Of a DNA stretch of 64,000 bases, positions 1 to 64,000 are shown one piece after another. Positions within the stretch are counted from its first letter, which is position 1. Each line of letters opens with the position of its first letter. The stretch is from Candidatus Woesearchaeota archaeon (GTDB lineage Archaea; Nanobdellota; Nanobdellia; Woesearchaeales; GW2011-AR15): positions 3,306 through 67,305 of the forward strand of contig JAFGRO010000002.1 of NCBI GenBank assembly GCA_016935095.1. The letters are read 5' to 3'. A program made the position numbers and the translations under genes. Below the pieces are notes generated by a model. The model was not told the origin of the DNA. It saw only the letters and a list, made by a program, of their open reading frames with translations, and did no database searches.

Positions 1-220
1 TAACTCCTGTTTTTTCAATGACCTGTTTTATCTCATTGATTCCGTCTCTATTAAAAACAGGGTTTTGCGAGATATCTTCTTCAAAAATCCATTCTATGCA
101 ATCAAGGCCAACTTTATTTGCTGAATAAAATTCATTTTTCCAGCTATCTTTAGGAAATGCCTGTATCCTGTTATTTACTGGCGGAGAAAGCCTTCCCTGC
201 ATCACACCAATTCTGTTCAT
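1..220 (-). CDS. Partial CDS (N-terminal 73 aa; continues beyond the window start). Xylose-isomerase-like TIM-barrel sugar phosphate isomerase/epimerase family; last gene of the nonulosonic acid operon.
   Basis: Reverse-complement translation starts MNRIGVMQGRLSPPVNNRIQAFPKDSWKNEFYSANKVGLDCIEWIFEED. The GxMQGRL N-terminus is typical of AP_endonuc_2/TIM-barrel sugar isomerases. Its start codon at 218-220 overlaps the upstream stop (ATGA), indicating translational coupling. Confidence 0.5.
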   Translation of the reverse strand, partial: MNRIGVMQGRLSPPVNNRIQAFPKDSWKNEFYSANKVGLDCIEWIFEEDISQNPVFNRDGINEIKQVIEKTGV

Positions 221-936
221 TTTTTATGACCTGTAGCTAAAAGCATTTTTTCTTTTGCGAATCTTATTAATTTTCTTTGTGAAGTTTCATTTCTGTCTTT
301 CCATTTTAAATAATCAGGCAATAAGCTTATTATTTTCGGAATAAAGTTTAAACAAGGATATTCCCAGATAAAAGGCAACTGCAGGAAATATTCACAGCTT
401 ACCTCTGAAAAACCATTTATCCTCATTGCATTCTGCAGTCCTTTTCTTGTAAAAGCCTTTACATGTGTGTAATCATCCCAGTAATTTTTAAACTGGCTTT
501 TCCAGTCAGGAGTCATAATAACGGCAATTCCTCCTGGTTTTAAAACCCTAAGAGCCTCTTTTAAAATATTTTCTGTATTGGATATATGCTCAATAACAGA
601 TTTTGAAAAAACAAAATCAAAGAAATTATCTTTATAAGGAAGTTTGTCTTTTTCAAGATCACAAGATTCAATCGTGAAATTTTTTAATATTTCAACACAT
701 TCTCTTCTCTTATCAATGCCATAAGCCTGGAGACCGCATCTTGAAAAACCGACCAGGTGATTGCCTTTTCCGCTGCCTATATCCAGAATCCTGCATTTCT
801 TTTTGTTTTTAATTGCATAATGCTTAAAAAATCTTTTGAAAATATAATTACATATTTTTTGGGGATAATCTCTTTTTCCGTACTCTTTCCTGAAATAATT
901 AGTTTCAAGATAGCTTGGCATTCTATAAGACCTCAT
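217..936 (-). CDS. Class I SAM-dependent methyltransferase
   Basis: SAM-binding motif I LDIGSGKGNH is followed by an acidic residue (GIDKRRE) and then a VLKPGG motif. Co-directional with and overlapping the neighbouring genes. Confidence 0.8.
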   Translation of the reverse strand: MRSYRMPSYLETNYFRKEYGKRDYPQKICNYIFKRFFKHYAIKNKKKCRILDIGSGKGNHLVGFSRCGLQAYGIDKRRECVEILKNFTIESCDLEKDKLPYKDNFFDFVFSKSVIEHISNTENILKEALRVLKPGGIAVIMTPDWKSQFKNYWDDYTHVKAFTRKGLQNAMRINGFSEVSCEYFLQLPFIWEYPCLNFIPKIISLLPDYLKWKDRNETSQRKLIRFAKEKMLLATGHKK

Positions 937-1678
937 TAACCTTTTTTCTTAATTCCCTGAATTCATCATTATTTAAAATCTTTTCAGCGTATTTTAAATC
1001 TTCAATTATATCTAAATCTGCTGTTTTATCTGTAATAAAAGCATGTATGAATTTTCCATGGAGCATGTTTGTTCTTTTAATTGTTTCTGGTTTTATTATA
1101 TCAATATATCCATTTGGTTTGAATGTAACAGGAAATTTTTGTCTTGGATAATTATGGTATTCTTCATCTTCTTTAAATTCCTGTTTACAGAAAAAGTCAT
1201 AATAGCCTCCTGCTTTTTTGAATAATTTATAAGGTGTTTCTTTTAGTATATGCGAGCTTCTCAGAGAAGTTGCTTTTTTATCAGTAATCATCTCTTCAAT
1301 TGCCTTATCTATTAGTCTGAAATCCCTGAGCGGTGTTGTAGGTCTTAGGTGTACAATCAAGTTAGGGACATAATTCTCATTTTCTTTGAGAAAATCCAGT
1401 GCATGCATTACCCATTCCCTGTCAGTTGAATAATCACCAGATATATCTACTGGTCTTAAAAAAGGAACTTCAGCTCCATATTTTTCCGCAATCTTCGCAT
1501 ATTCTTCACTGTCAGTGGAGACAATGATCCTGTTAATAAACTTAGATAATTTGGCAGCCACAACTGAATACGCAATTAATGGATGTCCTCCTAAGTTTAT
1601 GATGTTTTTATCAGTGATTCCCTTTGAGCCGCTTCTTGCGGGAATCAGTGCAAGTATTTTTAGATTTGTTTCTTTCAT
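923..1678 (-). CDS. Acylneuraminate cytidylyltransferase family (CMP-nonulosonate synthetase, NeuA/LegF-like), copy 1
   Basis: N-terminal ALIPARSGSKGITDKNI and the following fold are characteristic of CTP_transf_3 CMP-NeuAc/CMP-Kdo synthetases. Sits directly downstream of a NeuB-like synthase. Confidence 0.85.
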   Translation of the reverse strand: MKETNLKILALIPARSGSKGITDKNIINLGGHPLIAYSVVAAKLSKFINRIIVSTDSEEYAKIAEKYGAEVPFLRPVDISGDYSTDREWVMHALDFLKENENYVPNLIVHLRPTTPLRDFRLIDKAIEEMITDKKATSLRSSHILKETPYKLFKKAGGYYDFFCKQEFKEDEEYHNYPRQKFPVTFKPNGYIDIIKPETIKRTNMLHGKFIHAFITDKTADLDIIEDLKYAEKILNNDEFRELRKKVNEVL

Positions 1679-1682
1679 TTAA

Positions 1683-2714
1683 TTATAGATTATCCACTCT
1701 TCTTAGTTTTTTAATTATCGGCTTTTCCGACTCAAATATCTTTTTATTGCCGTCGCCTAAATATAAAGAGAGGAATTCAGCTTCTCTGGTAATATATTCC
1801 ATTCCCTTTTTTTCAAGGCTTGCTGCCTGGTCACTTCCATACATAGACCTGTCCAGGGTAATATGCCTTTCAACTACGCATGCTCCTAATGCGAGTGCAA
1901 CAACCGAAGGCATTATACCTGTTTCATGGCCGCTGTACCCTATAGGGCAGTTAAAGTATTTCCTGAATGTTTTTATAACATTAAGGTTCAGCTCTTCCAG
2001 CTTTGTAGGATAAGTTGATGTGCAATGCAGAATCACAAGATTTTCCTCGCCTAATATACTTAATGCTTTTTTGATTTCCTCCATTGAAGACATGCCTGTA
2101 GATAATATAACCGGCTTGCCTGTTTCTTTTATTTTATTCAGCAATGATTTATTCGTTAGAGTGGCTGAAGCAATTTTATAACATGGCACATCAAATTTTT
2201 CAAGAAAATCAACACTGCCGACATCCCAGGGAGAAGCGAACCACATTATGCCTTTTTCTTTGCAATACTCATCAATCTCTTTGTATTCTCTCTCTCCGAA
2301 TTCCAGTGCCCTTTTTAAATCACCGTTTGTAGTGCCAAAAGGACTTTCCCTTGCTCTTTCTAAGTCCTCTTTTGAATAAACAACATCAACATTCCTTTTT
2401 TGGAATTTAACAGCATGCCATCCGCAATTTACTGCCAGATCAATTAATTTTTTTGCAATATTTATATCACCGTTATGGTTAATACCTATTTCAGCAATTA
2501 AAAAAACGGGCTGCTTATGACCTATTAGCCTGTTGCCTATTTTTACTGGTTCCGGGTTTTTAATATCCAGGAATATTTTTTCATAAAAATTCCAAGCCTG
2601 GATAACTGCCTGGGTCTTATTCAGAATTAGCCCGCTGCTTTCATTGACATAGCTGCTGATCTTTTCATTTAATTCTTCAGGTATTGTTAAAGACATATAA
2701 CCTTGTTTTGGCAT
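1683..2714 (-). CDS. N-acylneuraminate-9-phosphate/nonulosonate synthase family (NeuB/LegI/PseI-like), copy 1
   Basis: FLIAEIGINHNGDINIAKKLIDLA is the NeuB TIM-barrel signature. A C-terminal SAF-like domain (LRRVDNL) is present. Same strand as and adjacent to the cytidylyltransferase. Confidence 0.9.
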   Translation of the reverse strand: MPKQGYMSLTIPEELNEKISSYVNESSGLILNKTQAVIQAWNFYEKIFLDIKNPEPVKIGNRLIGHKQPVFLIAEIGINHNGDINIAKKLIDLAVNCGWHAVKFQKRNVDVVYSKEDLERARESPFGTTNGDLKRALEFGEREYKEIDEYCKEKGIMWFASPWDVGSVDFLEKFDVPCYKIASATLTNKSLLNKIKETGKPVILSTGMSSMEEIKKALSILGEENLVILHCTSTYPTKLEELNLNVIKTFRKYFNCPIGYSGHETGIMPSVVALALGACVVERHITLDRSMYGSDQAASLEKKGMEYITREAEFLSLYLGDGNKKIFESEKPIIKKLRRVDNL

Positions 2715-2816
2715 TTTCCCACCTCTGTGTTATGTACAGTACCTTTTTTTATTTATTTAAATAATTTTCTGTCATAAATTAGTTTGTACAGTACAAGTAC
2801 CGTAATAGTTAAAGAA

Positions 2817-4454
2817 TTATCTCTTTTTTAATATGCTATTTATTGCTTTAATTAATCTGTCATTAGCTTTTCCATCTGTTTTATAACAATATTCATAAGT
2901 CTCATTTTTTCTTTTTTCATTAATAGATTCTCTGAAGTTTTCATCAAATAGCATTTTTTTAATCAATTCATTTAATTTGTCACCGTGCTTAACAATAAAG
3001 ATAGAAGATATTCCATCAAACATATTTTCAAATAAATTCTCTCCGGACTCAAATTTCAGCAAGATACAGGGCCTGTTTAAGATCATTGCCTCAATCAAAG
3101 CAGTTGAGCCGAAGCTAATTACCAAGTCAGATTCCAGAATGGAATTATATAATATATCAGCGTTTTTATTACTTAGTGAGCCAAACCTGAATCTAATGTT
3201 TTTAATCCCAATCTTTTTGATTATTTTTTTATGCAAAGATATGTCTTTTTCAAGAGGATGTGTTTTAATGATAATCTCGGAATCAGGAAACTCTTTTAAA
3301 TTGGAAAACAGATAAAATAAATATTTTTCAAACTTTTCTTTAGGAAGAACTTTAAACTGCACTAGCGGTGAAGATAAGATTAATATTTTTTTTTTCCCTT
3401 TCTTTTTTTCTTTCTTTTTTATATAATTGCAGATACGCTCATTAATAAAAGAGCCAGTAACAAATATATTTTCAGGTTTCCATTCAGAGTATTTGATCAG
3501 TCTTTTTTTATCATTCGGGCCCCATACAGCAATCTTCGAGCTTGGAAAAAATTCAAAATTTATTCCTGTTAAATTATATGCATGAACTAAAAATAAAGAA
3601 GGTATTCCAGAAGAATGGGCAGCAGCAACCGCACACCTTTCCTGCAGACCGGAAACAACCAGTACAAGATCCAGTTGCTCTTTTTTAATAATATCTTTGA
3701 TTGTGTAATAATAAAGCAGGTAAATGAACAATATTTGTTTTGAGAATAATAAATCCAGTTCTTCATTCACAAACTTCAATAAGGATTCTTTTTTATAAGC
3801 AAATAGTCTCTCTTTAATCTTTTTATCTAATCTTTTCCATTTCCCGGAATATTTTTTTGCTTCTTTTAATGAGCGATAAAATGTTTCTTTGGAAATATAC
3901 TTATCAATCCAGTGATAATACCCTGAGGAAAGAGGCTTTTCAAATGGATTAGTGATTCTTGTTCCGATTACAGGAATTAATTCAATTTTATTGTCCTTTT
4001 CAAGTCTCCTGAATAATTCTCCAATTCTGAAAATATCAATTATTTTTCTTTTTTCATCCAGTTTAATCTGGTCAGTATGCGCTAGAAGCATGACCCTTTT
4101 CTTTTTTGTCTTTTTGCTTTTTTTTTTAACATCCTTTTTTTTAATTAACCTGATATAGTATGTGAAAATAATCACGCTAAGAAAGATTCTGAGGCTGAAT
4201 GAGGCTAGTTTCATCATAAGCCTATGAAAAAAAGAATAATCTCTTTTATCTAAAATTGCATTAAACCGTTTTGTGATTTCAAAGAAAGGAAGCGGAAAGC
4301 AGCCGGCATTAAACCTGAATGAATGAAACCACCAGATTGGGATGTTATCATCAATTTTAAAGGAGTCATCAAAACTCTGTTTATTGTTGATTTTTTTTTT
4401 TGACCAAACAAGTAGTGTCTCTTCAATGTTTTTTAAGGTGTCTCTTGTTTTCAT
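2817..4454 (-). CDS. Membrane-anchored GT-B-fold glycosyltransferase-like protein (TagF/KpsS 'capsule polysaccharide biosynthesis'-like). Candidate CMP-nonulosonate transferase. Paralog of 15985..17610.
   Basis: Hydrophobic helix near residue 90 (LASFSLRIFLSVIIFTYYIRLI). Poly-Lys linker KKKDVKKKSKKTKKKR. CAVAAAHSSGIPSLFLVHAYN motif. C-terminal GT-B-like nucleotide-binding region (VISFGSTALIEAMILNRPCILL). Family assignment not confirmed. Confidence 0.5.
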   Translation of the reverse strand: MKTRDTLKNIEETLLVWSKKKINNKQSFDDSFKIDDNIPIWWFHSFRFNAGCFPLPFFEITKRFNAILDKRDYSFFHRLMMKLASFSLRIFLSVIIFTYYIRLIKKKDVKKKSKKTKKKRVMLLAHTDQIKLDEKRKIIDIFRIGELFRRLEKDNKIELIPVIGTRITNPFEKPLSSGYYHWIDKYISKETFYRSLKEAKKYSGKWKRLDKKIKERLFAYKKESLLKFVNEELDLLFSKQILFIYLLYYYTIKDIIKKEQLDLVLVVSGLQERCAVAAAHSSGIPSLFLVHAYNLTGINFEFFPSSKIAVWGPNDKKRLIKYSEWKPENIFVTGSFINERICNYIKKKEKKKGKKKILILSSPLVQFKVLPKEKFEKYLFYLFSNLKEFPDSEIIIKTHPLEKDISLHKKIIKKIGIKNIRFRFGSLSNKNADILYNSILESDLVISFGSTALIEAMILNRPCILLKFESGENLFENMFDGISSIFIVKHGDKLNELIKKMLFDENFRESINEKRKNETYEYCYKTDGKANDRLIKAINSILKKR

Positions 4455-4478
4455 ATTATTATTTCAAATATTCTTTTG

Positions 4479-6227
4479 TTAATGATATTCATTATTCTTC
4501 AATATTGAATCCAGAAACTTTGAATTATTATAGATGGCATTAGTAAAATCATCTATTTTTCCGGAATTAAATGCTTCAATAATCTCAAGAATTCCCTGTT
4601 CAGCCTTTAGTTTAGTCCTGAAATTTAATTCTTTTTTAATTTTATCAAAATTCACTCTATAGTCTCGTTTATCAACATCTTTAAGCGAAATGTTCATCTT
4701 TGAGCTGGGAATTAATTCTTTTATTTTTTCTCCTATTTCAATAATTTTATAATTCTCTTCATTAGAGCCAACATTAAAAATTTCTCCTTTTACTTTGTTA
4801 ATAGGCGCTTCCAGAACTTTGATGTATGCGTCAGCAGCATCTTTTACATGAAGCAAGGGTCTCCATTGCTCTCCTCCGAAAACTGAAAATTCTCCTTTTT
4901 TTATGGCCAACGCTGTCAATATGTTCAAAACCAAATCAAATCTTGGCCTGTGAGAGAATCCGTAAAGTGTGCCCATCCTCATGATTGTAGGAGAAAAGTT
5001 TTCATCAGTTAATTCAAATAAACCTTTTTCACTGTTAATCTTGTCTCTTGCATATAACGAGACAGGGCTTAATTCTGAGTCTTCTGTTAAAATATCCTGG
5101 CCCTGCCCATAGACACTGCAGCTGGAGGCAAAAATAAACCTGTTAATCTGGTTGTATTTGCATATCTGAGCTAAATTTAAGGTTGCAAGATAATTCTGCT
5201 CAATTGTTTTTAAGGGGGATAAACCACATGCAGGATCTCCCACTATTCCTGCCAGATGAATCACAGCATTAACATCTCTTATTGATTTTGTGATATCTTC
5301 AATATGCCTTACATCACCTGTAACCAACCTGAAATTCGGATGATTTTCCAATTCACTGAGAGACTCTTTCCCGTATAATAATCTGTCCAGAACAACAACC
5401 CAGTATCCTCTTTTTAGGAGTTTTCTGACCAAGACCGAGCCCAAATACCCTGCGCCTCCTGTCACAAGAACAGAATTTATTTTTTTGTTTTTATAAGTTG
5501 AATAATTACTAAGATAATCATAGTAACCTTTGTTATAAACCTGTTTAAGTGCAGTTACCCTGGCTTCTTTATCTAAAACAGGGATTTTAAGAAATTTATT
5601 ATGGGGGATTAATCTAATTAGCTCTTCATTATCCATATTTTCTGTTCCGGTGACTGGATTTTTATTCATAATTTTGCCAATAGGCTCTTCATGACTTACT
5701 CCGGACAGAATTCCCTCTCTTATATCATTATCTGTAACAAGTCCTTTTAACCTTTCATTATCATCAACAATTAATCCAATCCCTAACCCGGATAAATCAA
5801 TCTTTTTCATTACAGATTTTAAAGAGTCATTTTTATTTACAAACACTTTCTCAAGTTCTTTGCCTTTTATTGAAACAGGCAACTCACTAAACTTGATAAA
5901 AATGTCAGCAACTTTATTGTCATCATCCACTAGGATAAGTTTTCCGACAATATCTCTTTTTTCAGTTAGTTCAATAAGTTCCTGTTTAGAAGAATTAATG
6001 TGGGCTGTAACTGGATTAAAATTAGCAATGCTTTTCAGCTTTTTGTTAATGTCATTATCTTTTATAAGGCCTCTTCTTAAATCCCCTGCGCTTACAATGC
6101 CTTTTAGCTTTTTATCCTGGTCAACTAATATGAGAATGCCTAACCCTGTCTCATTTAATATGCCTAGTCCTTTTTCAATAGTTTCATCCTCATTAACAAG
6201 AAGGGAATCTATAATGCCCTCATTCAT
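4479..6227 (-). CDS. Fusion protein: N-terminal tandem CBS domains plus C-terminal NAD-dependent sugar-nucleotide 4,6-dehydratase/epimerase (PseB/LegB/CapD-like)
   Basis: The N-terminal ~240 aa carry repeated CBS-like segments (VTAHINSSKQELIELTEKRDIVGKLILVDDDNKV; LKGLVTDNDIREGIL). The C-terminus has the Rossmann motif VLVTGGAGYLGSVLVRKLL and an SDR extended-family fold. Confidence 0.85.
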   Translation of the reverse strand: MNEGIIDSLLVNEDETIEKGLGILNETGLGILILVDQDKKLKGIVSAGDLRRGLIKDNDINKKLKSIANFNPVTAHINSSKQELIELTEKRDIVGKLILVDDDNKVADIFIKFSELPVSIKGKELEKVFVNKNDSLKSVMKKIDLSGLGIGLIVDDNERLKGLVTDNDIREGILSGVSHEEPIGKIMNKNPVTGTENMDNEELIRLIPHNKFLKIPVLDKEARVTALKQVYNKGYYDYLSNYSTYKNKKINSVLVTGGAGYLGSVLVRKLLKRGYWVVVLDRLLYGKESLSELENHPNFRLVTGDVRHIEDITKSIRDVNAVIHLAGIVGDPACGLSPLKTIEQNYLATLNLAQICKYNQINRFIFASSCSVYGQGQDILTEDSELSPVSLYARDKINSEKGLFELTDENFSPTIMRMGTLYGFSHRPRFDLVLNILTALAIKKGEFSVFGGEQWRPLLHVKDAADAYIKVLEAPINKVKGEIFNVGSNEENYKIIEIGEKIKELIPSSKMNISLKDVDKRDYRVNFDKIKKELNFRTKLKAEQGILEIIEAFNSGKIDDFTNAIYNNSKFLDSILKNNEYH

Positions 6228-7417
6228 TTGCAGGCCTCTTTAACTTCAGTTTTGAATTTATGTATCCTGATAATAGCTTTACATATTTTGTTAATTGTCT
6301 CTTCATCCATGAAATTATAGATAGGAAGACAAATCACATTATTTGAAACAAGTTCAGTATTTTTTAAATCATTATATTCTGCTTTTTCTTTATAAGCATC
6401 AAGTTTATGCATCGGAGGATAAAAATAAAATTTTGTCATAATATTTTCAGCATTCAATGCTCTTGCTAATTCATACCTGTTTAATCCAAATTCATTTTCA
6501 TTGACAGTAAATCCAAAATCCTTGTGTGTGGAAACATTTCCCTCTTTAATAATCTGGAAATTGATGCCCTGAATGTTTTTTAGTTCCTTTTTAAATTTAT
6601 CAACATAACTGTTCCTGTTTTCAACATATTTATCTAAATCTTTTAATTGGTGCAATCCTGTGACTGCGTTGATTTCGCTCATCCTTGCATTTAAACCAGG
6701 CCTCTTGCAGGAATAATCAGGATAATTGCCATAGTTCCTGTCAATTTTTAACATTTCAGCTAATTCAGTGTTATTTGTGGCTACTATTCCTCCTTCTATT
6801 GTCGTCAAAAGCTTTGTCGGGCTGGCACTGAAAACCTCAACATCACCAAACTGCCCGATTTTTTTTCCCTGATAAGATGAACCTAATGCATGGGCACAGT
6901 CAAAGATTAATTTTAAGTTATGTTTGCTGGCAATTTCCTGTAATCTCTCAATATAACAAGGGTTTCCATACATATGTACAGCAATAATTGCCTTTGTTTC
7001 AGGACTGATATTTTTTTCAACTTCTTCAGGTGAAATAGTAAATGTTTCCCTGTCAATATCAACAAATCTGATTTTGCAGTTATTCCAGTATGCGGCATGG
7101 ACTGTTGCAGAAAAGGTAAATGCAGGAACTAGCACTTCTGAATTTCTTAAACCAAGTGCCTGCATACTTAAAATTAAGCCGGATGTACAGGAAGAAACGC
7201 CTATAACATGTTTAACACCAATATAGTTTTCCAGTTCCTCTTCAAATTTCTTTAGTTTAATATCAACAGAAGTAAGCATATTGCTGTTTAAAACAGCGCT
7301 AATGTCTTTCAGCAATTCTTTTTCAACATATTTATCAACATTGGGCCTTATAATCGGCAGTCTTTTATCAAAAACAGCTCTCCCATTTAAAATTGCAGGT
7401 TTATTGTCCATTTTCAT
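6224..7417 (-). CDS. DegT/DnrJ/EryC1/StrS-family PLP-dependent sugar aminotransferase (PseC/LegC-like)
   Basis: Aminotransferase class V-like fold with the PLP-lysine context FSASPTKLLTT. The ORF track starts it at 7477, but the MKMDNK start at 7417 avoids a 77-nt overlap with the upstream gene. Confidence 0.85.
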   Translation of the reverse strand: MKMDNKPAILNGRAVFDKRLPIIRPNVDKYVEKELLKDISAVLNSNMLTSVDIKLKKFEEELENYIGVKHVIGVSSCTSGLILSMQALGLRNSEVLVPAFTFSATVHAAYWNNCKIRFVDIDRETFTISPEEVEKNISPETKAIIAVHMYGNPCYIERLQEIASKHNLKLIFDCAHALGSSYQGKKIGQFGDVEVFSASPTKLLTTIEGGIVATNNTELAEMLKIDRNYGNYPDYSCKRPGLNARMSEINAVTGLHQLKDLDKYVENRNSYVDKFKKELKNIQGINFQIIKEGNVSTHKDFGFTVNENEFGLNRYELARALNAENIMTKFYFYPPMHKLDAYKEKAEYNDLKNTELVSNNVICLPIYNFMDEETINKICKAIIRIHKFKTEVKEACK

Positions 7418-8075
7418 TATCTCCTTTAAAAATAAATTTATTTCCATATACTTCCAGGTAAGGTAAATCCCTTGCATTTGGAAAATATGTTGCTTTTAAT
7501 CTTCTTTTAATTTCATTTTCATCCATATCAAGGCTTAATTTACATAGTTCCTGCAAATCTTTTCTTGTATATGGTCTTCTTAACCATTTCTCATCTGACC
7601 TGGGTAAGGGTTTCTCTTTTTCAATGAATTTGAGAATATCATAAAATAAGGTGAGCATATAATCCATGGTTCTTTCTTTTAAAGATTGTACTGTATCTGT
7701 ATCCTGCATCTGGAATTTGATGGTTTTCACAATTTTTCCAGAATCAACTTTTTCCAGCATATAATGACATGTGGCGCCAAATTCCTTTTCCTGATTATAA
7801 ATTGCAAAATTATAACAGCCGATGCCAGGATATTTTGGGGATGCGGGATGGAAATTTATTGAAAACTTGGCTTTATTCAATAATTCTTTTGGAACAATCC
7901 AAGGTGAAAGATACGAGATAATATAATCACCTTCCCATTCAATATTGGGGAGAGGGTCACCGCTTTCACCTTCAAATATTTCTGTATTCGGAATTTTATT
8001 TTTAATACAATCCTGAACAATTTTGCAGTATTTTGATTTTTTTGTTAATAATAGGATTTTCATTTTTAATAACAA
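7401..8075 (-). CDS. Sugar N-formyltransferase (Formyl_trans_N family)
   Basis: FHPASPKYPGIGCYNFAIYN...GATCHYMLEKVDSGKIV matches the formyltransferase SLLPxYRG/HxxxxxxDxG catalytic-core pattern. Sits between the aminotransferase and the 2-epimerase, in the slot usually filled by an N-acetyltransferase. Confidence 0.75.
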   Translation of the reverse strand: MLLKMKILLLTKKSKYCKIVQDCIKNKIPNTEIFEGESGDPLPNIEWEGDYIISYLSPWIVPKELLNKAKFSINFHPASPKYPGIGCYNFAIYNQEKEFGATCHYMLEKVDSGKIVKTIKFQMQDTDTVQSLKERTMDYMLTLFYDILKFIEKEKPLPRSDEKWLRRPYTRKDLQELCKLSLDMDENEIKRRLKATYFPNARDLPYLEVYGNKFIFKGDNENGQ

Positions 8076-9217
8076 ATCTGCTTTTGGATTATATCTTTTG
8101 AAATTTTGATTTCACTTAATACTTTACAGATTTTAACTGAAGCAGTCCCTTCTCCATAAGGGTTTTTTATGTTTTTTAATAAATCTTTAAAATTTTCATC
8201 ATATAATGCTTTATTAATCGCTTTAATAATATCAGATTTGTCAAACTCAACATCAATCACGTTATTGCTTCTTTCTCTTAGCTTTTGCCTTATGCCAATA
8301 TTTACCACAGGTATCTTAAAAGAGGGAGCTTCTATTATACCTGAGCTTGAATTTCCGATTAAAACAGAACCATATTTTAATAATGAGAGATATTCTCTGT
8401 GCTTTAAATTTTTAAAAATTCTTAAAAATTTTTGATTCTTATTTCCCTCAATTATTTTAATTATCTGAAGAGTCCCAGAATCAGCATTGGGATAAATCAA
8501 TACTGTTGGCAAATCAAATTCTTTAATTGCATCAAGTGTTATTTTAAATTGTTTTCCTGAAGACCCGATTTCAGTTGTGACAGGATGCTGTAGAAGTATT
8601 AAAAAAGGCATATCCGGATCAATATTGAATCTTTTTTTGAAATCTTGTTTTGACATTAATTCTTCATGCAAAGCAGTATCTAGTCCTGAAGAACCCACAT
8701 TAAAAACATAATCCGGATTTTCTCCCATTTTAATTATTCTCTGTTTACTTTTTTCTGTAACTGCAAAATGAATATGGCTGAATTTTGTTATGGCATGTCT
8801 TGTGCATTCATCAAGACCTCCTGAAACATCCCCTCCGTGAATATGGGCAATAACCTTATTCATAAATGCTCCTGAAACAGCAGCAGCCAACGGCTCTGTT
8901 CTGTCACCTAAAATCAATATAATATCAGGATTTAAGTCTTTGAAAGCATTGGTTAAATTAATAATGCCTTTACCAACAGACCTGCTCATAAATTCTCCGC
9001 TGTCTCCGACTTCAGTCATTGGGACTTTTTTATCAATTGCAAAACCGTCTTTAATAATGTCTTCATAGGTATTACCGTATTCTTCCAAAAGGTGCATGCC
9101 CGTTGCAATTAACTGTAATGTGATTTTGTCATTTTCAGCTAGTCTTTTTATAATTGGCCTTAAAAGCCCGTATTCTGCTCTGGTTCCGGTCACAACACAA
9201 ATCTTTGTTTTTTTCAT
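8066..9217 (-). CDS. UDP-N-acetylglucosamine 2-epimerase family, hydrolysing type (NeuC/LegG-like)
   Basis: KICVVTGTRAEYGLLRPIIKRL and HIHGGDVSGGLDECTRHAITK are Epimerase_2 (WecB/NeuC) signatures. Confidence 0.85.
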   Translation of the reverse strand: MKKTKICVVTGTRAEYGLLRPIIKRLAENDKITLQLIATGMHLLEEYGNTYEDIIKDGFAIDKKVPMTEVGDSGEFMSRSVGKGIINLTNAFKDLNPDIILILGDRTEPLAAAVSGAFMNKVIAHIHGGDVSGGLDECTRHAITKFSHIHFAVTEKSKQRIIKMGENPDYVFNVGSSGLDTALHEELMSKQDFKKRFNIDPDMPFLILLQHPVTTEIGSSGKQFKITLDAIKEFDLPTVLIYPNADSGTLQIIKIIEGNKNQKFLRIFKNLKHREYLSLLKYGSVLIGNSSSGIIEAPSFKIPVVNIGIRQKLRERSNNVIDVEFDKSDIIKAINKALYDENFKDLLKNIKNPYGEGTASVKICKVLSEIKISKDIIQKQICY

Positions 9218-9228
9218 TTATTCCACTC

Positions 9229-10365
9229 TTATTCCAGCATCTCAAATGTAATTAAAGTGTCTTTTTTAATATCCTCTTTTGCTTTTCTTCCAATGATTTT
9301 TTCTAAAAATCTCGGGTGCAGACCCATGCCCGGTCTTTTAATTATTAAATCTTTCTTTTCTATTAACTTGCCTTTATTGATGTCTTTATCTGAGATTATG
9401 CTTTTTCTTGTAATTTTTGCAATTCGTAACTCTGCGTCATATGGTTTTTTTTCAGGTGACCCGAGGATTTTTTCAATATTATCTAATTTCAGATTCTCAC
9501 CAAATTGTTTATTAATCTCTTCAAAAGCCTGTTTTGGAGAGAGAATCTTATTATTAAAAATAAATCTTGAATATTTCATTATTTTTTCAATTTCATCAGG
9601 TTCAGCAGAAGCTTTGTGGTCAGGGCCATACATTTTTTTATCAAGTGTAAAATGTTTTTCAATTACATTAGCGTTAAGACATGCCGCTATTACAGATGCT
9701 TCAATTCCCTCACTATGATCCGAGAATCCGACCAGACAATTAAATTCATTTTTAAGTGTAAGCATTGCTCTCAGGTTAATTTTATCAAGAAGCGTTGGAT
9801 AATTAGTAGTGCATTGCAGTAATATGAGTTGGTCATTATTTTTCTTAATCACATCTACAGCTTCTCTGACTTCCTGTAAATTAGCCATTCCCGTACTAAG
9901 AAAGATTGGTTTGCCTAATCTTGAAACATAATCTAAAAACGGCAAATTAGTCAAATCTCCTGAACCAATTTTAAATCCGGGAATTCCAATTTTATCAAGA
10001 ACATCAGCACTCCATTTGCCGCAGTGAGGTGTTGATAAAAAAATAATCCCCTTCTTGTCACAGTACTCTTTCATGATTTTGTGTTGCTCTTCTGTTAATT
10101 CTATCCTTTTTAATAATTCAAGATAACTTTCATCACTTCCTGTGTTTTTTTTTGAATACTCGACCTGTTCTGTTTTTTCTGTTACAAGCAGTTCTGCTTT
10201 AAAAAGCTGGAACTTAATACTATCAACACCGATTTCCAGGGCTTTGTCAACTAATTCCTTTGCAATTTTAATATCTCCGTTATGGTTGACTCCGGCTTCA
10301 GCAATAATAAAGCAGGGATGATTTTGTCCGATTATTTTGTTGCCAATCTTAATTTTATCTTTCAT
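9229..10365 (-). CDS. Nonulosonate synthase (NeuB/LegI-like), copy 2, with C-terminal SAF domain
   Basis: CFIIAEAGVNHNGDIKIAKELVDKALEIG is the NeuB signature. The C-terminal ~60 aa look like a SAF antifreeze-like domain (LIIKRPGMGL). Confidence 0.9.
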   Translation of the reverse strand: MKDKIKIGNKIIGQNHPCFIIAEAGVNHNGDIKIAKELVDKALEIGVDSIKFQLFKAELLVTEKTEQVEYSKKNTGSDESYLELLKRIELTEEQHKIMKEYCDKKGIIFLSTPHCGKWSADVLDKIGIPGFKIGSGDLTNLPFLDYVSRLGKPIFLSTGMANLQEVREAVDVIKKNNDQLILLQCTTNYPTLLDKINLRAMLTLKNEFNCLVGFSDHSEGIEASVIAACLNANVIEKHFTLDKKMYGPDHKASAEPDEIEKIMKYSRFIFNNKILSPKQAFEEINKQFGENLKLDNIEKILGSPEKKPYDAELRIAKITRKSIISDKDINKGKLIEKKDLIIKRPGMGLHPRFLEKIIGRKAKEDIKKDTLITFEMLE

Positions 10366-11582
10366 TTCTCAGTCTCCCATATTGGGTGTCTCAGCTTCCA
10401 TTCTCCTTTTTCCTTTTTCCATAAATGAGGCGACCTGAATTTATCCGCTGTCTCAAAAAATTCATCTTTGCTCATATCCAGATACTCTAAAAATTCTTTG
10501 AAATATCGTTTTGGAAATTCTGAATCAAATTTCTTTACTAATGCAATCCCTTCATCCCTTGTGATCTTTTTATTCCTTATCTCCTGGGATGCATCATAGG
10601 TTGCTCTTCCAATCCCGAATTTGATAAGAGTTGTCCAATAATGATAAGGGTCTGTCTTGTCATCAATACTGTTATATTTTGAATAAGTTCCTTCGGTTCT
10701 CTGGTCATTTGGCTGAAACCCTATCTTTTCAACAGCAAAATAATAAGCTTCCTGGGGATCCCATTTCTCATAATAGCCGACGTAGTGTACATTGATTTCT
10801 TTATTATTTGCACTATCCGGATCAAGAGGAAGATAAGGATCAAGGTCAGTCATAGTTAATCCGTATTTTTTAATAAGCTCTCTGACCTGCACTCCTCCAA
10901 GGAATAAATTCATATAATCTCCATGTAAATGAAATTTTTTTTCTCTGAGAGAAGAAAGAACATCTTTTTTTGGGTTGCCGTATTCTGCTTCATTTTCACC
11001 GTAAAATACTAGAGGGACATCATACTTTAATGCAAATTTAGCCCCAATGTTTTTTTGTCCGAGAATAAACGGCTGGAATGGGTGAAGTAAATTGACAAAT
11101 GCTAATCTCGTTAATAACCTGTGTACCTTGCCATTTGGTGTAAACAGTATATTGTCAAATCCCCCTTTTTGAGTCCATGCGCGGAAATTACGCCACCCGT
11201 AAGGTGTAAATAAATGAGGTGCCCATGTAACAGTAAGAGGGTTCATATTGTATTTGTATTTTAACAGCCATGCTGCCATTGTGCTATCCTTGCCTCCGCT
11301 TCCCGGCACTATGCAATCATACCTACCCTCTGTTCTTCTGTATTTGTCACATAATCTTTTTAATTCTTTTTCTCTTTTTTTCCAGTCGATTTTCTCTTTT
11401 AATTCTGAAACTCTGCATGCATCGCAGATTCCTTCTTCATCAAAGTTGATGGTGTGTTTTTTGGATTTAACTGTATGTCTGAATTCCAGTGAAGAAGAAG
11501 GTCTTTGATTTGAAATAACACAATGTTTGCAGTATTTCACTTCTTTTGGTAATCCATAATATGCTTCTACGTTATTGTTCAT
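10362..11582 (-). CDS. N-acetyl sugar amidotransferase (WbuX/PseA/AglX family; PP-loop ATP pyrophosphatase)
   Basis: N-terminal Zn-ribbon cysteines (CKHCVISNQRP...GICDACR). PP-loop SGGKDS. Immediately upstream of a HisF/HisH paralog, as in the WbuXYZ / AglXYZ systems. Confidence 0.8.
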   Translation of the reverse strand: MNNNVEAYYGLPKEVKYCKHCVISNQRPSSSLEFRHTVKSKKHTINFDEEGICDACRVSELKEKIDWKKREKELKRLCDKYRRTEGRYDCIVPGSGGKDSTMAAWLLKYKYNMNPLTVTWAPHLFTPYGWRNFRAWTQKGGFDNILFTPNGKVHRLLTRLAFVNLLHPFQPFILGQKNIGAKFALKYDVPLVFYGENEAEYGNPKKDVLSSLREKKFHLHGDYMNLFLGGVQVRELIKKYGLTMTDLDPYLPLDPDSANNKEINVHYVGYYEKWDPQEAYYFAVEKIGFQPNDQRTEGTYSKYNSIDDKTDPYHYWTTLIKFGIGRATYDASQEIRNKKITRDEGIALVKKFDSEFPKRYFKEFLEYLDMSKDEFFETADKFRSPHLWKKEKGEWKLRHPIWETEK

Positions 11583-11592
11583 TTTTTCACCT

Positions 11593-13026
11593 TTATAAAG
11601 AACTAAAATATTGTATTATACTCATACCCAATGCTCCGCTTTTTTCCGGGTGGAACTGTGTTGCAAACAGACTGTCTCTTCTTAATATTGAGCAGAATTT
11701 CTGCTCACCGTATGTTGTTATTGCAACAATATTTTTCGGGTTTTCAGGATAAACATAATATGAATGAATAAAATAAGCTTCTGAGCAAGAAGACTTATTT
11801 GAAATAAACTCATTAAAGAATCCATTATTAGGTGTTAACTTATTCCAACCCATGTGAGGGATCCTGTAATATGTGTCCTTAACCTCTTTTTTAGGTTTAA
11901 AAGGAACTACTTTTCCCTGTATAATATCAAGCCCTTTATGATGTCCGAACTCAAAGCTTTCACTCATCAATACCTGCATTCCGAGACAGATTCCTAAAAA
12001 AGGTTTATTGTTCTTAATATATTTTTTAATCGGTTCAATAAAACCCCTGTTTTTAAGCTCCTGCATAGCATAACCAAATGCCCCGTCCCCTGGTAAAACC
12101 AAAAGGCTTGACTTTAGGATCTCTTCAGGATTTTCAATAATCTTTACTTTGTTCCCAAAAAACCTGAAAGCATTTACAACACTTTGTAAATTGCCTGCTC
12201 CGTAATCAATAACAGAGAGGGTCTTTTTATTATTGATATTTGGCTGTTCAACTTGCCATTCATTTTTTTCTCTCATTAAAAAATTATTTTTTTTAAGGTA
12301 AGCTTTTACTTGGTCTATAGATGTTTCATTATAATGTAAGATTGTACCAAAAGCAACAGCATCACATCTGGTTACTTCAAGACAATTCAGTATATCTGCT
12401 TCATTAGAAGCTCCTCCGCAAGCTATAACCGGCACATCAACCACAGATGAGATCTTTTTTATTAGTTCAACATCATATCCTTTTCTTGTCCCTTCCTTAT
12501 CCACAGAAGTAACAAGCAATTCTCCTGCACCTAATTCAACTAATTTTTTTGCCCATTCAATAGCATCTAGATTTGTTCTTTCCCTTCCGCAGTCAATATA
12601 GTTCTCCCATTTATCTTCTCCATGATATTTTGCTTCAATAGAGCCTACTATACACTGTGATCCGAACATTCTTGAAGCCTGATTAATAAATCCGGGATTT
12701 CTTATTGCAGCAGTATTAATTGCAACTTTATCTGCTCCTGCTCTCAGCAGTTTCTTAATATCTTCTATGGTCCTTATACCTCCTCCGACAGTGATAGGAA
12801 TAAAAATCCCGTTAGAGGTTGTATTTTCAACTACCTCAAGAAGATTGTTTCGCTCGTATAAACTGGCAACAATATCAATATAAATTATTTCATCAGCTCC
12901 TGACTCATAATACTTCTTAGCAAGCAAATCAGGCTTGCCTACAACTCTTAAACCTTCCATTTGTATTCCCTTGACAACATTAGGTCCCTTTACATCCAGT
13001 CTTGGAATAATTCTGATTTTCTTCAT
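11593..13026 (-). CDS. Fused imidazole-glycerol-phosphate-synthase-like protein: HisF-like cyclase domain (WbuZ) at the N-terminus and HisH-like class I glutamine amidotransferase (WbuY) at the C-terminus
   Basis: N-terminus IIPRLDVKGPNVVKGIQMEGLRVVGKP plus a second half-barrel (VTSVDKEGTRKGYD) give a HisF fold. C-terminus LSVIDYGAGNLQSVVNAFRFFG...GICLGMQVL...FHPEKS carries the GATase Cys-His-Glu triad. Confidence 0.85.
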   Translation of the reverse strand: MKKIRIIPRLDVKGPNVVKGIQMEGLRVVGKPDLLAKKYYESGADEIIYIDIVASLYERNNLLEVVENTTSNGIFIPITVGGGIRTIEDIKKLLRAGADKVAINTAAIRNPGFINQASRMFGSQCIVGSIEAKYHGEDKWENYIDCGRERTNLDAIEWAKKLVELGAGELLVTSVDKEGTRKGYDVELIKKISSVVDVPVIACGGASNEADILNCLEVTRCDAVAFGTILHYNETSIDQVKAYLKKNNFLMREKNEWQVEQPNINNKKTLSVIDYGAGNLQSVVNAFRFFGNKVKIIENPEEILKSSLLVLPGDGAFGYAMQELKNRGFIEPIKKYIKNNKPFLGICLGMQVLMSESFEFGHHKGLDIIQGKVVPFKPKKEVKDTYYRIPHMGWNKLTPNNGFFNEFISNKSSCSEAYFIHSYYVYPENPKNIVAITTYGEQKFCSILRRDSLFATQFHPEKSGALGMSIIQYFSSL

Positions 13027-13721
13027 TTTATCTCCATTAATTTTTCAGCTATCTTCCAGTCAATAGGCTCATCAATATCTATAGAACTGATCTTATCCAT
13101 AGGAAAGGGGAATACCCTTTTTCCATAGCCATAATTACCTGATTTAAAAATTACATCTGATGTGTAAATATAAATAGCCCCGTTTATTTCATAGGTTTCT
13201 TCTTCATCCTGTGTTCTTAAGACATTAAAATCATTCTCAAAAAGAAATCTTACTTGATTTTTCTCTTTTTTTAAAATCCACTGCGGACCAAGATGTCTCT
13301 TTGTCACAGAAAACAATGTGTCTGCATTATTGTCAGCAAATATTTTTATTGCAGAATCAATATGCTCGGCTTTTCTTAATGGAGATGTTGGTTGCAGCAG
13401 GACAACAATATCCGGAATATATTTCTCATTTGCATTCAGATAATTTAAAACATGCTTTAATACATCAATTGATTTAGACGTATCTTCTGCAAGTTCTTTT
13501 GGTCTGTCGATAATCTCCGCTTTGTATAGCAATGCACTGGCTTTTATTTCAGGGTCTTCAGTAGATACTATTGTCCTGTCAATATATTTTGAGTTTAGGG
13601 ATTGCTCAATAGAATAAGCAATTAACGGCCTGCCTTTTAATAATCTAATATTTTTTTTTTTAATTCTTTTAGAGCCGCCTCTGGCAGGAATTATTGAGAT
13701 AATCTTTCTCTTACCATACAT
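13023..13721 (-). CDS. Acylneuraminate cytidylyltransferase family (CMP-nonulosonate synthetase), copy 2
   Basis: IISIIPARGGSKRIKKKNIRLLKGRPLIAYSIEQS is a CTP_transf_3 signature. 4-nt overlap with the downstream gene. Confidence 0.85.
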   Translation of the reverse strand: MYGKRKIISIIPARGGSKRIKKKNIRLLKGRPLIAYSIEQSLNSKYIDRTIVSTEDPEIKASALLYKAEIIDRPKELAEDTSKSIDVLKHVLNYLNANEKYIPDIVVLLQPTSPLRKAEHIDSAIKIFADNNADTLFSVTKRHLGPQWILKKEKNQVRFLFENDFNVLRTQDEEETYEINGAIYIYTSDVIFKSGNYGYGKRVFPFPMDKISSIDIDEPIDWKIAEKLMEIK

Positions 13722-14220
13722 AAGGATCTACCCTGTCTTTATCATCATATTCCTTCAGTTTAAGCAGGTCATATGTTTCGAATTTGTATGCTACAGTTGT
13801 AAGTGATTCAGACCACTCGCTGATAAGATTGCTGTTCTTCTTTTTAATCTCGTCACTTACCCTTGCCAAATCCTCATGGTTTTTGGCAATTATGACAAGT
13901 GTGAAATCATATTCACCTGAGATTGAAAATACTTCTGCAATTCGCGGGTGTTTTACTACAAATTCTATGAATGATTGTACTTTTTTATGGTCATAGTTGT
14001 GCAACTTTACTTTTATGTCTACAATATAGGGATATCCAAGAATCCTTGGTCTCAGCTGGATTTTCGGGTTAAAAATCTTTTCTTTTCTCATCTTTTCAAT
14101 TCTTTTTTTTACTGAGTCAACAGAAAGCCCGACCTTTTTAGCTATGTCAGTCAGTGACATCCTGCAGTCTTCCTGAAGCAGATTCAGAATAAGACAGTTT
14201 TTTTTGTCTAAATCAACCAT
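13711..14220 (-). CDS. lrp: Lrp/AsnC-family transcriptional regulator (HTH plus RAM domain), first gene of the 14-kb operon
   Basis: N-terminal HTH LLQEDCRMSLTDIAKKVGLSVDSVKKRIEKM. C-terminal RAM/AsnC_trans_reg-like domain. 169 aa is typical for archaeal Lrp. Confidence 0.85.
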   Translation of the reverse strand: MVDLDKKNCLILNLLQEDCRMSLTDIAKKVGLSVDSVKKRIEKMRKEKIFNPKIQLRPRILGYPYIVDIKVKLHNYDHKKVQSFIEFVVKHPRIAEVFSISGEYDFTLVIIAKNHEDLARVSDEIKKKNSNLISEWSESLTTVAYKFETYDLLKLKEYDDKDRVDPYVW

Positions 14221-14324
14221 CGATTGAAAACCTCCGTTTTTTTGACAAATTATTGTGCCTTCGCTTATTTTTTAGTATCAATTGTTATATTTAAATTAAG
14301 CAAAGGCTTTTCATATATGTAATT

Positions 14325-14403
14325 AAAATTTAAGATTCATATTTATATTTTTCGTATTTTTTCGTATTTTTTCTGGTTTTTATCTTAAAATTTAAGATTT
14401 CAT
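14325..14403. promoter_or_regulatory. Divergent promoter/operator region. Two 16-17-nt direct repeats (AAAATTTAAGATT(T)CAT at 14325-14340 and 14387-14403) flank a tandem 10-bp repeat (TTCGTATTTT x2 plus a degenerate third copy, 14351-14380) and an A/T-rich TATA-like element (ATTTATATTT).
   Basis: Read directly from the sequence. Lies between the divergently transcribed lrp (minus) and a B12-radical-SAM gene (plus). The 10-bp period matches one helical turn. Confidence 0.5.
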
Positions 14404-14507
14404 TAAATAAATTAGAGATAAAATCGGCTTAAGTATATAAAAAAGGATATTTCAGGTACTTTTTTAAATTAAACTTAATTTTCAGGATTAGAAAAAGTGA
14501 TGTAGCA

Positions 14508-15953
14508 ATGTTCACAAAAAAAAACAAAGTATTGTTTATAATTCATGATGTATACCAGGAAGATAATCAGTTTCCATTAGGTCCAGGTTATCTTGCTGCT
14601 GTTCTTAATGATAAAGGAGCTTATGTTGAATCATACTGTATGGATATATTTCATTATACCCATGAGCAGCTGGCAGAGCATTTGCAGAAAAACGAGTATG
14701 ATTTAATATGTCTGGGCTTTTTAGCTGCCAGGTTCAAGGAAACAGTTCTTGATTTAAGCAGAGTTATTAATCAGAATAAGAAAAATGCATGGCTTGTTTT
14801 AGGTGGTCACGGTCCCTCTCCGATTCCTGAATATGTGCTAAAAACCACACAGGCAGATGTTATTGCTATAGGCGAGGCAGAAAACACTATTGTTGAATTA
14901 TTAAAATGCAAAATATCAGATGGTGATTTATCAGAAGTGCATGGCATTGCTTACCCTGAAAATAATGAAATAAGAATAACGCAAAAAAATAATATTGTTA
15001 AAAATCTGGACAACATCCCTTTTCCCTTGTGGGATATATTTCCAATGGCTAAATATACTACTTGTTTACAATTATTTAATCAGGAGTCAAATGAAAAAAG
15101 TTTTGTATTCCTCACGAGCAGGGGCTGTGTAAACAGGTGTAATTTCTGCTACAGGCTTGAAAAAGGGCTGAGATTAAGAAGTATATCAAATATTATTGAA
15201 GAATTCAGACAATTATATGACAGATATGGTTTGAATTGTTATTTTTTCATGGATGAATTATTTGTATTAAATAAAAAACGGTTATTGGAATTTGAAAAAG
15301 CACTTAAAGATGCAAATCTGAAAATAAAATTCTCCTGCAATGCAAGAGTTGACATTATGGATGAAGAAATGGTGAGGATTCTTAAAAGATGCGGCTGCCA
15401 ATTTATAAATTTCGGTTTTGAATCAAGCGATGATAATGTGCTTAAACTCATGAATAAAAATGCGACTGTTGAACAAAATATAAGGACGCTTGAGGTTGTT
15501 AAGAAGGTAGGAGGAATAGGGATGGGTCTTAATTTTCTCTGGAATAATTTAGGTGATAGCGAAAGAACCCTGAAGCAGAATGTTGCATTAATAAAGAGAT
15601 ACAACACATATGACCAATGCCGTACAATCAGACCTGTTACGCCTTATCCCGGATCTGATTTATATTATAAATTGATTGAGCTAGGGAAACTAAAAGGTCC
15701 TGAAGATTTTTTTAACAGGTTTATAAATTCAGATTTAATTTTAGTTAACCTTATGGATATGCCAGATAAAGAAGCATATCAGCATTTGTTAAAAGCAAAC
15801 ACAGAGCTTATTCTTGACCATTATAAGCATACCCAAGGAGATATGGAAAAGGCAAATGCGCTTATCCGGAAATTCAAAGACTTGTATGAGGGCAGGATAA
15901 CTAATTTTCGTGGTGCCAGGCATTATAACAAAAACGAGCAACAGAGTAAATAG
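14508..15953 (+). CDS. Cobalamin-binding (B12) radical SAM protein, class B radical-SAM family
   Basis: N-terminal B12-binding-like Rossmann domain (KVLFIIHDVYQ...LGPGYLAAVL...DLICLG). Radical-SAM cluster motif RGCVNRCNFCY (CxxxCxxC). Confidence 0.85.
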   Translation: MFTKKNKVLFIIHDVYQEDNQFPLGPGYLAAVLNDKGAYVESYCMDIFHYTHEQLAEHLQKNEYDLICLGFLAARFKETVLDLSRVINQNKKNAWLVLGGHGPSPIPEYVLKTTQADVIAIGEAENTIVELLKCKISDGDLSEVHGIAYPENNEIRITQKNNIVKNLDNIPFPLWDIFPMAKYTTCLQLFNQESNEKSFVFLTSRGCVNRCNFCYRLEKGLRLRSISNIIEEFRQLYDRYGLNCYFFMDELFVLNKKRLLEFEKALKDANLKIKFSCNARVDIMDEEMVRILKRCGCQFINFGFESSDDNVLKLMNKNATVEQNIRTLEVVKKVGGIGMGLNFLWNNLGDSERTLKQNVALIKRYNTYDQCRTIRPVTPYPGSDLYYKLIELGKLKGPEDFFNRFINSDLILVNLMDMPDKEAYQHLLKANTELILDHYKHTQGDMEKANALIRKFKDLYEGRITNFRGARHYNKNEQQSK

Positions 15954-15984
15954 ATTATTTAAATGCAATCATGTTCGTCTTAAA

Positions 15985-17610
15985 TCAGGTTCCGGCAATT
16001 CTGTAAATCTCTTTTACAATATTTTCTGTCCCGTTAAAAGGCTGATATAAATATTTTTCAATCTCTCTCCGGTTTTTATTAAGGACTTTTGTGAGTTTAT
16101 TTTTATTATTCACAATCCTGGCTACCTTTGAAAAATCATCTTTTATTCCCTGTTTTATAATGGTTTCTAGTTCATTGTATTCATAACCGCCGATTTGCTC
16201 ATATCCCGGAACAACAAAATAAACAACCAGTTTGTTCATCAGGATTGTATCAATCATACAGGTTGATCCGAAAGAAATGCAGAACAGGCTGTTCTTTATT
16301 AAATTGTGCAGTATTTTCTGGTTATTGTGATCACTTTTAGACCTTATTATCTCAATATCCATATCTTTGAATCTGTTCTTGAAGTTGTAATATGAATTAA
16401 TCAGCTTTTCAGCCGGGTGCAGTTTAATTTTAACCTTATTAAATCCTCTGTTTTTGAGGTTTTTCAGTATGGTCTCAATAATGGATGAATATTGCTTTTT
16501 GCTAAAATAATTATCTTCAACAACAGGCTGGGTAAATAAGAGAACATATTGTCCTGAAATATCCTGATTCTGCTGTATCTCAAATTTAAGATCTTCAAAT
16601 AAATTAGTTCCTGTTGCAATTATTCGTTTTAAAGCTTCCTTGTTTTGGTATTTGGCAATAATCTTTCTTTGGGGTTTTCCGAATGTAAAATAATATTGCT
16701 TTTCCAAAAGATAAAGATACTCCAATTCAAATAATGGTCCGTGCTGGATTATAACAGAAGGAATATTTCCTGTATGTGCAGCGGCATGCGCACATTCATC
16801 TAAAAGGCCCCAGGTAGAAAATATCAGCTTGATCTTCCTTTGCTTTATGATTTTTTCAAATGTATAATAATATAAAAAGACAATACTTAACCACTCTTCT
16901 GAAAACAGGAAATTAAATTCTTCTTCAATATAGGGATAGAATGATTTGTTTTTGAGAGCAAGTATCTTTTTTATTTTATTTTTACTGAGCCTTTTCCATT
17001 TGAAATTATACTCCCTGGCTTTACGCAGGGATTTTTTAAACAGGGTATCATCAAAAAAATCTTCTGCCCTTAGAAAATCCATGCTTGGCTTAATATTTGA
17101 GAAATATGATAAGGGTTGTATCGAAACTAAATTGCATTCAAATTTATTATCTTTTTTTATTTTTTCAATGATGCTGCTCAGCCTGTAGGCAGTTACTTTG
17201 TCATTTATTGTCCGGATCTGGTCTGCATATGTCTGGAACAATATCCCTTCTCTGCTGCAATTAGTTGTCTCGGGCCTGTTCAATTTCCAGGTAAACCACC
17301 TGAAATAAAAAACAAATTTTAGATACATTAAGACAAGGCCAAATGCAATCTTCTTATTTATTTTATATAAAATGCTTCTCTTCTTATTCTTCAGGTATGC
17401 ATTAATATTGTCCTGTAAATTCCAGGATCTTATATTAAACGGCGTTCTGATTAATTTATCCTTTAGAAACCAAAATAAGGGAATTCCATTAAAATCAAGA
17501 AATTTGCCGGTTTCTATATCCTTACCTTTATATTCCGCAAATTTATAAATTAAATATCTTACCTTTTCCAGAATTTCATTACTCATTTGTATGGACCTTT
17601 GATTATTCAT
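15985..17610 (-). CDS. Membrane-anchored GT-B-like glycosyltransferase-like protein, paralog of 2817..4454
   Basis: Shares with 2817..4454 its architecture and the CAHAAAHTGNIPSVIIQHGP motif, a hydrophobic helix near residue 100 (FGLVLMYLKFVFYFRWF), and a C-terminal GT-B-like segment (FCISFGSTCMIDTILMNKLVVYF). Confidence 0.5.
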   Translation of the reverse strand: MNNQRSIQMSNEILEKVRYLIYKFAEYKGKDIETGKFLDFNGIPLFWFLKDKLIRTPFNIRSWNLQDNINAYLKNKKRSILYKINKKIAFGLVLMYLKFVFYFRWFTWKLNRPETTNCSREGILFQTYADQIRTINDKVTAYRLSSIIEKIKKDNKFECNLVSIQPLSYFSNIKPSMDFLRAEDFFDDTLFKKSLRKAREYNFKWKRLSKNKIKKILALKNKSFYPYIEEEFNFLFSEEWLSIVFLYYYTFEKIIKQRKIKLIFSTWGLLDECAHAAAHTGNIPSVIIQHGPLFELEYLYLLEKQYYFTFGKPQRKIIAKYQNKEALKRIIATGTNLFEDLKFEIQQNQDISGQYVLLFTQPVVEDNYFSKKQYSSIIETILKNLKNRGFNKVKIKLHPAEKLINSYYNFKNRFKDMDIEIIRSKSDHNNQKILHNLIKNSLFCISFGSTCMIDTILMNKLVVYFVVPGYEQIGGYEYNELETIIKQGIKDDFSKVARIVNNKNKLTKVLNKNRREIEKYLYQPFNGTENIVKEIYRIAGT

Positions 17611-17664
17611 CCTATAAACTTTTCTAAGTAAACTATTTAAAAACCTTTTCTTTCTTTTTAAAAG

Positions 17665-18687
17665 ATGATTAATTTAATTAAACAAAAATTTCAGTCTTTT
17701 GCAAATAATAACCTGTTATTCAAAAAAACCCTTTTCTTTTTAATAAATACCTTCCCTTTTGATAAAGTTTACGATTTTTTGTATAAAAATCAGATTAAAA
17801 AAATAGCTACAAAAATAAAAATTCCAGGTTATATCCTTATTGAGCCGTACAATGTCTGCAATGCCCGCTGCACAATTTGTCCTTATAAAAAAATGACCAG
17901 GAAAAAACAGCTCATGCAGATGAAATTGTTCAAAAAAATCATTGATGACTGTAAAAATAACAATATTAAGACAATTGATTTAACGTTTTATAATGAGGCT
18001 TTTTTAGACCCGCTTCTGTTTGAGAGGATAAAGTATGTTAAAGACAACAATCTGAGGATTTATCTTTTTTCAAATGGTTCTGTTTTAAATAAACAAAATA
18101 TTGACAGAATTCTTGAGATGGAAGTAGATGATATCAGTTTCAGCCTTGATGGTGCAGCTAAAAAAACATATGAAAAAATCAGAAAAGGCCTGAATTATGA
18201 TACAGTTAAGGAGAATATTCTGAATTTAATAAAAGAAAGAGATAAGAGGAAACTCAAGAAACCAAGAATCGAGCTGAATTATGTAATCACAAATGAGAAT
18301 TTAGCTGAAATTGAAAAATTTAAGGGACAATGGAAAAATCTTGCTGATAATATAAGGTTTAGTGTTGTTGACACCCGGGAACAGGAAAACAAGCTTCCGA
18401 AAAAATATAAAGTAAAAAAATCAAAAAAGCCATGGCCATGCACGAGAATCTGGGAAGCAATGCAGGTAATGAGCAATGGAAAAGTAGTGATGTGCTGTGT
18501 TGATTATGATGGTGAAGTTATTGTAGGTGATTTAAATAAACAGACCATTAAGGAAATATGGGACAGTGATAAATTTAAAAGATTAAGATTGCTGCATTTA
18601 AAAAATAAAGCAGATAAAATCCCCCTATGCAGGAAATGTTCCTGGCTTTACAGGCACAACAGGGTTAACTGGTGGTTTTTTAATTAA
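17665..18687 (+). CDS. Radical SAM protein with C-terminal SPASM/twitch-type auxiliary Cys cluster
   Basis: CNARCTICPY (CxxxCxxC) near the N-terminus. C-terminal cysteines WPCTRIW...MCCVDYDG...CRKCSW fit a SPASM auxiliary 4Fe-4S domain. Confidence 0.8.
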   Translation: MINLIKQKFQSFANNNLLFKKTLFFLINTFPFDKVYDFLYKNQIKKIATKIKIPGYILIEPYNVCNARCTICPYKKMTRKKQLMQMKLFKKIIDDCKNNNIKTIDLTFYNEAFLDPLLFERIKYVKDNNLRIYLFSNGSVLNKQNIDRILEMEVDDISFSLDGAAKKTYEKIRKGLNYDTVKENILNLIKERDKRKLKKPRIELNYVITNENLAEIEKFKGQWKNLADNIRFSVVDTREQENKLPKKYKVKKSKKPWPCTRIWEAMQVMSNGKVVMCCVDYDGEVIVGDLNKQTIKEIWDSDKFKRLRLLHLKNKADKIPLCRKCSWLYRHNRVNWWFFN

Positions 18688-20542
18688 ATTTTTTATAGTT
18701 CTCTTTTTTAATATAAATCTTATACCACAATCCGAAACTCAATAATGTGTTTAACTGATAGCGGTAGTCTTCTCTCTTATTCAGATGCTCATTAAATAAT
18801 TTGCTGACTGATTTTAAATTTAATAATGGTTTTAATTCCCTGTCAAAAATAATCTCTTCTGTGAATTCTCTTAATTCTTTTCTGAACCATTCGCCTGTAG
18901 GAAGATTAAACCCGTGTTTTTTCCTGTAAATAATCTCTTTAGGCAGTCTGTCTTTCATTGCAAGCTTTAAAATATGCTTTGTTTCAAAGCCGTTTACCTT
19001 GTGTTTAACAGGAATACCGGCTGCCAGTTCTGTAATATTATGATCAAGAAAAGGGACTCTGGCTTCGAGGGAATTCATCATGCTCATCTTGTCAACCTTA
19101 AACAGGGCATCATCAGGCAGCCATGTTTTTATCTCTGTATAGAGATTTTTATTCAGTTCAGCGTAGTTTTTGATTTTGGGATTATATCTGTCTAAAATAT
19201 TTTTTTCAGAACCAATATAATCTTTTAATTTATATGAATAAATCTTTTTTTTTAAGTCATTATCAATAAACATATTCCAGGAAAGGCTTCTTAAAGCATC
19301 ATTGTTAATAGAGTAATTCTTCAGGGCTCTTAATTCATTACCTGTTTTGTTTAGAAAATTCTTACTTAAATTTAGAATTGAATTTTTAATAACTCCGGGC
19401 AGTTTGCTATAAAATCTTCCATGATGCTGGAATAAAGCCTGCCTATACCCTATAAAGGATTCATCACCACCATCACCTGATAGTGCAACCGTAACTTTTT
19501 TTCTTGCAAACTCGCTGACCATGTGCGTTGGAATACATGCAAAATCCCCAAAAGGCTCATCCAGATGCCATGTGATTTTTGGCAATAGCTCCCTGATATG
19601 ATTGAAATCCATAATAATTTCATGATGATCAGTTTCATATCTCTCAGAAATTTTCCTTGCAAAAGGCAATTCATTATAAGAAGCTTCTTCAAAACCAACT
19701 GAAAATGTTTGTACAGGCTCTTGAGAAAATTTAGACATTGTGGCAACAACCGCACTTGAATCAATTCCCCCGCTTAAAAAAGCTCCTATCGGCACATCAG
19801 AAATTAATCTTCGCTTCACAGATAAATCCAGTTCATGCTGAATCTTTTTTACAAAATAGTCTTTTGATTTTTTTAGTGGGTTATAGTTTAAATCATACCA
19901 TTGTTTTATTATTAATTTATTATTTTTTAGTTTTAGAAAATGGCCAGGCTGGAGCTTGTAAATGTTTTTAAACAGGGTCTTTGGCCCCAGAGAGAATTTG
20001 TATGTAAAATAATTATTTAATGCTTCTAAATCAATTTCCCTATTGATACCTGTTTCAAGAATAGCCTTGATCTCAGATGCAAATATGAATTTAGTTTTGT
20101 CCCAATAATAATATAATGGTTTTATACCATACCTGTCCCTTGCAATAAACAATTCTTTTTTGTCATCATCCCATATAGCAATTGCAAACATGCCGTTTAA
20201 TAAATCAAGGCACTTTTCCTGTAGCTCTTCATATAGATGAAGAATCACTTCTGTATCTGTTCTAGAAATGAACTTATGCTTTTTTTTAAGTGCAGCTTTC
20301 AGTTCATTATAGTTGTATGTTTCACCATTATAATTTATCCATAGATTACCTTCTTCATTGCACATCGGCTGGTTGCCTTTAACAGAAGTATCAATTATAG
20401 CGAGTCTTCTCTGTCCAAAAGAAACACCTTTTGATGTATAATAGCCTGCAGCATCAGGCCCGCGGTGCTTTAAAATATTTGTGCATTTTCTGATTAATTT
20501 TTGATCTTCCCAGTTAAAGCCGATAATGCCGCACATAATCAT
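18680..20542 (-). CDS. Asparagine synthetase B-family glutamine-dependent amidotransferase (AsnB/WbpS-like)
   Basis: N-terminal MCGIIGF carries the Ntn catalytic Cys2. PP-loop SGGIDSS. Length 620 aa. Confidence 0.9.
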   Translation of the reverse strand: MIMCGIIGFNWEDQKLIRKCTNILKHRGPDAAGYYTSKGVSFGQRRLAIIDTSVKGNQPMCNEEGNLWINYNGETYNYNELKAALKKKHKFISRTDTEVILHLYEELQEKCLDLLNGMFAIAIWDDDKKELFIARDRYGIKPLYYYWDKTKFIFASEIKAILETGINREIDLEALNNYFTYKFSLGPKTLFKNIYKLQPGHFLKLKNNKLIIKQWYDLNYNPLKKSKDYFVKKIQHELDLSVKRRLISDVPIGAFLSGGIDSSAVVATMSKFSQEPVQTFSVGFEEASYNELPFARKISERYETDHHEIIMDFNHIRELLPKITWHLDEPFGDFACIPTHMVSEFARKKVTVALSGDGGDESFIGYRQALFQHHGRFYSKLPGVIKNSILNLSKNFLNKTGNELRALKNYSINNDALRSLSWNMFIDNDLKKKIYSYKLKDYIGSEKNILDRYNPKIKNYAELNKNLYTEIKTWLPDDALFKVDKMSMMNSLEARVPFLDHNITELAAGIPVKHKVNGFETKHILKLAMKDRLPKEIIYRKKHGFNLPTGEWFRKELREFTEEIIFDRELKPLLNLKSVSKLFNEHLNKREDYRYQLNTLLSFGLWYKIYIKKENYKKFN

Positions 20543-20620
20543 ATAAAAAATGAGATTGTTTAATAAGATTTTGAATTATAAACGATAAATTTATTAAGAT
20601 TTTAAAAAACAGAAAATTAG

Positions 20621-21685
20621 ATGAAAAAGAAACTATTGAAATATCTTGTTTGTCCTCTCTGCAAAGAAAAACTTTCTTTGACTATTTTTAAGAAAAAGTC
20701 AGAGATTCAGGACGGACTTCTAACTTGTGCAAACCAGCACTGGTATCCAGTAATCAACGGAATCCCGAGAATATTAAATGATTCTCTTAAAGAGCAGATA
20801 TTGTTTTCAAAAAACATGGACTTTTTTAATAAATATAAATCAAGAATTCCCGGAATCTCCAAAACAAAAGAAAACTTCCTGAGGGATAAATCAGAAACAG
20901 CAAAGATTTTCGGATATGAATGGAAAGAATTTCCAGAGCTTCATAAAATCTATGAATCTCAATTTAAAGAATGGCTTTATCCTATAAAAAAAGGATTCTT
21001 CAGGGGAAAATTTATCCTTGATGCTGGATGCGGCACTGGAAGGCATATTTACTATTCCAGGAAGTATGGCGCTAAGGAAATAATAGGTATAGATTTAAGT
21101 GAAGCTGTTGAAGTTGCATATATTAACAACAAAAAAAATAATGTCCATATTATCCAGGCAGATATTTATAATCTCCCTTTTAAAAAAGACATATTTGACT
21201 TTATTTATTCAATAGGTGTACTGCACCATCTTCCGGATCCAAAAAAAGGGTTTTTAAGTTTGTTGAAATTCGGTAAAAAAGGAAGTACAATTGCTATATG
21301 GGTTTACGGGCAACCCACAAAACTATTGAAATATATAATTGACCCGTTGCGAAAACATGTTATTACCAAGCTGCCTACACCCATGATAAAAACACTTGCT
21401 TTTTTTAATACACTTATTGTGTTTTCACTTGCGAAATTCATTTACATGCCATTAAATAAATTAACAGATAAGGCTAAATATTTGCCATTGAATTTTACAT
21501 TCAATTATTTTTCAAAATTCAATTTCAGGATTATTTTTTCAATGATGTATGATATAATTTCACCTCCTCACCAGGTATACCTGAAAAAAGAAGATATTAA
21601 TGACTGGTTCCATAGAACGGAATTAGAAAAAGTTAAGATTTCCAGAATGAAACACAGCTGGGGAGCAAACGGAATAATAAAATGA
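20621..21685 (+). CDS. SAM-dependent methyltransferase with N-terminal Trm112-like zinc-ribbon
   Basis: LLKYLVCPLCKEKLS...LTCANQHWYPVINGIPRIL gives a Trm112-type ribbon. The later ILDAGCGTGRH is class I methyltransferase motif I. Confidence 0.75.
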   Translation: MKKKLLKYLVCPLCKEKLSLTIFKKKSEIQDGLLTCANQHWYPVINGIPRILNDSLKEQILFSKNMDFFNKYKSRIPGISKTKENFLRDKSETAKIFGYEWKEFPELHKIYESQFKEWLYPIKKGFFRGKFILDAGCGTGRHIYYSRKYGAKEIIGIDLSEAVEVAYINNKKNNVHIIQADIYNLPFKKDIFDFIYSIGVLHHLPDPKKGFLSLLKFGKKGSTIAIWVYGQPTKLLKYIIDPLRKHVITKLPTPMIKTLAFFNTLIVFSLAKFIYMPLNKLTDKAKYLPLNFTFNYFSKFNFRIIFSMMYDIISPPHQVYLKKEDINDWFHRTELEKVKISRMKHSWGANGIIK

Positions 21686-22578
21686 AAGTTTCAGCAGTTG
21701 TATGTCCGCTAAACCAGGAAAAATTCATTAAAAGATGCATAGATTCAATACTGCCGCAGGTAGATGAAGTAATAGTAGTTGATGCAAGTTCAGATGACAG
21801 GACCCTTGAAATAATAGATAAGAGATATAAAAAAAACAGTAACATTTCAGTTTATATAATCCCAAGAAAAGAGCCTCTTGCATATGCAAGGAATTACGGC
21901 GCCAAGAGGGCAAAGCACGAACTTATTTTATTTGCGGACAGCGACATTATCCTGAATAAAAACTGGATAAATATAGCAAAAAAAACATTAATTAAAGAGA
22001 ATCTTGCAAGTGTTGGCGGCAGGACAAGGGTTGAAGGCAATACATTTAATAAAAGATTTTTAAGGATTCTTAGGGATAAAGAAACATTTGACAGCTGTCC
22101 TTATCCGAGCAGGGTTATATTGATGAGGAAAGGTATATTTAATGAACTTAACGGATTTAATGTGAAGAACAAAATGGGTGAGGACGAAGAGCTCTATAAA
22201 AGAGTCCTGAAAAAAGGGTATAAATCAAGGAATATATTGACAATCTATGAGACACATCTTGGAGAGCCTGATTCTTTTTCAAGGGTTTTGAAAAGGCAGG
22301 CAAAATACGGCAGGTTCTCTTATCTTGAAAGAAACCCGGCATATAGTCTTTCAAATATACTTTTATCATTGCTGATGATATCTCCTCTAAGCATATTATA
22401 TTCACTAAGGCTTTATTATTATATCTTTAAAAATAAGCTAGAGGGAACAAAGAATATTTTATTTCTCTTTATACTGCCTTTAATGAGCTATTTATTTTAT
22501 GCTGTTTATTTTTATAATAATCTGGTTGCCATGATAACAAAAAACAGGAATGTGAAATGGCATGAGCTGAAGTGGTAG
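21682..22578 (+). CDS. Family 2 glycosyltransferase (GT-A) with C-terminal membrane helices
   Basis: VVCPLNQEKFIKRCIDSILPQ...VIVVDASSDD...DSD resemble GT2 DxD-type motifs. Hydrophobic C-terminus. 4-nt overlap with the upstream methyltransferase. Confidence 0.8.
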   Translation: MKVSAVVCPLNQEKFIKRCIDSILPQVDEVIVVDASSDDRTLEIIDKRYKKNSNISVYIIPRKEPLAYARNYGAKRAKHELILFADSDIILNKNWINIAKKTLIKENLASVGGRTRVEGNTFNKRFLRILRDKETFDSCPYPSRVILMRKGIFNELNGFNVKNKMGEDEELYKRVLKKGYKSRNILTIYETHLGEPDSFSRVLKRQAKYGRFSYLERNPAYSLSNILLSLLMISPLSILYSLRLYYYIFKNKLEGTKNILFLFILPLMSYLFYAVYFYNNLVAMITKNRNVKWHELKW

Positions 22579-22652
22579 CTACTTGAAATAGATAAAAAGA
22601 ATAGGAAATAGAAAATTTAATAAATGAAATATCTTTATTTGGAAAGATTAAA

Positions 22653-23381
22653 ATGAATGATCTTTTTATCAATGAGGTTATTACAAAAAATAAATTTATT
22701 AATTATATAAATAAAATTGATGGTTTGATATCCGATATAGAGGCTGAGTTACTATTTTCTCTTGCAAAAAAGTGTAAAAACAAGGGCGTTATTGTTGAAA
22801 TAGGCTCATGGAAAGGCAAATCTACAGTATGTTTGGCGCTGGGTTCAAAAAAAGGTTCAAAAAACAAAATTTATGCTGTTGATCCACATATAATAGAAGG
22901 ATTTAATTCAACATATAATGAATTCATTACAAACATTAAGAAAGCAAAAGTAGAGGATGTAGTAATTCCTCTTGTAAAAACATCAAAAGAAGCATCAAAA
23001 AATTTCAAAGAAAAAATTGAACTGATTTTTATTGATGGAGATCATTCTTATCAAGGGGTAAGAGAGGATTTTGAACTATGGTTTCCAAAGGTTATTGATG
23101 GAGGTATTGTAGTATTTCATGATACAATTGGGCATAAAGGTCCAAAAAAATTAGTTGAAAAGGCATTGTATAAGTCAAGATTCTTTAAAAATGTACAGTT
23201 TGTAGGAAGTATCTCTTTTGGTCAAAAAGTTAAAAAAAATTCAATTATTGATAAGATAAGAAACAGATATGTTCTCTTATTAAAAGAGCTATATGAACAA
23301 ACAGGGAACTTATGTGTAAAATTAAAAGTTCCAAAGTCAATTTATTTAATTGGAAGAAAGATTGTGAAGATATTTCAATAA
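22653..23381 (+). CDS. Class I SAM-dependent methyltransferase (TylF/CmcI/O-methyltransferase family 3-like)
   Basis: GVIVEIGSWKGKSTVCLA is motif I. IFIDGDHSYQGVREDF is typical of the CmcI/MycF-type sugar O-methyltransferase fold. Confidence 0.7.
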   Translation: MNDLFINEVITKNKFINYINKIDGLISDIEAELLFSLAKKCKNKGVIVEIGSWKGKSTVCLALGSKKGSKNKIYAVDPHIIEGFNSTYNEFITNIKKAKVEDVVIPLVKTSKEASKNFKEKIELIFIDGDHSYQGVREDFELWFPKVIDGGIVVFHDTIGHKGPKKLVEKALYKSRFFKNVQFVGSISFGQKVKKNSIIDKIRNRYVLLLKELYEQTGNLCVKLKVPKSIYLIGRKIVKIFQ

Positions 23382-23416
23382 ATATCTAAATTTATAAAAT
23401 TTAGTAAACTCTCTTT

Positions 23417-24067
23417 TTATCTTTTTTTAAACTCTTCCCAGTTGTCCAGAAATTCCTGGATTGTGCTCTCTGTTCTCGGGTTCCAGGGCAGTTTCATTAA
23501 AATAGGAGTTGGTATTGTTAGAATATGAGCTCCGCTAAGCATTGCCCTGTTTATATGCGAAACCTGCCTGAAGCTTCCCAAGATGATTTCTGATTTGATT
23601 TTATGCCTTTCAAAAATCTCAACAGTTTCACAAACAATTTGTTCGGCATTATAGCCCATATCCTCTATCCTTGCCCAGAATAAGCTCACGAATGTGGCAC
23701 CTGCTTTTGCCGCTAAAACCGCCTGCTTTGTACACATGCATGCAGTAACATTGGTTTTTATGCCTTCTTTATTAAGTATGTTCACTGCTTTGAGGCCTGT
23801 AATCCCCATTGGAATTTTTACATTAACGTTATTACCCCATTTTGCAAATTTCCTGGACTGTCTAATCATTTCATCTAAATCATTTGAAGTAACCTCAATG
23901 CTTATCGGTCCTTTCACAATCTCAATAATCTCTTTCATTCTGGTTTCAAAATCAATGCCTTTTTCTTTTGATACAATGCTGGGATTAGTTGTACAGCCGT
24001 CAATAATACCCCAGCTTAAAAGTTCTTTTAATTCATCCAGATTTGCAGTGTCTGCAAATATTTTCAT
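23417..24067 (-). CDS. tal: Transaldolase / fructose-6-phosphate aldolase family (short archaeal-type Tal/FSA)
   Basis: MKIFADTANLDELKEL..GIIDGCTTNPSIV is the Tal/FSA N-terminal signature. 216 aa. Confidence 0.85.
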   Translation of the reverse strand: MKIFADTANLDELKELLSWGIIDGCTTNPSIVSKEKGIDFETRMKEIIEIVKGPISIEVTSNDLDEMIRQSRKFAKWGNNVNVKIPMGITGLKAVNILNKEGIKTNVTACMCTKQAVLAAKAGATFVSLFWARIEDMGYNAEQIVCETVEIFERHKIKSEIILGSFRQVSHINRAMLSGAHILTIPTPILMKLPWNPRTESTIQEFLDNWEEFKKR

Positions 24068-24131
24068 TTTAAATCACCCTTTTTATTATATATATTTAAA
24101 ATGAAAACTACGAACATGAGTGAGTTTGTTT

Positions 24132-24692
24132 TCATTTTTTTCCCTCCAGCTTTTTAATGATAGTTACAGCATCTTTAAGATTTTTTGCAAAATAATCAGG
24201 GTTAATCTTTTTTTCATGCATTATTTTACACAGGGCGCATTTTAATTCGGATAACATAATTGTGGTTTTGCATACTTTTCCAGCTTCAATATCTGACAAT
24301 AAATCTCCTATCATATATGATTCTTTTAAATCAATGTTGTGTTCTTTAGCAGCTCTCAGCAGCATTCCTGATTTTGGTTTTCTGCATTCACATTCTCCAG
24401 TATATTTCGGATGATGAATGCAATTGTAAATAAAATTGATTCCAAGCTCGCTTTTCATATATTCATCAATTTTTTCTAAATCCTGTTTTTTAATATAGCC
24501 AAATGCAACCCCCGGCTGGTTTGAGACTACAATTATTTTGAATCCTACTCTTTTAATTTCAGCAATTGCTTCTTTTACATCCTGCAGGATTATAAACTCA
24601 TCAAGGTTTTTTGCACTGTATATTCCTTTGTCATCATGATACATCAATTTATTAATTACACCGTCCCTGTCCAGAAAAACAGCTTTATTCAT
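24132..24692 (-). CDS. gmhB: HAD-superfamily D,D-heptose 1,7-bisphosphate phosphatase (GmhB-like)
   Basis: VFLDRDGVIN is HAD motif I of the HisB/GmhB subfamily. Cys-rich insert (CECRKP). 4-nt overlap with upstream gmhA. Confidence 0.75.
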   Translation of the reverse strand: MNKAVFLDRDGVINKLMYHDDKGIYSAKNLDEFIILQDVKEAIAEIKRVGFKIIVVSNQPGVAFGYIKKQDLEKIDEYMKSELGINFIYNCIHHPKYTGECECRKPKSGMLLRAAKEHNIDLKESYMIGDLLSDIEAGKVCKTTIMLSELKCALCKIMHEKKINPDYFAKNLKDAVTIIKKLEGKK

Positions 24693-25290
24693 TGTAATTT
24701 TGTATGAGTTCTTTTAACCTGAAAATTATTAAGTGTTGCAATACAACATGGAATGCCTCAACATGAGGTGTTGCATTAAACGGCACAACAACACATGCAT
24801 CGCAGATCTGTTTCATAGCACCGCCGTCAAACCCTGAAAACCCTATTGTTGTGCCTTTATTATCAATTACATACTGGTAAGCTTTTGTCAGGTTTTGGGA
24901 CCAATTGCCTGCGTTTCCTTTTCCAGAGCCTCCGTGAACACTAAATCCTATGAGTATATCTCCTTTTTCAAACAGGTTTTCTAATTGGCCAAGATACAGG
25001 TTTTCCCATCCCTCATCATTAACCCATGCGCTCATCAAAGGAATATTATCATTAAGACAGATTGCTTTGAACCTTTTCCTGCCTTTAGTCATTGTTGTTT
25101 TTGCAAGGTCAGCAGTGAAATGCGTTGCAGTGGAGGCTGATCCGCCGTTTCCCATTAGAAAAATCTGTTTTCCCTGTTTCCATGCATTGAACAGTAGTTC
25201 AATTACTTTGTTTATATCTTCTTTATTAACTTCATCTATGATTGTTTTACATTCTTTGAAAAAAGTATTTATGTATTCTTTGTGCACCAT
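24685..25290 (-). CDS. gmhA: Phosphoheptose (sedoheptulose-7-phosphate) isomerase, SIS domain (GmhA)
   Basis: QIFLMGNGGSASTATHFTADLAK is the canonical GmhA SIS-domain motif. Confidence 0.85.
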   Translation of the reverse strand: MVHKEYINTFFKECKTIIDEVNKEDINKVIELLFNAWKQGKQIFLMGNGGSASTATHFTADLAKTTMTKGRKRFKAICLNDNIPLMSAWVNDEGWENLYLGQLENLFEKGDILIGFSVHGGSGKGNAGNWSQNLTKAYQYVIDNKGTTIGFSGFDGGAMKQICDACVVVPFNATPHVEAFHVVLQHLIIFRLKELIQNYNE

Positions 25291-25301
25291 TTTTTTCAGC
25301 C

Positions 25302-26288
25302 TTACCTTGAATTGAATATTATCTTTGTGCCGTCAAAGTCAAATCTAAACGGCATTTCAATTAGATCTTTGCTTATCATAAACTCCCTAAATTTTTTTTG
25401 ATGCTGGTTTTCAACATAAAACATAAAAAAACCACCGCCTCCTGCGCCAATAATTTTACCTCCGATAGCTCCGTTTTTTAGTGCTGAGTTATACCACTCA
25501 TCTATTTCAGGGGTTGTCATTTTATTTGTAAATGTTTTTTTAGTATCCCAGTGAATCTTAAGCCATTCCCCAAATCTTCTTGGATTATCTTTTTCAAGTG
25601 CTTTTTTGATTTCATAGCCAATCTCTTTTGTCCTTGTTAAGTATTGCATTTTTTGTTCATCTTTTTCAGCTTCACTTTTTTGTTCTGATAAAACTTCACT
25701 TGCACTTCTTGTTATTCCTGTATAAAACAAAAGAATATTGTTTTCAAGCTCTCTTATTGTATCAAAGCTTAGATTCAAAGGAGTAACCAGCACATTCCCT
25801 TTTTGGTTGATGTTCAGGTTAATGATCCCTCCAAAAGCAGCAGCATACTGGTCTTGTTTGCCGACTGGCTCTTTAAGAACATCCATTTCAAGGTAGCATG
25901 CTTCCTCTGCGAGAGTCTTTTTTGAGACATATTCTCCTTTATATACATGAAGTGCATGAAGCAACCCGACTGTAAATGAACTTGAGCTTCCGAGACCTGC
26001 TTTTGAACTAACATCTCCAATAGAAGTAATTTCAAGATTATCATGTATCTTTAAAAATTTCAGTGCCTCTTTAACAATAGGGTGTTCTATTTCATTATTA
26101 TTATTAACAATTTCAGTCTTTGAATAACTGACACGGGTCCCTTTATGGAATCTTTTGTTAACAGAGATATACATGTATTTATCAATTGCAGCGGTTACTA
26201 AAGAGCCTTTATGTTTCTTGTAATAAAAAGGCAAATCAGTTCCCCCGCCTCCAATAGAAATCCTAAACGGTGTTTTTGATATAATCAT
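25302..26288 (-). CDS. hddA: GHMP-family sugar kinase, D-glycero-alpha-D-manno-heptose-7-phosphate kinase-like (HddA)
   Basis: GHMP ATP-binding loop (PVGKQDQ..., GLGSSSS). Glycine-rich ISIGGGGTD. Position within the gmh/hdd operon. Confidence 0.8.
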   Translation of the reverse strand: MIISKTPFRISIGGGGTDLPFYYKKHKGSLVTAAIDKYMYISVNKRFHKGTRVSYSKTEIVNNNNEIEHPIVKEALKFLKIHDNLEITSIGDVSSKAGLGSSSSFTVGLLHALHVYKGEYVSKKTLAEEACYLEMDVLKEPVGKQDQYAAAFGGIINLNINQKGNVLVTPLNLSFDTIRELENNILLFYTGITRSASEVLSEQKSEAEKDEQKMQYLTRTKEIGYEIKKALEKDNPRRFGEWLKIHWDTKKTFTNKMTTPEIDEWYNSALKNGAIGGKIIGAGGGGFFMFYVENQHQKKFREFMISKDLIEMPFRFDFDGTKIIFNSR

Positions 26289-26362
26289 CCCAAGATATAA
26301 ACAAAAATAACCGCTATATAAAGCTTTCGCCGAAAAATTTATAAAGAGAAAATCTCATAAAT

Positions 26363-27103
26363 CTAATTTGTATTTAATCCTGAGTGTTTTATCTCTTCCT
26401 CAAACTCTTTTATCCTTTCTATCTTGCCAAGCTCTTTCCAGAATCCTTTTACAGGGAAACCCATTAGTTTTTTGTTTTGTTTTAGCAACAAAGGGAATAG
26501 ATCATATGCAAAATCAAATTTCCTGTTTTCAGGAATATAATCTAAAACATCTTTATTAATAACATATATCCCGGAATTAACCCAGTTTTTTTTTCCCTGT
26601 TTTAGAAAACCCTCTAAAAATTCTGGAGAGGGCCTTTCAATAAATTCAATAATCTGAAAATCAGGCTTTACATTAATTAAACTTGAGCCAATTTTGTCTT
26701 TTATTCTCATTAAAATTGTTGCTGCTGAATTATTTGCATTATGAAACTCAAGCATATCCTTAAAAGTTAAATCGGATATAATGTCTCCGTATAAAACTCC
26801 GAAAGTATCTTCAATCAAATCAGGATTAATATTTTTAACAGCACCTGCTGTCCCAAGTAATTCTTTTTCCTGGCTGTAAGTTAAATTAACACCAAGTTCT
26901 TTCCCTTCTTTAAAATAATCTTTGATTCTTTCTGATAAGTGGCCTACACATAAAATAATATCTGTAATGCCTTGTTTTTTCAATAACTGTAATTGATACC
27001 AAAGAAGCGGCTTTTCATTGACCTCAATCATTGATTTTGGCATCTTTTCTGTTAAAGGATGCATCCTTGTTGCCAGACCGCCGCAGATAATAACAACTTG
27101 CAT
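26363..27103 (-). CDS. hddC: Sugar-phosphate nucleotidyltransferase, D-glycero-alpha-D-manno-heptose-1-phosphate guanylyltransferase-like (HddC)
   Basis: MQVVIICGGLATRMHPLTEKMPKSMIEV is the NTP_transferase G-x-G-x-R signature. Operon context. Confidence 0.8.
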   Translation of the reverse strand: MQVVIICGGLATRMHPLTEKMPKSMIEVNEKPLLWYQLQLLKKQGITDIILCVGHLSERIKDYFKEGKELGVNLTYSQEKELLGTAGAVKNINPDLIEDTFGVLYGDIISDLTFKDMLEFHNANNSAATILMRIKDKIGSSLINVKPDFQIIEFIERPSPEFLEGFLKQGKKNWVNSGIYVINKDVLDYIPENRKFDFAYDLFPLLLKQNKKLMGFPVKGFWKELGKIERIKEFEEEIKHSGLNTN

Positions 27104-27104
27104 T

Positions 27105-28040
27105 TTATTTGTTTAACAGAATATTTACTGTTTTATTTACAGCCTCTTCAGAATTAAATTCAGGCTTCCAGCCTAGATTACAGATTTTTCCAGCAGATAA
27201 ATATGAAACAGGGACGTCTCCTTTCCAGCCCTGTTTTGAGCCTGTATATTTTAATTTTACATTTTTTAGTTCCATTCCTTTAATGACTGATTTTGCAATA
27301 AAGTTCACATCACAAGTCCCCTCAGAAGCAAGATTAAAAATATTCAGCTGTTCTTTGGAATTATTCAACCCGAAAAAAATTCCTTTAATGCAATCTTCCA
27401 CATATAAATAATGCTTGGTCTGGTGGCCATCCCCTAATATCAATAACTCATCGGGATTTTTTTTAAGCTTTTTAATAAAATCAAAAATCACGCCATGAGT
27501 TTGTCTTTTCCCGATAATATTTGCAAACCTGAATATCCATGCCCTGAAATTGAAAATATGGCAAAACGCACTGATTAAATTTTCAGAATAGACTTTGCTT
27601 GCAGCATATAGTGAGATAGTTAATTTTCCGCTGTAATTTTCATCAGCAACATCTTTACCGGTATTGCCATAGACTGTGCCGCTGGATGAAAACACAATTT
27701 TATTAATATTATTTAATCTCATGGCTTCAAGGACATTATATGTTGCTACGGCATTTTGCTTTAAATCCAGATTAGTCTCTTTTAAGCCGCGTAAAACATC
27801 AGGGTTGGCTGCAAAATGAAAGACAACATCATGCTCTTTAATAGAATCTTTGAGCTTTTCAAAATCCAGTATATCTGCATGAATAAACTTGAATTTATCA
27901 TTTTCAAAATAGTGCTTTAAAAAATCCTTTTTTCCAGAGCTTAGATTATCATAAACAGTTACAGTATGACCTTCTTCAATTAGCATGTCAACTAAATTAC
28001 TTCCAATGAATCCGGCTCCTCCTGTGATAAATGCTTTCAT
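27105..28040 (-). CDS. NAD-dependent nucleotide-sugar epimerase/dehydratase (SDR extended family)
   Basis: MKAFITGGAGFIGSNLVDMLIEEGHTVTVYDNLSSG. YxxxK is expected at YAASK. First gene of the heptose operon. Confidence 0.8.
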   Translation of the reverse strand: MKAFITGGAGFIGSNLVDMLIEEGHTVTVYDNLSSGKKDFLKHYFENDKFKFIHADILDFEKLKDSIKEHDVVFHFAANPDVLRGLKETNLDLKQNAVATYNVLEAMRLNNINKIVFSSSGTVYGNTGKDVADENYSGKLTISLYAASKVYSENLISAFCHIFNFRAWIFRFANIIGKRQTHGVIFDFIKKLKKNPDELLILGDGHQTKHYLYVEDCIKGIFFGLNNSKEQLNIFNLASEGTCDVNFIAKSVIKGMELKNVKLKYTGSKQGWKGDVPVSYLSAGKICNLGWKPEFNSEEAVNKTVNILLNK

Positions 28041-28387
28041 ATTATAATTCTTCTACAATGTAAATATTAGATTTCTATAAATTGGGAATATATTTAAATA
28101 TTGTGAAACCTTTTTTAAGATTAAATGGGACTAAAATTAGAAAAATCCTGTTAAATCAATGTCTACTTGTGTTTTTTCTTCTCTTTTCAGCAACATTTGT
28201 CACATATGATAGCATAGCTACACGTGTGCAATATCAGATTTTTTACAATTAAAAAAAGAAAGTCCTTTTGTTAAACAATCTGTTTTTATGCTCTCATTTA
28301 TATTTGCACAGATGCTTGTTACAAATACAGTTATACGGGCTTTCTTTTTAACCTGACTTGTTATAATTACACGGGCATTGTACTGTG

Positions 28388-29935
28388 TTAAGGAATTGAA
28401 GTAAGTATAGAACTTTTGACAGTATTTATACTTGTATTATCTTTTTTTGGGACTAAAATATTAGCTACAACTTTTGGGAGCCCGCTAACATCCTGCTTTC
28501 TGATATGTTCAATACCACATCTTAACAGAAATAATATCTGATTTATTGTAAATAACATCTTTGGAATCTTAATATTGCCTTTTTTATTATATACTTTAAG
28601 TAGAATTCGTGAAAGGGTTTTATTCTGCGTACTCTGTATGACAGTGAGAATGTAATTTAACAATTTGTAGTTTGGATTAAACATACTATCGTTGTAATAT
28701 TTTTCAAGTAAGTTCAGCTCTTTTGCTTTATTGTATAATTCTGTACCAGGATAAAATCGAAGGGAGTATAAGAATAATGTAAATTTTCCCTTTAAATTCA
28801 GCAAAAACTTAATTGTGGAGAGCAAATCTTCTTCATTATTAACTAAAGGATTATCCATGATAATATCATAATAGGGAAATACTAAATTATTATAACTATT
28901 AATCATATCATTAACTTCAATAATTTTTGATATATTGGTAGGTCTCCTGTATAGTTTTAAGGTTTTCAAATCAGCTGATTGTATACCCATCCTTGTTCTC
29001 TTCATTCCCGCATTAACAAGAATGTCCAGTTTTTTTTTTGTGACAAAAGAAGGCATAAATCCCATTATTCCAAAAGGTATTTTTATCTCCTTTTTGTATA
29101 TTTTAGCAAATTGTTCAAGTGTTTCTTCTTTCATTGCTATGAAACCATCATCTGAAAAATTAATATATCTTATATCACGTGAAAGTGATAGGGCATATTT
29201 AATTTCATCAATTATATAATTAACACTATGGAATCTGAACTTCTCATATCCTTTTCCGATTTGTTTGTATTTGCTGTTTACACAATATGAGCAAGAATAT
29301 GGGCAACCTAAACTGGCAAAAATATGATACACAGAACCTATTAATTTTCTTCTGATCTTTTTATCTACTCTAATTATCTTATTTTTTTTAAGAATAAATT
29401 GATGACTAATTCCATAATCCGGAAAGGGCATATTATCAATGTTTTGTATTACAGGCCTAATCTTATTTTTTATAATTTTTCCATTTTGATTCATACTCCA
29501 AATATTCTGAATATTTGTTCTTGTTGGTTCTCTACAATACTCCAACAGGGAGTCAAACCCTTCTCCAATATTAATGAGGCCAGATATTTTTATTGCATCT
29601 TCAGGGAAGATAGTCGGATGAATCCCTCCCAAAATAATCGGTTTTTTTAGTTTTTTCAATGATTTGTACAATGAAGCAACTCTTTTCCTATCCATACTCA
29701 TCATTGTAATTCCAATTAAATCACACTCTTTTATTATTGAGTTTATTTGTTTAATTATGTTATTACTATACTCAGAAAAAGATTGTCTAAAAAATAATTG
29801 CCACATTTCTGAATACGTAGTTAAGAAGATAAGTTTTGTTTCAATTTTATTTTTTCTTAAGTAAGAAGACACCAACCTCAGACCATATGCCCTATAACTA
29901 TCTAATGGACTGATTAAGGCTACTTTTTTTATCAT
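28388..29935 (-). CDS. Cobalamin-binding radical SAM protein (second paralog)
   Basis: N-terminal B12-binding-like domain (VALISPLDS...DLIGITMM...ILGGIHPT). Radical-SAM motif SLGCPYSCSYC. Confidence 0.8.
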   Translation of the reverse strand: MIKKVALISPLDSYRAYGLRLVSSYLRKNKIETKLIFLTTYSEMWQLFFRQSFSEYSNNIIKQINSIIKECDLIGITMMSMDRKRVASLYKSLKKLKKPIILGGIHPTIFPEDAIKISGLINIGEGFDSLLEYCREPTRTNIQNIWSMNQNGKIIKNKIRPVIQNIDNMPFPDYGISHQFILKKNKIIRVDKKIRRKLIGSVYHIFASLGCPYSCSYCVNSKYKQIGKGYEKFRFHSVNYIIDEIKYALSLSRDIRYINFSDDGFIAMKEETLEQFAKIYKKEIKIPFGIMGFMPSFVTKKKLDILVNAGMKRTRMGIQSADLKTLKLYRRPTNISKIIEVNDMINSYNNLVFPYYDIIMDNPLVNNEEDLLSTIKFLLNLKGKFTLFLYSLRFYPGTELYNKAKELNLLEKYYNDSMFNPNYKLLNYILTVIQSTQNKTLSRILLKVYNKKGNIKIPKMLFTINQILFLLRCGIEHIRKQDVSGLPKVVANILVPKKDNTSINTVKSSILTSIP

Positions 29936-30169
29936 ATTTTTTTAAATAAGTAAATTCTATTTAAAACCTTCGATATCTGAGTTTCACTTTAAAAATAATA
30001 ATTTTTGACCAACAAAATTAATGACCAATAACCCAAATATTTTATCAGATATATTAAGAAACTTCACAAAAAAGATTAGACTTAAAATACTAATTACTCA
30101 TGAAAGGCCATATACTGAAAAAATCCCATGATTTTTTTATTTTGAGATTATCTCTATTCTTTGATATTT

Positions 30170-30916
30170 TCAGGGTTTTTGGTAAACAAAAAACAGAGAT
30201 AAACCCACTGGAAAATGAAAAGAATGTTTAATTAAAAAATTTTCAAAATTCAGTATCCTGTATAAAATCCAGTTAAAAAGAGGATTAAGGTTAATTAATT
30301 CGGATTTTTCATCTTTAACAAAAATCTTAAGAATTAATTTTCTGAAAGCCATAGGAAAAAATAAAATACAATTCCAATAATAAATGTAAACCTTTTTAAA
30401 TTTTTTAAATAATCTTTCAATGTCTCTTTTTGAATATCTCCTATAGTGTTTTTCATATAGGTCCATGGGTCCAAATAAAACCTTATGTGCCGGAACAGTG
30501 CCAATAAACAGACCTCCTTTTTTTAAGATTCGAAAAGCTTCTTTTACTGTTTTTTTATCATCTTTGATATGTTCAAGAACATCTGAACAAATTACAATAT
30601 CAAACTTTTTTTTAAAATCCAGCTTGTTGGCATCCATTAATAAAATCTTTTTTTGTTTTTTTTTTAATATATTAACTATTTTTATGGAAATGTCAATAGA
30701 AGTTACATCTCCGTATTTTTCATATGATTCAATATCTTCACCGACACCTACTCCTTCATTTAATATTATAACCTTCTTTTTGTTTTTCTTAAGAACCAGC
30801 ATTTCAAGGAATTTTGCAATTAATTCTCTTTTTGCACGAAACCACCAGTAATCTTTCTGATAGCCTAATGTTTTATAATCCTGATAATCCATTTTTTTCT
30901 TTAAACTTACTGTCAA
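30170..30916 (-). CDS. Class I SAM-dependent methyltransferase
   Basis: VIILNEGVGVGED is motif I. DIVICSDVLEHI and LKKGGLFI resemble motifs II and III. Confidence 0.7.
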   Translation of the reverse strand: MTVSLKKKMDYQDYKTLGYQKDYWWFRAKRELIAKFLEMLVLKKNKKKVIILNEGVGVGEDIESYEKYGDVTSIDISIKIVNILKKKQKKILLMDANKLDFKKKFDIVICSDVLEHIKDDKKTVKEAFRILKKGGLFIGTVPAHKVLFGPMDLYEKHYRRYSKRDIERLFKKFKKVYIYYWNCILFFPMAFRKLILKIFVKDEKSELINLNPLFNWILYRILNFENFLIKHSFHFPVGLSLFFVYQKP

Positions 30917-31595
30917 GTCTTCTTTTTAAAACTATTAAATCAAATGCCATTTTAAAGGGATCATAAATACTCATTTTGCTATTATCCTTGTGTTCCCATT
31001 CAATAGGAATATTTGTTAAAGTAAAATTTAATTTATTAATCCTGTAAAATAATTCAACATCAAAAATCCACCCTGTTGAATCTAATGAACTGAATAATTT
31101 TCTTGCCACATCTGATTTAAACCCTTTAAATCCACAAAGATTATCTTCAATCCCTAAACCGAAGATTAAATTAACATATGGGTTAAACAAAGAGGAGGTA
31201 AATTTTCTTAATAAAGGTTGATTTATACTTGATTCTTCTAATGACCTGTTTCCGACAACAACATCATACTCCTCCAGTTTTTCAATCATTTTCGGAATCT
31301 CTTTTGGCTTAATTGAGCCATCTGCATCAATAAACATGACTTTTTCTGCCTTTGAGCTGAATATTCCTTTTCTTATTGCATATCCTTTCCCGCGGTTTTT
31401 TGAGTAGGTAATTATTCTGCAGTTATTATTCTGCACTTTTTTAAGTTTAGATAATGTTCTGTCAGTGCTGCCGTCATTGACTAATATAATCTCATAATCT
31501 TCTAATCCTTCTTTACAAAAAGAGATGAGTTCATTTAAGAAAGGAAGAGCCCTTTTCTCTTCATTGTACAAAGGAACTATTATTGAACAATCCAT
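30873..31595 (-). CDS. Family 2 glycosyltransferase, polyprenol-phosphate sugar synthase-like (GtrB/DPM1-like, soluble form)
   Basis: CSIIVPLYNEEKRALPFL..EIILVNDGSTDRT...FIDADG are GT2 signature motifs. Confidence 0.8.
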   Translation of the reverse strand: MDCSIIVPLYNEEKRALPFLNELISFCKEGLEDYEIILVNDGSTDRTLSKLKKVQNNNCRIITYSKNRGKGYAIRKGIFSSKAEKVMFIDADGSIKPKEIPKMIEKLEEYDVVVGNRSLEESSINQPLLRKFTSSLFNPYVNLIFGLGIEDNLCGFKGFKSDVARKLFSSLDSTGWIFDVELFYRINKLNFTLTNIPIEWEHKDNSKMSIYDPFKMAFDLIVLKRRLDSKFKEKNGLSGL

Positions 31596-31601
31596 TCTAT
31601 T

Positions 31602-32531
31602 TCATCTGTTTTTTTCAAGTGTTTTTATCTCCATCAGCGCACTAGGGATTAAGATGTTATAAGCATACAACATGTATCTAAAAACAGAGTTACCTATAAA
31701 AAGTTGTGCAAGTATTAAAAAAATCAAAGGAAATGCTTTTTTTACAAACCGCGGAGCTATCTTATAATTTTTTAAAGCAAATATCCAAATACTTGAATAA
31801 ATTATTATTACAATTAAAAGATAATAGGGTCTAGTAAGCAGCATTCTTAAACCAAACCAGTTATCCTTTAAATTAGCATAAAATATGGGATCTCCAACTT
31901 CGGTTCCACCTAAATTAAACTTTATTAAATAAACAGTTATTATTATTAAAGCAATTAACAAACCGGTTCTTACTAATTTTTTTTTTTGAAGAAAATAAAA
32001 AACAGGGCAAAATAAAATTTGAATCTTGTTTAATGCACCAATTACACATACTAAACAGAGCCACATAAAATGTGCATTAATAAGCATTAAATAAAAAAAT
32101 AATGTTTGCAGAAAAATTGAAATTGCATCTGCTTTTACCCATACTAAATAATGAGTTGAGGGATTAAGCAAAAAAAGCAACACTCCAATAAATGCAATAA
32201 TTCTGGAAAAACCTAGCTTTTTTAAATAATAAAAAAACACAATAGTTGTAGAAATAACAAAAAAAGAATTTAATATAAAAAAGTTAATATGAACATTAAA
32301 GGGAAGAAACTTGACTAACAAGGGAGTTAATATCCTGTATTTCATATTTGTATTTTCCTGGAGTAACTTTCCTTGACTCATCTCAATATAAGTCTTGCTG
32401 TCCCATGACTCTTCCCAGTACTGGTGGTAGAATCTATAGCTTATTCCGGACCAGAGAGTTGCACAAGCCCCTAAAATAAGAATAATTATAATTAAATCTT
32501 TTTTCAATTCTTTAGATAAAATCAAAACCAC
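31602..32531 (-). CDS. Polytopic integral membrane protein (about 9 predicted TM helices), unknown function. Possible glycan polymerase or GT-C-like component.
   Basis: Hydrophobic throughout with regularly spaced ~20-aa apolar segments. No recognisable soluble domain. Confidence 0.45.
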   Translation of the reverse strand: MVLILSKELKKDLIIIILILGACATLWSGISYRFYHQYWEESWDSKTYIEMSQGKLLQENTNMKYRILTPLLVKFLPFNVHINFFILNSFFVISTTIVFFYYLKKLGFSRIIAFIGVLLFLLNPSTHYLVWVKADAISIFLQTLFFYLMLINAHFMWLCLVCVIGALNKIQILFCPVFYFLQKKKLVRTGLLIALIIITVYLIKFNLGGTEVGDPIFYANLKDNWFGLRMLLTRPYYLLIVIIIYSSIWIFALKNYKIAPRFVKKAFPLIFLILAQLFIGNSVFRYMLYAYNILIPSALMEIKTLEKNR

Positions 32532-32534
32532 CTG

Positions 32535-32888
32535 CTACTTTTTCATTCTCATTAAACAAACTCCAAGACCCCCTAAAAATACTAATAGAGGAATTAATAT
32601 ATATATAAATTTATTCAATGGGACACCGATCATTGATAAGATAAACCACAAAGTCGGACAGACAACCAGGCCGATAATATTGCAGATAATAAATTTTTCA
32701 ATAAATGAGAGATCTAAAAGAGAGGTCCATGTAAGATATGGAAAAAAGAACAAATACCAATAAACAACTCCGAATTTCAATGCTTTTAAAATATCATTGA
32801 AAACAGCACCAATAATTAACCAGACAATTAATCCGGAGATGCCTAAATAAATCATGTCTTTATTTCTTTTATCTCTTTGTTTTTTCAT
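32535..32888 (-). CDS. Small 4-TM membrane protein, GtrA-like (polyprenol-linked sugar translocation family)
   Basis: 117 aa with four hydrophobic helices. Neighbours a GtrB-like GT2 and a UbiA-family enzyme. Confidence 0.45.
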   Translation of the reverse strand: MKKQRDKRNKDMIYLGISGLIVWLIIGAVFNDILKALKFGVVYWYLFFFPYLTWTSLLDLSFIEKFIICNIIGLVVCPTLWFILSMIGVPLNKFIYILIPLLVFLGGLGVCLMRMKK

Positions 32889-34485
32889 TTTTCAGTATAA
32901 CAATATTGTTCTGCTCATAAATTTTCGTAAAATTATTTATGTTTATGAGAATATCATTAATTATAAACTGGTTCAGTTGCCAGATGTTCTGGTTTAGATG
33001 CTCAAAAATAATATAATCAAAGTCTATGAACCGTTTAGGACAAAATCCAATTTCCTGTTTTTCATAATTAAAAAGAGACAGCTCTTTTTCAAACCTGATA
33101 ACAAAACTGCTTCCTTCCGGGCAAAAATCAATCTCAGGGAGTTCTCTGTTTTCTGCAATATATTGTGCTGCTTCCGGAAGTCTTTCAACTTCTAAAATAT
33201 AGTTTGCCCTTTTAAGGAACATATTTGCTCCCTGGTAAAACCCGTCAAAAAAGAAAATTAAGTCATCTTCAGTGGTTATACTGTTCAGCCAGTTCAGCAA
33301 ATCAAACTTCTCTTTTGTTATATGCTGGTATTGTAGCCTGTTTTTTAATTCAGTATAATGAGGGATTCCCGCTGCAATAAATATTAAACAAACAGCTAAA
33401 ACTATAATTGTTTTATTCAGGTTGATTAAATTTGCAATATTTTTTACAAGGAGAGAATAAATAATATAAGCTGCTATCGGATAAACAAAAAAAGGCAAAA
33501 TTGCCTTATGTCTTAAGATATAAGTCGGAACTATAAACATTGCGCCTATGTAAATATAGGCAAAGAAATAACCTTCTAATAAAATAAAATCCTTGTATTT
33601 TTTCCAGTTTAGTAATACCTGAATTAAGCCTGTTATTGCCAAAATCAATATTATTATTGACAAATCACTTAATTCCGGAAAAAGCAGGGGAATCTTTTCA
33701 GAAGGTATATGGAATTTAATACTGTTTTTGCCCCTGTTTTCAAACCACATTAATACCCTTGGTATGTAAAGTACAAACGGGATTATTGAAATGAGACCCA
33801 TGATCAGGATTCTCCTGGATATCTGGATTATATTTTTGCATTTGATGATCTTAATTAGAACAATAAACAGTAATGGAATAAAAGCAGCAAGCTCAGAAAA
33901 ATGGCTTAAGTAAATCCCTGTTAATGCTAATGTTAAAACAATTGTTTTCCAGAACTTTTCTTCAATTACGTAATCATAGAAGATATAATATGAAAATATT
34001 AATAACAGATTGCCCAGTGCCTGGATGCTCATGCCAATGTATGAGTTATAGATCCATACGTCTATATTAAATGGGAGAACAAACATGCTCCCTGCAATCA
34101 ATCCGATTTTTTTTGAATTAAAAATCTTTGATGCAAAAATATATATTATCAATATCTGGAATGCATTGTAAACCATCCCGAAAATAGCCGAAATATTCCA
34201 TGTCTGCAATCCTGTCACTTTTCCTGTTGCTGCAACATGAATATAAAATAAGGGGGGAAGTACATTGATAATATCTGCTTTATTATACACAAAATAAGGC
34301 GGCATATTTTTATAGGATCCTGTATTGATGATATTATCTGCAACAAGCTGATGATTAAATGCATCTGCTGCCTTAAGGTTTCCTGGATAATCAAAAATAC
34401 CTACCGTTGAAATTCTGAGAATTAAACCCAAAACAAATAAAATAAGGATTATCCAGTCTTCATTGATTATTATTTTATTTTTCAT
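32869..34485 (-). CDS. Large polytopic membrane protein (about 11 TM helices) with a C-terminal soluble domain of roughly 160 aa. Candidate GT-C-type glycosyltransferase.
   Basis: Topology inferred by eye from the hydrophobic profile. The C-terminal ~160 aa (LKNRLQYQHITKEKF...) are hydrophilic. Confidence 0.45.
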   Translation of the reverse strand: MKNKIIINEDWIILILFVLGLILRISTVGIFDYPGNLKAADAFNHQLVADNIINTGSYKNMPPYFVYNKADIINVLPPLFYIHVAATGKVTGLQTWNISAIFGMVYNAFQILIIYIFASKIFNSKKIGLIAGSMFVLPFNIDVWIYNSYIGMSIQALGNLLLIFSYYIFYDYVIEEKFWKTIVLTLALTGIYLSHFSELAAFIPLLFIVLIKIIKCKNIIQISRRILIMGLISIIPFVLYIPRVLMWFENRGKNSIKFHIPSEKIPLLFPELSDLSIIILILAITGLIQVLLNWKKYKDFILLEGYFFAYIYIGAMFIVPTYILRHKAILPFFVYPIAAYIIYSLLVKNIANLINLNKTIIVLAVCLIFIAAGIPHYTELKNRLQYQHITKEKFDLLNWLNSITTEDDLIFFFDGFYQGANMFLKRANYILEVERLPEAAQYIAENRELPEIDFCPEGSSFVIRFEKELSLFNYEKQEIGFCPKRFIDFDYIIFEHLNQNIWQLNQFIINDILININNFTKIYEQNNIVILKNEKTKR

Positions 34486-34488
34486 TAT

Positions 34489-35361
34489 CTATAAAAAGTA
34501 TACCGAAATAAATGCAATTACTGCCCAGAGCAGGATTCCGGAAAAAATCTTTTTGTCCTTGTATATCAAATGGGGATGCCTTGTAATTTTTGAGCCTGAT
34601 TCCACAAGGTAAAGATACCTGAAAATCACATACAAGGAAACAGGCAGGCTAAACAAAAGATAAGTGAATTCACTAAAAAAGATATACAGGCTGTAAACAA
34701 TAATCAATATTGTAGTTGAGATTACTGTTAATGCCTTAGTCAGGCTCAGATTATAATAGCCCAGAACTTTTTTATGGGAGACAGATTTTTTTCCTAACAG
34801 CTTCAAGTCAGATTCCCTTTTGCTGACAGATAAAAACAATGATAAAAAAAAAGGACAGAAAATCAGCCATTGGCTTACTTTTACATAAGGGAGGTTGCCC
34901 TGTGAAATTACAAAAGCGCCGCTTACAGCCCTTATTACAAAATTTATTGCAATAATGACAACATCAATAAATGGCTCATTTTTTAATATCAGTGAATAAA
35001 AAGTCCCGGTTATAAAAAGGCTTAAAACAAAAATAAAAAACATTAATGATAAATTAAAACTGCTTAAAAAAGATACTATTAATAATAATGATGCTATAAT
35101 AACTGCACTTAGTTTTGTAATTCTTCCGGATGCCAGCGGTCTTGTCCTTTTTTCAGGGTGTGCTTTATCCTGCTTAATATCAATTAAATCGTTAATTATA
35201 TAATTCACAGAAGAAACCAGGCATAATATAAAGAACCCGTAAACTGTTTTCTGGATTGCAGATAAATTAAATAATTGTTTAGCAAACACCAGAGGAAGAA
35301 ATATTACCAGATTTTTATAATACTGGTGAGGTCTTGCGAGCTTTATTAAATCTTTAATCAT
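34489..35361 (-). CDS. UbiA-family prenyltransferase, decaprenyl-phosphate phosphoribosyltransferase (DPPR synthase)-like
   Basis: LARPHQYYKNLVIFLPLVFA plus the Asp-rich motif NDLIDIKQDKAHPEKRTRPLASG (NDxxDxxxD) typical of the UbiA/DPPR-synthase clade. 8-9 TM helices. Confidence 0.8.
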   Translation of the reverse strand: MIKDLIKLARPHQYYKNLVIFLPLVFAKQLFNLSAIQKTVYGFFILCLVSSVNYIINDLIDIKQDKAHPEKRTRPLASGRITKLSAVIIASLLLIVSFLSSFNLSLMFFIFVLSLFITGTFYSLILKNEPFIDVVIIAINFVIRAVSGAFVISQGNLPYVKVSQWLIFCPFFLSLFLSVSKRESDLKLLGKKSVSHKKVLGYYNLSLTKALTVISTTILIIVYSLYIFFSEFTYLLFSLPVSLYVIFRYLYLVESGSKITRHPHLIYKDKKIFSGILLWAVIAFISVYFL

Positions 35362-35435
35362 TCAATTAAATAAATATTGATTTTTTATAAATTTTTCTGG
35401 CAATAAAGAAAATTTTTTTAAACTGGGCTGAATTC

Positions 35436-36518
35436 ATGGAAAATATGGCTAAGTCAAAAGTCATAGTTTTAAAAACAAAACCAGGCAATGTGCTCAATGA
35501 TTACAAAAAGCTGATGGAACTTGCTGATTTTAAAAAACACATTCCTGTTAATGAAGAGACTTTAATCAAATTGAATTTGTCCTGGTCATTGTATTTTCCC
35601 GCATGCTCAACAGAACCATGGCAGCTCGAGGGAGTTCTCAAAACATTGATTGGCTCAAATTATAATCCAAAAAAACTGCATGCAGTTGAAAATAAGACTG
35701 TTGTTACAAATGTCTGGAAAGGGGCAAAAGGCAATAAATGGCTGCCCTTATTAAAAAAATATAATGTTGAATATGAGCCGCTGACAGAAGTAAAATGGGT
35801 TAAGTATAAGCCAAAAGCAAAACTAGATGCAATTCCACAGCTTTATCCTGAAGGTCATTTGATTCCTGAGATGTTTATTGGAAAGAACATTATACATCTT
35901 CCTACAGTCAAAACACACGGCCATACAACAATTACCGGCTCTATGAAAAATGCATTCGGCGGCCTGATTACAGAAAGAAGACATCATTCCCATAAGCTTA
36001 TACATGAGGTATTGGTTGATTTATTAAAAATCCAGAAGGAAATTCACCCGAATATATTTACTGTAATGGATGGCACTGTCTGTGGAGAAGGTGCAGGACC
36101 GCGCACAATGGAGCCGGTGATTAAAGATTATATTTTAGCCAGCTCTGACCCAGTGGCAATTGATGCTGTCTCTGCAAAAATGATGGGTTTTGAGCCATTG
36201 AAAATTAAATTTATAAAAATGGCTAATGATTACGGTCTCGGCAAAGGAGATTTAAGCCAGGTTGAAGTTATTGGTGAAGATATTTCAAAAATAAATTTCG
36301 GGTTCAAAACAAAAAAATCACTTGTGGTTTTTTTTGACCAGATATTGAGGACAAAATATCCTGTCCTGGAGCCAATCCTTTTTCATACGCCTCTATTTAA
36401 GATATGCATATTCGGCAGTGCATTTTATCATGATTATTTATGGTACCCGGTTGTTGGCAAAAGAAAAATCAGGAAATTCCTGAAAACAGAATGGGGGGAA
36501 TTATTCAGTAAATATTGA
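35436..36518 (+). CDS. DUF362-domain protein (COG2006-like; uncharacterised)
   Basis: The KTHGHTTITGSMKNAFGGL region and overall length fit DUF362. Assigned from memory of the family pattern; moderate certainty. Confidence 0.55.
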   Translation: MENMAKSKVIVLKTKPGNVLNDYKKLMELADFKKHIPVNEETLIKLNLSWSLYFPACSTEPWQLEGVLKTLIGSNYNPKKLHAVENKTVVTNVWKGAKGNKWLPLLKKYNVEYEPLTEVKWVKYKPKAKLDAIPQLYPEGHLIPEMFIGKNIIHLPTVKTHGHTTITGSMKNAFGGLITERRHHSHKLIHEVLVDLLKIQKEIHPNIFTVMDGTVCGEGAGPRTMEPVIKDYILASSDPVAIDAVSAKMMGFEPLKIKFIKMANDYGLGKGDLSQVEVIGEDISKINFGFKTKKSLVVFFDQILRTKYPVLEPILFHTPLFKICIFGSAFYHDYLWYPVVGKRKIRKFLKTEWGELFSKY

Positions 36519-36563
36519 TTAATTTCCAAAAATAATATATATTGTTCTTTATTTTTCCGGGTT

Positions 36564-37241
36564 ATGGATAAAACATACATTGTTATTCCTGCATATAATG
36601 AGCAGAACTCGATCAAAAAAGTAATACAGGATTTAAAAAAGCAGGGGTACATGAATATTATCGTAGTTGATGACGGGAGCATTGATAAAACAGGTAAAAT
36701 CGCAAAACAACAGGGAGCCATTGTTTTAAGTCATTTAATCAACCGCGGCCAGGGTGCAGCACTGAAAACAGGAATAGACTTTGCTTTAATGAAAAAAGCA
36801 GATATAATTGTGACATTTGATGCAGACGGACAGTTCCTTGCAAAGGACATAAAAAAAGTAATTATGCCTGTAAAAAAAGGCAACGCAGAGGTTGTTTTAG
36901 GCTCAAGATTTCTAGGAAAGGCAAAAAATATCCCTCTTTTTAAAAAGATTGTCTTGAAGTTAGGCGTATTACTTGTGTTTTTTTTATATGGGATTAAAGT
37001 AACAGACTCGCAAAATGGGTTCAGGGCATTTTCCAGGCATGCTGCGTCACAGATTGAAATCAGGAGCAATAAAATGGAACATGCCGGAGAAATCTTCCAT
37101 GAAATTAAAAAAAATAATCTGGCTTTTAAAGAGGTTCCTGTTACTGTTTTATATACAAGATATTCATTACAGAAAGGACAATCATGGTCAAGAAGCATTA
37201 TGCTAGGCTTAAAAATGATATTAAAAAAATTAATGGTGTAA
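36564..37241 (+). CDS. Family 2 glycosyltransferase (Dpm1/GtrB-like, soluble)
   Basis: YIVIPAYNEQNSIKKVIQDL...IIVVDDGSIDKT...TFDADGQF are GT2 signature motifs. Confidence 0.85.
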   Translation: MDKTYIVIPAYNEQNSIKKVIQDLKKQGYMNIIVVDDGSIDKTGKIAKQQGAIVLSHLINRGQGAALKTGIDFALMKKADIIVTFDADGQFLAKDIKKVIMPVKKGNAEVVLGSRFLGKAKNIPLFKKIVLKLGVLLVFFLYGIKVTDSQNGFRAFSRHAASQIEIRSNKMEHAGEIFHEIKKNNLAFKEVPVTVLYTRYSLQKGQSWSRSIMLGLKMILKKLMV

Positions 37242-37580
37242 ATGAAAATGAATATAATCCAATTATTTGCAATATTATTCAGCTTATTTGCGGCAAGCAG
37301 GGTTTTTTTAAGGACAAAAGACAAAAAACTTACAATACCTGAATTTGTTTTCTGGATGTTTATATGGGGCTCGTTGATAATAACTGCATTTATTCCTGAT
37401 GTGACTAGCATGATAGCTAATTTTGTAGGTATAGGAAGAGGCGTGGATATTATTATCTACATGAGTATAGGAACAGTATTTTATCTCATTTTCAGGCTTT
37501 ATGTTAAATTAGAGGATGTAGAGCGGGAACTCACTGTTGTTATAAGAGAGCTGGCTTTTATGAAGAAAAGGAAAAAATGA
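37242..37580 (+). CDS. Small membrane protein, DUF2304-like (commonly paired with GT2 enzymes)
   Basis: 112 aa with 3 TM helices and a charged C-terminal tail. 1-nt spacing from the upstream GT2 and 4-nt overlap with the downstream GT4. Confidence 0.55.
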   Translation: MKMNIIQLFAILFSLFAASRVFLRTKDKKLTIPEFVFWMFIWGSLIITAFIPDVTSMIANFVGIGRGVDIIIYMSIGTVFYLIFRLYVKLEDVERELTVVIRELAFMKKRKK

Positions 37581-38719
37581 AGATTCTGTTTATCACTGAG
37601 TATTTTCCAAGTAGCTCAAAACTTAATATTAGAGGAGGAATAGAAGCAAGAATATATTTAATTGCAAAAGAGCTCGCGAAAAAACACAATATCTCAATAA
37701 TATGTTCAAGAGAGAAAAACACTAAATCATTTGAGGAAATAGATAAAATAAATATATTTCGTGTTGGCAGTCCAAGGGATTATATACAATCTGGTTCAGT
37801 ATTCTCCAGAATGGAATTTATGATTTCAGCATTTATTGAAGGGAGAAAAATTGATTTTGATATTGTTGAAGGGCAAAATTTTTTTTCATATTTACCTGCT
37901 TATATGCTCTCAAAAGTAAAAAGGAAGCCAGGTATCTCAATGTATGCAGACACTATTAAAAATAATTGGCTGAAATATCTTGGGTTTTTTGACGGGCTTG
38001 TAATGGAGATTTTTGAAAGAATCCTGTTCTTGTTTAAAAATAAGTATTTTATTACAATAAGTAATCATGTTAAAAATAAATTAATTAAATCTAGGATAAA
38101 TAAAGAAAAAATTAAGGTTGTATATTGCGGCATTGACCTAAAAAAATACAAATTCAAGGATAAAAAATACCCTCAGAAAACAATATGTTGTGTTGCAAGA
38201 CTTGCGAAGCATAAAAGAATAGATGATTTATTAAAAGCAATAAAAATCCTGAAAAAACATTACCCTGAAATCAGGTGCAGGTTAATCGGAACTGGCCCAG
38301 AAAAAAGCAAACTTGAAAAAGTAGTGAATGAACTTAAGATTAAAAAAAATGTTAAGTTTTTAGGCTTTCTAAAAAATCATAAAGAAGTAATAAGAGAGAT
38401 TAAAAAATCACATCTGGTTTGTCTGCCTTCATTAACAGAGGGATTCGGCATTATTACAATAGAAGCCATGGCATGTAATGTTCCTTATGTGAATTCAGAT
38501 ATTCCTGCAACAAGGGAAATTACCAAAGCAGGGCAGGGCGGCCTGCTCTTTAAACCTGGAGATTACAGGGATTTGGCAGAAAAGATTATATACTTGCTGA
38601 GCAATAAAAAAATATATGCAGAAAAAGCAAAACAAGGGAAGGAATTTGTGCAAAAATATGATATAAAAAATATTGCAGATGAGCTTGAGAGGATATATTT
38701 AAATTTGGTTGAAAAATGA
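37577..38719 (+). CDS. GT-B glycosyltransferase, family 4-like (Glycos_transf_1)
   Basis: C-terminal LVCLPSLTEGFGIITIEAMACNVPYVNSD is the EX7E-type GT4 motif. Confidence 0.85.
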   Translation: MKILFITEYFPSSSKLNIRGGIEARIYLIAKELAKKHNISIICSREKNTKSFEEIDKINIFRVGSPRDYIQSGSVFSRMEFMISAFIEGRKIDFDIVEGQNFFSYLPAYMLSKVKRKPGISMYADTIKNNWLKYLGFFDGLVMEIFERILFLFKNKYFITISNHVKNKLIKSRINKEKIKVVYCGIDLKKYKFKDKKYPQKTICCVARLAKHKRIDDLLKAIKILKKHYPEIRCRLIGTGPEKSKLEKVVNELKIKKNVKFLGFLKNHKEVIREIKKSHLVCLPSLTEGFGIITIEAMACNVPYVNSDIPATREITKAGQGGLLFKPGDYRDLAEKIIYLLSNKKIYAEKAKQGKEFVQKYDIKNIADELERIYLNLVEK

Positions 38720-39984
38720 AAGTATTATTAGTTACAGAATACTTCCCTCCGAAAATCTTTGGGGGAGGAGAAATCTCTGCTGAAATACTTGCGGAATCCT
38801 TAGCAGAAAAAGGCATTGATGTAAGTGTTCTGACTTCTTATTTTGAAGGCTCAAATGAGTTTCAAAAAAAAAATAAAGTGAATATTTACAGGTTATTGAA
38901 AACAGGAGATTCTCCTGATAATTTAAAAGAAAATCTTAGAAGAGTTTTCGTATTCAATAATTCAGTCAGGAAAGAGGTTATTAAATTAGATGGAAAGGAG
39001 AATTTTGATATTATTCATTGCTTAAATATAACTTCAACAACAGGAGTTGCAAACGCAAAACTGAATAAAAAATTAGTTGCCACAATAAACAGCTATGCGC
39101 ATTTGTGCCCAAAGGCAAATCTTTTTTATAAAGAAAAAAAAATATGTTCAGGCTGCGGGTTTTTTAAATTTATTGAGTGTATGTCTGTTTCAGATTATGT
39201 CGGGAAGCAGAAAATTACTTCATTTATTAAATATAACCCTATTTTTCTTAAGCTATTATACTTGGAATATTTAAGAAAAAAAAATTCATTGAAAAACTTT
39301 AACTTATTCTGCCGGAGCAAATTTATTTCATGGTTTGTAAAAAACAACAGAATAGCAAAGAAGAGGATTGGAATAGAATATCCCTTATATGAGCCGAAAA
39401 AGAAAATAATCAAAATGAAAGATATTGAAAAAAAAACAGAGAACACAACGACAATTTCATATATCGGTTCATTAGAAAAAATCAAAGGCGTGGATTTATT
39501 ATTAAGGGCATATGCAAAAATCAAGGAAAAACTTAATTCAATTTTAATTATAGTTGGAGAGGGCTCTCAGAAAATCTATCTTGAAAATTTAGCAAGGGAC
39601 CTTACCATAAAAGACAGGGTTCTGTTTACAGGAGATATAGATTATAAATATATTCCCCATATTTATGATATAAGCAGTATAATTGCGTTTTTGCCAAGAT
39701 GGCCGGAGCCTTTTTCAAGGACACTTTTAGAGGCATTGTATTATGGCAAACCAATTATTGCAACTAAATCTGGCGGGAATTTTGATGCTGTTTTTGAAGG
39801 CAAAAACGGCATTCTGGTTTCAACAAATGTCAATGAAATCTCTGAAAAACTGGAAAAATTAATCTGGTATAACAAGTTAAGGAAAAAGATGGGCGAAGAA
39901 TCCAAAAAATTATTTCAGAAGAAGTTTGGGAAAGACAAGATAATTGAGAGTATAATTGATTTCTATAAAAAAGCAGAGCAATAG
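38716..39984 (+). CDS. GT-B glycosyltransferase, family 4-like
   Basis: N-terminal KVLLVTEYFPPKIFGGGEISAEILAESLAEKG is a Glyco_trans_4 N-domain. C-terminus FLPRWPEPFSRTLLEALYYGKPIIATKSGG. Confidence 0.8.
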   Translation: MKVLLVTEYFPPKIFGGGEISAEILAESLAEKGIDVSVLTSYFEGSNEFQKKNKVNIYRLLKTGDSPDNLKENLRRVFVFNNSVRKEVIKLDGKENFDIIHCLNITSTTGVANAKLNKKLVATINSYAHLCPKANLFYKEKKICSGCGFFKFIECMSVSDYVGKQKITSFIKYNPIFLKLLYLEYLRKKNSLKNFNLFCRSKFISWFVKNNRIAKKRIGIEYPLYEPKKKIIKMKDIEKKTENTTTISYIGSLEKIKGVDLLLRAYAKIKEKLNSILIIVGEGSQKIYLENLARDLTIKDRVLFTGDIDYKYIPHIYDISSIIAFLPRWPEPFSRTLLEALYYGKPIIATKSGGNFDAVFEGKNGILVSTNVNEISEKLEKLIWYNKLRKKMGEESKKLFQKKFGKDKIIESIIDFYKKAEQ

Positions 39985-40028
39985 ATTTTGGAAAAAAATA
40001 TAAAGAACATAGTTTAAATGGTTTTATA

Positions 40029-40457
40029 ATGATAGTTTTTAATGAGAGTTTGTTAATTATAATTTCAGGGATTATAGGTGTTGTTATTGTCTTTGTTTTC
40101 TTTATTGTTGAGAAATATTTAATTAAAAAACGCCAGGTTAAAATGACTTCAGCAGATTATGGACTAATGTCTGCTGAATTAAAGACTTTTAAGCGATCCG
40201 CAGCAAAAAAAAAGGCAGCAGCAAAAATTAAAAAAACAACTCCATCAGAAACTCCTGAAATAATACATAAAGATCCATTCCATACCTTCCTTGCAATAGG
40301 AATTGCTATATTTGCGTTCATAATATTGATATTCTCTGTTATTGAGCTTTTCCAGGGAAAAGAATATAGTGCACATCTTCTCTTAGGTTTGTCATTGATT
40401 GCGAATGCAATGCTTGTATACAAAGGCAAACCTCCCACAACAACACCAAGTCCATAA
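40029..40457 (+). CDS. Hypothetical small membrane protein (2 TM) with Lys/Ala-rich linker and Pro/Thr-rich C-terminal tail
   Basis: Sequence only: two hydrophobic segments, KKKAAAKIKKTTPSETPE, and C-terminal KGKPPTTTPSP. Confidence 0.4.
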   Translation: MIVFNESLLIIISGIIGVVIVFVFFIVEKYLIKKRQVKMTSADYGLMSAELKTFKRSAAKKKAAAKIKKTTPSETPEIIHKDPFHTFLAIGIAIFAFIILIFSVIELFQGKEYSAHLLLGLSLIANAMLVYKGKPPTTTPSP

Positions 40458-40478
40458 AAAACAGAAACAAACTATCTT

Positions 40479-41237
40479 TTATCTCTTCTCATTCCACTCT
40501 TTATTTGCAAACTGTTCTTTTCTTATATTCTCAGCAAGGGCAAATTCTTCTTTTGTTATCTCGCTTATTTCAAATTCAATTTTGAAATATTCTTCAAAAC
40601 CTTTTTTCAGAGCATCGCATAATTCCTGATAGCTTACTTCTCTTCCAAGCTCTTTTTTTAGAGAGGTTACCCTCTCTTTTACGTTCTGGATTAATTTATC
40701 TCTTATCTTTTCATTTGGAACTAATAAAACAGAGAACATCCTATCAACATCAACATCCATTATCAGTGTGCCGTGCTGGAGAATTGTTTTTTCTTTTCTT
40801 GTCTGCGCGCATCCTGATATTTTTTTGCCGTTGACAATCAGGTCATTTAATGGAACATACTTAGCTTCAATACTAATCTGTTTTAAGCCGTTAATAATTG
40901 CGCCGCAAATAGCTTCATATGATTTATTTATATCCTTAGGAATAAATTCATTCTGTTCTTTTATTGTTACGCTGTATGTTAATTCTTTTTCATGAAAAAC
41001 AGCTCCTCCTCCAGTAATCCTCCTTACATAGTCTATGCCGAGTTCTTTGCACTTTGCAATATCAACTTCTTCTTTTAAGGACTGGAAATAACCGATAGAG
41101 ACAGCAGGAGGAATCCACTGGTATAATCTCAGTGCCGGAGCTTTATTTAATTTAAGCAGAGCATAGTCAATTGCCATGTTAGTAAAGGCATCCCTTTTTT
41201 TATCAATTATTAATCTCCATTTCATTTTCAGAATCAA
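40479..41237 (-). CDS. lplA: Lipoate-protein ligase A catalytic domain (BPL/LPL family; archaeal split LplA-N type)
   Basis: NMAIDYALL...GKKISGCAQTRKEKTILQHGTLIMDVDVD is the BPL_LplA_LipB catalytic-domain pattern, including the conserved K in GKKISG. 252 aa, with no C-terminal LplA domain. Confidence 0.7.
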   Translation of the reverse strand: MILKMKWRLIIDKKRDAFTNMAIDYALLKLNKAPALRLYQWIPPAVSIGYFQSLKEEVDIAKCKELGIDYVRRITGGGAVFHEKELTYSVTIKEQNEFIPKDINKSYEAICGAIINGLKQISIEAKYVPLNDLIVNGKKISGCAQTRKEKTILQHGTLIMDVDVDRMFSVLLVPNEKIRDKLIQNVKERVTSLKKELGREVSYQELCDALKKGFEEYFKIEFEISEITKEEFALAENIRKEQFANKEWNEKR

Positions 41238-42241
41238 AACAACCTGTTTTTCCAGGTTTTGGGTGTTAATTCATTGACAATCTCCAGATCAATATGGTAT
41301 TTAAACGGCTTAACACCACGTTTTTTAATCCAGTCAATCATCTCTTTTAATCCTTTTTCAAGGCTGTATTCAGTTTTATACCCGAGCAGTTTCCTTGCCT
41401 TATTTGCTGAGCAGTTTGCTAAAAAAACTTCCTGCGGACGGTCTTTAAAATACCTTGGCTTGATTTTAAAATCCAACAGCCTGCCTATTGTGTAAGCCAA
41501 TTCGTTTATTGTAACAAATTCTTCATCCGGTCCGATATTGATTGTCTCTCCTGCAACATCATCCTGAAAGCCGAGTTTTATAAGGCACTGCAGGCAGTCC
41601 TGGATAAAGCTGAAGCACCTTTTCTGCTCTCCATTGCCGTAAATTATAGGTTGTTTGCCCTGCAGCATCAGGTTTATCATGATGCTGGCAACATTCCTGT
41701 AAGGGTCATCATATTTCTGCCTTGGCCCGATAATATTATGCGGCACGGCAATTACATATTCCATGCCGTGTATTTCACATAAGTTTTTGATTAACTGCTC
41801 GCTGGCATATTTTCCTATCCCGTAAGGGTCCTGCGGCTTTGGAGTCATGTCTTCTGTAAAAGGGATTTGATTCTCTCCGTAACGCGCCATGCTGCTTGTA
41901 AAAACAAATCTTTTTACATTATTGGAAATGGCCGCACTTAATACAGATGCTGTGTTCTGCTGGACATTTTTATTAATATAATAAGGTGAGAATACAGATA
42001 ATCCCTCATAAGCAGCAGCTGCACAATGATAGACAATGTCAACATCCTTTGTGATTTTTTTCATTGAATTCAGGAAATTGCAGTCATACTGGTAGAATTC
42101 AACCTCTGCAGGCACATTATCAAGATATCCTCCAATCAGGTTGTCGCAGCCGACAACATGATGCCCGAGCTCAATCAATGCTTCTGCCAAATGGCTGCCA
42201 AGGAATCCTGCAACACCTGTGATAAATATCTTTTTTTTCAT
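41234..42241 (-). CDS. NAD-dependent nucleotide-sugar epimerase/dehydratase (SDR; UDP-glucuronate decarboxylase/4-epimerase-like)
   Basis: MKKKIFITGVAGFLGSHLAEALIELGHHVVGCDNL. The ORF track extends to 42295, but the MKKK start at 42241 is more plausible. Confidence 0.85.
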   Translation of the reverse strand: MKKKIFITGVAGFLGSHLAEALIELGHHVVGCDNLIGGYLDNVPAEVEFYQYDCNFLNSMKKITKDVDIVYHCAAAAYEGLSVFSPYYINKNVQQNTASVLSAAISNNVKRFVFTSSMARYGENQIPFTEDMTPKPQDPYGIGKYASEQLIKNLCEIHGMEYVIAVPHNIIGPRQKYDDPYRNVASIMINLMLQGKQPIIYGNGEQKRCFSFIQDCLQCLIKLGFQDDVAGETINIGPDEEFVTINELAYTIGRLLDFKIKPRYFKDRPQEVFLANCSANKARKLLGYKTEYSLEKGLKEMIDWIKKRGVKPFKYHIDLEIVNELTPKTWKNRLF

Positions 42242-42293
42242 ATAAATTTCACAAAACTTAAAAAAAAGACAGTAATTTAAATAATTTACTGGC

Positions 42294-43430
42294 ATGGGAA
42301 AGAGAATTAAAGTTGTTTATTTAGGAACCTGGGAAAAGAAATATTCAAGAAACAGGATAATTATAAATGGTTTAAAGCGAGCAAATGCAGATGTTGAATT
42401 ATTTCACATTGAGACAGTATGGAATAAGAAAACACATAAAACAAAACTTTCAAAAATCCGGATTATACTTGATCTAATTAAATCTTATTTTTTGATGATT
42501 TATTATTTTTTTAAGATTAGAACTTATGATTACATTGTTATTGGCTATCCTGGCTGGTTTGATGTTCCTTTAACATGGCTGCTGAATAAATTCAGGCCAG
42601 GAAAATTAGTTTTTGACTCTTATTTTTCTATTTATGATTCAATAGTCAATGACAGGAAATCAGTAAGAGCAAAGTCTCTTTACGCGAGATTATTGTTCTT
42701 TACTGATAAGATCTGCTGCAGGCTGGCAGATATAATCTTGCTGGACACAGATGAGCACATAAATTACTTTGTTAATACTTTTAAAATCAGAAAAAACAAA
42801 TTTATCAGGGTATTTATAGGAGCTGATGACAAGATATTTTATCCGAAAAAAAGAAAAAAGAAGAATAAAAGATTCAAGGTTATTTTTCACGGCAAGTTTA
42901 TACCTTTGCAGGGTCTTTCCTATATAATAGAAGCGGCAAAGCTTCTTGAAAAACAGGATATTGAATTTGAGATTATCGGGGATGGCCAGTTAAAAGAGGA
43001 TATTGTTAAATTAAGTAAAAAACTAAATACAAATAATATCCATTTTACAGATTTTGTTCCGGTTACAGAATTACCCGGGCTTTTATTTAAAGCAGATGTT
43101 GGTTTGGGTATATTCGGAGATACAGAAAAAGCAAAGCGTGTAATCCCCAATAAGGCATTTGAAATCCTGGCAATGAAGCTGCCATTGATTACAGGAGATT
43201 CTCCTGCTGCCAGAGAAGTCCTTGAGAATAAAAAGCACTGCATACTCTGCAAGATGGCTGATCCGGATGCACTGGCTAAATCCATTTTATTATTGAAAAA
43301 TAACCCTTTGCTGAGAAAAAAAATCAGTATAAACGGGCACAGGTTATTCAGAGAGAGATTTTCAGTAAATGCAATAGGCAGAGATTTAAAAAAAACCCTG
43401 GTTTGTCTTTGCAATAAAAAAGATTTATAA
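42294..43430 (+). CDS. GT-B glycosyltransferase, family 4-like
   Basis: C-terminal half VGLGIFGDTEKAKRVIPNKAFEILAMKLPLITGDSPAAREVL is Glycos_transf_1-like. Divergent from the epimerase. Confidence 0.75.
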   Translation: MGKRIKVVYLGTWEKKYSRNRIIINGLKRANADVELFHIETVWNKKTHKTKLSKIRIILDLIKSYFLMIYYFFKIRTYDYIVIGYPGWFDVPLTWLLNKFRPGKLVFDSYFSIYDSIVNDRKSVRAKSLYARLLFFTDKICCRLADIILLDTDEHINYFVNTFKIRKNKFIRVFIGADDKIFYPKKRKKKNKRFKVIFHGKFIPLQGLSYIIEAAKLLEKQDIEFEIIGDGQLKEDIVKLSKKLNTNNIHFTDFVPVTELPGLLFKADVGLGIFGDTEKAKRVIPNKAFEILAMKLPLITGDSPAAREVLENKKHCILCKMADPDALAKSILLLKNNPLLRKKISINGHRLFRERFSVNAIGRDLKKTLVCLCNKKDL

Positions 43431-43454
43431 ACAGTTATAATTTATTCTGAGATA

Positions 43455-45146
43455 ATGCCAAAACAGAAAAAAAAGAAAACATCTGATGAAGTTGAGATTA
43501 CACTACCAGATTTTTTTAAAAAATATAAATTTAAGATTTCCCATTTGATACTTTTGTTGATTCTTATTTATGGCTTATATTTGAGATACTATCATGTAGA
43601 TTATCCTGTAATAGGTTATCATAACTGGAAAGAGATGCATTATCTGACAGAAGCAAGAAATTTTGCAAGAGACGGTTTTTTCAAACATGGTTTTTTTATT
43701 CCTTCTACAAATATATTCAACACTTATGTTAATCAGTATGGCGCGCATTCAGATACATTCCCCTTAACGTCCATAATAACAGGAATGGCATTCAGGATTT
43801 TTGGCAACAGCCTTAAGATAGCCAGATTAATCAGTATATTTTTTTCACTCGGCTCTGTGGTATTTTTCTATCTTATTGTAAAAGAACTGTTCAAAAATGA
43901 AGAGCTTGCTATTGTTGGAGCTATGCTAATGTCTTTAAATCCTTTATTAGTGTTTTTTGGGAGACAGGTTCAATTAATAAATGCTTCATTATTTTTTTGC
44001 CTTGCAGGAGTGTACTTTTATCTTGGCTGGATAAAAGATTTTTCCTGGAAAAACACAATTTTGTTTTCCTTTTGCACTGTGCTGGGAATCATAACCAAAT
44101 ATTCATTTTTCTTATTTTTAGTTCCTATGTTGTTTATATTTCCTTTTAAAAAACTTCTTGACAGGGGCTTATGGAAAAAGTACCTAGCTGCATTTTTAAT
44201 TGGATTGGTTATATCTTTATGGATACCTTATACAATGTTTATTTATAAACAGCCGGGCGGGGATTCTTCAATCGAAAAGGAAGTCACTTCTGTAAATCTC
44301 AATAAAATTTTTGAAAAATCTTTTTGGGATACCATGAAATCTTATGCAGCTGATAATTATTCATTAACAGGGGTTGTGTTTGCTGTTCTTGGCTTGTTAT
44401 TATCTATACTGATCTTTACCAGTAAAACAACTCATGCTGGATACAGGTTTTTCCTGTTTTATTTTATTGCTTCTATTCCCTGGTTTGTCTTAATGAGTTT
44501 CAAGCTTTCCGGGCATAATTATCACCAGTATCCGATATTGCCATTAGTAGTATTTTTTATAGCATATCTGTTTGTTATTGTTGCCAATTCAATAAAGAAA
44601 TTTATTTCTTCAAGGTCATTGCAGCTTATTATCTTTGTTATAGTTGTCGGAATATTTTTTGCAATACTTTTGCCGCCTTCAATTGAAGCTAAAAACAGGA
44701 TGTTTGACACACAGTTCCAGGGACTGGATATTGCAGGCGAGTATGTAAACCAACATAAACTTCCCGGTGAGAGTTTAATGCATAGCAGCCATCAGGCACA
44801 GGGCATAGTGTGGCATTCAGATACAATGGGCACTGGCGGGATTCCCGGCAATATCTCTCTGCAGGAGGAAGCAAGAAATGCAAACTGGCTGTTTATTTAT
44901 AGTTGGGACTTTAATATTTTAAATGACGATCCGAGATCAGAGTATATAAAAAATAATTATAGGATTGTCCAATTTGGATTTTATTTAATAAATAATAATC
45001 AGGTCATGCCGGTTTATTTCCTTTTGAAAAAAGGAGGTAATTTTAATGAAACTGAGCTAAATGAGGCGCTTCAATCAAAAGTGCAGTTCAAAGACTATGA
45101 GTTGACCGGGGGGTTGAGAAGGCTTTATTATGTAAATTTGGAATAA
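43455..45146 (+). CDS. GT-C-fold polyprenol-phosphate-sugar-dependent glycosyltransferase (ArnT/PMT family 39/83-like), about 12 TM
   Basis: N-terminal TM bundle with the conserved extracytoplasmic loop (YHNWKEMHYLTEARNFARDGFF). Many TM helices. C-terminal soluble domain. Confidence 0.65.
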   Translation: MPKQKKKKTSDEVEITLPDFFKKYKFKISHLILLLILIYGLYLRYYHVDYPVIGYHNWKEMHYLTEARNFARDGFFKHGFFIPSTNIFNTYVNQYGAHSDTFPLTSIITGMAFRIFGNSLKIARLISIFFSLGSVVFFYLIVKELFKNEELAIVGAMLMSLNPLLVFFGRQVQLINASLFFCLAGVYFYLGWIKDFSWKNTILFSFCTVLGIITKYSFFLFLVPMLFIFPFKKLLDRGLWKKYLAAFLIGLVISLWIPYTMFIYKQPGGDSSIEKEVTSVNLNKIFEKSFWDTMKSYAADNYSLTGVVFAVLGLLLSILIFTSKTTHAGYRFFLFYFIASIPWFVLMSFKLSGHNYHQYPILPLVVFFIAYLFVIVANSIKKFISSRSLQLIIFVIVVGIFFAILLPPSIEAKNRMFDTQFQGLDIAGEYVNQHKLPGESLMHSSHQAQGIVWHSDTMGTGGIPGNISLQEEARNANWLFIYSWDFNILNDDPRSEYIKNNYRIVQFGFYLINNNQVMPVYFLLKKGGNFNETELNEALQSKVQFKDYELTGGLRRLYYVNLE

Positions 45147-46085
45147 TTAATTTTTAGAATAATTAATAGTTTCTCTTATTTTATAACTTTGTATGTTTTC
45201 TTTTTTTGAAATAACCAGTTCGCCAATTAGACCAATGCCGGTTAGCTGCACTCCAAGAATAATTAACAATACACCAAGAATTAACATTGCAAGGTGAGTT
45301 GCAAAAGCTTCTTTGAGGAAAATATTACAATATAAAACATAGAGTTCAGCAATAAAACCAAGAATAAATGAAAACATTCCCAAACCTCCAAATAAATGAA
45401 GGGGCCTTTGATTAAAATTTGTTAAAAATTTAACTGTTAAAAGATCTAATGCGCCTGTAATAATTCTTTTTGAACCATATTTGCTTTTGCCGAATCTTCT
45501 TTCATGATGCTTAACCTTTGTTTCACCTACTGAAAAACCGTCCCTTGAAACAATTGCAGGGATATATCTATAAAGATCACCGTAGATATTAAGGCTTTTT
45601 GCCACTTTTGCTTTCATTGCTTTGAAACCAGAATCATGGTCATGTAATTTAAGACCAAAAAACAGATAATTAAGAAAATTAAAGATCTTTGAGGCAATTA
45701 TCTTATGCAATGGGTCTTTTCTTTCAAATTTCCAGCCCATTACAAGGTCATATTTTTTTATACCTTCCAGGAATTTCGGAATCTCTCTGGGATCATCCTG
45801 TAGATCAGCATCCATTGTAATTACAATATCCCCTTTGATGGCATTAAAACCGGCCATATATGCAGCTGATTTTTTAAAATTCCTTAGAAAACTTATGCAC
45901 TTTACTTTTTTGTCTTTTTTAGCTATCCTTTTTATTAATTCAAAAGAATTGTCTGTTGAACCGTCATCAACAAAAATAATCTCATAATCTTTCCTGATTT
46001 TAGATAAAACACTGTTTAGTTTATTATATAATAAATCAATATTTTTTTTTTCATTATATACGGGAATAACAACTGAAAGCTCCAT
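45147..46085 (-). CDS. Family 2 glycosyltransferase with C-terminal TM helices: dolichol/polyprenol-phosphate hexose synthase-like (DPM1/ArnC/AglD-like)
   Basis: LSVVIPVYNEKKNIDLL..EIIFVDDGSTDNS..TMDADLQDDP are ArnC/DPM1 motifs. Two C-terminal TM helices. Confidence 0.85.
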   Translation of the reverse strand: MELSVVIPVYNEKKNIDLLYNKLNSVLSKIRKDYEIIFVDDGSTDNSFELIKRIAKKDKKVKCISFLRNFKKSAAYMAGFNAIKGDIVITMDADLQDDPREIPKFLEGIKKYDLVMGWKFERKDPLHKIIASKIFNFLNYLFFGLKLHDHDSGFKAMKAKVAKSLNIYGDLYRYIPAIVSRDGFSVGETKVKHHERRFGKSKYGSKRIITGALDLLTVKFLTNFNQRPLHLFGGLGMFSFILGFIAELYVLYCNIFLKEAFATHLAMLILGVLLIILGVQLTGIGLIGELVISKKENIQSYKIRETINYSKN

Positions 46086-46133
46086 TTTTAAATAAGAATT
46101 GTTATTTTTATTATAAATCTTTTTGAAAATATT

Positions 46134-47309
46134 CTAATTACATTTATCTAGAAGCCTTTTATAGACTTTAATCGTTTCAAGACACATTCTTTTTATTGTA
46201 TAAAACTCAGCTGTTTTTTCTCCTTGTTTAATAATCTTTTTCCTTAATTTATTGTTATTTATTAATCCAAGTGTATATTCTGCAAATTTATTATAATCTC
46301 CTGGATCAACAACAAAACCGTTTATGCTGTTTTTTATCAGCTCTTTTGTGCCGCCCACATTTCCTCCGATACATGGAATCTTCGAGACCATTGCCTCTAG
46401 GAACACAATGCCGAATCCCTCTATCAGAGAGGGCATAGCAAATATATCTGATCTTTGGAAGTAACTCAGGGTTTTTTCATATTCCTGCAGGCCTAGAAAC
46501 TCAAATTTGTCCAGAACATTATACTTCCTGCATAAATCCTTCAGTTTATTTTCATTCGGATCTTTTCCAATAACATAGACTTTAATATCCGGAATACTCT
46601 TTTCAATTAATGGAACTGCTTTTATTATTGTAGGAAGGCCTTTTCTCTGATAATTCCCGCCTACAAATAATATTCTCTTGCCAGATTGCTTTATTTTTTT
46701 GAGTTTTTTAATCCTATTTAAATTGATTCCATAGTAGATTGTTCTTAGCTTATTTTTGCTGATTTTGTATACTTTGTTCATTATATTACCAATATAATCT
46801 GTGTTGGTAATAACATAGTCTAATCTCGGAAGGGAAATTCTTTCCATAAAATTTACAAAATTATAATAAGCCCATCTTTTTATCCAGTCTCTATAGAATC
46901 TTTTATAGTAAAAAGGGTTTAAGCTTGCACTGGCAAAATAATAGTCATTCATCGTGCCAATGACCTTTGTTGAGTTTTTTTTCCTGCATAAGTTATAGAA
47001 CAGAGATTCTCTTGCATCAGTAAAATGAATTATGTCAAACTTTCCTTTTTTTTCAAGTTTTTTTAATAACTTAGCGAATTCATATGAAAGGCTGAACCAA
47101 GAACCGTGAGTTATATCAATCCTGGATTTTTTTACTCTATAAATGCATATGTTTTTTTCTTTTTTGAAAACCGAATCATCCGGGCAGATGACTGTTTTTT
47201 TAAATGAATCATTTGAAAGATTATTTATCAGATTAGTAGAATACGTTCCGATGCCTGATCTATTTACACCGTATTGCTGGGTAACAAAACAGATTTTTAT
47301 TTTTTTCAT
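46134..47309 (-). CDS. GT-B glycosyltransferase, family 4-like
   Basis: FAMPSLIEGFGIVFLEAMVSKIPCIGGNVGG is the EX7E motif. Confidence 0.8.
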   Translation of the reverse strand: MKKIKICFVTQQYGVNRSGIGTYSTNLINNLSNDSFKKTVICPDDSVFKKEKNICIYRVKKSRIDITHGSWFSLSYEFAKLLKKLEKKGKFDIIHFTDARESLFYNLCRKKNSTKVIGTMNDYYFASASLNPFYYKRFYRDWIKRWAYYNFVNFMERISLPRLDYVITNTDYIGNIMNKVYKISKNKLRTIYYGINLNRIKKLKKIKQSGKRILFVGGNYQRKGLPTIIKAVPLIEKSIPDIKVYVIGKDPNENKLKDLCRKYNVLDKFEFLGLQEYEKTLSYFQRSDIFAMPSLIEGFGIVFLEAMVSKIPCIGGNVGGTKELIKNSINGFVVDPGDYNKFAEYTLGLINNNKLRKKIIKQGEKTAEFYTIKRMCLETIKVYKRLLDKCN

Positions 47310-47359
47310 AGTTCTTTTCTTTATTAAATCTTGACTCTGGAAAACAGGTTGAGTTTTTT

Positions 47360-47380
47360 TTCATATTTTTTCATATTAAT
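47360..47380. promoter_or_regulatory. Tandem 10-bp repeat TTCATATTTT/TTCATATTAA about 55 nt upstream of the third B12-radical-SAM gene. Same motif as at 14351-14370.
   Basis: Direct sequence comparison: TTCGTATTTT x2 upstream of 14508 against TTCATATTTT x2 upstream of 47431. Confidence 0.45.
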
Positions 47381-47430
47381 TTTGAAAACTATAAAAAACT
47401 ATTTAAAAAACAATCTGTTTCTTATCAATC

Positions 47431-49164
47431 GTGATTTTAGTGAGGGGAACTATTAAAAATAAAACTACAAAAATTCTCCTGGTTAAAGCCCCGGATGTAT
47501 ATACAAAATACGGCCGCGGAGGCGAGATATGGCTTCCTATAGAGTTAGCCGAGTTAGCTGCGTATGTTTTAAAACATAATAAAAATGTGAATATTGAGAT
47601 ATTTTCCCCCCATCTGGAAAAACTGCCTTTTAGAAAAGTAGTTAACAAATGCTGTTCTGGAAATTATGATATAATAGGCATTTCATATATGACGGTGTCT
47701 GCAGATTATGCTTACCAGCTCTCTTCTTTTATAAAAAAATTTACCAAGTCCCTGCTTGTTCACGGAGGCACACATGTAACTTTATGCCCTAATGAAGTAA
47801 TTGAACATTGCGATATAGGCATTATTGGCGAAGGCGAATTGACTTTTTCGGAGATAATTGAAAAATATCAGCAAAAAGCATTAACTCTTTCAAAGATAAA
47901 AGGAATTGTTTACAAGGAAAATAATAATATAAAAATAACCCCTTCAAGGGAATTTATTAAAGATATGGATGAAATGCCCTTTCCAAGATATGACCTTCTG
48001 CCAATGGATAAATATGATAAGCCGCTGCATTATACCGGTGAGAGGATGATTGATATTATGGAATCCCGCGGTTGTCCCTATAATTGCTCATTTTGCGTTT
48101 CACCAACACACTGGAGAAGAAGATTAAGAATGCACTCTCCACAGTATATTATAAACCATATTAAATTGTTGATTAAGAATTATAATATAACTAATTTCCA
48201 TTTCCACGGAGATAATTTCATGATTCAGCCCGGATTTGTGAAAAGATTATGCGACTTGATAATAAAAAACAAACTAAAAATCAAATGGTGTGCATTAACA
48301 AGACCCGAGCATGTTATTAAACATAAAAATTTATTACCTTTAATGAAAAAAGCCGGTTGTTTTGGCATTGAAATCGGAATAGACAGTGCAGAAGAAAACG
48401 CACTGGCTGCAACAAATAAGGGACAGGATTTAAGCACAGCATTAAATGCCTTAAAAATTCTTAAAAAAAAGGGAATGATTCTGTTATATACCTTAATGGG
48501 CTTTAATCCGGAAGAAACAATCTATGGCTATTATAAGCAGCAGATAGTTGTTTTCAAAAAAATATTTGGCTTTGATACTATTAAGGGCGGGCAGGCATCT
48601 ACGCCGTACCCTTCAACGGATTATGGAATAAACTATGGCAGATATGGTGTTTTATTGGCTCATACATGGGATGAATATGACCATTCTCTAATCCCTTTTA
48701 TTCCTAATTCATTATTAGACGGAAAACCCCTGAGAACCAAAAAAAAGTTATGGTTAAACGATTATTATATAATTATAGGTGGTTATTATAATTGGAGGGT
48801 TGATATATTCCCTGTATATAATTCATTGTTTACAAGATTCTTTCTATCATTGGATTATATGAGGAGACTAAAGAGATTTTACTCGCTTTGTTTTGGCAAG
48901 TATACTCTTAGGGAGATTGCAACAATTATTGAAAACCACACCGGAATGAAACATGAAGAATCTATGAGATTCTGTGGGTTCTGTACTTTAATTCTTGCTA
49001 AAATGGGCCTTATAACTGATGCTAACCTTGACCCAATAAAAAGAGCTGAAATAAAGCCGATTTATAAGGGATTTTCTGGAAATTTGAAATCCTTGTTCAT
49101 CTACATATTAATGGCAGTGAGATTTTATTTCGGGAATAAGGAAAGGATTAAAGGAAGAATGTAA
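47431..49164 (+). CDS. Cobalamin-binding radical SAM protein (third paralog); GTG start per ORF track
   Basis: B12-binding-like N-terminal domain (ILLVKAPDV...DIIGISYMT...LLVHGGTH). Radical-SAM motif SRGCPYNCSFC. Paralogous to 14508..15953 and 28388..29935. Confidence 0.8.
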   Translation: MILVRGTIKNKTTKILLVKAPDVYTKYGRGGEIWLPIELAELAAYVLKHNKNVNIEIFSPHLEKLPFRKVVNKCCSGNYDIIGISYMTVSADYAYQLSSFIKKFTKSLLVHGGTHVTLCPNEVIEHCDIGIIGEGELTFSEIIEKYQQKALTLSKIKGIVYKENNNIKITPSREFIKDMDEMPFPRYDLLPMDKYDKPLHYTGERMIDIMESRGCPYNCSFCVSPTHWRRRLRMHSPQYIINHIKLLIKNYNITNFHFHGDNFMIQPGFVKRLCDLIIKNKLKIKWCALTRPEHVIKHKNLLPLMKKAGCFGIEIGIDSAEENALAATNKGQDLSTALNALKILKKKGMILLYTLMGFNPEETIYGYYKQQIVVFKKIFGFDTIKGGQASTPYPSTDYGINYGRYGVLLAHTWDEYDHSLIPFIPNSLLDGKPLRTKKKLWLNDYYIIIGGYYNWRVDIFPVYNSLFTRFFLSLDYMRRLKRFYSLCFGKYTLREIATIIENHTGMKHEESMRFCGFCTLILAKMGLITDANLDPIKRAEIKPIYKGFSGNLKSLFIYILMAVRFYFGNKERIKGRM

Positions 49165-49200
49165 ATAGTTTTTAAAACAACTTACCTTTCCTATATTAAT

Positions 49201-49866
49201 ATGCTAAATCCAGGAACAGATGCAATTAAGAAATTAATTGACAATTATTACCCTAATTTAAATATGCTCTATGGTCCTGCTGCTTCAGGAAAAACAACCT
49301 GCTGTTATCTTGCATCAATTGAATGCGCCAAACTTGGAAAAAAAACAATCTATATTGATACTGAAAATGGTTTTAACACAGAAAGATTTGCTCAGCTGGC
49401 CGGAGATGATTCTACAGGGTTTCTGAAAAATATTTTCCTGCTCAAAATTAATTCTTTTAATGAGCAAAGGGATTTTTTCAGAAAGCTTCCAGAATTAGCA
49501 TCTAATAAAAAAATAAAACTGATTATAGTAGATACAATCGGAAAACATTACAGGCGAGCTTTAAAAGAAAACCATTACATGGCAAATAATGCAATGCTCA
49601 AGGAGTTGAGAATCTTAAAAGAAATATCAGCTAAGAACAAAATAATCTTAATTGCAAACCAGGTCTATCAGAACATTGAAAAATATAATGAAGTTAACAT
49701 GGTTGGCGGAAATCTGGTAAAAGAAAAAATGGACTGCCTGGTTGAGCTGCAAAAAACAGTCTATAATAACAGGTATGCGGTTTTAAGAAAATATTTTGAT
49801 GAAAATTTTAAATTAAATGAAAAGATTAAGTTTGAGATAACTGAAAAAGGTATTTTTAATTTATGA
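49201..49866 (+). CDS. radB: RadB, archaeal RecA/RadA paralog
   Basis: Walker A LYGPAASGKTT and YIDTENGFNTERFAQLAG closely match archaeal RadB (YGPYASGKTT...YVDTEGGFSPERL). 221 aa. Confidence 0.8.
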   Translation: MLNPGTDAIKKLIDNYYPNLNMLYGPAASGKTTCCYLASIECAKLGKKTIYIDTENGFNTERFAQLAGDDSTGFLKNIFLLKINSFNEQRDFFRKLPELASNKKIKLIIVDTIGKHYRRALKENHYMANNAMLKELRILKEISAKNKIILIANQVYQNIEKYNEVNMVGGNLVKEKMDCLVELQKTVYNNRYAVLRKYFDENFKLNEKIKFEITEKGIFNL

Positions 49867-50703
49867 TTATTTTTTCTCTCCTGTGACGCCATTGAACACT
49901 TCTTTTAATGAAGAAAATCCTGCAATCCCTAATCTTTTGATTACGTTTTTCTTTAAATCAATGTTCCTGTGTTTGGCTCCGGGGTTGCCTGTGTAATGGA
50001 ATAATTTTCCATGTTTTTTAATTACCCTGAATAGTTCATTATAGAATTCCTGAGAATAAAGTAAATTAGCTAAGCTTAATCTAGGGGGATCATGAATAAT
50101 CCTGTCAAAAAAATCATTTTTTAATTCTTTTATATCCTGAAATATGTCTCCTTTTTTTCTTATTATTTTTTTATTGTCAAACAAATCTTCAGACCAGGGA
50201 TTTATCTTCTCGAGTTCAATGACTGCATCGTCTCTTTCAAAAGTATGGACCGAATCAGCAGTTTCTGAGGCCATTATTGCAGTATAACCAAGACCGGTGC
50301 ATGTATCAAGGACATTGCCAATGCAGGGTTTGATAAAGCTTATTTTTTTAATAGTATCCTGCTTAGGCGTAATGTCTTTCACACAATGCATCCTTATACC
50401 TGAGATTTCAATTGTGGGCCATGATTTAGTCGGAAATAACTTATAGTATTTGTTGGTTTTTTCAGAAAAAAACTCAATCTTTTCAATGCCGTTATTTTTT
50501 ATGAAAAAACAGCTTGTGTCTTTTTTAATGATTTTTTTGACTATTTGTTCTTCAATAAATTGATTATCCGGGAAAATAAATCTATTGGATTTTATGATTA
50601 TATTATTTTGCGTTTTTCCTAAATCTAAAGATATATTTACAGAAGAAGCTCCTGTTTTCTTTGCCTGCAGAAGCTGGTTTGCCTGAAAATAAGAGATTAT
50701 CAT
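49867..50703 (-). CDS. Putative SAM-dependent methyltransferase (N-methyltransferase-like D-P-P-R motif)
   Basis: VLDTCTGLGYTAIMAS is motif I-like. IIHDPPR resembles the (D/N)PP(Y/F) motif IV of amino-methyltransferases. Confidence 0.55.
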   Translation of the reverse strand: MIISYFQANQLLQAKKTGASSVNISLDLGKTQNNIIIKSNRFIFPDNQFIEEQIVKKIIKKDTSCFFIKNNGIEKIEFFSEKTNKYYKLFPTKSWPTIEISGIRMHCVKDITPKQDTIKKISFIKPCIGNVLDTCTGLGYTAIMASETADSVHTFERDDAVIELEKINPWSEDLFDNKKIIRKKGDIFQDIKELKNDFFDRIIHDPPRLSLANLLYSQEFYNELFRVIKKHGKLFHYTGNPGAKHRNIDLKKNVIKRLGIAGFSSLKEVFNGVTGEKK

Positions 50704-50704
50704 T

Positions 50705-51568
50705 TTAACCAGAAATCCGTAATGCAGAAAAGATCATAATGAATGCAGCAGCAAATCTGATTGCATAAACCTTTAGTGAATGTTTCTCAAGTAAATCAGG
50801 CTTAAAAAGAGATACTAAAAAGACAATGAACATTGAAAAAGGCAAGGAAATTATTGAGGTTGAGATACTTACATTTGAAGCATAGGCAAGGTTTGCAGAG
50901 ATATTTCCAAGGGCAATGCAAAGAGCAGCAATACCAACACTGCCAATCTGTTTTATATTTATTTTAAAAACTTCTTTATAAAATAAAGGAAGTGTAAAGA
51001 GTAATATAATTTGTGTAATCAGTGGATTAAATAAATTTGTTTCCCAATAGCCAGTATCTGCAACTGCTTTGTTTATGTATATCCCTGTCAAAGCTAAAAA
51101 TAAAGCCATAAGCAATCCATAAAGAACTGATTTTCTGAAAAATGATTTTAAATTAAACTTTTCATCAAGACTCACAAAAAATCCAGCAAAAATTATTAAT
51201 ATAATGAATACAATTTGGTTAAAAGTTAAGACTTCTCTTAAAATAATAAAACTTAATAATACAGCAAATACTGTCCTGAAATTAAACAGAGGACTCATAA
51301 CAGTCACATCAAGATGATAAAATGATAAAATATAAAAAATTAGGAACAGGGCATTAAATACAGCAGATAAAATCAGATTTTCCCAACTTATTGGGATTCC
51401 AACATTATTCTTTATTGCTAATGGAATTGTAAAAATAAGTGAAAAAAGCGCAAAAAGGAAATTAAACAACCAGAAATTCTTAATTGTATATTTGCTTGTA
51501 AGTTTTCCTATTACATTTGTAAGGCCATATAAAATAGCAGCCAACCAGGCGTATATTACATATGACAT
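50705..51568 (-). CDS. EamA/DMT-superfamily transporter (10 TM, two EamA repeats)
   Basis: Two 5-TM halves with the typical start LAAILYGLTNVIGKL. 287 aa. Confidence 0.7.
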   Translation of the reverse strand: MSYVIYAWLAAILYGLTNVIGKLTSKYTIKNFWLFNFLFALFSLIFTIPLAIKNNVGIPISWENLILSAVFNALFLIFYILSFYHLDVTVMSPLFNFRTVFAVLLSFIILREVLTFNQIVFIILIIFAGFFVSLDEKFNLKSFFRKSVLYGLLMALFLALTGIYINKAVADTGYWETNLFNPLITQIILLFTLPLFYKEVFKINIKQIGSVGIAALCIALGNISANLAYASNVSISTSIISLPFSMFIVFLVSLFKPDLLEKHSLKVYAIRFAAAFIMIFSALRISG

Positions 51569-51633
51569 AAACCAAGGATTATAATTCAGTATTAATATAA
51601 TTTACTAATATTTAGAATAATAAATAAAAAAAA

Positions 51634-52233
51634 TTATTCAGGAGTAAAGTCTTCAATTGTATATTTGAACTCTTTTTCCTTGAATTGTCCTTTTGCTTTT
51701 AGGAATTCTTTGGTCAATATATAGAATAATAATCCAAGGCTTTTCTTTCCTTTATTGTTGCAAGGGACAACCAGGTCAATGTTATTGCTTTGGTTGTTTG
51801 TGTCACATAATGCAATGATAGGAATCCCTATTTTTAATGCATCCAGTACAGCATTCCTGTCAGGCCATGAGTCTGTTACAACAAGGACCTTTGGCTCAAT
51901 AAAATTCTTAAGCTGTGGGTTTGTAAGCATTCCCGGAGGATATCTTCCTGCAACTATCTGTGCGCCTGTTATTTTTCCGAACATCTTTACTGGAAGCCAT
52001 CCGTTTTCACGCCTGCTTACAATGAGAATATCTTCTGGCTCGTACTGTGCTAAAAAATTTGCCATTATTTTTGTTCTTTCATTGATTTTTTGCACATTCA
52101 ATACGCTTAGACCGTCTGGTCTTGTCTTGTAAATGAATTGCTCCATGTACTTTGTCTTGAATTTAGTTCCGATATGGATTCCTGCTTTTAGATAAACATC
52201 ATTTGGAACCAGTAGTTCTTCTTCTTTTGCCAT
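51634..52233 (-). CDS. rps2: 30S ribosomal protein S2 (uS2), archaeal type
   Basis: LLVPNDVYLKAGIHIGTKFKTKYMEQFIY...RPDGLSVLNVQKINERTKIMANF matches archaeal uS2. About 200 aa with no bacterial-type extensions. Confidence 0.9.
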   Translation of the reverse strand: MAKEEELLVPNDVYLKAGIHIGTKFKTKYMEQFIYKTRPDGLSVLNVQKINERTKIMANFLAQYEPEDILIVSRRENGWLPVKMFGKITGAQIVAGRYPPGMLTNPQLKNFIEPKVLVVTDSWPDRNAVLDALKIGIPIIALCDTNNQSNNIDLVVPCNNKGKKSLGLLFYILTKEFLKAKGQFKEKEFKYTIEDFTPE

Positions 52234-52566
52234 ATTGAGTCACCTTTAGTTTTGATTACTGCACAGAATAAAGAAACAATCTATTCCTGCTTCTTTATCG
52301 CCCAAGCAGCACGATACAAGTCCCTTTGAGCTAACCTTGTATCAAGGCAATGTATGCATGAAAACATAAGTGATTTATAAAAGTTGCCATAACTTTTATA
52401 TATAAGTTTAGGTTCTCATTAGAACTATGTCTGGCAGAATAAACAAAAAATTTTTAATTTTTGCTAGTTTAAGTTCTCTAATTATTATTGCTATTATATA
52501 GAATTGCCCTAGTCTTTTTTTTACTAGGGTTATTAAATTCATAGATTAGAGAATAAGAGAAAAAAA

Positions 52567-53691
52567 ATGTATATTTGCGGAGTAGGAAGGACAAAATTCG
52601 GGAAACTTGAACTGGAATTACCAGAGATTATGACAGAGGCAGTTACAAAAGCATTAATAGATGCAAAATTAAGATTAAAAGATATTGATGCAATATTTAT
52701 TTCAAATAATCTGGCTGGGTTAAACCAGGGGCAATTGCACCTTAACTCTTTGTTAGCAACTATTTTGAAAATTGATATACCTATATTTAGACTAGAATCA
52801 ACATGCGCTTCAGGAGGCGCTACATTTTACAATAGCTTGTTTTCACTTTCTAAATTCAAGAATATACTTGTTTTAGGCGTGGAAAAGATGACAGGCCTTG
52901 CATCAGATTTGCTTTCAACAAATATTGGCACAACATCTGACCTGAACCTGGACCAGGAACAGGGTTTTATTTTTCCTGTTGGCGCAGCTATGATTATTGA
53001 AAGATATGAAAAAAGATTCGGGAATGTGATGGATGACCTTGCTTTAATCTCTTTAAAAAACCATGAAAACGGAAACTTGAATGAGTATGCCCATTTCTAT
53101 GGAAAAGAAGTCACTCTTGAAAAAATCAAGGGTTCAAGGACAATAGTTGGAAAATTGAGATTATATGACTGCTCTCCTGTTTCAGACGGTGCAGTTGCCT
53201 TGGTTGTATCCAAACAAAAAAGAGATAGACGCTCAATAAAGATTCAGGCTTGTGAAATGGCGACAGGACCTATCTCTTTAAGTTTAAATCCCAGAACAAG
53301 CATGCCTGCTGTTAAAACAGCATGTAAAAGAGCATTAAGCTCTGCAGGAATGAAGATTTTAGATATGGACTTAATTGAGATTCATGACGGCTATACAATC
53401 ATTGAATTGATTACAATGGAAGATCTTGGATTATGCAAACCAGGACAAGCAGGTAAACTTATAAGAGAAGGTAAAACAAAACTCAATGGAAAAATTCCTA
53501 TTAATACTGATGGCGGCTTAAAAGCAAACGGCCATCCGATTGGTGCGACCGGATTAGCACAGATTTATGAAATAGTCACACAGTTGAGAGGAGAAGCAGG
53601 CAAAAGACAGGTAAATGCAAAAACAGGTCTAGCACATAATATCGGAGGAATGGTTGGAAGCTGTGTTGTCAGCATATTTAAGAGAGATTAA
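52567..53691 (+). CDS. Thiolase-like protein (archaeal acetyl-CoA acetyltransferase / SCP-x-type thiolase)
   Basis: MYICGVGRTKFGK. Nucleophile-Cys region ESTCASGGATF. C-terminal GHPIGATGL...NIGGMVGSCVV. Followed by a DUF35 partner, as in archaea. Confidence 0.85.
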   Translation: MYICGVGRTKFGKLELELPEIMTEAVTKALIDAKLRLKDIDAIFISNNLAGLNQGQLHLNSLLATILKIDIPIFRLESTCASGGATFYNSLFSLSKFKNILVLGVEKMTGLASDLLSTNIGTTSDLNLDQEQGFIFPVGAAMIIERYEKRFGNVMDDLALISLKNHENGNLNEYAHFYGKEVTLEKIKGSRTIVGKLRLYDCSPVSDGAVALVVSKQKRDRRSIKIQACEMATGPISLSLNPRTSMPAVKTACKRALSSAGMKILDMDLIEIHDGYTIIELITMEDLGLCKPGQAGKLIREGKTKLNGKIPINTDGGLKANGHPIGATGLAQIYEIVTQLRGEAGKRQVNAKTGLAHNIGGMVGSCVVSIFKRD

Positions 53692-53692
53692 A

Positions 53693-53941
53693 ATGCCTTA
53701 TAAATGCAATAAATGCAAAAAACAATGGATGCATAAGATAGGAAAATGCATATTCTGTGATGGAGAGCTGCATGAAATTATCCCTGAAAACCTTGAAGTA
53801 ATGCATTGTATAGAGGTAAATATACCTTCAAAACAACATCCTGAGGTTCCTTATTATGTTTTGCAGGTCAAAGATAAATCAGGCAATATCTATTTCAGAA
53901 AATCCAAAACACAAAAAAAACCAGGTGAAAAATGGGCTTAA
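53693..53941 (+). CDS. DUF35-family Zn-ribbon/OB-fold protein (thiolase partner). Start chosen at MPYKC.
   Basis: CNKCKKQ...CIFCDGE is a four-Cys ribbon, followed by an OB-like segment. Sits immediately after the thiolase. Confidence 0.7.
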   Translation: MPYKCNKCKKQWMHKIGKCIFCDGELHEIIPENLEVMHCIEVNIPSKQHPEVPYYVLQVKDKSGNIYFRKSKTQKKPGEKWA

Positions 53942-54687
53942 TCAATATAGAGACAAACGGAAAAATCTGTACAATAGCTCTTAACAGAGAGCAAAGGCTG
54001 AATGCATTGAACACAGAATTGATTAATGAATTAGCTAATGCAATACAAAATCTAAAGGATGAAAGAATTGTTATTTTTAAAGGAAAGGGAAAAGCATTTG
54101 CAGCAGGTGCTGATGTTAAAGAAATGAGTGAAATGGATAATTCCAAACTAAAGGAATTTTCTAAAAAAGGCCAGCAGCTTTTAAATAGAATTGAAGACCT
54201 TGATAAACTGACAATTGCTGTTATTAATGGATTTTGTTTCGGAGGAGGTCTTGAACTTGCATGTGCATGCGATTTAAGAATTTCTTCAAAAATCTCAAAA
54301 TTCGGTCTTCCTGAATTAAAGCTGGGAGTGATTCCCGGATTCGGCGCTTTTTTCCGTGTGCAGAAATTAATCGGCAATTCCGGATTAAAAAATATTCTTT
54401 TCACAGGAAAAATAATTAATGCTGAAGAGGCAAAGGCAATTGGATTAGTTAATGAAATTGCAGAAGATGCTGAAAAAGAAGCTGAAAAAATAATTAATAA
54501 TTTTTTAGAGAATATATCATTTACTGCTTTTGTAAAAGCAAAGACAGTTCTTAATAAAAATCGGTTAAAGAACAGGAATGAATTATTAGAGTTGGAAAAT
54601 AAAACTTTTTCAGATGTCTGCACGCATAATGATAAAAAAGAAGGGATACGTGCTTTTTTAGAAAAAAGAGAACCAAAATTTGAATGA
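53932..54687 (+). CDS. Enoyl-CoA hydratase/isomerase (crotonase superfamily)
   Basis: ICTIALNREQRLNALN...AFAAGADVKEM...AVINGFCFGGGLELACACDLRI are crotonase oxyanion-hole motifs. Confidence 0.85.
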   Translation: MGLINIETNGKICTIALNREQRLNALNTELINELANAIQNLKDERIVIFKGKGKAFAAGADVKEMSEMDNSKLKEFSKKGQQLLNRIEDLDKLTIAVINGFCFGGGLELACACDLRISSKISKFGLPELKLGVIPGFGAFFRVQKLIGNSGLKNILFTGKIINAEEAKAIGLVNEIAEDAEKEAEKIINNFLENISFTAFVKAKTVLNKNRLKNRNELLELENKTFSDVCTHNDKKEGIRAFLEKREPKFE

Positions 54688-55535
54688 GGAAAAAAATGAA
54701 AGTTGCTGTTATCGGCGCAGGCACAATGGGGCATGGGATTGCCCAGCTATTTGCTATGAATGGCTATGAAGTTTTTTTGGTTGATGTTAATGAAGAAGTA
54801 GTAAGAACAGCTTTGCAAAAAATTGAAAAAAGCCTTGATAAATTCGTAAAAAAACAGATGATTACAGGCAAAGAATCTGTCTTGGAGAAGATTAAAACTT
54901 CTACAAACTTTAATGATGCAAAAGATGTTGATCTTGTTGTTGAAGCAGCATCTGAAAAACAGGAAATAAAAAAAAAGATTTTTGAAAATTTAGACCAGAT
55001 TTGCAAAAAAGAGACAATCCTTGCATCAAATACATCTTCCATACCGATAACTAAACTAGGAAATTTTACAAAAAGGCCTGAAAAAGTTATAGGTTTGCAT
55101 TTTTTCAATCCCCCACAGATAATGAAACTTGTTGAAGTGATTTTAGGAGAGAAAACATCTCCTGAAACAAAAAATAAAGTAATTGAAATTTCAGAAAATC
55201 TTGGGAAAACTCCAGTTACTGTGATAGACAGCCCTGCCTTTGTGACTAGCAGGCTAATCATGATTATGATTAATGAAGCTGTGCAATGCTTATATGAAAA
55301 AATTGCAACAAAAGAAGATATTGATACTGCGATGAAGCTCGGCATGAACCATCCGATGGGTCCTCTTGAGCTGGCGGATTTAGTCGGATTAGACATTGTG
55401 CTTGCAATTGTAAACACAATGTATGAAGGATTTAAAGATGAAAAATATAAGCCAAGCCCTTTATTAGTTGAAAAAGTAGAGAAAGGAGAACTCGGAAGAA
55501 AAACAGGAAAAGGGTTTTATGATTATGAAAAATGA
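54684..55535 (+). CDS. 3-hydroxyacyl-CoA (3-hydroxybutyryl-CoA) dehydrogenase, NAD-binding
   Basis: MKVAVIGAGTMGHGIAQLFAMNGYEV gives the Rossmann fold. The C-terminal 3HCDH_C domain has HFFNP. Confidence 0.9.
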   Translation: MRKKMKVAVIGAGTMGHGIAQLFAMNGYEVFLVDVNEEVVRTALQKIEKSLDKFVKKQMITGKESVLEKIKTSTNFNDAKDVDLVVEAASEKQEIKKKIFENLDQICKKETILASNTSSIPITKLGNFTKRPEKVIGLHFFNPPQIMKLVEVILGEKTSPETKNKVIEISENLGKTPVTVIDSPAFVTSRLIMIMINEAVQCLYEKIATKEDIDTAMKLGMNHPMGPLELADLVGLDIVLAIVNTMYEGFKDEKYKPSPLLVEKVEKGELGRKTGKGFYDYEK

Positions 55536-56101
55536 AACAAGATAAGAAAAAAAATAAAGTATTTATAATTCATGGAATTAACGGGCATCCTAATAAAAAC
55601 TGGTTTCCGTGGCTTAAAGATAAGCTTGAAAAAACAGGGTGCACTGTAGTAGTGCCTGAATTTCCAATAGGTGAAAACCTTTCATTTAGGAATTGGATAA
55701 ATACATTTAATGATTATAAAGAGCTACTTAATAAAGATACTATTGCAATAGGTCATAGTTTAGGTGTTGTTTTTCTTTTGAATATATTAGAACTCTATCA
55801 ACTCAAATGTGCTTTTTTGATTGCTGGATTTATCTCTCCATTAGAAAATGAACCTATTGATACAAGAATTAAGTCATTCATTAAAAAAAAATATAACTGG
55901 AAAAAAATAAAAAAAAATTGTGAAAAATTCTATATTATTCATTCAGATAATGATCCTGTTGTTGACTTGAAAAAAGCATATGAACTTTCTGAATTATTGG
56001 ATACAGAGGTTAAAATAATAAAAAATGTAGGGCATTTTAGCCAGAAAACCGGATTTTTTAGATTTGATTATTTATACAATGAAATAATTAAAATCATTTA
56101 A
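55532..56101 (+). CDS. Alpha/beta-hydrolase-fold serine hydrolase (YdeN/RBBP9-like)
   Basis: VFIIHGINGHPNKNWFPWL then the nucleophile elbow GHSLG. Later HSDNDPVV and GHF fit Asp and His of the triad. Confidence 0.65.
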   Translation: MKQDKKKNKVFIIHGINGHPNKNWFPWLKDKLEKTGCTVVVPEFPIGENLSFRNWINTFNDYKELLNKDTIAIGHSLGVVFLLNILELYQLKCAFLIAGFISPLENEPIDTRIKSFIKKKYNWKKIKKNCEKFYIIHSDNDPVVDLKKAYELSELLDTEVKIIKNVGHFSQKTGFFRFDYLYNEIIKII

Positions 56102-56114
56102 AACAAGATTTAAA

Positions 56115-56309
56115 ATGAAAAAAAAATTTAAGGTACTCATCAACAACAAATGGTGCAAATGCTGCAGCTTGTGCATTAAGTTCTGTCCTGTAAAAAACCT
56201 TACAATGACTGAGCAGGGAGTAAAAGACAGCGGCAAATGCATTGGCTGTAAATTATGCGAGAGATACTGTCCTGATTTTGCGATTGAGGTTCAAGAGATA
56301 AAAAAATGA
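56115..56309 (+). CDS. 2x[4Fe-4S] ferredoxin, delta subunit of a 2-oxoacid:ferredoxin oxidoreductase (PorD/VorD-like)
   Basis: Two CxxCxxCxxxCP motifs (CKCCSLCIKFCP, CIGCKLCERYCP). 64 aa. Upstream of OFOR alpha, beta and gamma subunits. Confidence 0.8.
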   Translation: MKKKFKVLINNKWCKCCSLCIKFCPVKNLTMTEQGVKDSGKCIGCKLCERYCPDFAIEVQEIKK

Positions 56310-57229
56310 CAAACAAAATAGCTATAATGGGTGCTGGTGCAGTTGGAAGTTATTATGGGGCTCTTTTAATTAGAGCAGGATTTGATGTGATTCTTATTGC
56401 AAGAGGTAAACATCTTGAAGCAATGAAAAAAAATGGACTTTCAATTAAGAGCTTTAAAGGAGATTTTCGTGTTGATGTAAATGCTACTGATAATCCTGAA
56501 GAAATCAGTCCTGTAGATTTTATCTTATTTACAGTAAAATCATATGACACAGAAACAGCTATTTCTCAAATAAAACCAATTATTCATGAAAATACACTTG
56601 TTATGTCTTTACAAAATGGTATTGATAATGACGAAAAAATTGAAAAAGTTGTTGGAAAAGGAAAACTTATTCCAGCTTTAACAAAAATAGGTGTATCAAT
56701 ACCTGAACCAGGAATAATAAACCATAGCGCAAAAGGAATAATTATTTTTAATGAATCAAATGGAGAAAAAACTAAAAGAATAAAGCAAATTGAAGATATT
56801 TTTAAGAAGGCAAATATTGAATATAATATACCTAAAGACATTCTACTTGAGAAATGGAAAAAATTTCTATGGAACTCTTCATTTAATGTGATTACTGCAA
56901 TAACAAAAAAAACACTTACTGAATTACTAAATTCTGAAATGAGTAATGAATTAATAAATCGGAGTATGAAAGAGGTTATTGCGATTGCACAAAAAAAGAA
57001 TATTTTATTAGGTCATGAAATTATTCAAACCCAGATTGATTTTTCCAGACAATTGGGGAATTTTAAGACTTCTATGCTTCAAGATATTGAAAAAGGAAAA
57101 AGAATTGAAAGCTGGGCATTAAGCGGTATAATCTCAAAATTAGGAAAAGAATTGGGCATAGATACTCCTGTTAACGAAACATTATATTATTTGTTAAAAA
57201 TAATTGGTCCAAAAGATGAAACTGACTAA
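56306..57229 (+). CDS. 2-dehydropantoate 2-reductase family (PanE/ApbA) NAD(P)H-dependent 2-ketoacid reductase
   Basis: KIAIMGAGAVGSYYGALL gives the Rossmann fold. KTSMLQDIEKGKRIE is the canonical ApbA/PanE active-site motif. Confidence 0.85.
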   Translation: MTNKIAIMGAGAVGSYYGALLIRAGFDVILIARGKHLEAMKKNGLSIKSFKGDFRVDVNATDNPEEISPVDFILFTVKSYDTETAISQIKPIIHENTLVMSLQNGIDNDEKIEKVVGKGKLIPALTKIGVSIPEPGIINHSAKGIIIFNESNGEKTKRIKQIEDIFKKANIEYNIPKDILLEKWKKFLWNSSFNVITAITKKTLTELLNSEMSNELINRSMKEVIAIAQKKNILLGHEIIQTQIDFSRQLGNFKTSMLQDIEKGKRIESWALSGIISKLGKELGIDTPVNETLYYLLKIIGPKDETD

Positions 57230-58250
57230 TGGTAATACTGCAATTGTGCTCGGAGCATTAAAAGCCGGATGCAGGCTTTTTGCAGGTTATCCTATAACAC
57301 CTGCTTCCAGTATTTTAGAAGAAATATCTGCAACTAAAATCAAGGTAATGCAGATGGAAGACGAAATTGCAAGCATTAACTGTGCAATCGGTGCAAGTCT
57401 TGCAGGAGTAAAATCAATGACCGCTACATCCGGCCCGGGATTTTCACTGATGCAGGAAGCAATAGGATATTCAAACATGATTGAAGTTCCGCTTGTTATT
57501 GTTGATGTGCAGAGGGTTGGTCCCGCAACAGGAATGCCTACAAAGCCATCTCAGGGAGATATTATGCAATCCCGTTTTGGAAGCCACGGGGATTATTGCC
57601 CTCTGGTATTTTATCCGAATTCTGTTGAAGAGCTCTATAAGTACACGATTAAGGCATTTAATAATGCTGAAATAGGAGAAATGCCTGTTGTACTGTTAAG
57701 TGATGCTTTTCTTGCTAACCTGTATGAAACAGTAAATCTGGATGACAATATTGAAATAAAAAAAAGGAAATTAAAGCCACTGGGAAAAGCAGCAAGACAC
57801 ATAACAGGGCTTGCACACCAGAGAAATTCTCCCAAGCCGCAGAGCCCGAAAGAGTACAGGAGCTTTATCGACAGGATTTTTAAAAAAACTTATGTTACTG
57901 CCAAAGAAAATAATGATTATGAATTTTCAGGTAAAAAAAACTCAGATACATTAATAGTTAGTTATGGATGTGTTTCAAGGTTTTTATCTGATTTAAAAAA
58001 TAAATATGCCTTTTTCCGCCCGATAAGGATATGGCCTTTCCTGAAAAAAGAGCTTGGACTGATTGCCAAAAATTACAAAAAAGTGGTTGTTGTTGAGATG
58101 AACAACGGCCAGTACAGGCATGAAGTTGAAAGAGTGATTAGAAAACGGCTGTTCTTTTTCAGGGTGCTTGGCGGAGAAATTGATATTAAAAAAATAGAAA
58201 AAAATATTGAAAAATTAAAATGCAAGACTACCTCACTTTACTCAAATTAA
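57204..58250 (+). CDS. 2-oxoacid:ferredoxin oxidoreductase, alpha subunit (PorA/VorA/KorA family), operon 1
   Basis: LFAGYPITPASSILEEIS...SMTATSGPGFSLMQEAIGY resemble POR domain I motifs. Confidence 0.85.
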   Translation: MVQKMKLTNGNTAIVLGALKAGCRLFAGYPITPASSILEEISATKIKVMQMEDEIASINCAIGASLAGVKSMTATSGPGFSLMQEAIGYSNMIEVPLVIVDVQRVGPATGMPTKPSQGDIMQSRFGSHGDYCPLVFYPNSVEELYKYTIKAFNNAEIGEMPVVLLSDAFLANLYETVNLDDNIEIKKRKLKPLGKAARHITGLAHQRNSPKPQSPKEYRSFIDRIFKKTYVTAKENNDYEFSGKKNSDTLIVSYGCVSRFLSDLKNKYAFFRPIRIWPFLKKELGLIAKNYKKVVVVEMNNGQYRHEVERVIRKRLFFFRVLGGEIDIKKIEKNIEKLKCKTTSLYSN

Positions 58251-58954
58251 AAAAACTGCCTACAACATGGTGTCCCGGTTGCGGCAACGGCCTAGTTGTT
58301 AAAGCATTAGCACAGGCTATGCATGAATTAAAGATGAATAAGCATAATACAGTTATTGTTTCGGGCATCGGATGCAATGGAAGAAGCGCCGGTTATTTTA
58401 ATTTGGAGTCAATCCACACATTGCATGGCAGGGCGATTCCTGTTGCTGAAGGCATTAAAACTGCTAATCCAAAACTTAATGTTATTGTGCTTAGCGGGGA
58501 CGGTGATTTACTTGCAATCGGAGGCAATCACCTGCTTCATGCATCAAGAAGAAAAACAAACATAACAGTTATCTGTGTAAATAACAGGATTTACGGGATG
58601 ACAGGCGGTCAGGCATCTCCAACCACACCTCTGAATGCAAAAACAGCATCCACTCCTTTCGGGAATGAGTTTCCAGAGATAGATGTACAGCCGGTTGTGC
58701 TTGCGAATAATAATCTTTATGCAAGATCAACTGTATATCATTTTGATCATCTGAAACAGGTAATAAAAAAGGCTCTTTTAGATAAAGAGTTTTCATTTGT
58801 TGAAGTGATGAGTAACTGTTATCAGGGATACGGCAAAAAAGCAGGATATATGCACCCTTATGAGATAATCATGGACTTTAAAAAAAATTATAATATGAGC
58901 AGGAGCCATAAAAAAGAGCTTAAAAAAAATGAGATTGGTTTTGTGAAAAAATGA
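58220..58954 (+). CDS. 2-oxoacid:ferredoxin oxidoreductase, beta subunit (TPP-binding), operon 1
   Basis: WCPGCGNG Cys-motif. TPP fold GDGDLLAIGGNH. Confidence 0.9.
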   Translation: MQDYLTLLKLKKLPTTWCPGCGNGLVVKALAQAMHELKMNKHNTVIVSGIGCNGRSAGYFNLESIHTLHGRAIPVAEGIKTANPKLNVIVLSGDGDLLAIGGNHLLHASRRKTNITVICVNNRIYGMTGGQASPTTPLNAKTASTPFGNEFPEIDVQPVVLANNNLYARSTVYHFDHLKQVIKKALLDKEFSFVEVMSNCYQGYGKKAGYMHPYEIIMDFKKNYNMSRSHKKELKKNEIGFVKK

Positions 58955-59403
58955 AAATAAAGCTGATAGGAAATGCAGGGCAGGGAATTAAAACAATCTC
59001 TCTTATACTATCTAAAATATTTACTGAAAACGGAAAATATGTCTGCTTTAGTCTTAATTACGGCACAAATGTGAGATCCGGCATTATAACATCAGATATA
59101 ATTTACTCGGATGAAAAAATTGAAAATCCCAAAATCATAACTCCTGATATTGCAGTTATACTTTCAAATGCCAATAAAACGGATTTTAAAAACTCAGAAG
59201 TCATAAGTTATGAAGAAACCGATTTTGAAAAAATATCTTTTAACGCTTTTAAAAAGGCGAGATTTGCAAACATGATTGCAATGGGAAAATTATTAAGGCT
59301 GTTAAAATTTGATTTTAAAAAAATCAATTTCAAAGATAAATTGCCGGAAAAATTCCAGGAAAAGAACATAGAAGCAATAAAACTAGGGTATGATTTAAAA
59401 TGA
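58951..59403 (+). CDS. 2-oxoacid:ferredoxin oxidoreductase, gamma subunit, operon 1
   Basis: MKIKLIGNAGQGIKTISLILSKIF is the gamma-subunit G-x-G-G-Q-G motif. Confidence 0.8.
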   Translation: MKIKLIGNAGQGIKTISLILSKIFTENGKYVCFSLNYGTNVRSGIITSDIIYSDEKIENPKIITPDIAVILSNANKTDFKNSEVISYEETDFEKISFNAFKKARFANMIAMGKLLRLLKFDFKKINFKDKLPEKFQEKNIEAIKLGYDLK

Positions 59404-59594
59404 TTAAAATAAACAAAGAATATTGTAAAGGATGTAAGCTGTGCATTGAAAACTGCCCGAAAAAATGCATTTCATTATCAAAAGAAGTAAATGACAAAGG
59501 TTATTTTTATGCAGTCTATAAAGAAGGATGCACCAGCTGTAAATTCTGTGCTTTGATATGCCCTGATGCATGCATTGAGGTTATTAAAGAATGA
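59400..59594 (+). CDS. 2x[4Fe-4S] ferredoxin delta subunit, operon 2
   Basis: CKGCKLCIENCP and CTSCKFCALICP. 64 aa. Confidence 0.8.
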   Translation: MIKINKEYCKGCKLCIENCPKKCISLSKEVNDKGYFYAVYKEGCTSCKFCALICPDACIEVIKE

Positions 59595-60712
59595 AAAATA
59601 TAACAAATTATTATTTACCAACAAGAATTGTATTTGGGAATAATTCAATTGAGAGAATTCCTGAACTAGTTACAGAATTTAATCCAAAAAACATTGCTTT
59701 GGTTACTGGAAAGACAGCAATGAGAAAATTTGGTGTGACAGACAGAGTAATTAAATTATTAGATAGATATAATGTAGTAGTTTTTGACAAAGTAGAAGAA
59801 AATCCGTGTTGTGAGACAGTAGATTTATGTGTGGAGTTCTTGAAACAAAATAATTGTGATATTGTTATTGGATTAGGAGGAGGGTCTGCAATGGATGTTG
59901 CTAAGTCAGCTGCAGTCCTTGTAAATAATCCCGGGGAAACATTGGATTATCACATGCAGAATCAAATGATAAAAAAAACAGGATTACCTTTTATAGCAAT
60001 TACAACCACATCAGGAACTGCATCTGAAGTAACTAAATTTGCAGTGCTTACCAATGCTTCATTGAAATTAAAAAAGGCACTGGTCCATGATTTTCTTTAT
60101 CCGGAAATTGCACTTATTGACCCACTATTAACAAAAACAATGAATAAAGATATTACTTATTCAACTGGATTAGATGCATTAAGCCATGCAGTTGAAGCAT
60201 ACTGGTCAAAAAATACAAATCCAATCTCTCAGATTCATTCTCTAGAATCAATAAAGCTTGTGTTTGAAAACCTAAAAGGAGCATGTGAAACTCCTGATGA
60301 TTTAAAATACAGAGAAGGAATGGCAAAAGCAAGCCTTTTTGCGGGTCTTTCATTCAGCAATGCAGGTACAAATGTATTGCATGCAATATCTTATCCTCTT
60401 ACAGTGCATTATAATGTTTTGCACGGGATCGCATGTGCAGCTGCAATGAAGGAATTTTTCAAAGTTAATAAAGATGCAATAGACTTACAAAGAATAATTA
60501 AAACAACAAACTCACCAGATTTTGATGATTTTCTTAACAAATTAGATGAGTTGCTTAATATAAATGAAAAATTAGATTTATCAAAGTTTGGCTTAAAAAA
60601 AGAAGATATGAATGATTTTGTTGAAAAAGCATATCTTCCAAGTAAATTTAAAAATAATCCTGTAGAAATATCAAAAGAACAATTAAAAAAAATATTATCT
60701 GAAATCTTATAA
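59591..60712 (+). CDS. Iron-containing (group III) alcohol dehydrogenase
   Basis: GLGGGSAMDVAKSAA is the Fe-ADH signature. Metal-binding His region HAISYPLTVHYNVLHG. Confidence 0.85.
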   Translation: MKNITNYYLPTRIVFGNNSIERIPELVTEFNPKNIALVTGKTAMRKFGVTDRVIKLLDRYNVVVFDKVEENPCCETVDLCVEFLKQNNCDIVIGLGGGSAMDVAKSAAVLVNNPGETLDYHMQNQMIKKTGLPFIAITTTSGTASEVTKFAVLTNASLKLKKALVHDFLYPEIALIDPLLTKTMNKDITYSTGLDALSHAVEAYWSKNTNPISQIHSLESIKLVFENLKGACETPDDLKYREGMAKASLFAGLSFSNAGTNVLHAISYPLTVHYNVLHGIACAAAMKEFFKVNKDAIDLQRIIKTTNSPDFDDFLNKLDELLNINEKLDLSKFGLKKEDMNDFVEKAYLPSKFKNNPVEISKEQLKKILSEIL

Positions 60713-60715
60713 AAA

Positions 60716-61765
60716 ATGACAAATAAAAAAGTCTTGAAAAAAGGAAACCATGTAATTGGTGCAGCAGCAATTGAAGCCGGCTGTGAATTTTATGCAGGCT
60801 ATCCTATAACCCCACAGAATGAATTAACTGAGTACATGGCAAAGCACATGGTCCTGAATAAAAGGCCGTTTGTTCAGGCAGAGTCAGAAGTCTCTGCAAT
60901 TAACATGGTTTTTGGTGCAAGTGCAGCAGGGGCACGTGCAATGACTTCCTCTTCCTCGCCTGGAATCAGCTTAAAGCAGGAAGGAATTTCATATATTGCA
61001 GGAGCAAACCTTCCATGTGTAATTGTAAATATGGTGCGAGGAGGCCCCGGTTTAGGCAATATTGCGGGTGCTCAATCAGACTATTTCCAGGCTACTCGCG
61101 GCGGAGGTCATGGTGATTACAGGTTAATAGTTCTTGGTCCGAATTCTGTGCAGGAGCTTTATGATTATACTATGAAATCTTTTGATCTTGCAGATAAATA
61201 CAGAATTCCTGTAATGATTTTAGGAGACGGCTACCTGGGCCAGATGATGGAATCCCTTACATTGCATAAATATGCTAAACCAAAAAATTTGCCGAAAAAA
61301 ACCTGGGCACTGACAGGATGTAAAGGAAGGAATCCCAATGTTATTAAAACACTTTACTTAACACCTGAAGATGCTCTTGAAAAGCATAATCTTGAATTAA
61401 ATGTAAAATATGAAAAAATCAAAAAAGAGCTGCAGCTATTTGAGACAATCAATGTGCAGAATGCCGAGCTTGTTATAGTAGCATATGGCACAGTTTCAAG
61501 AGTTGTTAAGAATGTTATTGAATCTTCTGATAAAAAAATAGGTTTATTCAGGCCGATAAGCCTATGGCCATTTCCTGAAAACGCTTTGAGAAATTTAAAA
61601 TGCAAAAAATTCCTAGTAGTGGAGATGAGCCTTGGCCAGATGGTTGAGGATGTTAAATTGTCTTTGTTTGGAACAGATGCAAGTGTTGATTTAATTGCGA
61701 GACCCGGCGGAATGATTCCAACCGAAGAAGAGATACATAAGAAGATTAAATTGATGCTGAAATGA
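60716..61765 (+). CDS. 2-oxoacid:ferredoxin oxidoreductase alpha subunit, operon 2
   Basis: FYAGYPITPQNELTEYM...AMTSSSSPGISLKQEGISY. Confidence 0.85.
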   Translation: MTNKKVLKKGNHVIGAAAIEAGCEFYAGYPITPQNELTEYMAKHMVLNKRPFVQAESEVSAINMVFGASAAGARAMTSSSSPGISLKQEGISYIAGANLPCVIVNMVRGGPGLGNIAGAQSDYFQATRGGGHGDYRLIVLGPNSVQELYDYTMKSFDLADKYRIPVMILGDGYLGQMMESLTLHKYAKPKNLPKKTWALTGCKGRNPNVIKTLYLTPEDALEKHNLELNVKYEKIKKELQLFETINVQNAELVIVAYGTVSRVVKNVIESSDKKIGLFRPISLWPFPENALRNLKCKKFLVVEMSLGQMVEDVKLSLFGTDASVDLIARPGGMIPTEEEIHKKIKLMLK

Positions 61766-62010
61766 AAAAAAATTTATTGTTTGCCGAAGTTATTGGATGG
61801 TATGGGGCATTTGCAATACTTATAGCATATGCGCTGAATACTTTGTTGATTGTTACTGCGGATTCATTAGTTTATCAACTGCTTAATTTAACAGGATCAT
61901 TTGGGTTGCTTGCAATTGCTTTTGTGAAAAAGGTTTATCAATCAGTTTTAATTAACGGGATATGGATTCTTATTGCGGTTATCGGGCTTATTAATATAAT
62001 TATAAATTAA
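61762..62010 (+). CDS. Small hydrophobic protein (82 aa, about 3 TM) embedded in the OFOR operon
   Basis: Start overlaps the alpha-subunit stop (ATGA). The beta subunit starts 14 nt after its stop. Entirely hydrophobic sequence. Confidence 0.45.
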   Translation: MKKNLLFAEVIGWYGAFAILIAYALNTLLIVTADSLVYQLLNLTGSFGLLAIAFVKKVYQSVLINGIWILIAVIGLINIIIN

Positions 62011-62024
62011 TAAATGATGTTAAA

Positions 62025-62765
62025 ATGAAACTCTATCAAAGACCAAAATCATTGAAAAATGTGCACACTCACTTTTGCCCGGGATGCGGGCATGGAATTA
62101 TCCATAAATTAATCTGCGAGGTAGTTGATGAACTTAAGATAAGAGAGAAAATGATTGCAATTGCTCCTGTTGGCTGCGGTGTTTTTGGCTATAACTACTG
62201 GGATTTTGATGTAAGTGAGGCAGCTCACGGAAGAACACCAGCTGTTGCAACCGGAATCAAAAGAGTGCATCCTGATAAAATTGTATTGAGTTACCAGGGA
62301 GATGGAGACTTAGCTGCTATCGGCACTGCAGAGATAATCCATGCTGCTAACCGAGGAGAAAATATAACTGTTATTTTTGTGAATAATGCAATCTATGGAA
62401 TGACAGGCGGCCAGATGGCTCCCACAACACTAATGGGCCAGAAATCAACAACAACGCCTTTTGGCAGGGAAAAGAATTTAGGATATCCTATAAAAGTATG
62501 TGAATTGCTTGCTCAGCTAGAGGGCACAACTTATTTAGAGAGAACATCTGTTAATTCTCCATTAAATGTGATGAAAACAAGAAAAGCAATAAAAAAAGCA
62601 TTTGAGCTGCAGATTACAAATAAAGGTTTTTCTTTGATTGAAGTACTTTCAATGTGTCCTACAAACTGGAAAAAAGATGCAATTGAATCATGTAACTTTG
62701 TTAAAGAACAGATGATGAAAATATTTCCATTAGGCGTAATAAAGGATACGACAAAGACAAAATGA
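62025..62765 (+). CDS. 2-oxoacid:ferredoxin oxidoreductase beta subunit (TPP-binding), operon 2
   Basis: FCPGCGHG. TPP fold GDGDLAAIGTAE. Confidence 0.9.
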   Translation: MKLYQRPKSLKNVHTHFCPGCGHGIIHKLICEVVDELKIREKMIAIAPVGCGVFGYNYWDFDVSEAAHGRTPAVATGIKRVHPDKIVLSYQGDGDLAAIGTAEIIHAANRGENITVIFVNNAIYGMTGGQMAPTTLMGQKSTTTPFGREKNLGYPIKVCELLAQLEGTTYLERTSVNSPLNVMKTRKAIKKAFELQITNKGFSLIEVLSMCPTNWKKDAIESCNFVKEQMMKIFPLGVIKDTTKTK

Positions 62766-63301
62766 AAACACAAATAATTGTTGCAGGTTTTGGAGGCCAG
62801 GGTGTTTTAACTCTCGGAGTTATATTAGCTAATGCTGCTGTTTTAGAAGATAAAAATGCAACATGGCTTCCCAGTTATGGCCCTGAGATGAGAGGCGGAA
62901 CTGCAAACTGCCATGTAATAATCTCTGAAGAAGATATTGGAAGCGCTGTTATCTCCCAGCCGGATATATTAATTGCATTTAATCATCCCAGCTTGGAGAA
63001 GTTCCTTCCAAGATTAAAAAAAAACGGGCTTTTGATAATAAATTCTTCTTTAATTAAAGAAGAGATTATCAGGAAAGATATTAAATTAGTTTCTTTGCCT
63101 TTGGTTGAGCTTGCTGCAAAAATTCAGAATCAAAAAACAATAAATATTATTGCCATGGGCGCGTTGCTTGAACTAACTGAATTAGTAAAAACTTCTTCAG
63201 TTGTTGATTCAATAAAACAAAATTTCAAGGACAAACAGGATATAATTGAATTAAATAAAAAAGCTCTTGAACTGGGTAGAGAACATGTCAAAAAAAATTA
63301 G
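62762..63301 (+). CDS. 2-oxoacid:ferredoxin oxidoreductase gamma subunit, operon 2
   Basis: IIVAGFGGQGVLTLGVILANAA. Confidence 0.8.
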   Translation: MKTQIIVAGFGGQGVLTLGVILANAAVLEDKNATWLPSYGPEMRGGTANCHVIISEEDIGSAVISQPDILIAFNHPSLEKFLPRLKKNGLLIINSSLIKEEIIRKDIKLVSLPLVELAAKIQNQKTINIIAMGALLELTELVKTSSVVDSIKQNFKDKQDIIELNKKALELGREHVKKN

Positions 63302-63677
63302 GATTCTAATTGCTAAGCCAGGGCTGGATGGCCATGACAGGGGCGCAAAAGTAATGGCAAATGCATTCCGTGATTCTGGTGTAGAGGTAATTTATACTGG
63401 GTTAAGGCAGACACCTTTGCAAATAGTAAATGCAGCTATCCAGGAAGATGTCTTGGTTATTGGGTTGAGTGTTCTTTCAGGGGCGCATATGCACCTCTGC
63501 AAAGAAGTGCTTAAATTACTGAAAGAAAAAAAAGCTTTTGATATTAATGTTGTTGTCGGCGGGATAATCCCTGAGAAAGATATCAAAGAGTTGAAAAGGA
63601 TCGGAATTAAATCAGTGTTTGGTCCTGGGACATTTATGAAAGATGCTGTTGAATTTGTTAAAAAGTTGGTAAAATGA
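63267..63677 (+). CDS. Methylmalonyl-CoA mutase small subunit / B12-binding domain (MCM C-terminal domain homolog). Likely true start at MSKK (63285).
   Basis: IRILIAKPGLDGHDRGAKVMANAFRDSGVEVIYTGLRQTP contains the DxHxxG B12-binding signature. Confidence 0.85.
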   Translation: MNWVENMSKKIRILIAKPGLDGHDRGAKVMANAFRDSGVEVIYTGLRQTPLQIVNAAIQEDVLVIGLSVLSGAHMHLCKEVLKLLKEKKAFDINVVVGGIIPEKDIKELKRIGIKSVFGPGTFMKDAVEFVKKLVK

Positions 63678-64000
63678 ACTCTCGGGAAATTGCAAAGACA
63701 ATCTCAAAAATAGAGAATAATGAGCTTAAAGTAAACTCAACTAGAAATTATAATGCTCATGTAATTGGAATTACAGGTCCTCTTGGGGTGGGAAAATCAA
63801 CTCTTGTTTTTCAGATTGCAAAACATTATGCAGATGCAGGAATTAAGCTTGGAATTATATTAAATGACCCTTCCAGCGAAAACGGAGGCTCTTTTTTAGG
63901 AGACAGAATCAGGATGCAGAAACTTTGCGAGTATGATAATGTTTTTATAAGGAGCCTTTCTGCAAAAGATTCCGGAGGAGTTGCTAAAATCTCAGGAGAA
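63674..64000 (+). CDS. meaB: MeaB/ArgK-family G-protein (methylmalonyl-CoA mutase chaperone), N-terminal 109 aa; continues beyond the window end
   Basis: Manual translation from the ATG at 63674, which overlaps the upstream stop as ATGA: MNSREIAKT...HVIGITGPLGVGKSTLVFQIAKHY...GIILNDPSS. P-loop as in MeaB. Confidence 0.8.
   Translation, partial: MNSREIAKTISKIENNELKVNSTRNYNAHVIGITGPLGVGKSTLVFQIAKHYADAGIKLGIILNDPSSENGGSFLGDRIRMQKLCEYDNVFIRSLSAKDSGGVAKISGE

What the first reader, a model, noticed from the sequence alone, without database searches (positions are those of the whole stretch)
56115..63301. Two tandem OFOR operons in delta-X-alpha-beta-gamma order, each with an NAD(P) oxidoreductase inserted between delta and alpha
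Both 2-oxoacid:ferredoxin oxidoreductase gene sets share the same unusual order. The ferredoxin (delta) comes first, then an unrelated redox enzyme, then alpha, beta, gamma. In operon 1 the inserted enzyme is a PanE/ApbA-family 2-ketoacid reductase. In operon 2 it is an Fe-alcohol dehydrogenase. Junctions are 4-nt overlaps, so the inserted enzymes are translationally coupled to the OFOR subunits.

This suggests two coupled 2-hydroxyacid/aldehyde-to-2-oxoacid-to-acyl-CoA modules, one per substrate class (for example branched-chain or aromatic 2-oxoacids). The architecture is conserved in duplicate, and I do not recognise it from model archaea.
Basis: partly seen in the sequence, partly recalled or inferred. 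Interest (0 to 1): 0.65.

Follow-up and report, generated by a model that had tools for sequence, protein, structure and literature searches.

The report
Dehydrogenase genes inserted into archaeal oxidoreductase operon
Two ordinary four-subunit 2-oxoacid:ferredoxin oxidoreductase gene sets sit in one long fermentation operon of a Woesearchaeota archaeon, and the reductase and alcohol dehydrogenase genes wedged into them are insertions found only in this organism, not a conserved new enzyme module.

Summary
The genes are real and mostly as described: delta1, a KPR-family reductase, alpha1, beta1, gamma1, delta2, an Fe-ADH, alpha2, beta2 and gamma2.

The two sets are not separate operons. They are part of one tightly packed string of at least 18 genes, from a thiolase at 52567 to MeaB at the window end.

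The delta-alpha-beta-gamma order is not unusual. Most of the ~90 related loci fetched have it.

The KPR and ADH genes are not conserved there:
- Five close relatives (alpha1 73-80% identical) have delta1 directly overlapping alpha1.
- Neither relative with a readable delta2|alpha2 junction has an ADH there.
- The nearest relative aligns collinearly at 70-78% nucleotide identity, with clean gene-sized gaps exactly where the hydrolase, KPR, ADH and 82-aa genes lie.
- KPR, ADH and the hydrolase are compositional outliers (GC3 0.15-0.19; other window genes 0.29 ± 0.04).
- Relatives carry unrelated genes at the same junctions (HD-domain protein, SEC-C protein, group II intron).
- Eight homologue contexts show no OFOR linkage.

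Best reading: lineage-specific insertions, probably co-expressed NAD(P)H carbonyl reductases. The KPR lacks both asparagines that bind ketopantoate's hydroxyl, so it looks like a general 2-oxoacid reductase. Metabolic coupling is possible but unproven. Interest is low to moderate.

The parts
52567..53691 (+). Thiolase; first gene of the long gene string (backbone)
   Evidence: Pfam Thiolase_N and Thiolase_C_1. Ortholog 79% identical in L007.
53654..53941 (+). Small Zn-ribbon protein, called 'DUF35-like' here by position after the thiolase (backbone)
   Evidence: Only a weak Pfam Zn_ribbon hit below cut-off. The DUF35 label is my reading, not a Pfam result. Ortholog in L007, L105 and L026.
53932..54687 (+). 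Enoyl-CoA hydratase (crotonase) (backbone)
   Evidence: Pfam ECH_1, 4e-59. Present in L007, L105 and the P0216 contig.
54684..55535 (+). 3-hydroxyacyl-CoA dehydrogenase (backbone)
   Evidence: Pfam 3HCDH_N + 3HCDH. In relatives it is directly followed by delta1.
55532..56101 (+). Serine hydrolase (alpha/beta fold); window-specific insertion between the 3-hydroxyacyl-CoA dehydrogenase and delta1
   Evidence: Pfam Ser_hydrolase PF06821. Absent from L007, L105, L106 and the P0216 contig. GC3 0.189.
56115..56309 (+). OFOR set 1 delta subunit (2x[4Fe-4S] ferredoxin, 64 aa)
   Evidence: Fer4 families. Best NCBIfam hit is OorD, below cut-off. Two CxxCxxCxxxCP motifs in the translation.
56306..57229 (+). 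KPR/ApbA-family NAD(P)H 2-oxoacid reductase; window-specific insertion at the delta1|alpha1 junction
   Evidence: Pfam ApbA + ApbA_C; TIGR00745 274 bits. Absent in all five close relatives. GC3 0.149, below all 49 other window genes. N194 to L and N241 to F.
57216..58250 (+). OFOR set 1 alpha subunit (Kor/Oor-like)
   Evidence: POR_N + PFOR_II. Best NCBIfam PRK08659, 357 bits, below cut-off 411. Best PDB hits 8ys5 (KOR alpha) and 1yd7.
58220..58954 (+). OFOR set 1 beta subunit (ThDP-binding)
   Evidence: TPP_enzyme_C. Best NCBIfam hits are KorB-type, below cut-offs.
58951..59403 (+). OFOR set 1 gamma subunit (short, 150 aa)
   Evidence: Pfam POR in two stretches. Orthologs of 148-154 aa in L007, L105, L106 and the P0216 contig.
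59400..59594 (+). OFOR set 2 delta subunit (2x[4Fe-4S], 64 aa)
   Evidence: Fer4_21 and Fer4. Best NCBIfam hit OGOR_delta, below cut-off. Overlaps gamma1 by 4 nt.
59591..60712 (+). Iron-containing alcohol dehydrogenase; window-specific insertion at the delta2|alpha2 junction
   Evidence: Pfam Fe-ADH + ADH_Fe_C. No NCBIfam equivalog cut-off reached. Closest database homologue only 47% identical. Absent in L007; a different 186-aa gene sits at this junction in the P0216 contig. GC3 0.184.
60716..61765 (+). OFOR set 2 alpha subunit (VorB family)
   Evidence: NCBIfam NF005507 VorB, 497.8 bits, above cut-off 399. POR_N + PFOR_II. PDB best hits 1yd7 and 8ys5.
61762..62010 (+).
   Evidence: ORF. Precomputed PF26604 CBU_0592; no hit in the local Pfam copy. 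Absent in L007.
62025..62765 (+). OFOR set 2 beta subunit (ThDP-binding)
   Evidence: TPP_enzyme_C. 86% identical ortholog in L007.
62762..63301 (+). OFOR set 2 gamma subunit
   Evidence: Pfam POR, 2e-41. TIGR02175 94 bits, above cut-off 81.
63285..63677 (+). B12-binding small subunit of an acyl-CoA mutase (backbone)
   Evidence: Pfam B12-binding. Follows gamma2 also in L007 and the P0216 contig.
63680..64000 (+). N-terminus of a MeaB/ArgK-type GTPase, cut by the window end (identified by eye)
   Evidence: Frame-3 translation shows a P-loop (GPLGVGKST). Aligns at DNA level to the L007 299-aa ORF at 11233-12132. No family search was run on it.

Best explanation
The region is the middle of one long co-directional gene string of a Woesearchaeota (DPANN) archaeon. 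The string runs: thiolase, DUF35-like protein, crotonase, 3-hydroxyacyl-CoA dehydrogenase, OFOR set 1 (delta-alpha-beta-gamma, Kor/Oor-like), OFOR set 2 (delta-alpha-beta-gamma, VorB family), B12 mutase small subunit, MeaB. This backbone is shared with related Woesearchaeota. It encodes 2-oxoacid to acyl-CoA conversion together with C4 acyl-CoA interconversion.

In this organism alone, four extra genes have been inserted exactly at gene junctions:
- a serine hydrolase (3-hydroxyacyl-CoA dehydrogenase|delta1);
- a KPR-family reductase (delta1|alpha1);
- an Fe-alcohol dehydrogenase (delta2|alpha2);
- an 82-aa membrane protein (alpha2|beta2).

Shown: the inserts are lineage-specific, and three of them are compositionally foreign. 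Equivalent junctions in relatives carry other, unrelated genes.

Inferred: because they overlap or abut their neighbours, KPR and ADH are co-transcribed and probably translationally coupled with the OFOR genes. They most likely act as soluble NAD(P)H-dependent carbonyl reductases. The KPR-like enzyme would reduce a 2-oxoacid other than ketopantoate to a 2-hydroxyacid. The ADH would reduce an aldehyde to an alcohol. Such an aldehyde could be the known non-oxidative decarboxylation by-product of OFORs. Both would then be fermentative redox valves or detoxifiers that ride on the operon's expression. They are not subunits, and they are not a conserved pathway module.
For: Gene content and packing.

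Synteny.
- L007 (alpha1 79% identical) has the same backbone without the hydrolase, KPR, ADH or 82-aa ORF.
- blastn places the breakpoints at gene boundaries. Window-only segments are 55534-56105, 56310-57210, 59607-60714 and 61735-62003. L007-only segments are 8026-10078 and 10960-11266.
- The P0216 contig (80%), L105 (73%) and L106/L107 (76%) all have the dehydrogenase followed by delta1 and then alpha1 directly.
- Outgroups also have uninterrupted D-A-B-G: Brocadiales L008, L009 and L011 for set 1, and L026 and L025 for set 2. Woesearchaeota L010 has delta directly before alpha. L018 shows A-B-G with no delta detected.

Composition: GC3 is 0.149 for KPR, 0.184 for ADH and 0.189 for the hydrolase. 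The 49 other window genes average 0.292 (sd 0.043, minimum 0.185), and the OFOR alpha, beta and gamma genes are 0.26-0.34.

Junction plasticity.
- P0216 contig: D2-[186 aa]-A2-[139 aa]-B2-[HD domain]-G2.
- L007: B2-[155 aa + SEC-C protein]-G2.
- L026: A2-[crotonase]-B2.
- More distant (apparently bacterial) relatives: a group II intron RT, a nucleotidyltransferase, a PMT_2 glycosyltransferase, and PurN + FolC at D|A or A|B junctions.

KPR chemistry.
- Catalytic residues are conserved, but N194 is Leu and N241 is Phe.
- These two Asn bind the 4-OH of 4-hydroxy-2-oxoacids in E. coli KPR (PMC10127515).
- The T. kodakarensis KPR keeps both.
- PaKPR2 is inactive on ketopantoate, active on several alpha-keto acids, and has Tyr263 at that position (bioRxiv 10.1101/2024.01.05.573888).
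- Other family members are 2-ketoisovalerate or D-2-hydroxyacid dehydrogenases (PMC3478992).

ADH logic.
- OFORs can release aldehydes that ADHs reduce (PMC4058850 and PMC4030962, abstracts listed).
- A 46%-identical homologue sits directly after a ThDP-dependent decarboxylase in a phosphonate cluster.
Against: - Nothing here shows transcription, translation or activity.
- Substrates of both OFOR sets and of both reductases are unassigned. Only alpha2 reaches a curated family cut-off, and that model is a subfamily model.
- The same junctions accept obviously unrelated cargo, so the inserts could be mere passengers.
- Low GC3 could reflect weak codon adaptation rather than foreign origin.
- Loss in several relatives instead of gain here is less parsimonious but not excluded.
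- The KPR residue argument rests on alignment to three reference enzymes, not on a structure.
Confidence: 0.62

Rival explanations
1. Each set is a dedicated, selected module in which the inserted dehydrogenase oxidises a 2-hydroxyacid (KPR) or an alcohol/aldehyde (ADH) to feed the adjacent OFOR, one module per substrate class.
For: - Both inserts are NAD(P)-dependent carbonyl oxidoreductases, and both sit at the same relative position, delta|alpha.
- Their upstream junctions are tight 4-nt overlaps.
- The KPR lacks the ketopantoate-specific Asn pair.
- alpha2 falls in the VorB family.
Against: - The arrangement is not conserved in any of five close relatives or about 90 further loci.
- KPR and ADH homologues elsewhere are never OFOR-linked.
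- The two sets are old paralogues, not a duplicated unit.
- An ADH product (aldehyde or alcohol) is not an OFOR substrate.
- KPR-family enzymes characterised so far work in the reductive direction.
- Two further inserts in the same operon, the hydrolase and the membrane peptide, do not fit the model.
Confidence: 0.15
2. Pure hitch-hiking. The hydrolase, KPR, ADH and 82-aa genes are horizontally acquired passengers that landed in a strongly expressed operon. They use its promoter but have no metabolic connection to the OFORs.
For: - Relatives carry unrelated cargo at the same junctions: HD-domain protein, SEC-C protein, group II intron, nucleotidyltransferase, PurN/FolC, glycosyltransferase.
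- The three larger inserts are compositional outliers.
- Insertion of new genes behind native promoters is a described route of operon growth (PMC1480536).
Against: - Three of the four inserts are enzymes whose plausible substrates (acyl esters/thioesters, 2-oxoacids, aldehydes) are chemically adjacent to the operon's pathway. That would be a coincidence for random cargo.
- Start/stop overlaps have been maintained.
Confidence: 0.3
3. The KPR is a genuine ketopantoate reductase for pantothenate/CoA synthesis. It would be co-expressed with CoA-dependent enzymes, possibly using 2-oxoisovalerate made reductively by a VOR-type OFOR as the pathway precursor.
For: - TIGR00745 apbA_panE subfamily score of 274 bits is above the cut-off of 141, and NCBI annotates the protein as 2-dehydopantoate 2-reductase.
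- All catalytic residues are present.
- Every enzyme of the backbone uses CoA esters.
Against: - N194 and N241, which bind ketopantoate's hydroxyl, are Leu and Phe, whereas E. coli and T. kodakarensis KPRs keep both Asn.
- No NCBIfam equivalog cut-off is reached.
- No pan or CoA-synthesis genes occur in the 64-kb window.
- The gene is absent from the same operon in five relatives.
Confidence: 0.08

Closest known systems
Four-subunit 2-oxoacid:acceptor oxidoreductases with delta-alpha-beta-gamma gene order (Helicobacter pylori OorDABC type; archaeal KorDABG; 'VorB' family NF005507)
   Same: - Subunit set and domain content match: alpha POR_N + PFOR_II, beta ThDP-binding, gamma POR, delta 2x[4Fe-4S].
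- The delta-first gene order matches once the inserts are removed.
- The best NCBIfam and PDB matches are Kor/Oor/VorB-type proteins.
- The same order is seen at 61 delta|alpha junctions of related loci, 52 of them with no more than 200 nt between the genes.
- The H. pylori operon name is from my own knowledge.
   Different: - Here unrelated genes interrupt the delta|alpha junction in both sets and the alpha|beta junction in set 2.
- gamma1 is short (150 aa).
- Only alpha2 reaches a curated family cut-off.
- Substrate is unknown.
KPR-family 2-oxoacid reductases that are not ketopantoate reductases (P. aeruginosa PaKPR2; Lactococcus/Enterococcus 'PanE' D-2-hydroxyacid dehydrogenases; fungal 2-ketoisovalerate reductase KivR)
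   Same: - The ApbA fold and the catalytic Lys/Asn/Glu/Ser set are shared.
- There is an aromatic residue three positions before the conserved Ser (window Phe253, PaKPR2 Tyr263) in place of E. coli Asn241.
   Different: - Sequence similarity to PaKPR2 is modest (97 bits). The best PDB hits are uncharacterised structural-genomics KPRs 3hwr and 3hn2.
- No activity data exist for this subfamily.
- Its closest homologues often sit next to a 2-Hacid_dh gene rather than an OFOR.
OFOR-derived aldehyde plus alcohol dehydrogenase route in fermentative archaea (bifunctional POR/pyruvate decarboxylase of Thermococcus/Pyrococcus with ADH)
   Same: A ThDP/CoA-dependent OFOR and an ADH occur in the same fermentative anaerobe, which offers a chemical rationale for an aldehyde-reducing partner (PMC4058850 and PMC4030962).
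   Different: - I know of no report that the Thermococcales ADH gene lies inside the OFOR operon; this was not checked here.
- The T. guaymasensis ADH is, from my own knowledge, a Zn enzyme; the abstract does not state its type.
- No decarboxylase side activity is known for Kor/VorB-type enzymes of DPANN archaea.
Operon growth by insertion of newly acquired genes behind a native promoter (Price, Arkin & Alm 2006, 'The Life-Cycle of Operons')
   Same: Lineage-specific, compositionally odd genes are found inside an otherwise conserved operon and are expressed from its promoter without any need for functional relatedness (PMC1480536).
   Different: That study found internal insertions to be much rarer than additions at operon ends. 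Here four internal junctions are occupied in one genome, and three, one and one in relatives (P0216 contig, L007, L026).

Membership tests
Four-subunit OorDABC/KorDABG-type 2-oxoacid:ferredoxin oxidoreductase | Alpha subunit with POR_N and PFOR_II domains; beta subunit with a ThDP-binding domain | tested here: met
   Pfam hits for alpha1, alpha2, beta1 and beta2.
Four-subunit OorDABC/KorDABG-type 2-oxoacid:ferredoxin oxidoreductase | Separate gamma subunit (POR domain) and a small delta ferredoxin with two [4Fe-4S] motifs | tested here: met
   Pfam POR for gamma1 (two stretches, short) and gamma2. Two CxxCxxCxxxCP motifs in each delta translation; Fer4 families.
Four-subunit OorDABC/KorDABG-type 2-oxoacid:ferredoxin oxidoreductase | Contiguous delta-alpha-beta-gamma operon | tested here: not met
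   Order is kept but contiguity is broken by KPR, ADH and the 82-aa ORF. It is contiguous for set 1 in all close relatives, and for set 2 at every junction but beta2|gamma2 in L007.
Four-subunit OorDABC/KorDABG-type 2-oxoacid:ferredoxin oxidoreductase | CoA- and ferredoxin-dependent oxidative decarboxylation of a 2-oxoacid | not testable with these tools
   Needs anaerobic enzyme assays.
VorB family (NCBIfam NF005507, 3-methyl-2-oxobutanoate dehydrogenase subunit VorB) | Score above the curated cut-off of 399 bits | tested here: met
   alpha2 scores 497.8 bits. alpha1 scores 231 bits and does not meet it. The model is of 'subfamily' type, so it does not fix the substrate.
Ketopantoate reductase PanE/ApbA (EC 1.1.1.169) | ApbA N- and C-terminal domains; TIGR00745 subfamily cut-off | tested here: met
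   Pfam 149.7 and 108 bits. TIGR00745 274.5 bits, above 141.35.
Ketopantoate reductase PanE/ApbA (EC 1.1.1.169) | Catalytic and carboxylate-binding residues (E. coli N98, K176, N180, N184, S244, E256) | tested here: met
   Window N104, K186, N190, N194, S256 and E268 align to them. The E. coli sequence was verified against PDB 1yjq. Residue roles from PMC3478992 and PMC10127515.
Ketopantoate reductase PanE/ApbA (EC 1.1.1.169) | Asn194 and Asn241, which hydrogen-bond the substrate's 4-hydroxyl | tested here: not met
   Leu and Phe253 in the window protein, and non-Asn (mostly hydrophobic) residues across its closest homologues. Both Asn are kept in T. kodakarensis KPR 5hws. Roles.
Ketopantoate reductase PanE/ApbA (EC 1.1.1.169) | Any NCBIfam equivalog cut-off; genomic association with pantothenate/CoA genes | tested here: not met
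   The best equivalog, NF005091, scores 216.9 bits against a cut-off of 252. No pan genes were recognised by eye among the gene calls of the window. The rest of the genome was not available.
Iron-containing (group III) alcohol dehydrogenase | Fe-ADH N- and C-terminal domains, the GGGS dinucleotide motif, and the Asp/His/His/His metal ligands | tested here: met
   Pfam 171 and 131.5 bits. The motifs GGGSAMD, D-x3-H (GLDALSH) and H-x13-H are visible in the translation. The ligand assignment by spacing is from my knowledge of FucO.
Iron-containing (group III) alcohol dehydrogenase | Membership of a functionally defined subfamily (ErcA, phosphonoacetaldehyde reductase, FucO, 4-hydroxybutyrate DH, and others) | tested here: not met
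   All equivalog scores are far below cut-off: ErcA 248 against 550, Phn_Fe-ADH 232 against 424, lactaldehyde reductase 227 against 523, 4-hydroxybutyrate DH 193 against 500.
NAD-linked five-subunit OFOR (phenylglyoxylate dehydrogenase PadEFGHI type) | An extra flavin/Fe-S subunit that passes electrons from the OFOR core to NAD+ | tested here: not met
   KPR and Fe-ADH carry no flavin or Fe-S domain. Pad-type NCBIfam scores are 37-61 bits against cut-offs of 300-700.
   Absent from 5 close relatives, 13 genome loci and 80 metagenome loci, and from 8 KPR/ADH homologue contexts.

The most novel reading that the evidence does not exclude
In this Woesearchaeota lineage the OFOR operon may act as a recurrent landing pad. 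Different genomes carry different foreign genes at the subunit junctions: four in the window, three in the P0216 contig, and one occupied subunit junction (two ORFs) in L007 and one in L026. The window organism may have used it to assemble a small fermentative overflow branch from three AT-rich acquisitions. These are a hydrolase acting as acyl-CoA thioesterase, a KPR-like 2-oxoacid reductase, and an Fe-ADH. The delta gene's conserved C-terminal ...AIEV codons (ATTGAGGTT) supply a Shine-Dalgarno-like GAGGT to whatever gene lands behind it, which might explain why the delta|alpha junction is favoured.
Probability: 0.15. Interest if true: 0.5.

Novelty: new member of a known kind. Interest (0 to 1): 0.27.

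Why it matters
The finding does not reveal a new kind of oxidoreductase system. Both OFOR sets, the KPR-family reductase and the Fe-ADH are ordinary members of known families, and the arrangement is confined to one organism in the data searched here.

It is useful in three ways:
- As a caution: tight packing and start/stop overlaps inside an operon do not by themselves show a conserved functional module.
- As a small case study of how compact DPANN genomes add genes by inserting them at junctions of an expressed operon.
- As a pointer to a KPR subfamily that lacks the ketopantoate-binding asparagines and is probably mis-annotated as 2-dehydropantoate 2-reductase across many archaeal and bacterial MAGs.

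Tried and rejected
- **Recent tandem duplication of a delta-X-alpha-beta-gamma unit.** Rejected. The paralogous subunits are only 29-41% identical, the two X genes are unrelated, and the sets fall in different NCBIfam families.
- **Assembly chimera.** Rejected. An independent Logan contig is 100% identical over 7,097 nt.
- **Mobile-element signature around the inserts.** Direct and inverted repeat search of 55400-63700 found only short AT-rich chance matches and the expected paralogue similarity. No flanking repeats were found.
- **Internal promoters or terminators.** The sigma-70-type scan gave 43 sites against 46.9 expected, and few terminator-like sites on the + strand. This is uninformative for an archaeon.
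- **KPR or ADH as an NAD-linking OFOR subunit (Pad-type).** Rejected for lack of flavin or Fe-S domains.
- **Linkage through the reductases' own relatives.** Five KPR-homologue contexts and three ADH-homologue contexts had no OFOR genes nearby.
- **Assigning POR/VOR/KOR/IOR type.** Only partly possible. Both alphas score far better against Kor/Oor/VorB models and PDB 8ys5/1yd7 than against PorA/VorA/IOR models. Only alpha2 passes a cut-off, and no substrate can be inferred.
- **Looking for pan or CoA genes or amino-acid catabolism elsewhere in the window.** The other 52 kb is mostly glycan and nucleotide-sugar biosynthesis.
- **Sequence of the 186-aa and 139-aa inserts of the P0216 contig.** It could not be retrieved, because no DNA is held for that sample.

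Full report
**What is in the sequence**

The window comes from a Candidatus Woesearchaeota (DPANN archaea) metagenome-assembled genome. The KPR, ADH and alpha1 proteins are each 100% identical to NCBI entries with that name on a 75,770-nt contig.

- delta1 (56115-56309, two CxxCxxCxxxCP motifs)
- a PanE/ApbA-family reductase (56306-57229)
- alpha1 (ATG at 57216, to 58250)
- beta1 (58220-58954)
- a short gamma1 (58951-59403)
- delta2 (59400-59594)
- an iron-containing ADH (59591-60712)
- alpha2 (60716-61765)
- beta2 (62025-62765)
- gamma2 (62762-63301)

An independent Logan assembly reproduces 7,097 nt of this arrangement at 100% identity.

Four details differ from the finding:
- An 82-aa hydrophobic ORF (61762-62010) lies between alpha2 and beta2.
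- Only the delta/insert junctions are 4-nt overlaps. KPR/alpha1 overlap by 14 nt, and ADH/alpha2 are 3 nt apart.
- gamma1 overlaps delta2 by 4 nt.
- The whole run from a thiolase at 52567 is one uninterrupted co-directional string. It passes through a DUF35-like protein, crotonase, 3-hydroxyacyl-CoA dehydrogenase and a serine hydrolase, then both OFOR sets, then a B12-binding mutase subunit and the start of a MeaB GTPase.

So there are not two operons. There is one long cluster with a 334-nt upstream intergenic region after a divergent ribosomal protein S2 gene.

**What kind of OFORs these are**

Both alpha subunits score best against Kor/Oor-type and VorB-type models. They score poorly against PorA, VorA (Thermococcales type), IOR and oxalate oxidoreductase models. 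Their best solved relatives are a 2-oxoglutarate synthase alpha (8ys5) and the P. furiosus 2-ketoacid:ferredoxin oxidoreductase alpha (1yd7).

alpha2 passes the curated cut-off of NCBIfam NF005507 'VorB' (497.8 against 399 bits). alpha1 passes none (best 357 against 411).

The two sets are old paralogues, with 37% (alpha), 38% (beta), 29% (gamma) and 41% (delta) identity. A delta-X-alpha-beta-gamma unit was therefore not duplicated.

The delta-first order is the norm for this branch. Among 80 metagenome loci with alpha2 relatives (56-66% identical), 61 delta|alpha junctions could be scored. Of these, 52 have no more than 200 nt between the genes. The same order holds in Brocadiales relatives of set 1 and in all close Woesearchaeota relatives. 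Substrate specificity cannot be read from these data.

**The decisive comparison**

Five close relatives of set 1 were found (alpha1 73-80% identical):
- L007, Woesearchaeota Bin_274
- a JGI contig carrying P0216
- L105, from a 278-kb contig that also keeps the upstream S2 gene
- L106 and L107

In every one, the 3-hydroxyacyl-CoA dehydrogenase is followed directly by delta1, and delta1 is followed directly by alpha1 (a 4-nt overlap in the four loci with DNA; 14 nt in the P0216 gene table). There is no hydrolase and no KPR.

L007 carries the entire backbone, through both OFOR sets to the B12 subunit and MeaB, without KPR, ADH or the 82-aa ORF. A blastn comparison shows collinear segments at 70-78% nucleotide identity. 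These are interrupted by clean gene-sized gaps exactly at gene boundaries:
- Window-only: 55534-56105 (hydrolase), 56310-57210 (KPR), 59607-60714 (ADH) and 61735-62003 (82-aa ORF).
- L007-only: 8026-10078 (a 155-aa ORF and a 518-aa SEC-C-motif protein between beta2 and gamma2) and 10960-11266 (a DUF711 fragment).

Outgroups lack inserts at the delta|alpha junction. For set 1 these are the Brocadiales loci and Woesearchaeota L010 (L018 shows A-B-G with no delta detected). For set 2 they are L025 and L026. Gain in the window lineage is therefore the parsimonious reading.

**Independent support from composition**

Third-position GC is 0.149 for KPR, 0.184 for ADH and 0.189 for the hydrolase. The 49 other genes of the window average 0.292 (sd 0.043, minimum 0.185). 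The OFOR alpha, beta and gamma genes lie at 0.26-0.34.

No close orthologue of either insert exists in the 5.8-billion-protein collection. The next best KPR is 54% identical and the next best ADH is 47% identical. alpha1, by contrast, has five relatives at 73-80%.

**The junctions accept arbitrary cargo**

- The P0216 contig has delta2-[186 aa, no Pfam]-alpha2-[139 aa, no Pfam]-beta2-[HD-domain protein]-gamma2.
- L026 has a crotonase between alpha2 and beta2.
- Among the more distant relatives, apparently mostly bacterial, delta|alpha junctions hold several unrelated genes: a group II intron reverse transcriptase/maturase (L084), a nucleotidyltransferase (L097), a PMT_2 glycosyltransferase (L078) and an unknown protein (L103).
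- One alpha|beta junction in that set holds PurN + FolC (L092).

None of these is a KPR or an ADH.

Conversely, the closest homologues of the window KPR were checked in five contexts, and those of the ADH in three contexts. None is next to OFOR genes. Three KPR homologues sit beside a D-2-hydroxyacid dehydrogenase family gene. One ADH homologue sits directly after a ThDP-dependent phosphonopyruvate-decarboxylase-like gene in a PEP-mutase cluster.

**What the inserted enzymes probably do**

*The KPR-family protein.* It keeps the residues that polarise the 2-oxo group and hold the carboxylate: E. coli N98, K176, N180, N184, S244 and E256 correspond to window N104, K186, N190, N194, S256 and E268. 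This comes, with the E. coli sequence verified against PDB 1yjq and residue roles.

The two asparagines that hydrogen-bond the 4-hydroxyl of ketopantoate-like substrates (N194, N241) are Leu and Phe253, and they are likewise not Asn (mostly hydrophobic) in its closest homologues. The biochemically established T. kodakarensis KPR keeps both. P. aeruginosa KPR2 is inactive on ketopantoate but reduces several alpha-keto acids, and it has Tyr263 at the N241 position. Other family members are D-2-hydroxyacid or 2-ketoisovalerate reductases.

I therefore read this protein as a general NAD(P)H 2-oxoacid reductase rather than a pantothenate-pathway enzyme. I hold this with moderate confidence.

*The ADH.* It has the GGGS motif and a D-x3-H / H-x13-H spacing consistent with the Fe-ADH metal site. 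It fits no functionally defined subfamily.

OFORs of Thermococcales release aldehydes by CoA-dependent non-oxidative decarboxylation, and ADHs reduce these (PMC4058850 and PMC4030962). One stand-alone Fe-ADH even reduces acetyl-CoA to ethanol with NADPH (PMC7806712). These give a chemical rationale for an ADH next to an OFOR, but they are analogies, not tests.

**Most likely mechanism**

*Shown.* A conserved backbone operon exists. Four lineage-specific insertions sit at its gene junctions, and three of them are compositional outliers.

*Inferred.* The inserts are transcribed from the operon's promoter. Given the overlaps, they are translated in step with the OFOR subunits.

They work as soluble carbonyl reductases that dispose of NAD(P)H or remove reactive by-products. 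The KPR-like enzyme would convert a 2-oxoacid to a 2-hydroxyacid, and the ADH would convert an aldehyde (or possibly an acyl-CoA) to an alcohol. The hydrolase could be a thioesterase.

They cannot be electron-transfer subunits, because they have no flavin or Fe-S cofactor domain.

The rival that they are mere passengers is nearly as good. It is favoured by the unrelated cargo seen in relatives.

A speculative reading of the backbone was not tested. In it, a VorB-type OFOR yields isobutyryl-CoA, a B12 mutase with MeaB isomerises it to butyryl-CoA, and beta-oxidation enzymes and the thiolase yield acetyl-CoA.

**Comparison with the known, and novelty**

The OFORs work like, and by domain content and family scores belong to, the four-subunit Oor/Kor/VorB-type enzymes. 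The only departure is operon contiguity.

Insertion of newly acquired genes behind native promoters is a described route of operon evolution. Price et al. found internal insertions much rarer than terminal additions (PMC1480536). The density of internal insertions in this Woesearchaeota operon is therefore mildly noteworthy.

Nothing here is a new kind of system. I rate it a new member of known kinds, with interest of about 0.27. The most novel reading not excluded is that the operon is a recurrent landing pad from which this organism assembled an overflow branch. I give that about 15% probability.

Noticed in passing
window 61762-62010: An 82-aa, strongly hydrophobic ORF lies between alpha2 and beta2. 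It overlaps alpha2 by 4 nt and is absent from L007. The precomputed table assigns it to PF26604 (CBU_0592), but the local Pfam copy gave no hit. Its function and its reason for being inside an OFOR operon are unknown.
   Followed up: partly
window 55532-56101: A serine hydrolase (PF06821, alpha/beta fold) is inserted between the 3-hydroxyacyl-CoA dehydrogenase and delta1. It is absent in all close relatives and has GC3 0.189. It could be an acyl-CoA thioesterase, but this was not tested.
   Followed up: partly
L007 8012-9941 and 10980-11243; JGI 3300042731 contig of P0216 (gene table): Relatives carry different inserted genes at the subunit junctions of OFOR set 2. L007 has a 155-aa ORF and a 518-aa SEC-C-motif protein between beta2 and gamma2, and a DUF711 fragment after the B12 subunit. 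The P0216 contig has a 186-aa ORF, a 139-aa ORF and an HD-domain protein at its three junctions. The junctions look like an insertion hot spot.
   Followed up: partly
L084 6408-7700; L097 3583-3903; L078 4555-6411; L092 4708-6731: In apparently bacterial relatives of set 2, the delta|alpha junction can hold a group II intron RT/maturase, a nucleotidyltransferase or a PMT_2 glycosyltransferase. One alpha|beta junction holds PurN + FolC.
   Followed up: yes
window 56283-56305 and 59568-59590; L007 about 3780-3809: Both delta genes have ...IEV codons (ATTGAGGTT) near their 3' ends, which places a GAGGT Shine-Dalgarno-like motif 9 nt before the ADH start and 15 nt before the KPR start. In L007 the same motif precedes alpha1. 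Whatever gene lands behind delta inherits this signal, while alpha1 and alpha2 in the window have no such motif upstream.
   Followed up: no
L002 5930-8871; L109 901-3799; L003 1499-3300: The closest homologues of the window KPR (about 50% identical, archaeal MAGs) are repeatedly adjacent to a D-isomer 2-hydroxyacid dehydrogenase family gene. In two cases the string is radical SAM (DUF8061), KPR, 2-Hacid_dh. This subfamily lacks the ketopantoate-binding Asn pair and may be mis-annotated as 2-dehydropantoate 2-reductase.
   Followed up: partly
L021 3129-7110: A 46%-identical homologue of the window ADH lies in an archaeal PEP mutase, ThDP decarboxylase, Fe-ADH phosphonate-type cluster, next to nucleotidyltransferase and LicD genes. 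This suggests phosphonate decoration of surface glycans in a DPANN-like archaeon.
   Followed up: no
L008 5545-6540; L009 9780-10763; L011 9781-10764: In the Brocadiales/Planctomycetota relatives of set 1, the ORF matching gamma1 is 327-331 aa, about twice the usual length. This suggests a fusion with another domain.
   Followed up: no
window 1-51600: The remaining 52 kb of the window is dominated by surface-glycan genes, identified by eye from translations. They include NeuB-like sialic/legionaminic acid synthases, CMP-sugar and nucleotidyl transferases, many glycosyltransferases, radical SAM proteins, an asparagine synthase-like gene and large membrane oligosaccharyl-transferase-like proteins.
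   Followed up: no
window 56301-56321 and 60711-60731: The starts of KPR and alpha2 share a 21-nt stretch at 90% identity (AAAAAATGACAAAYAAAA.AG; both proteins begin MTNK). This is probably chance in AT-rich, Lys-rich sequence.
   Followed up: no
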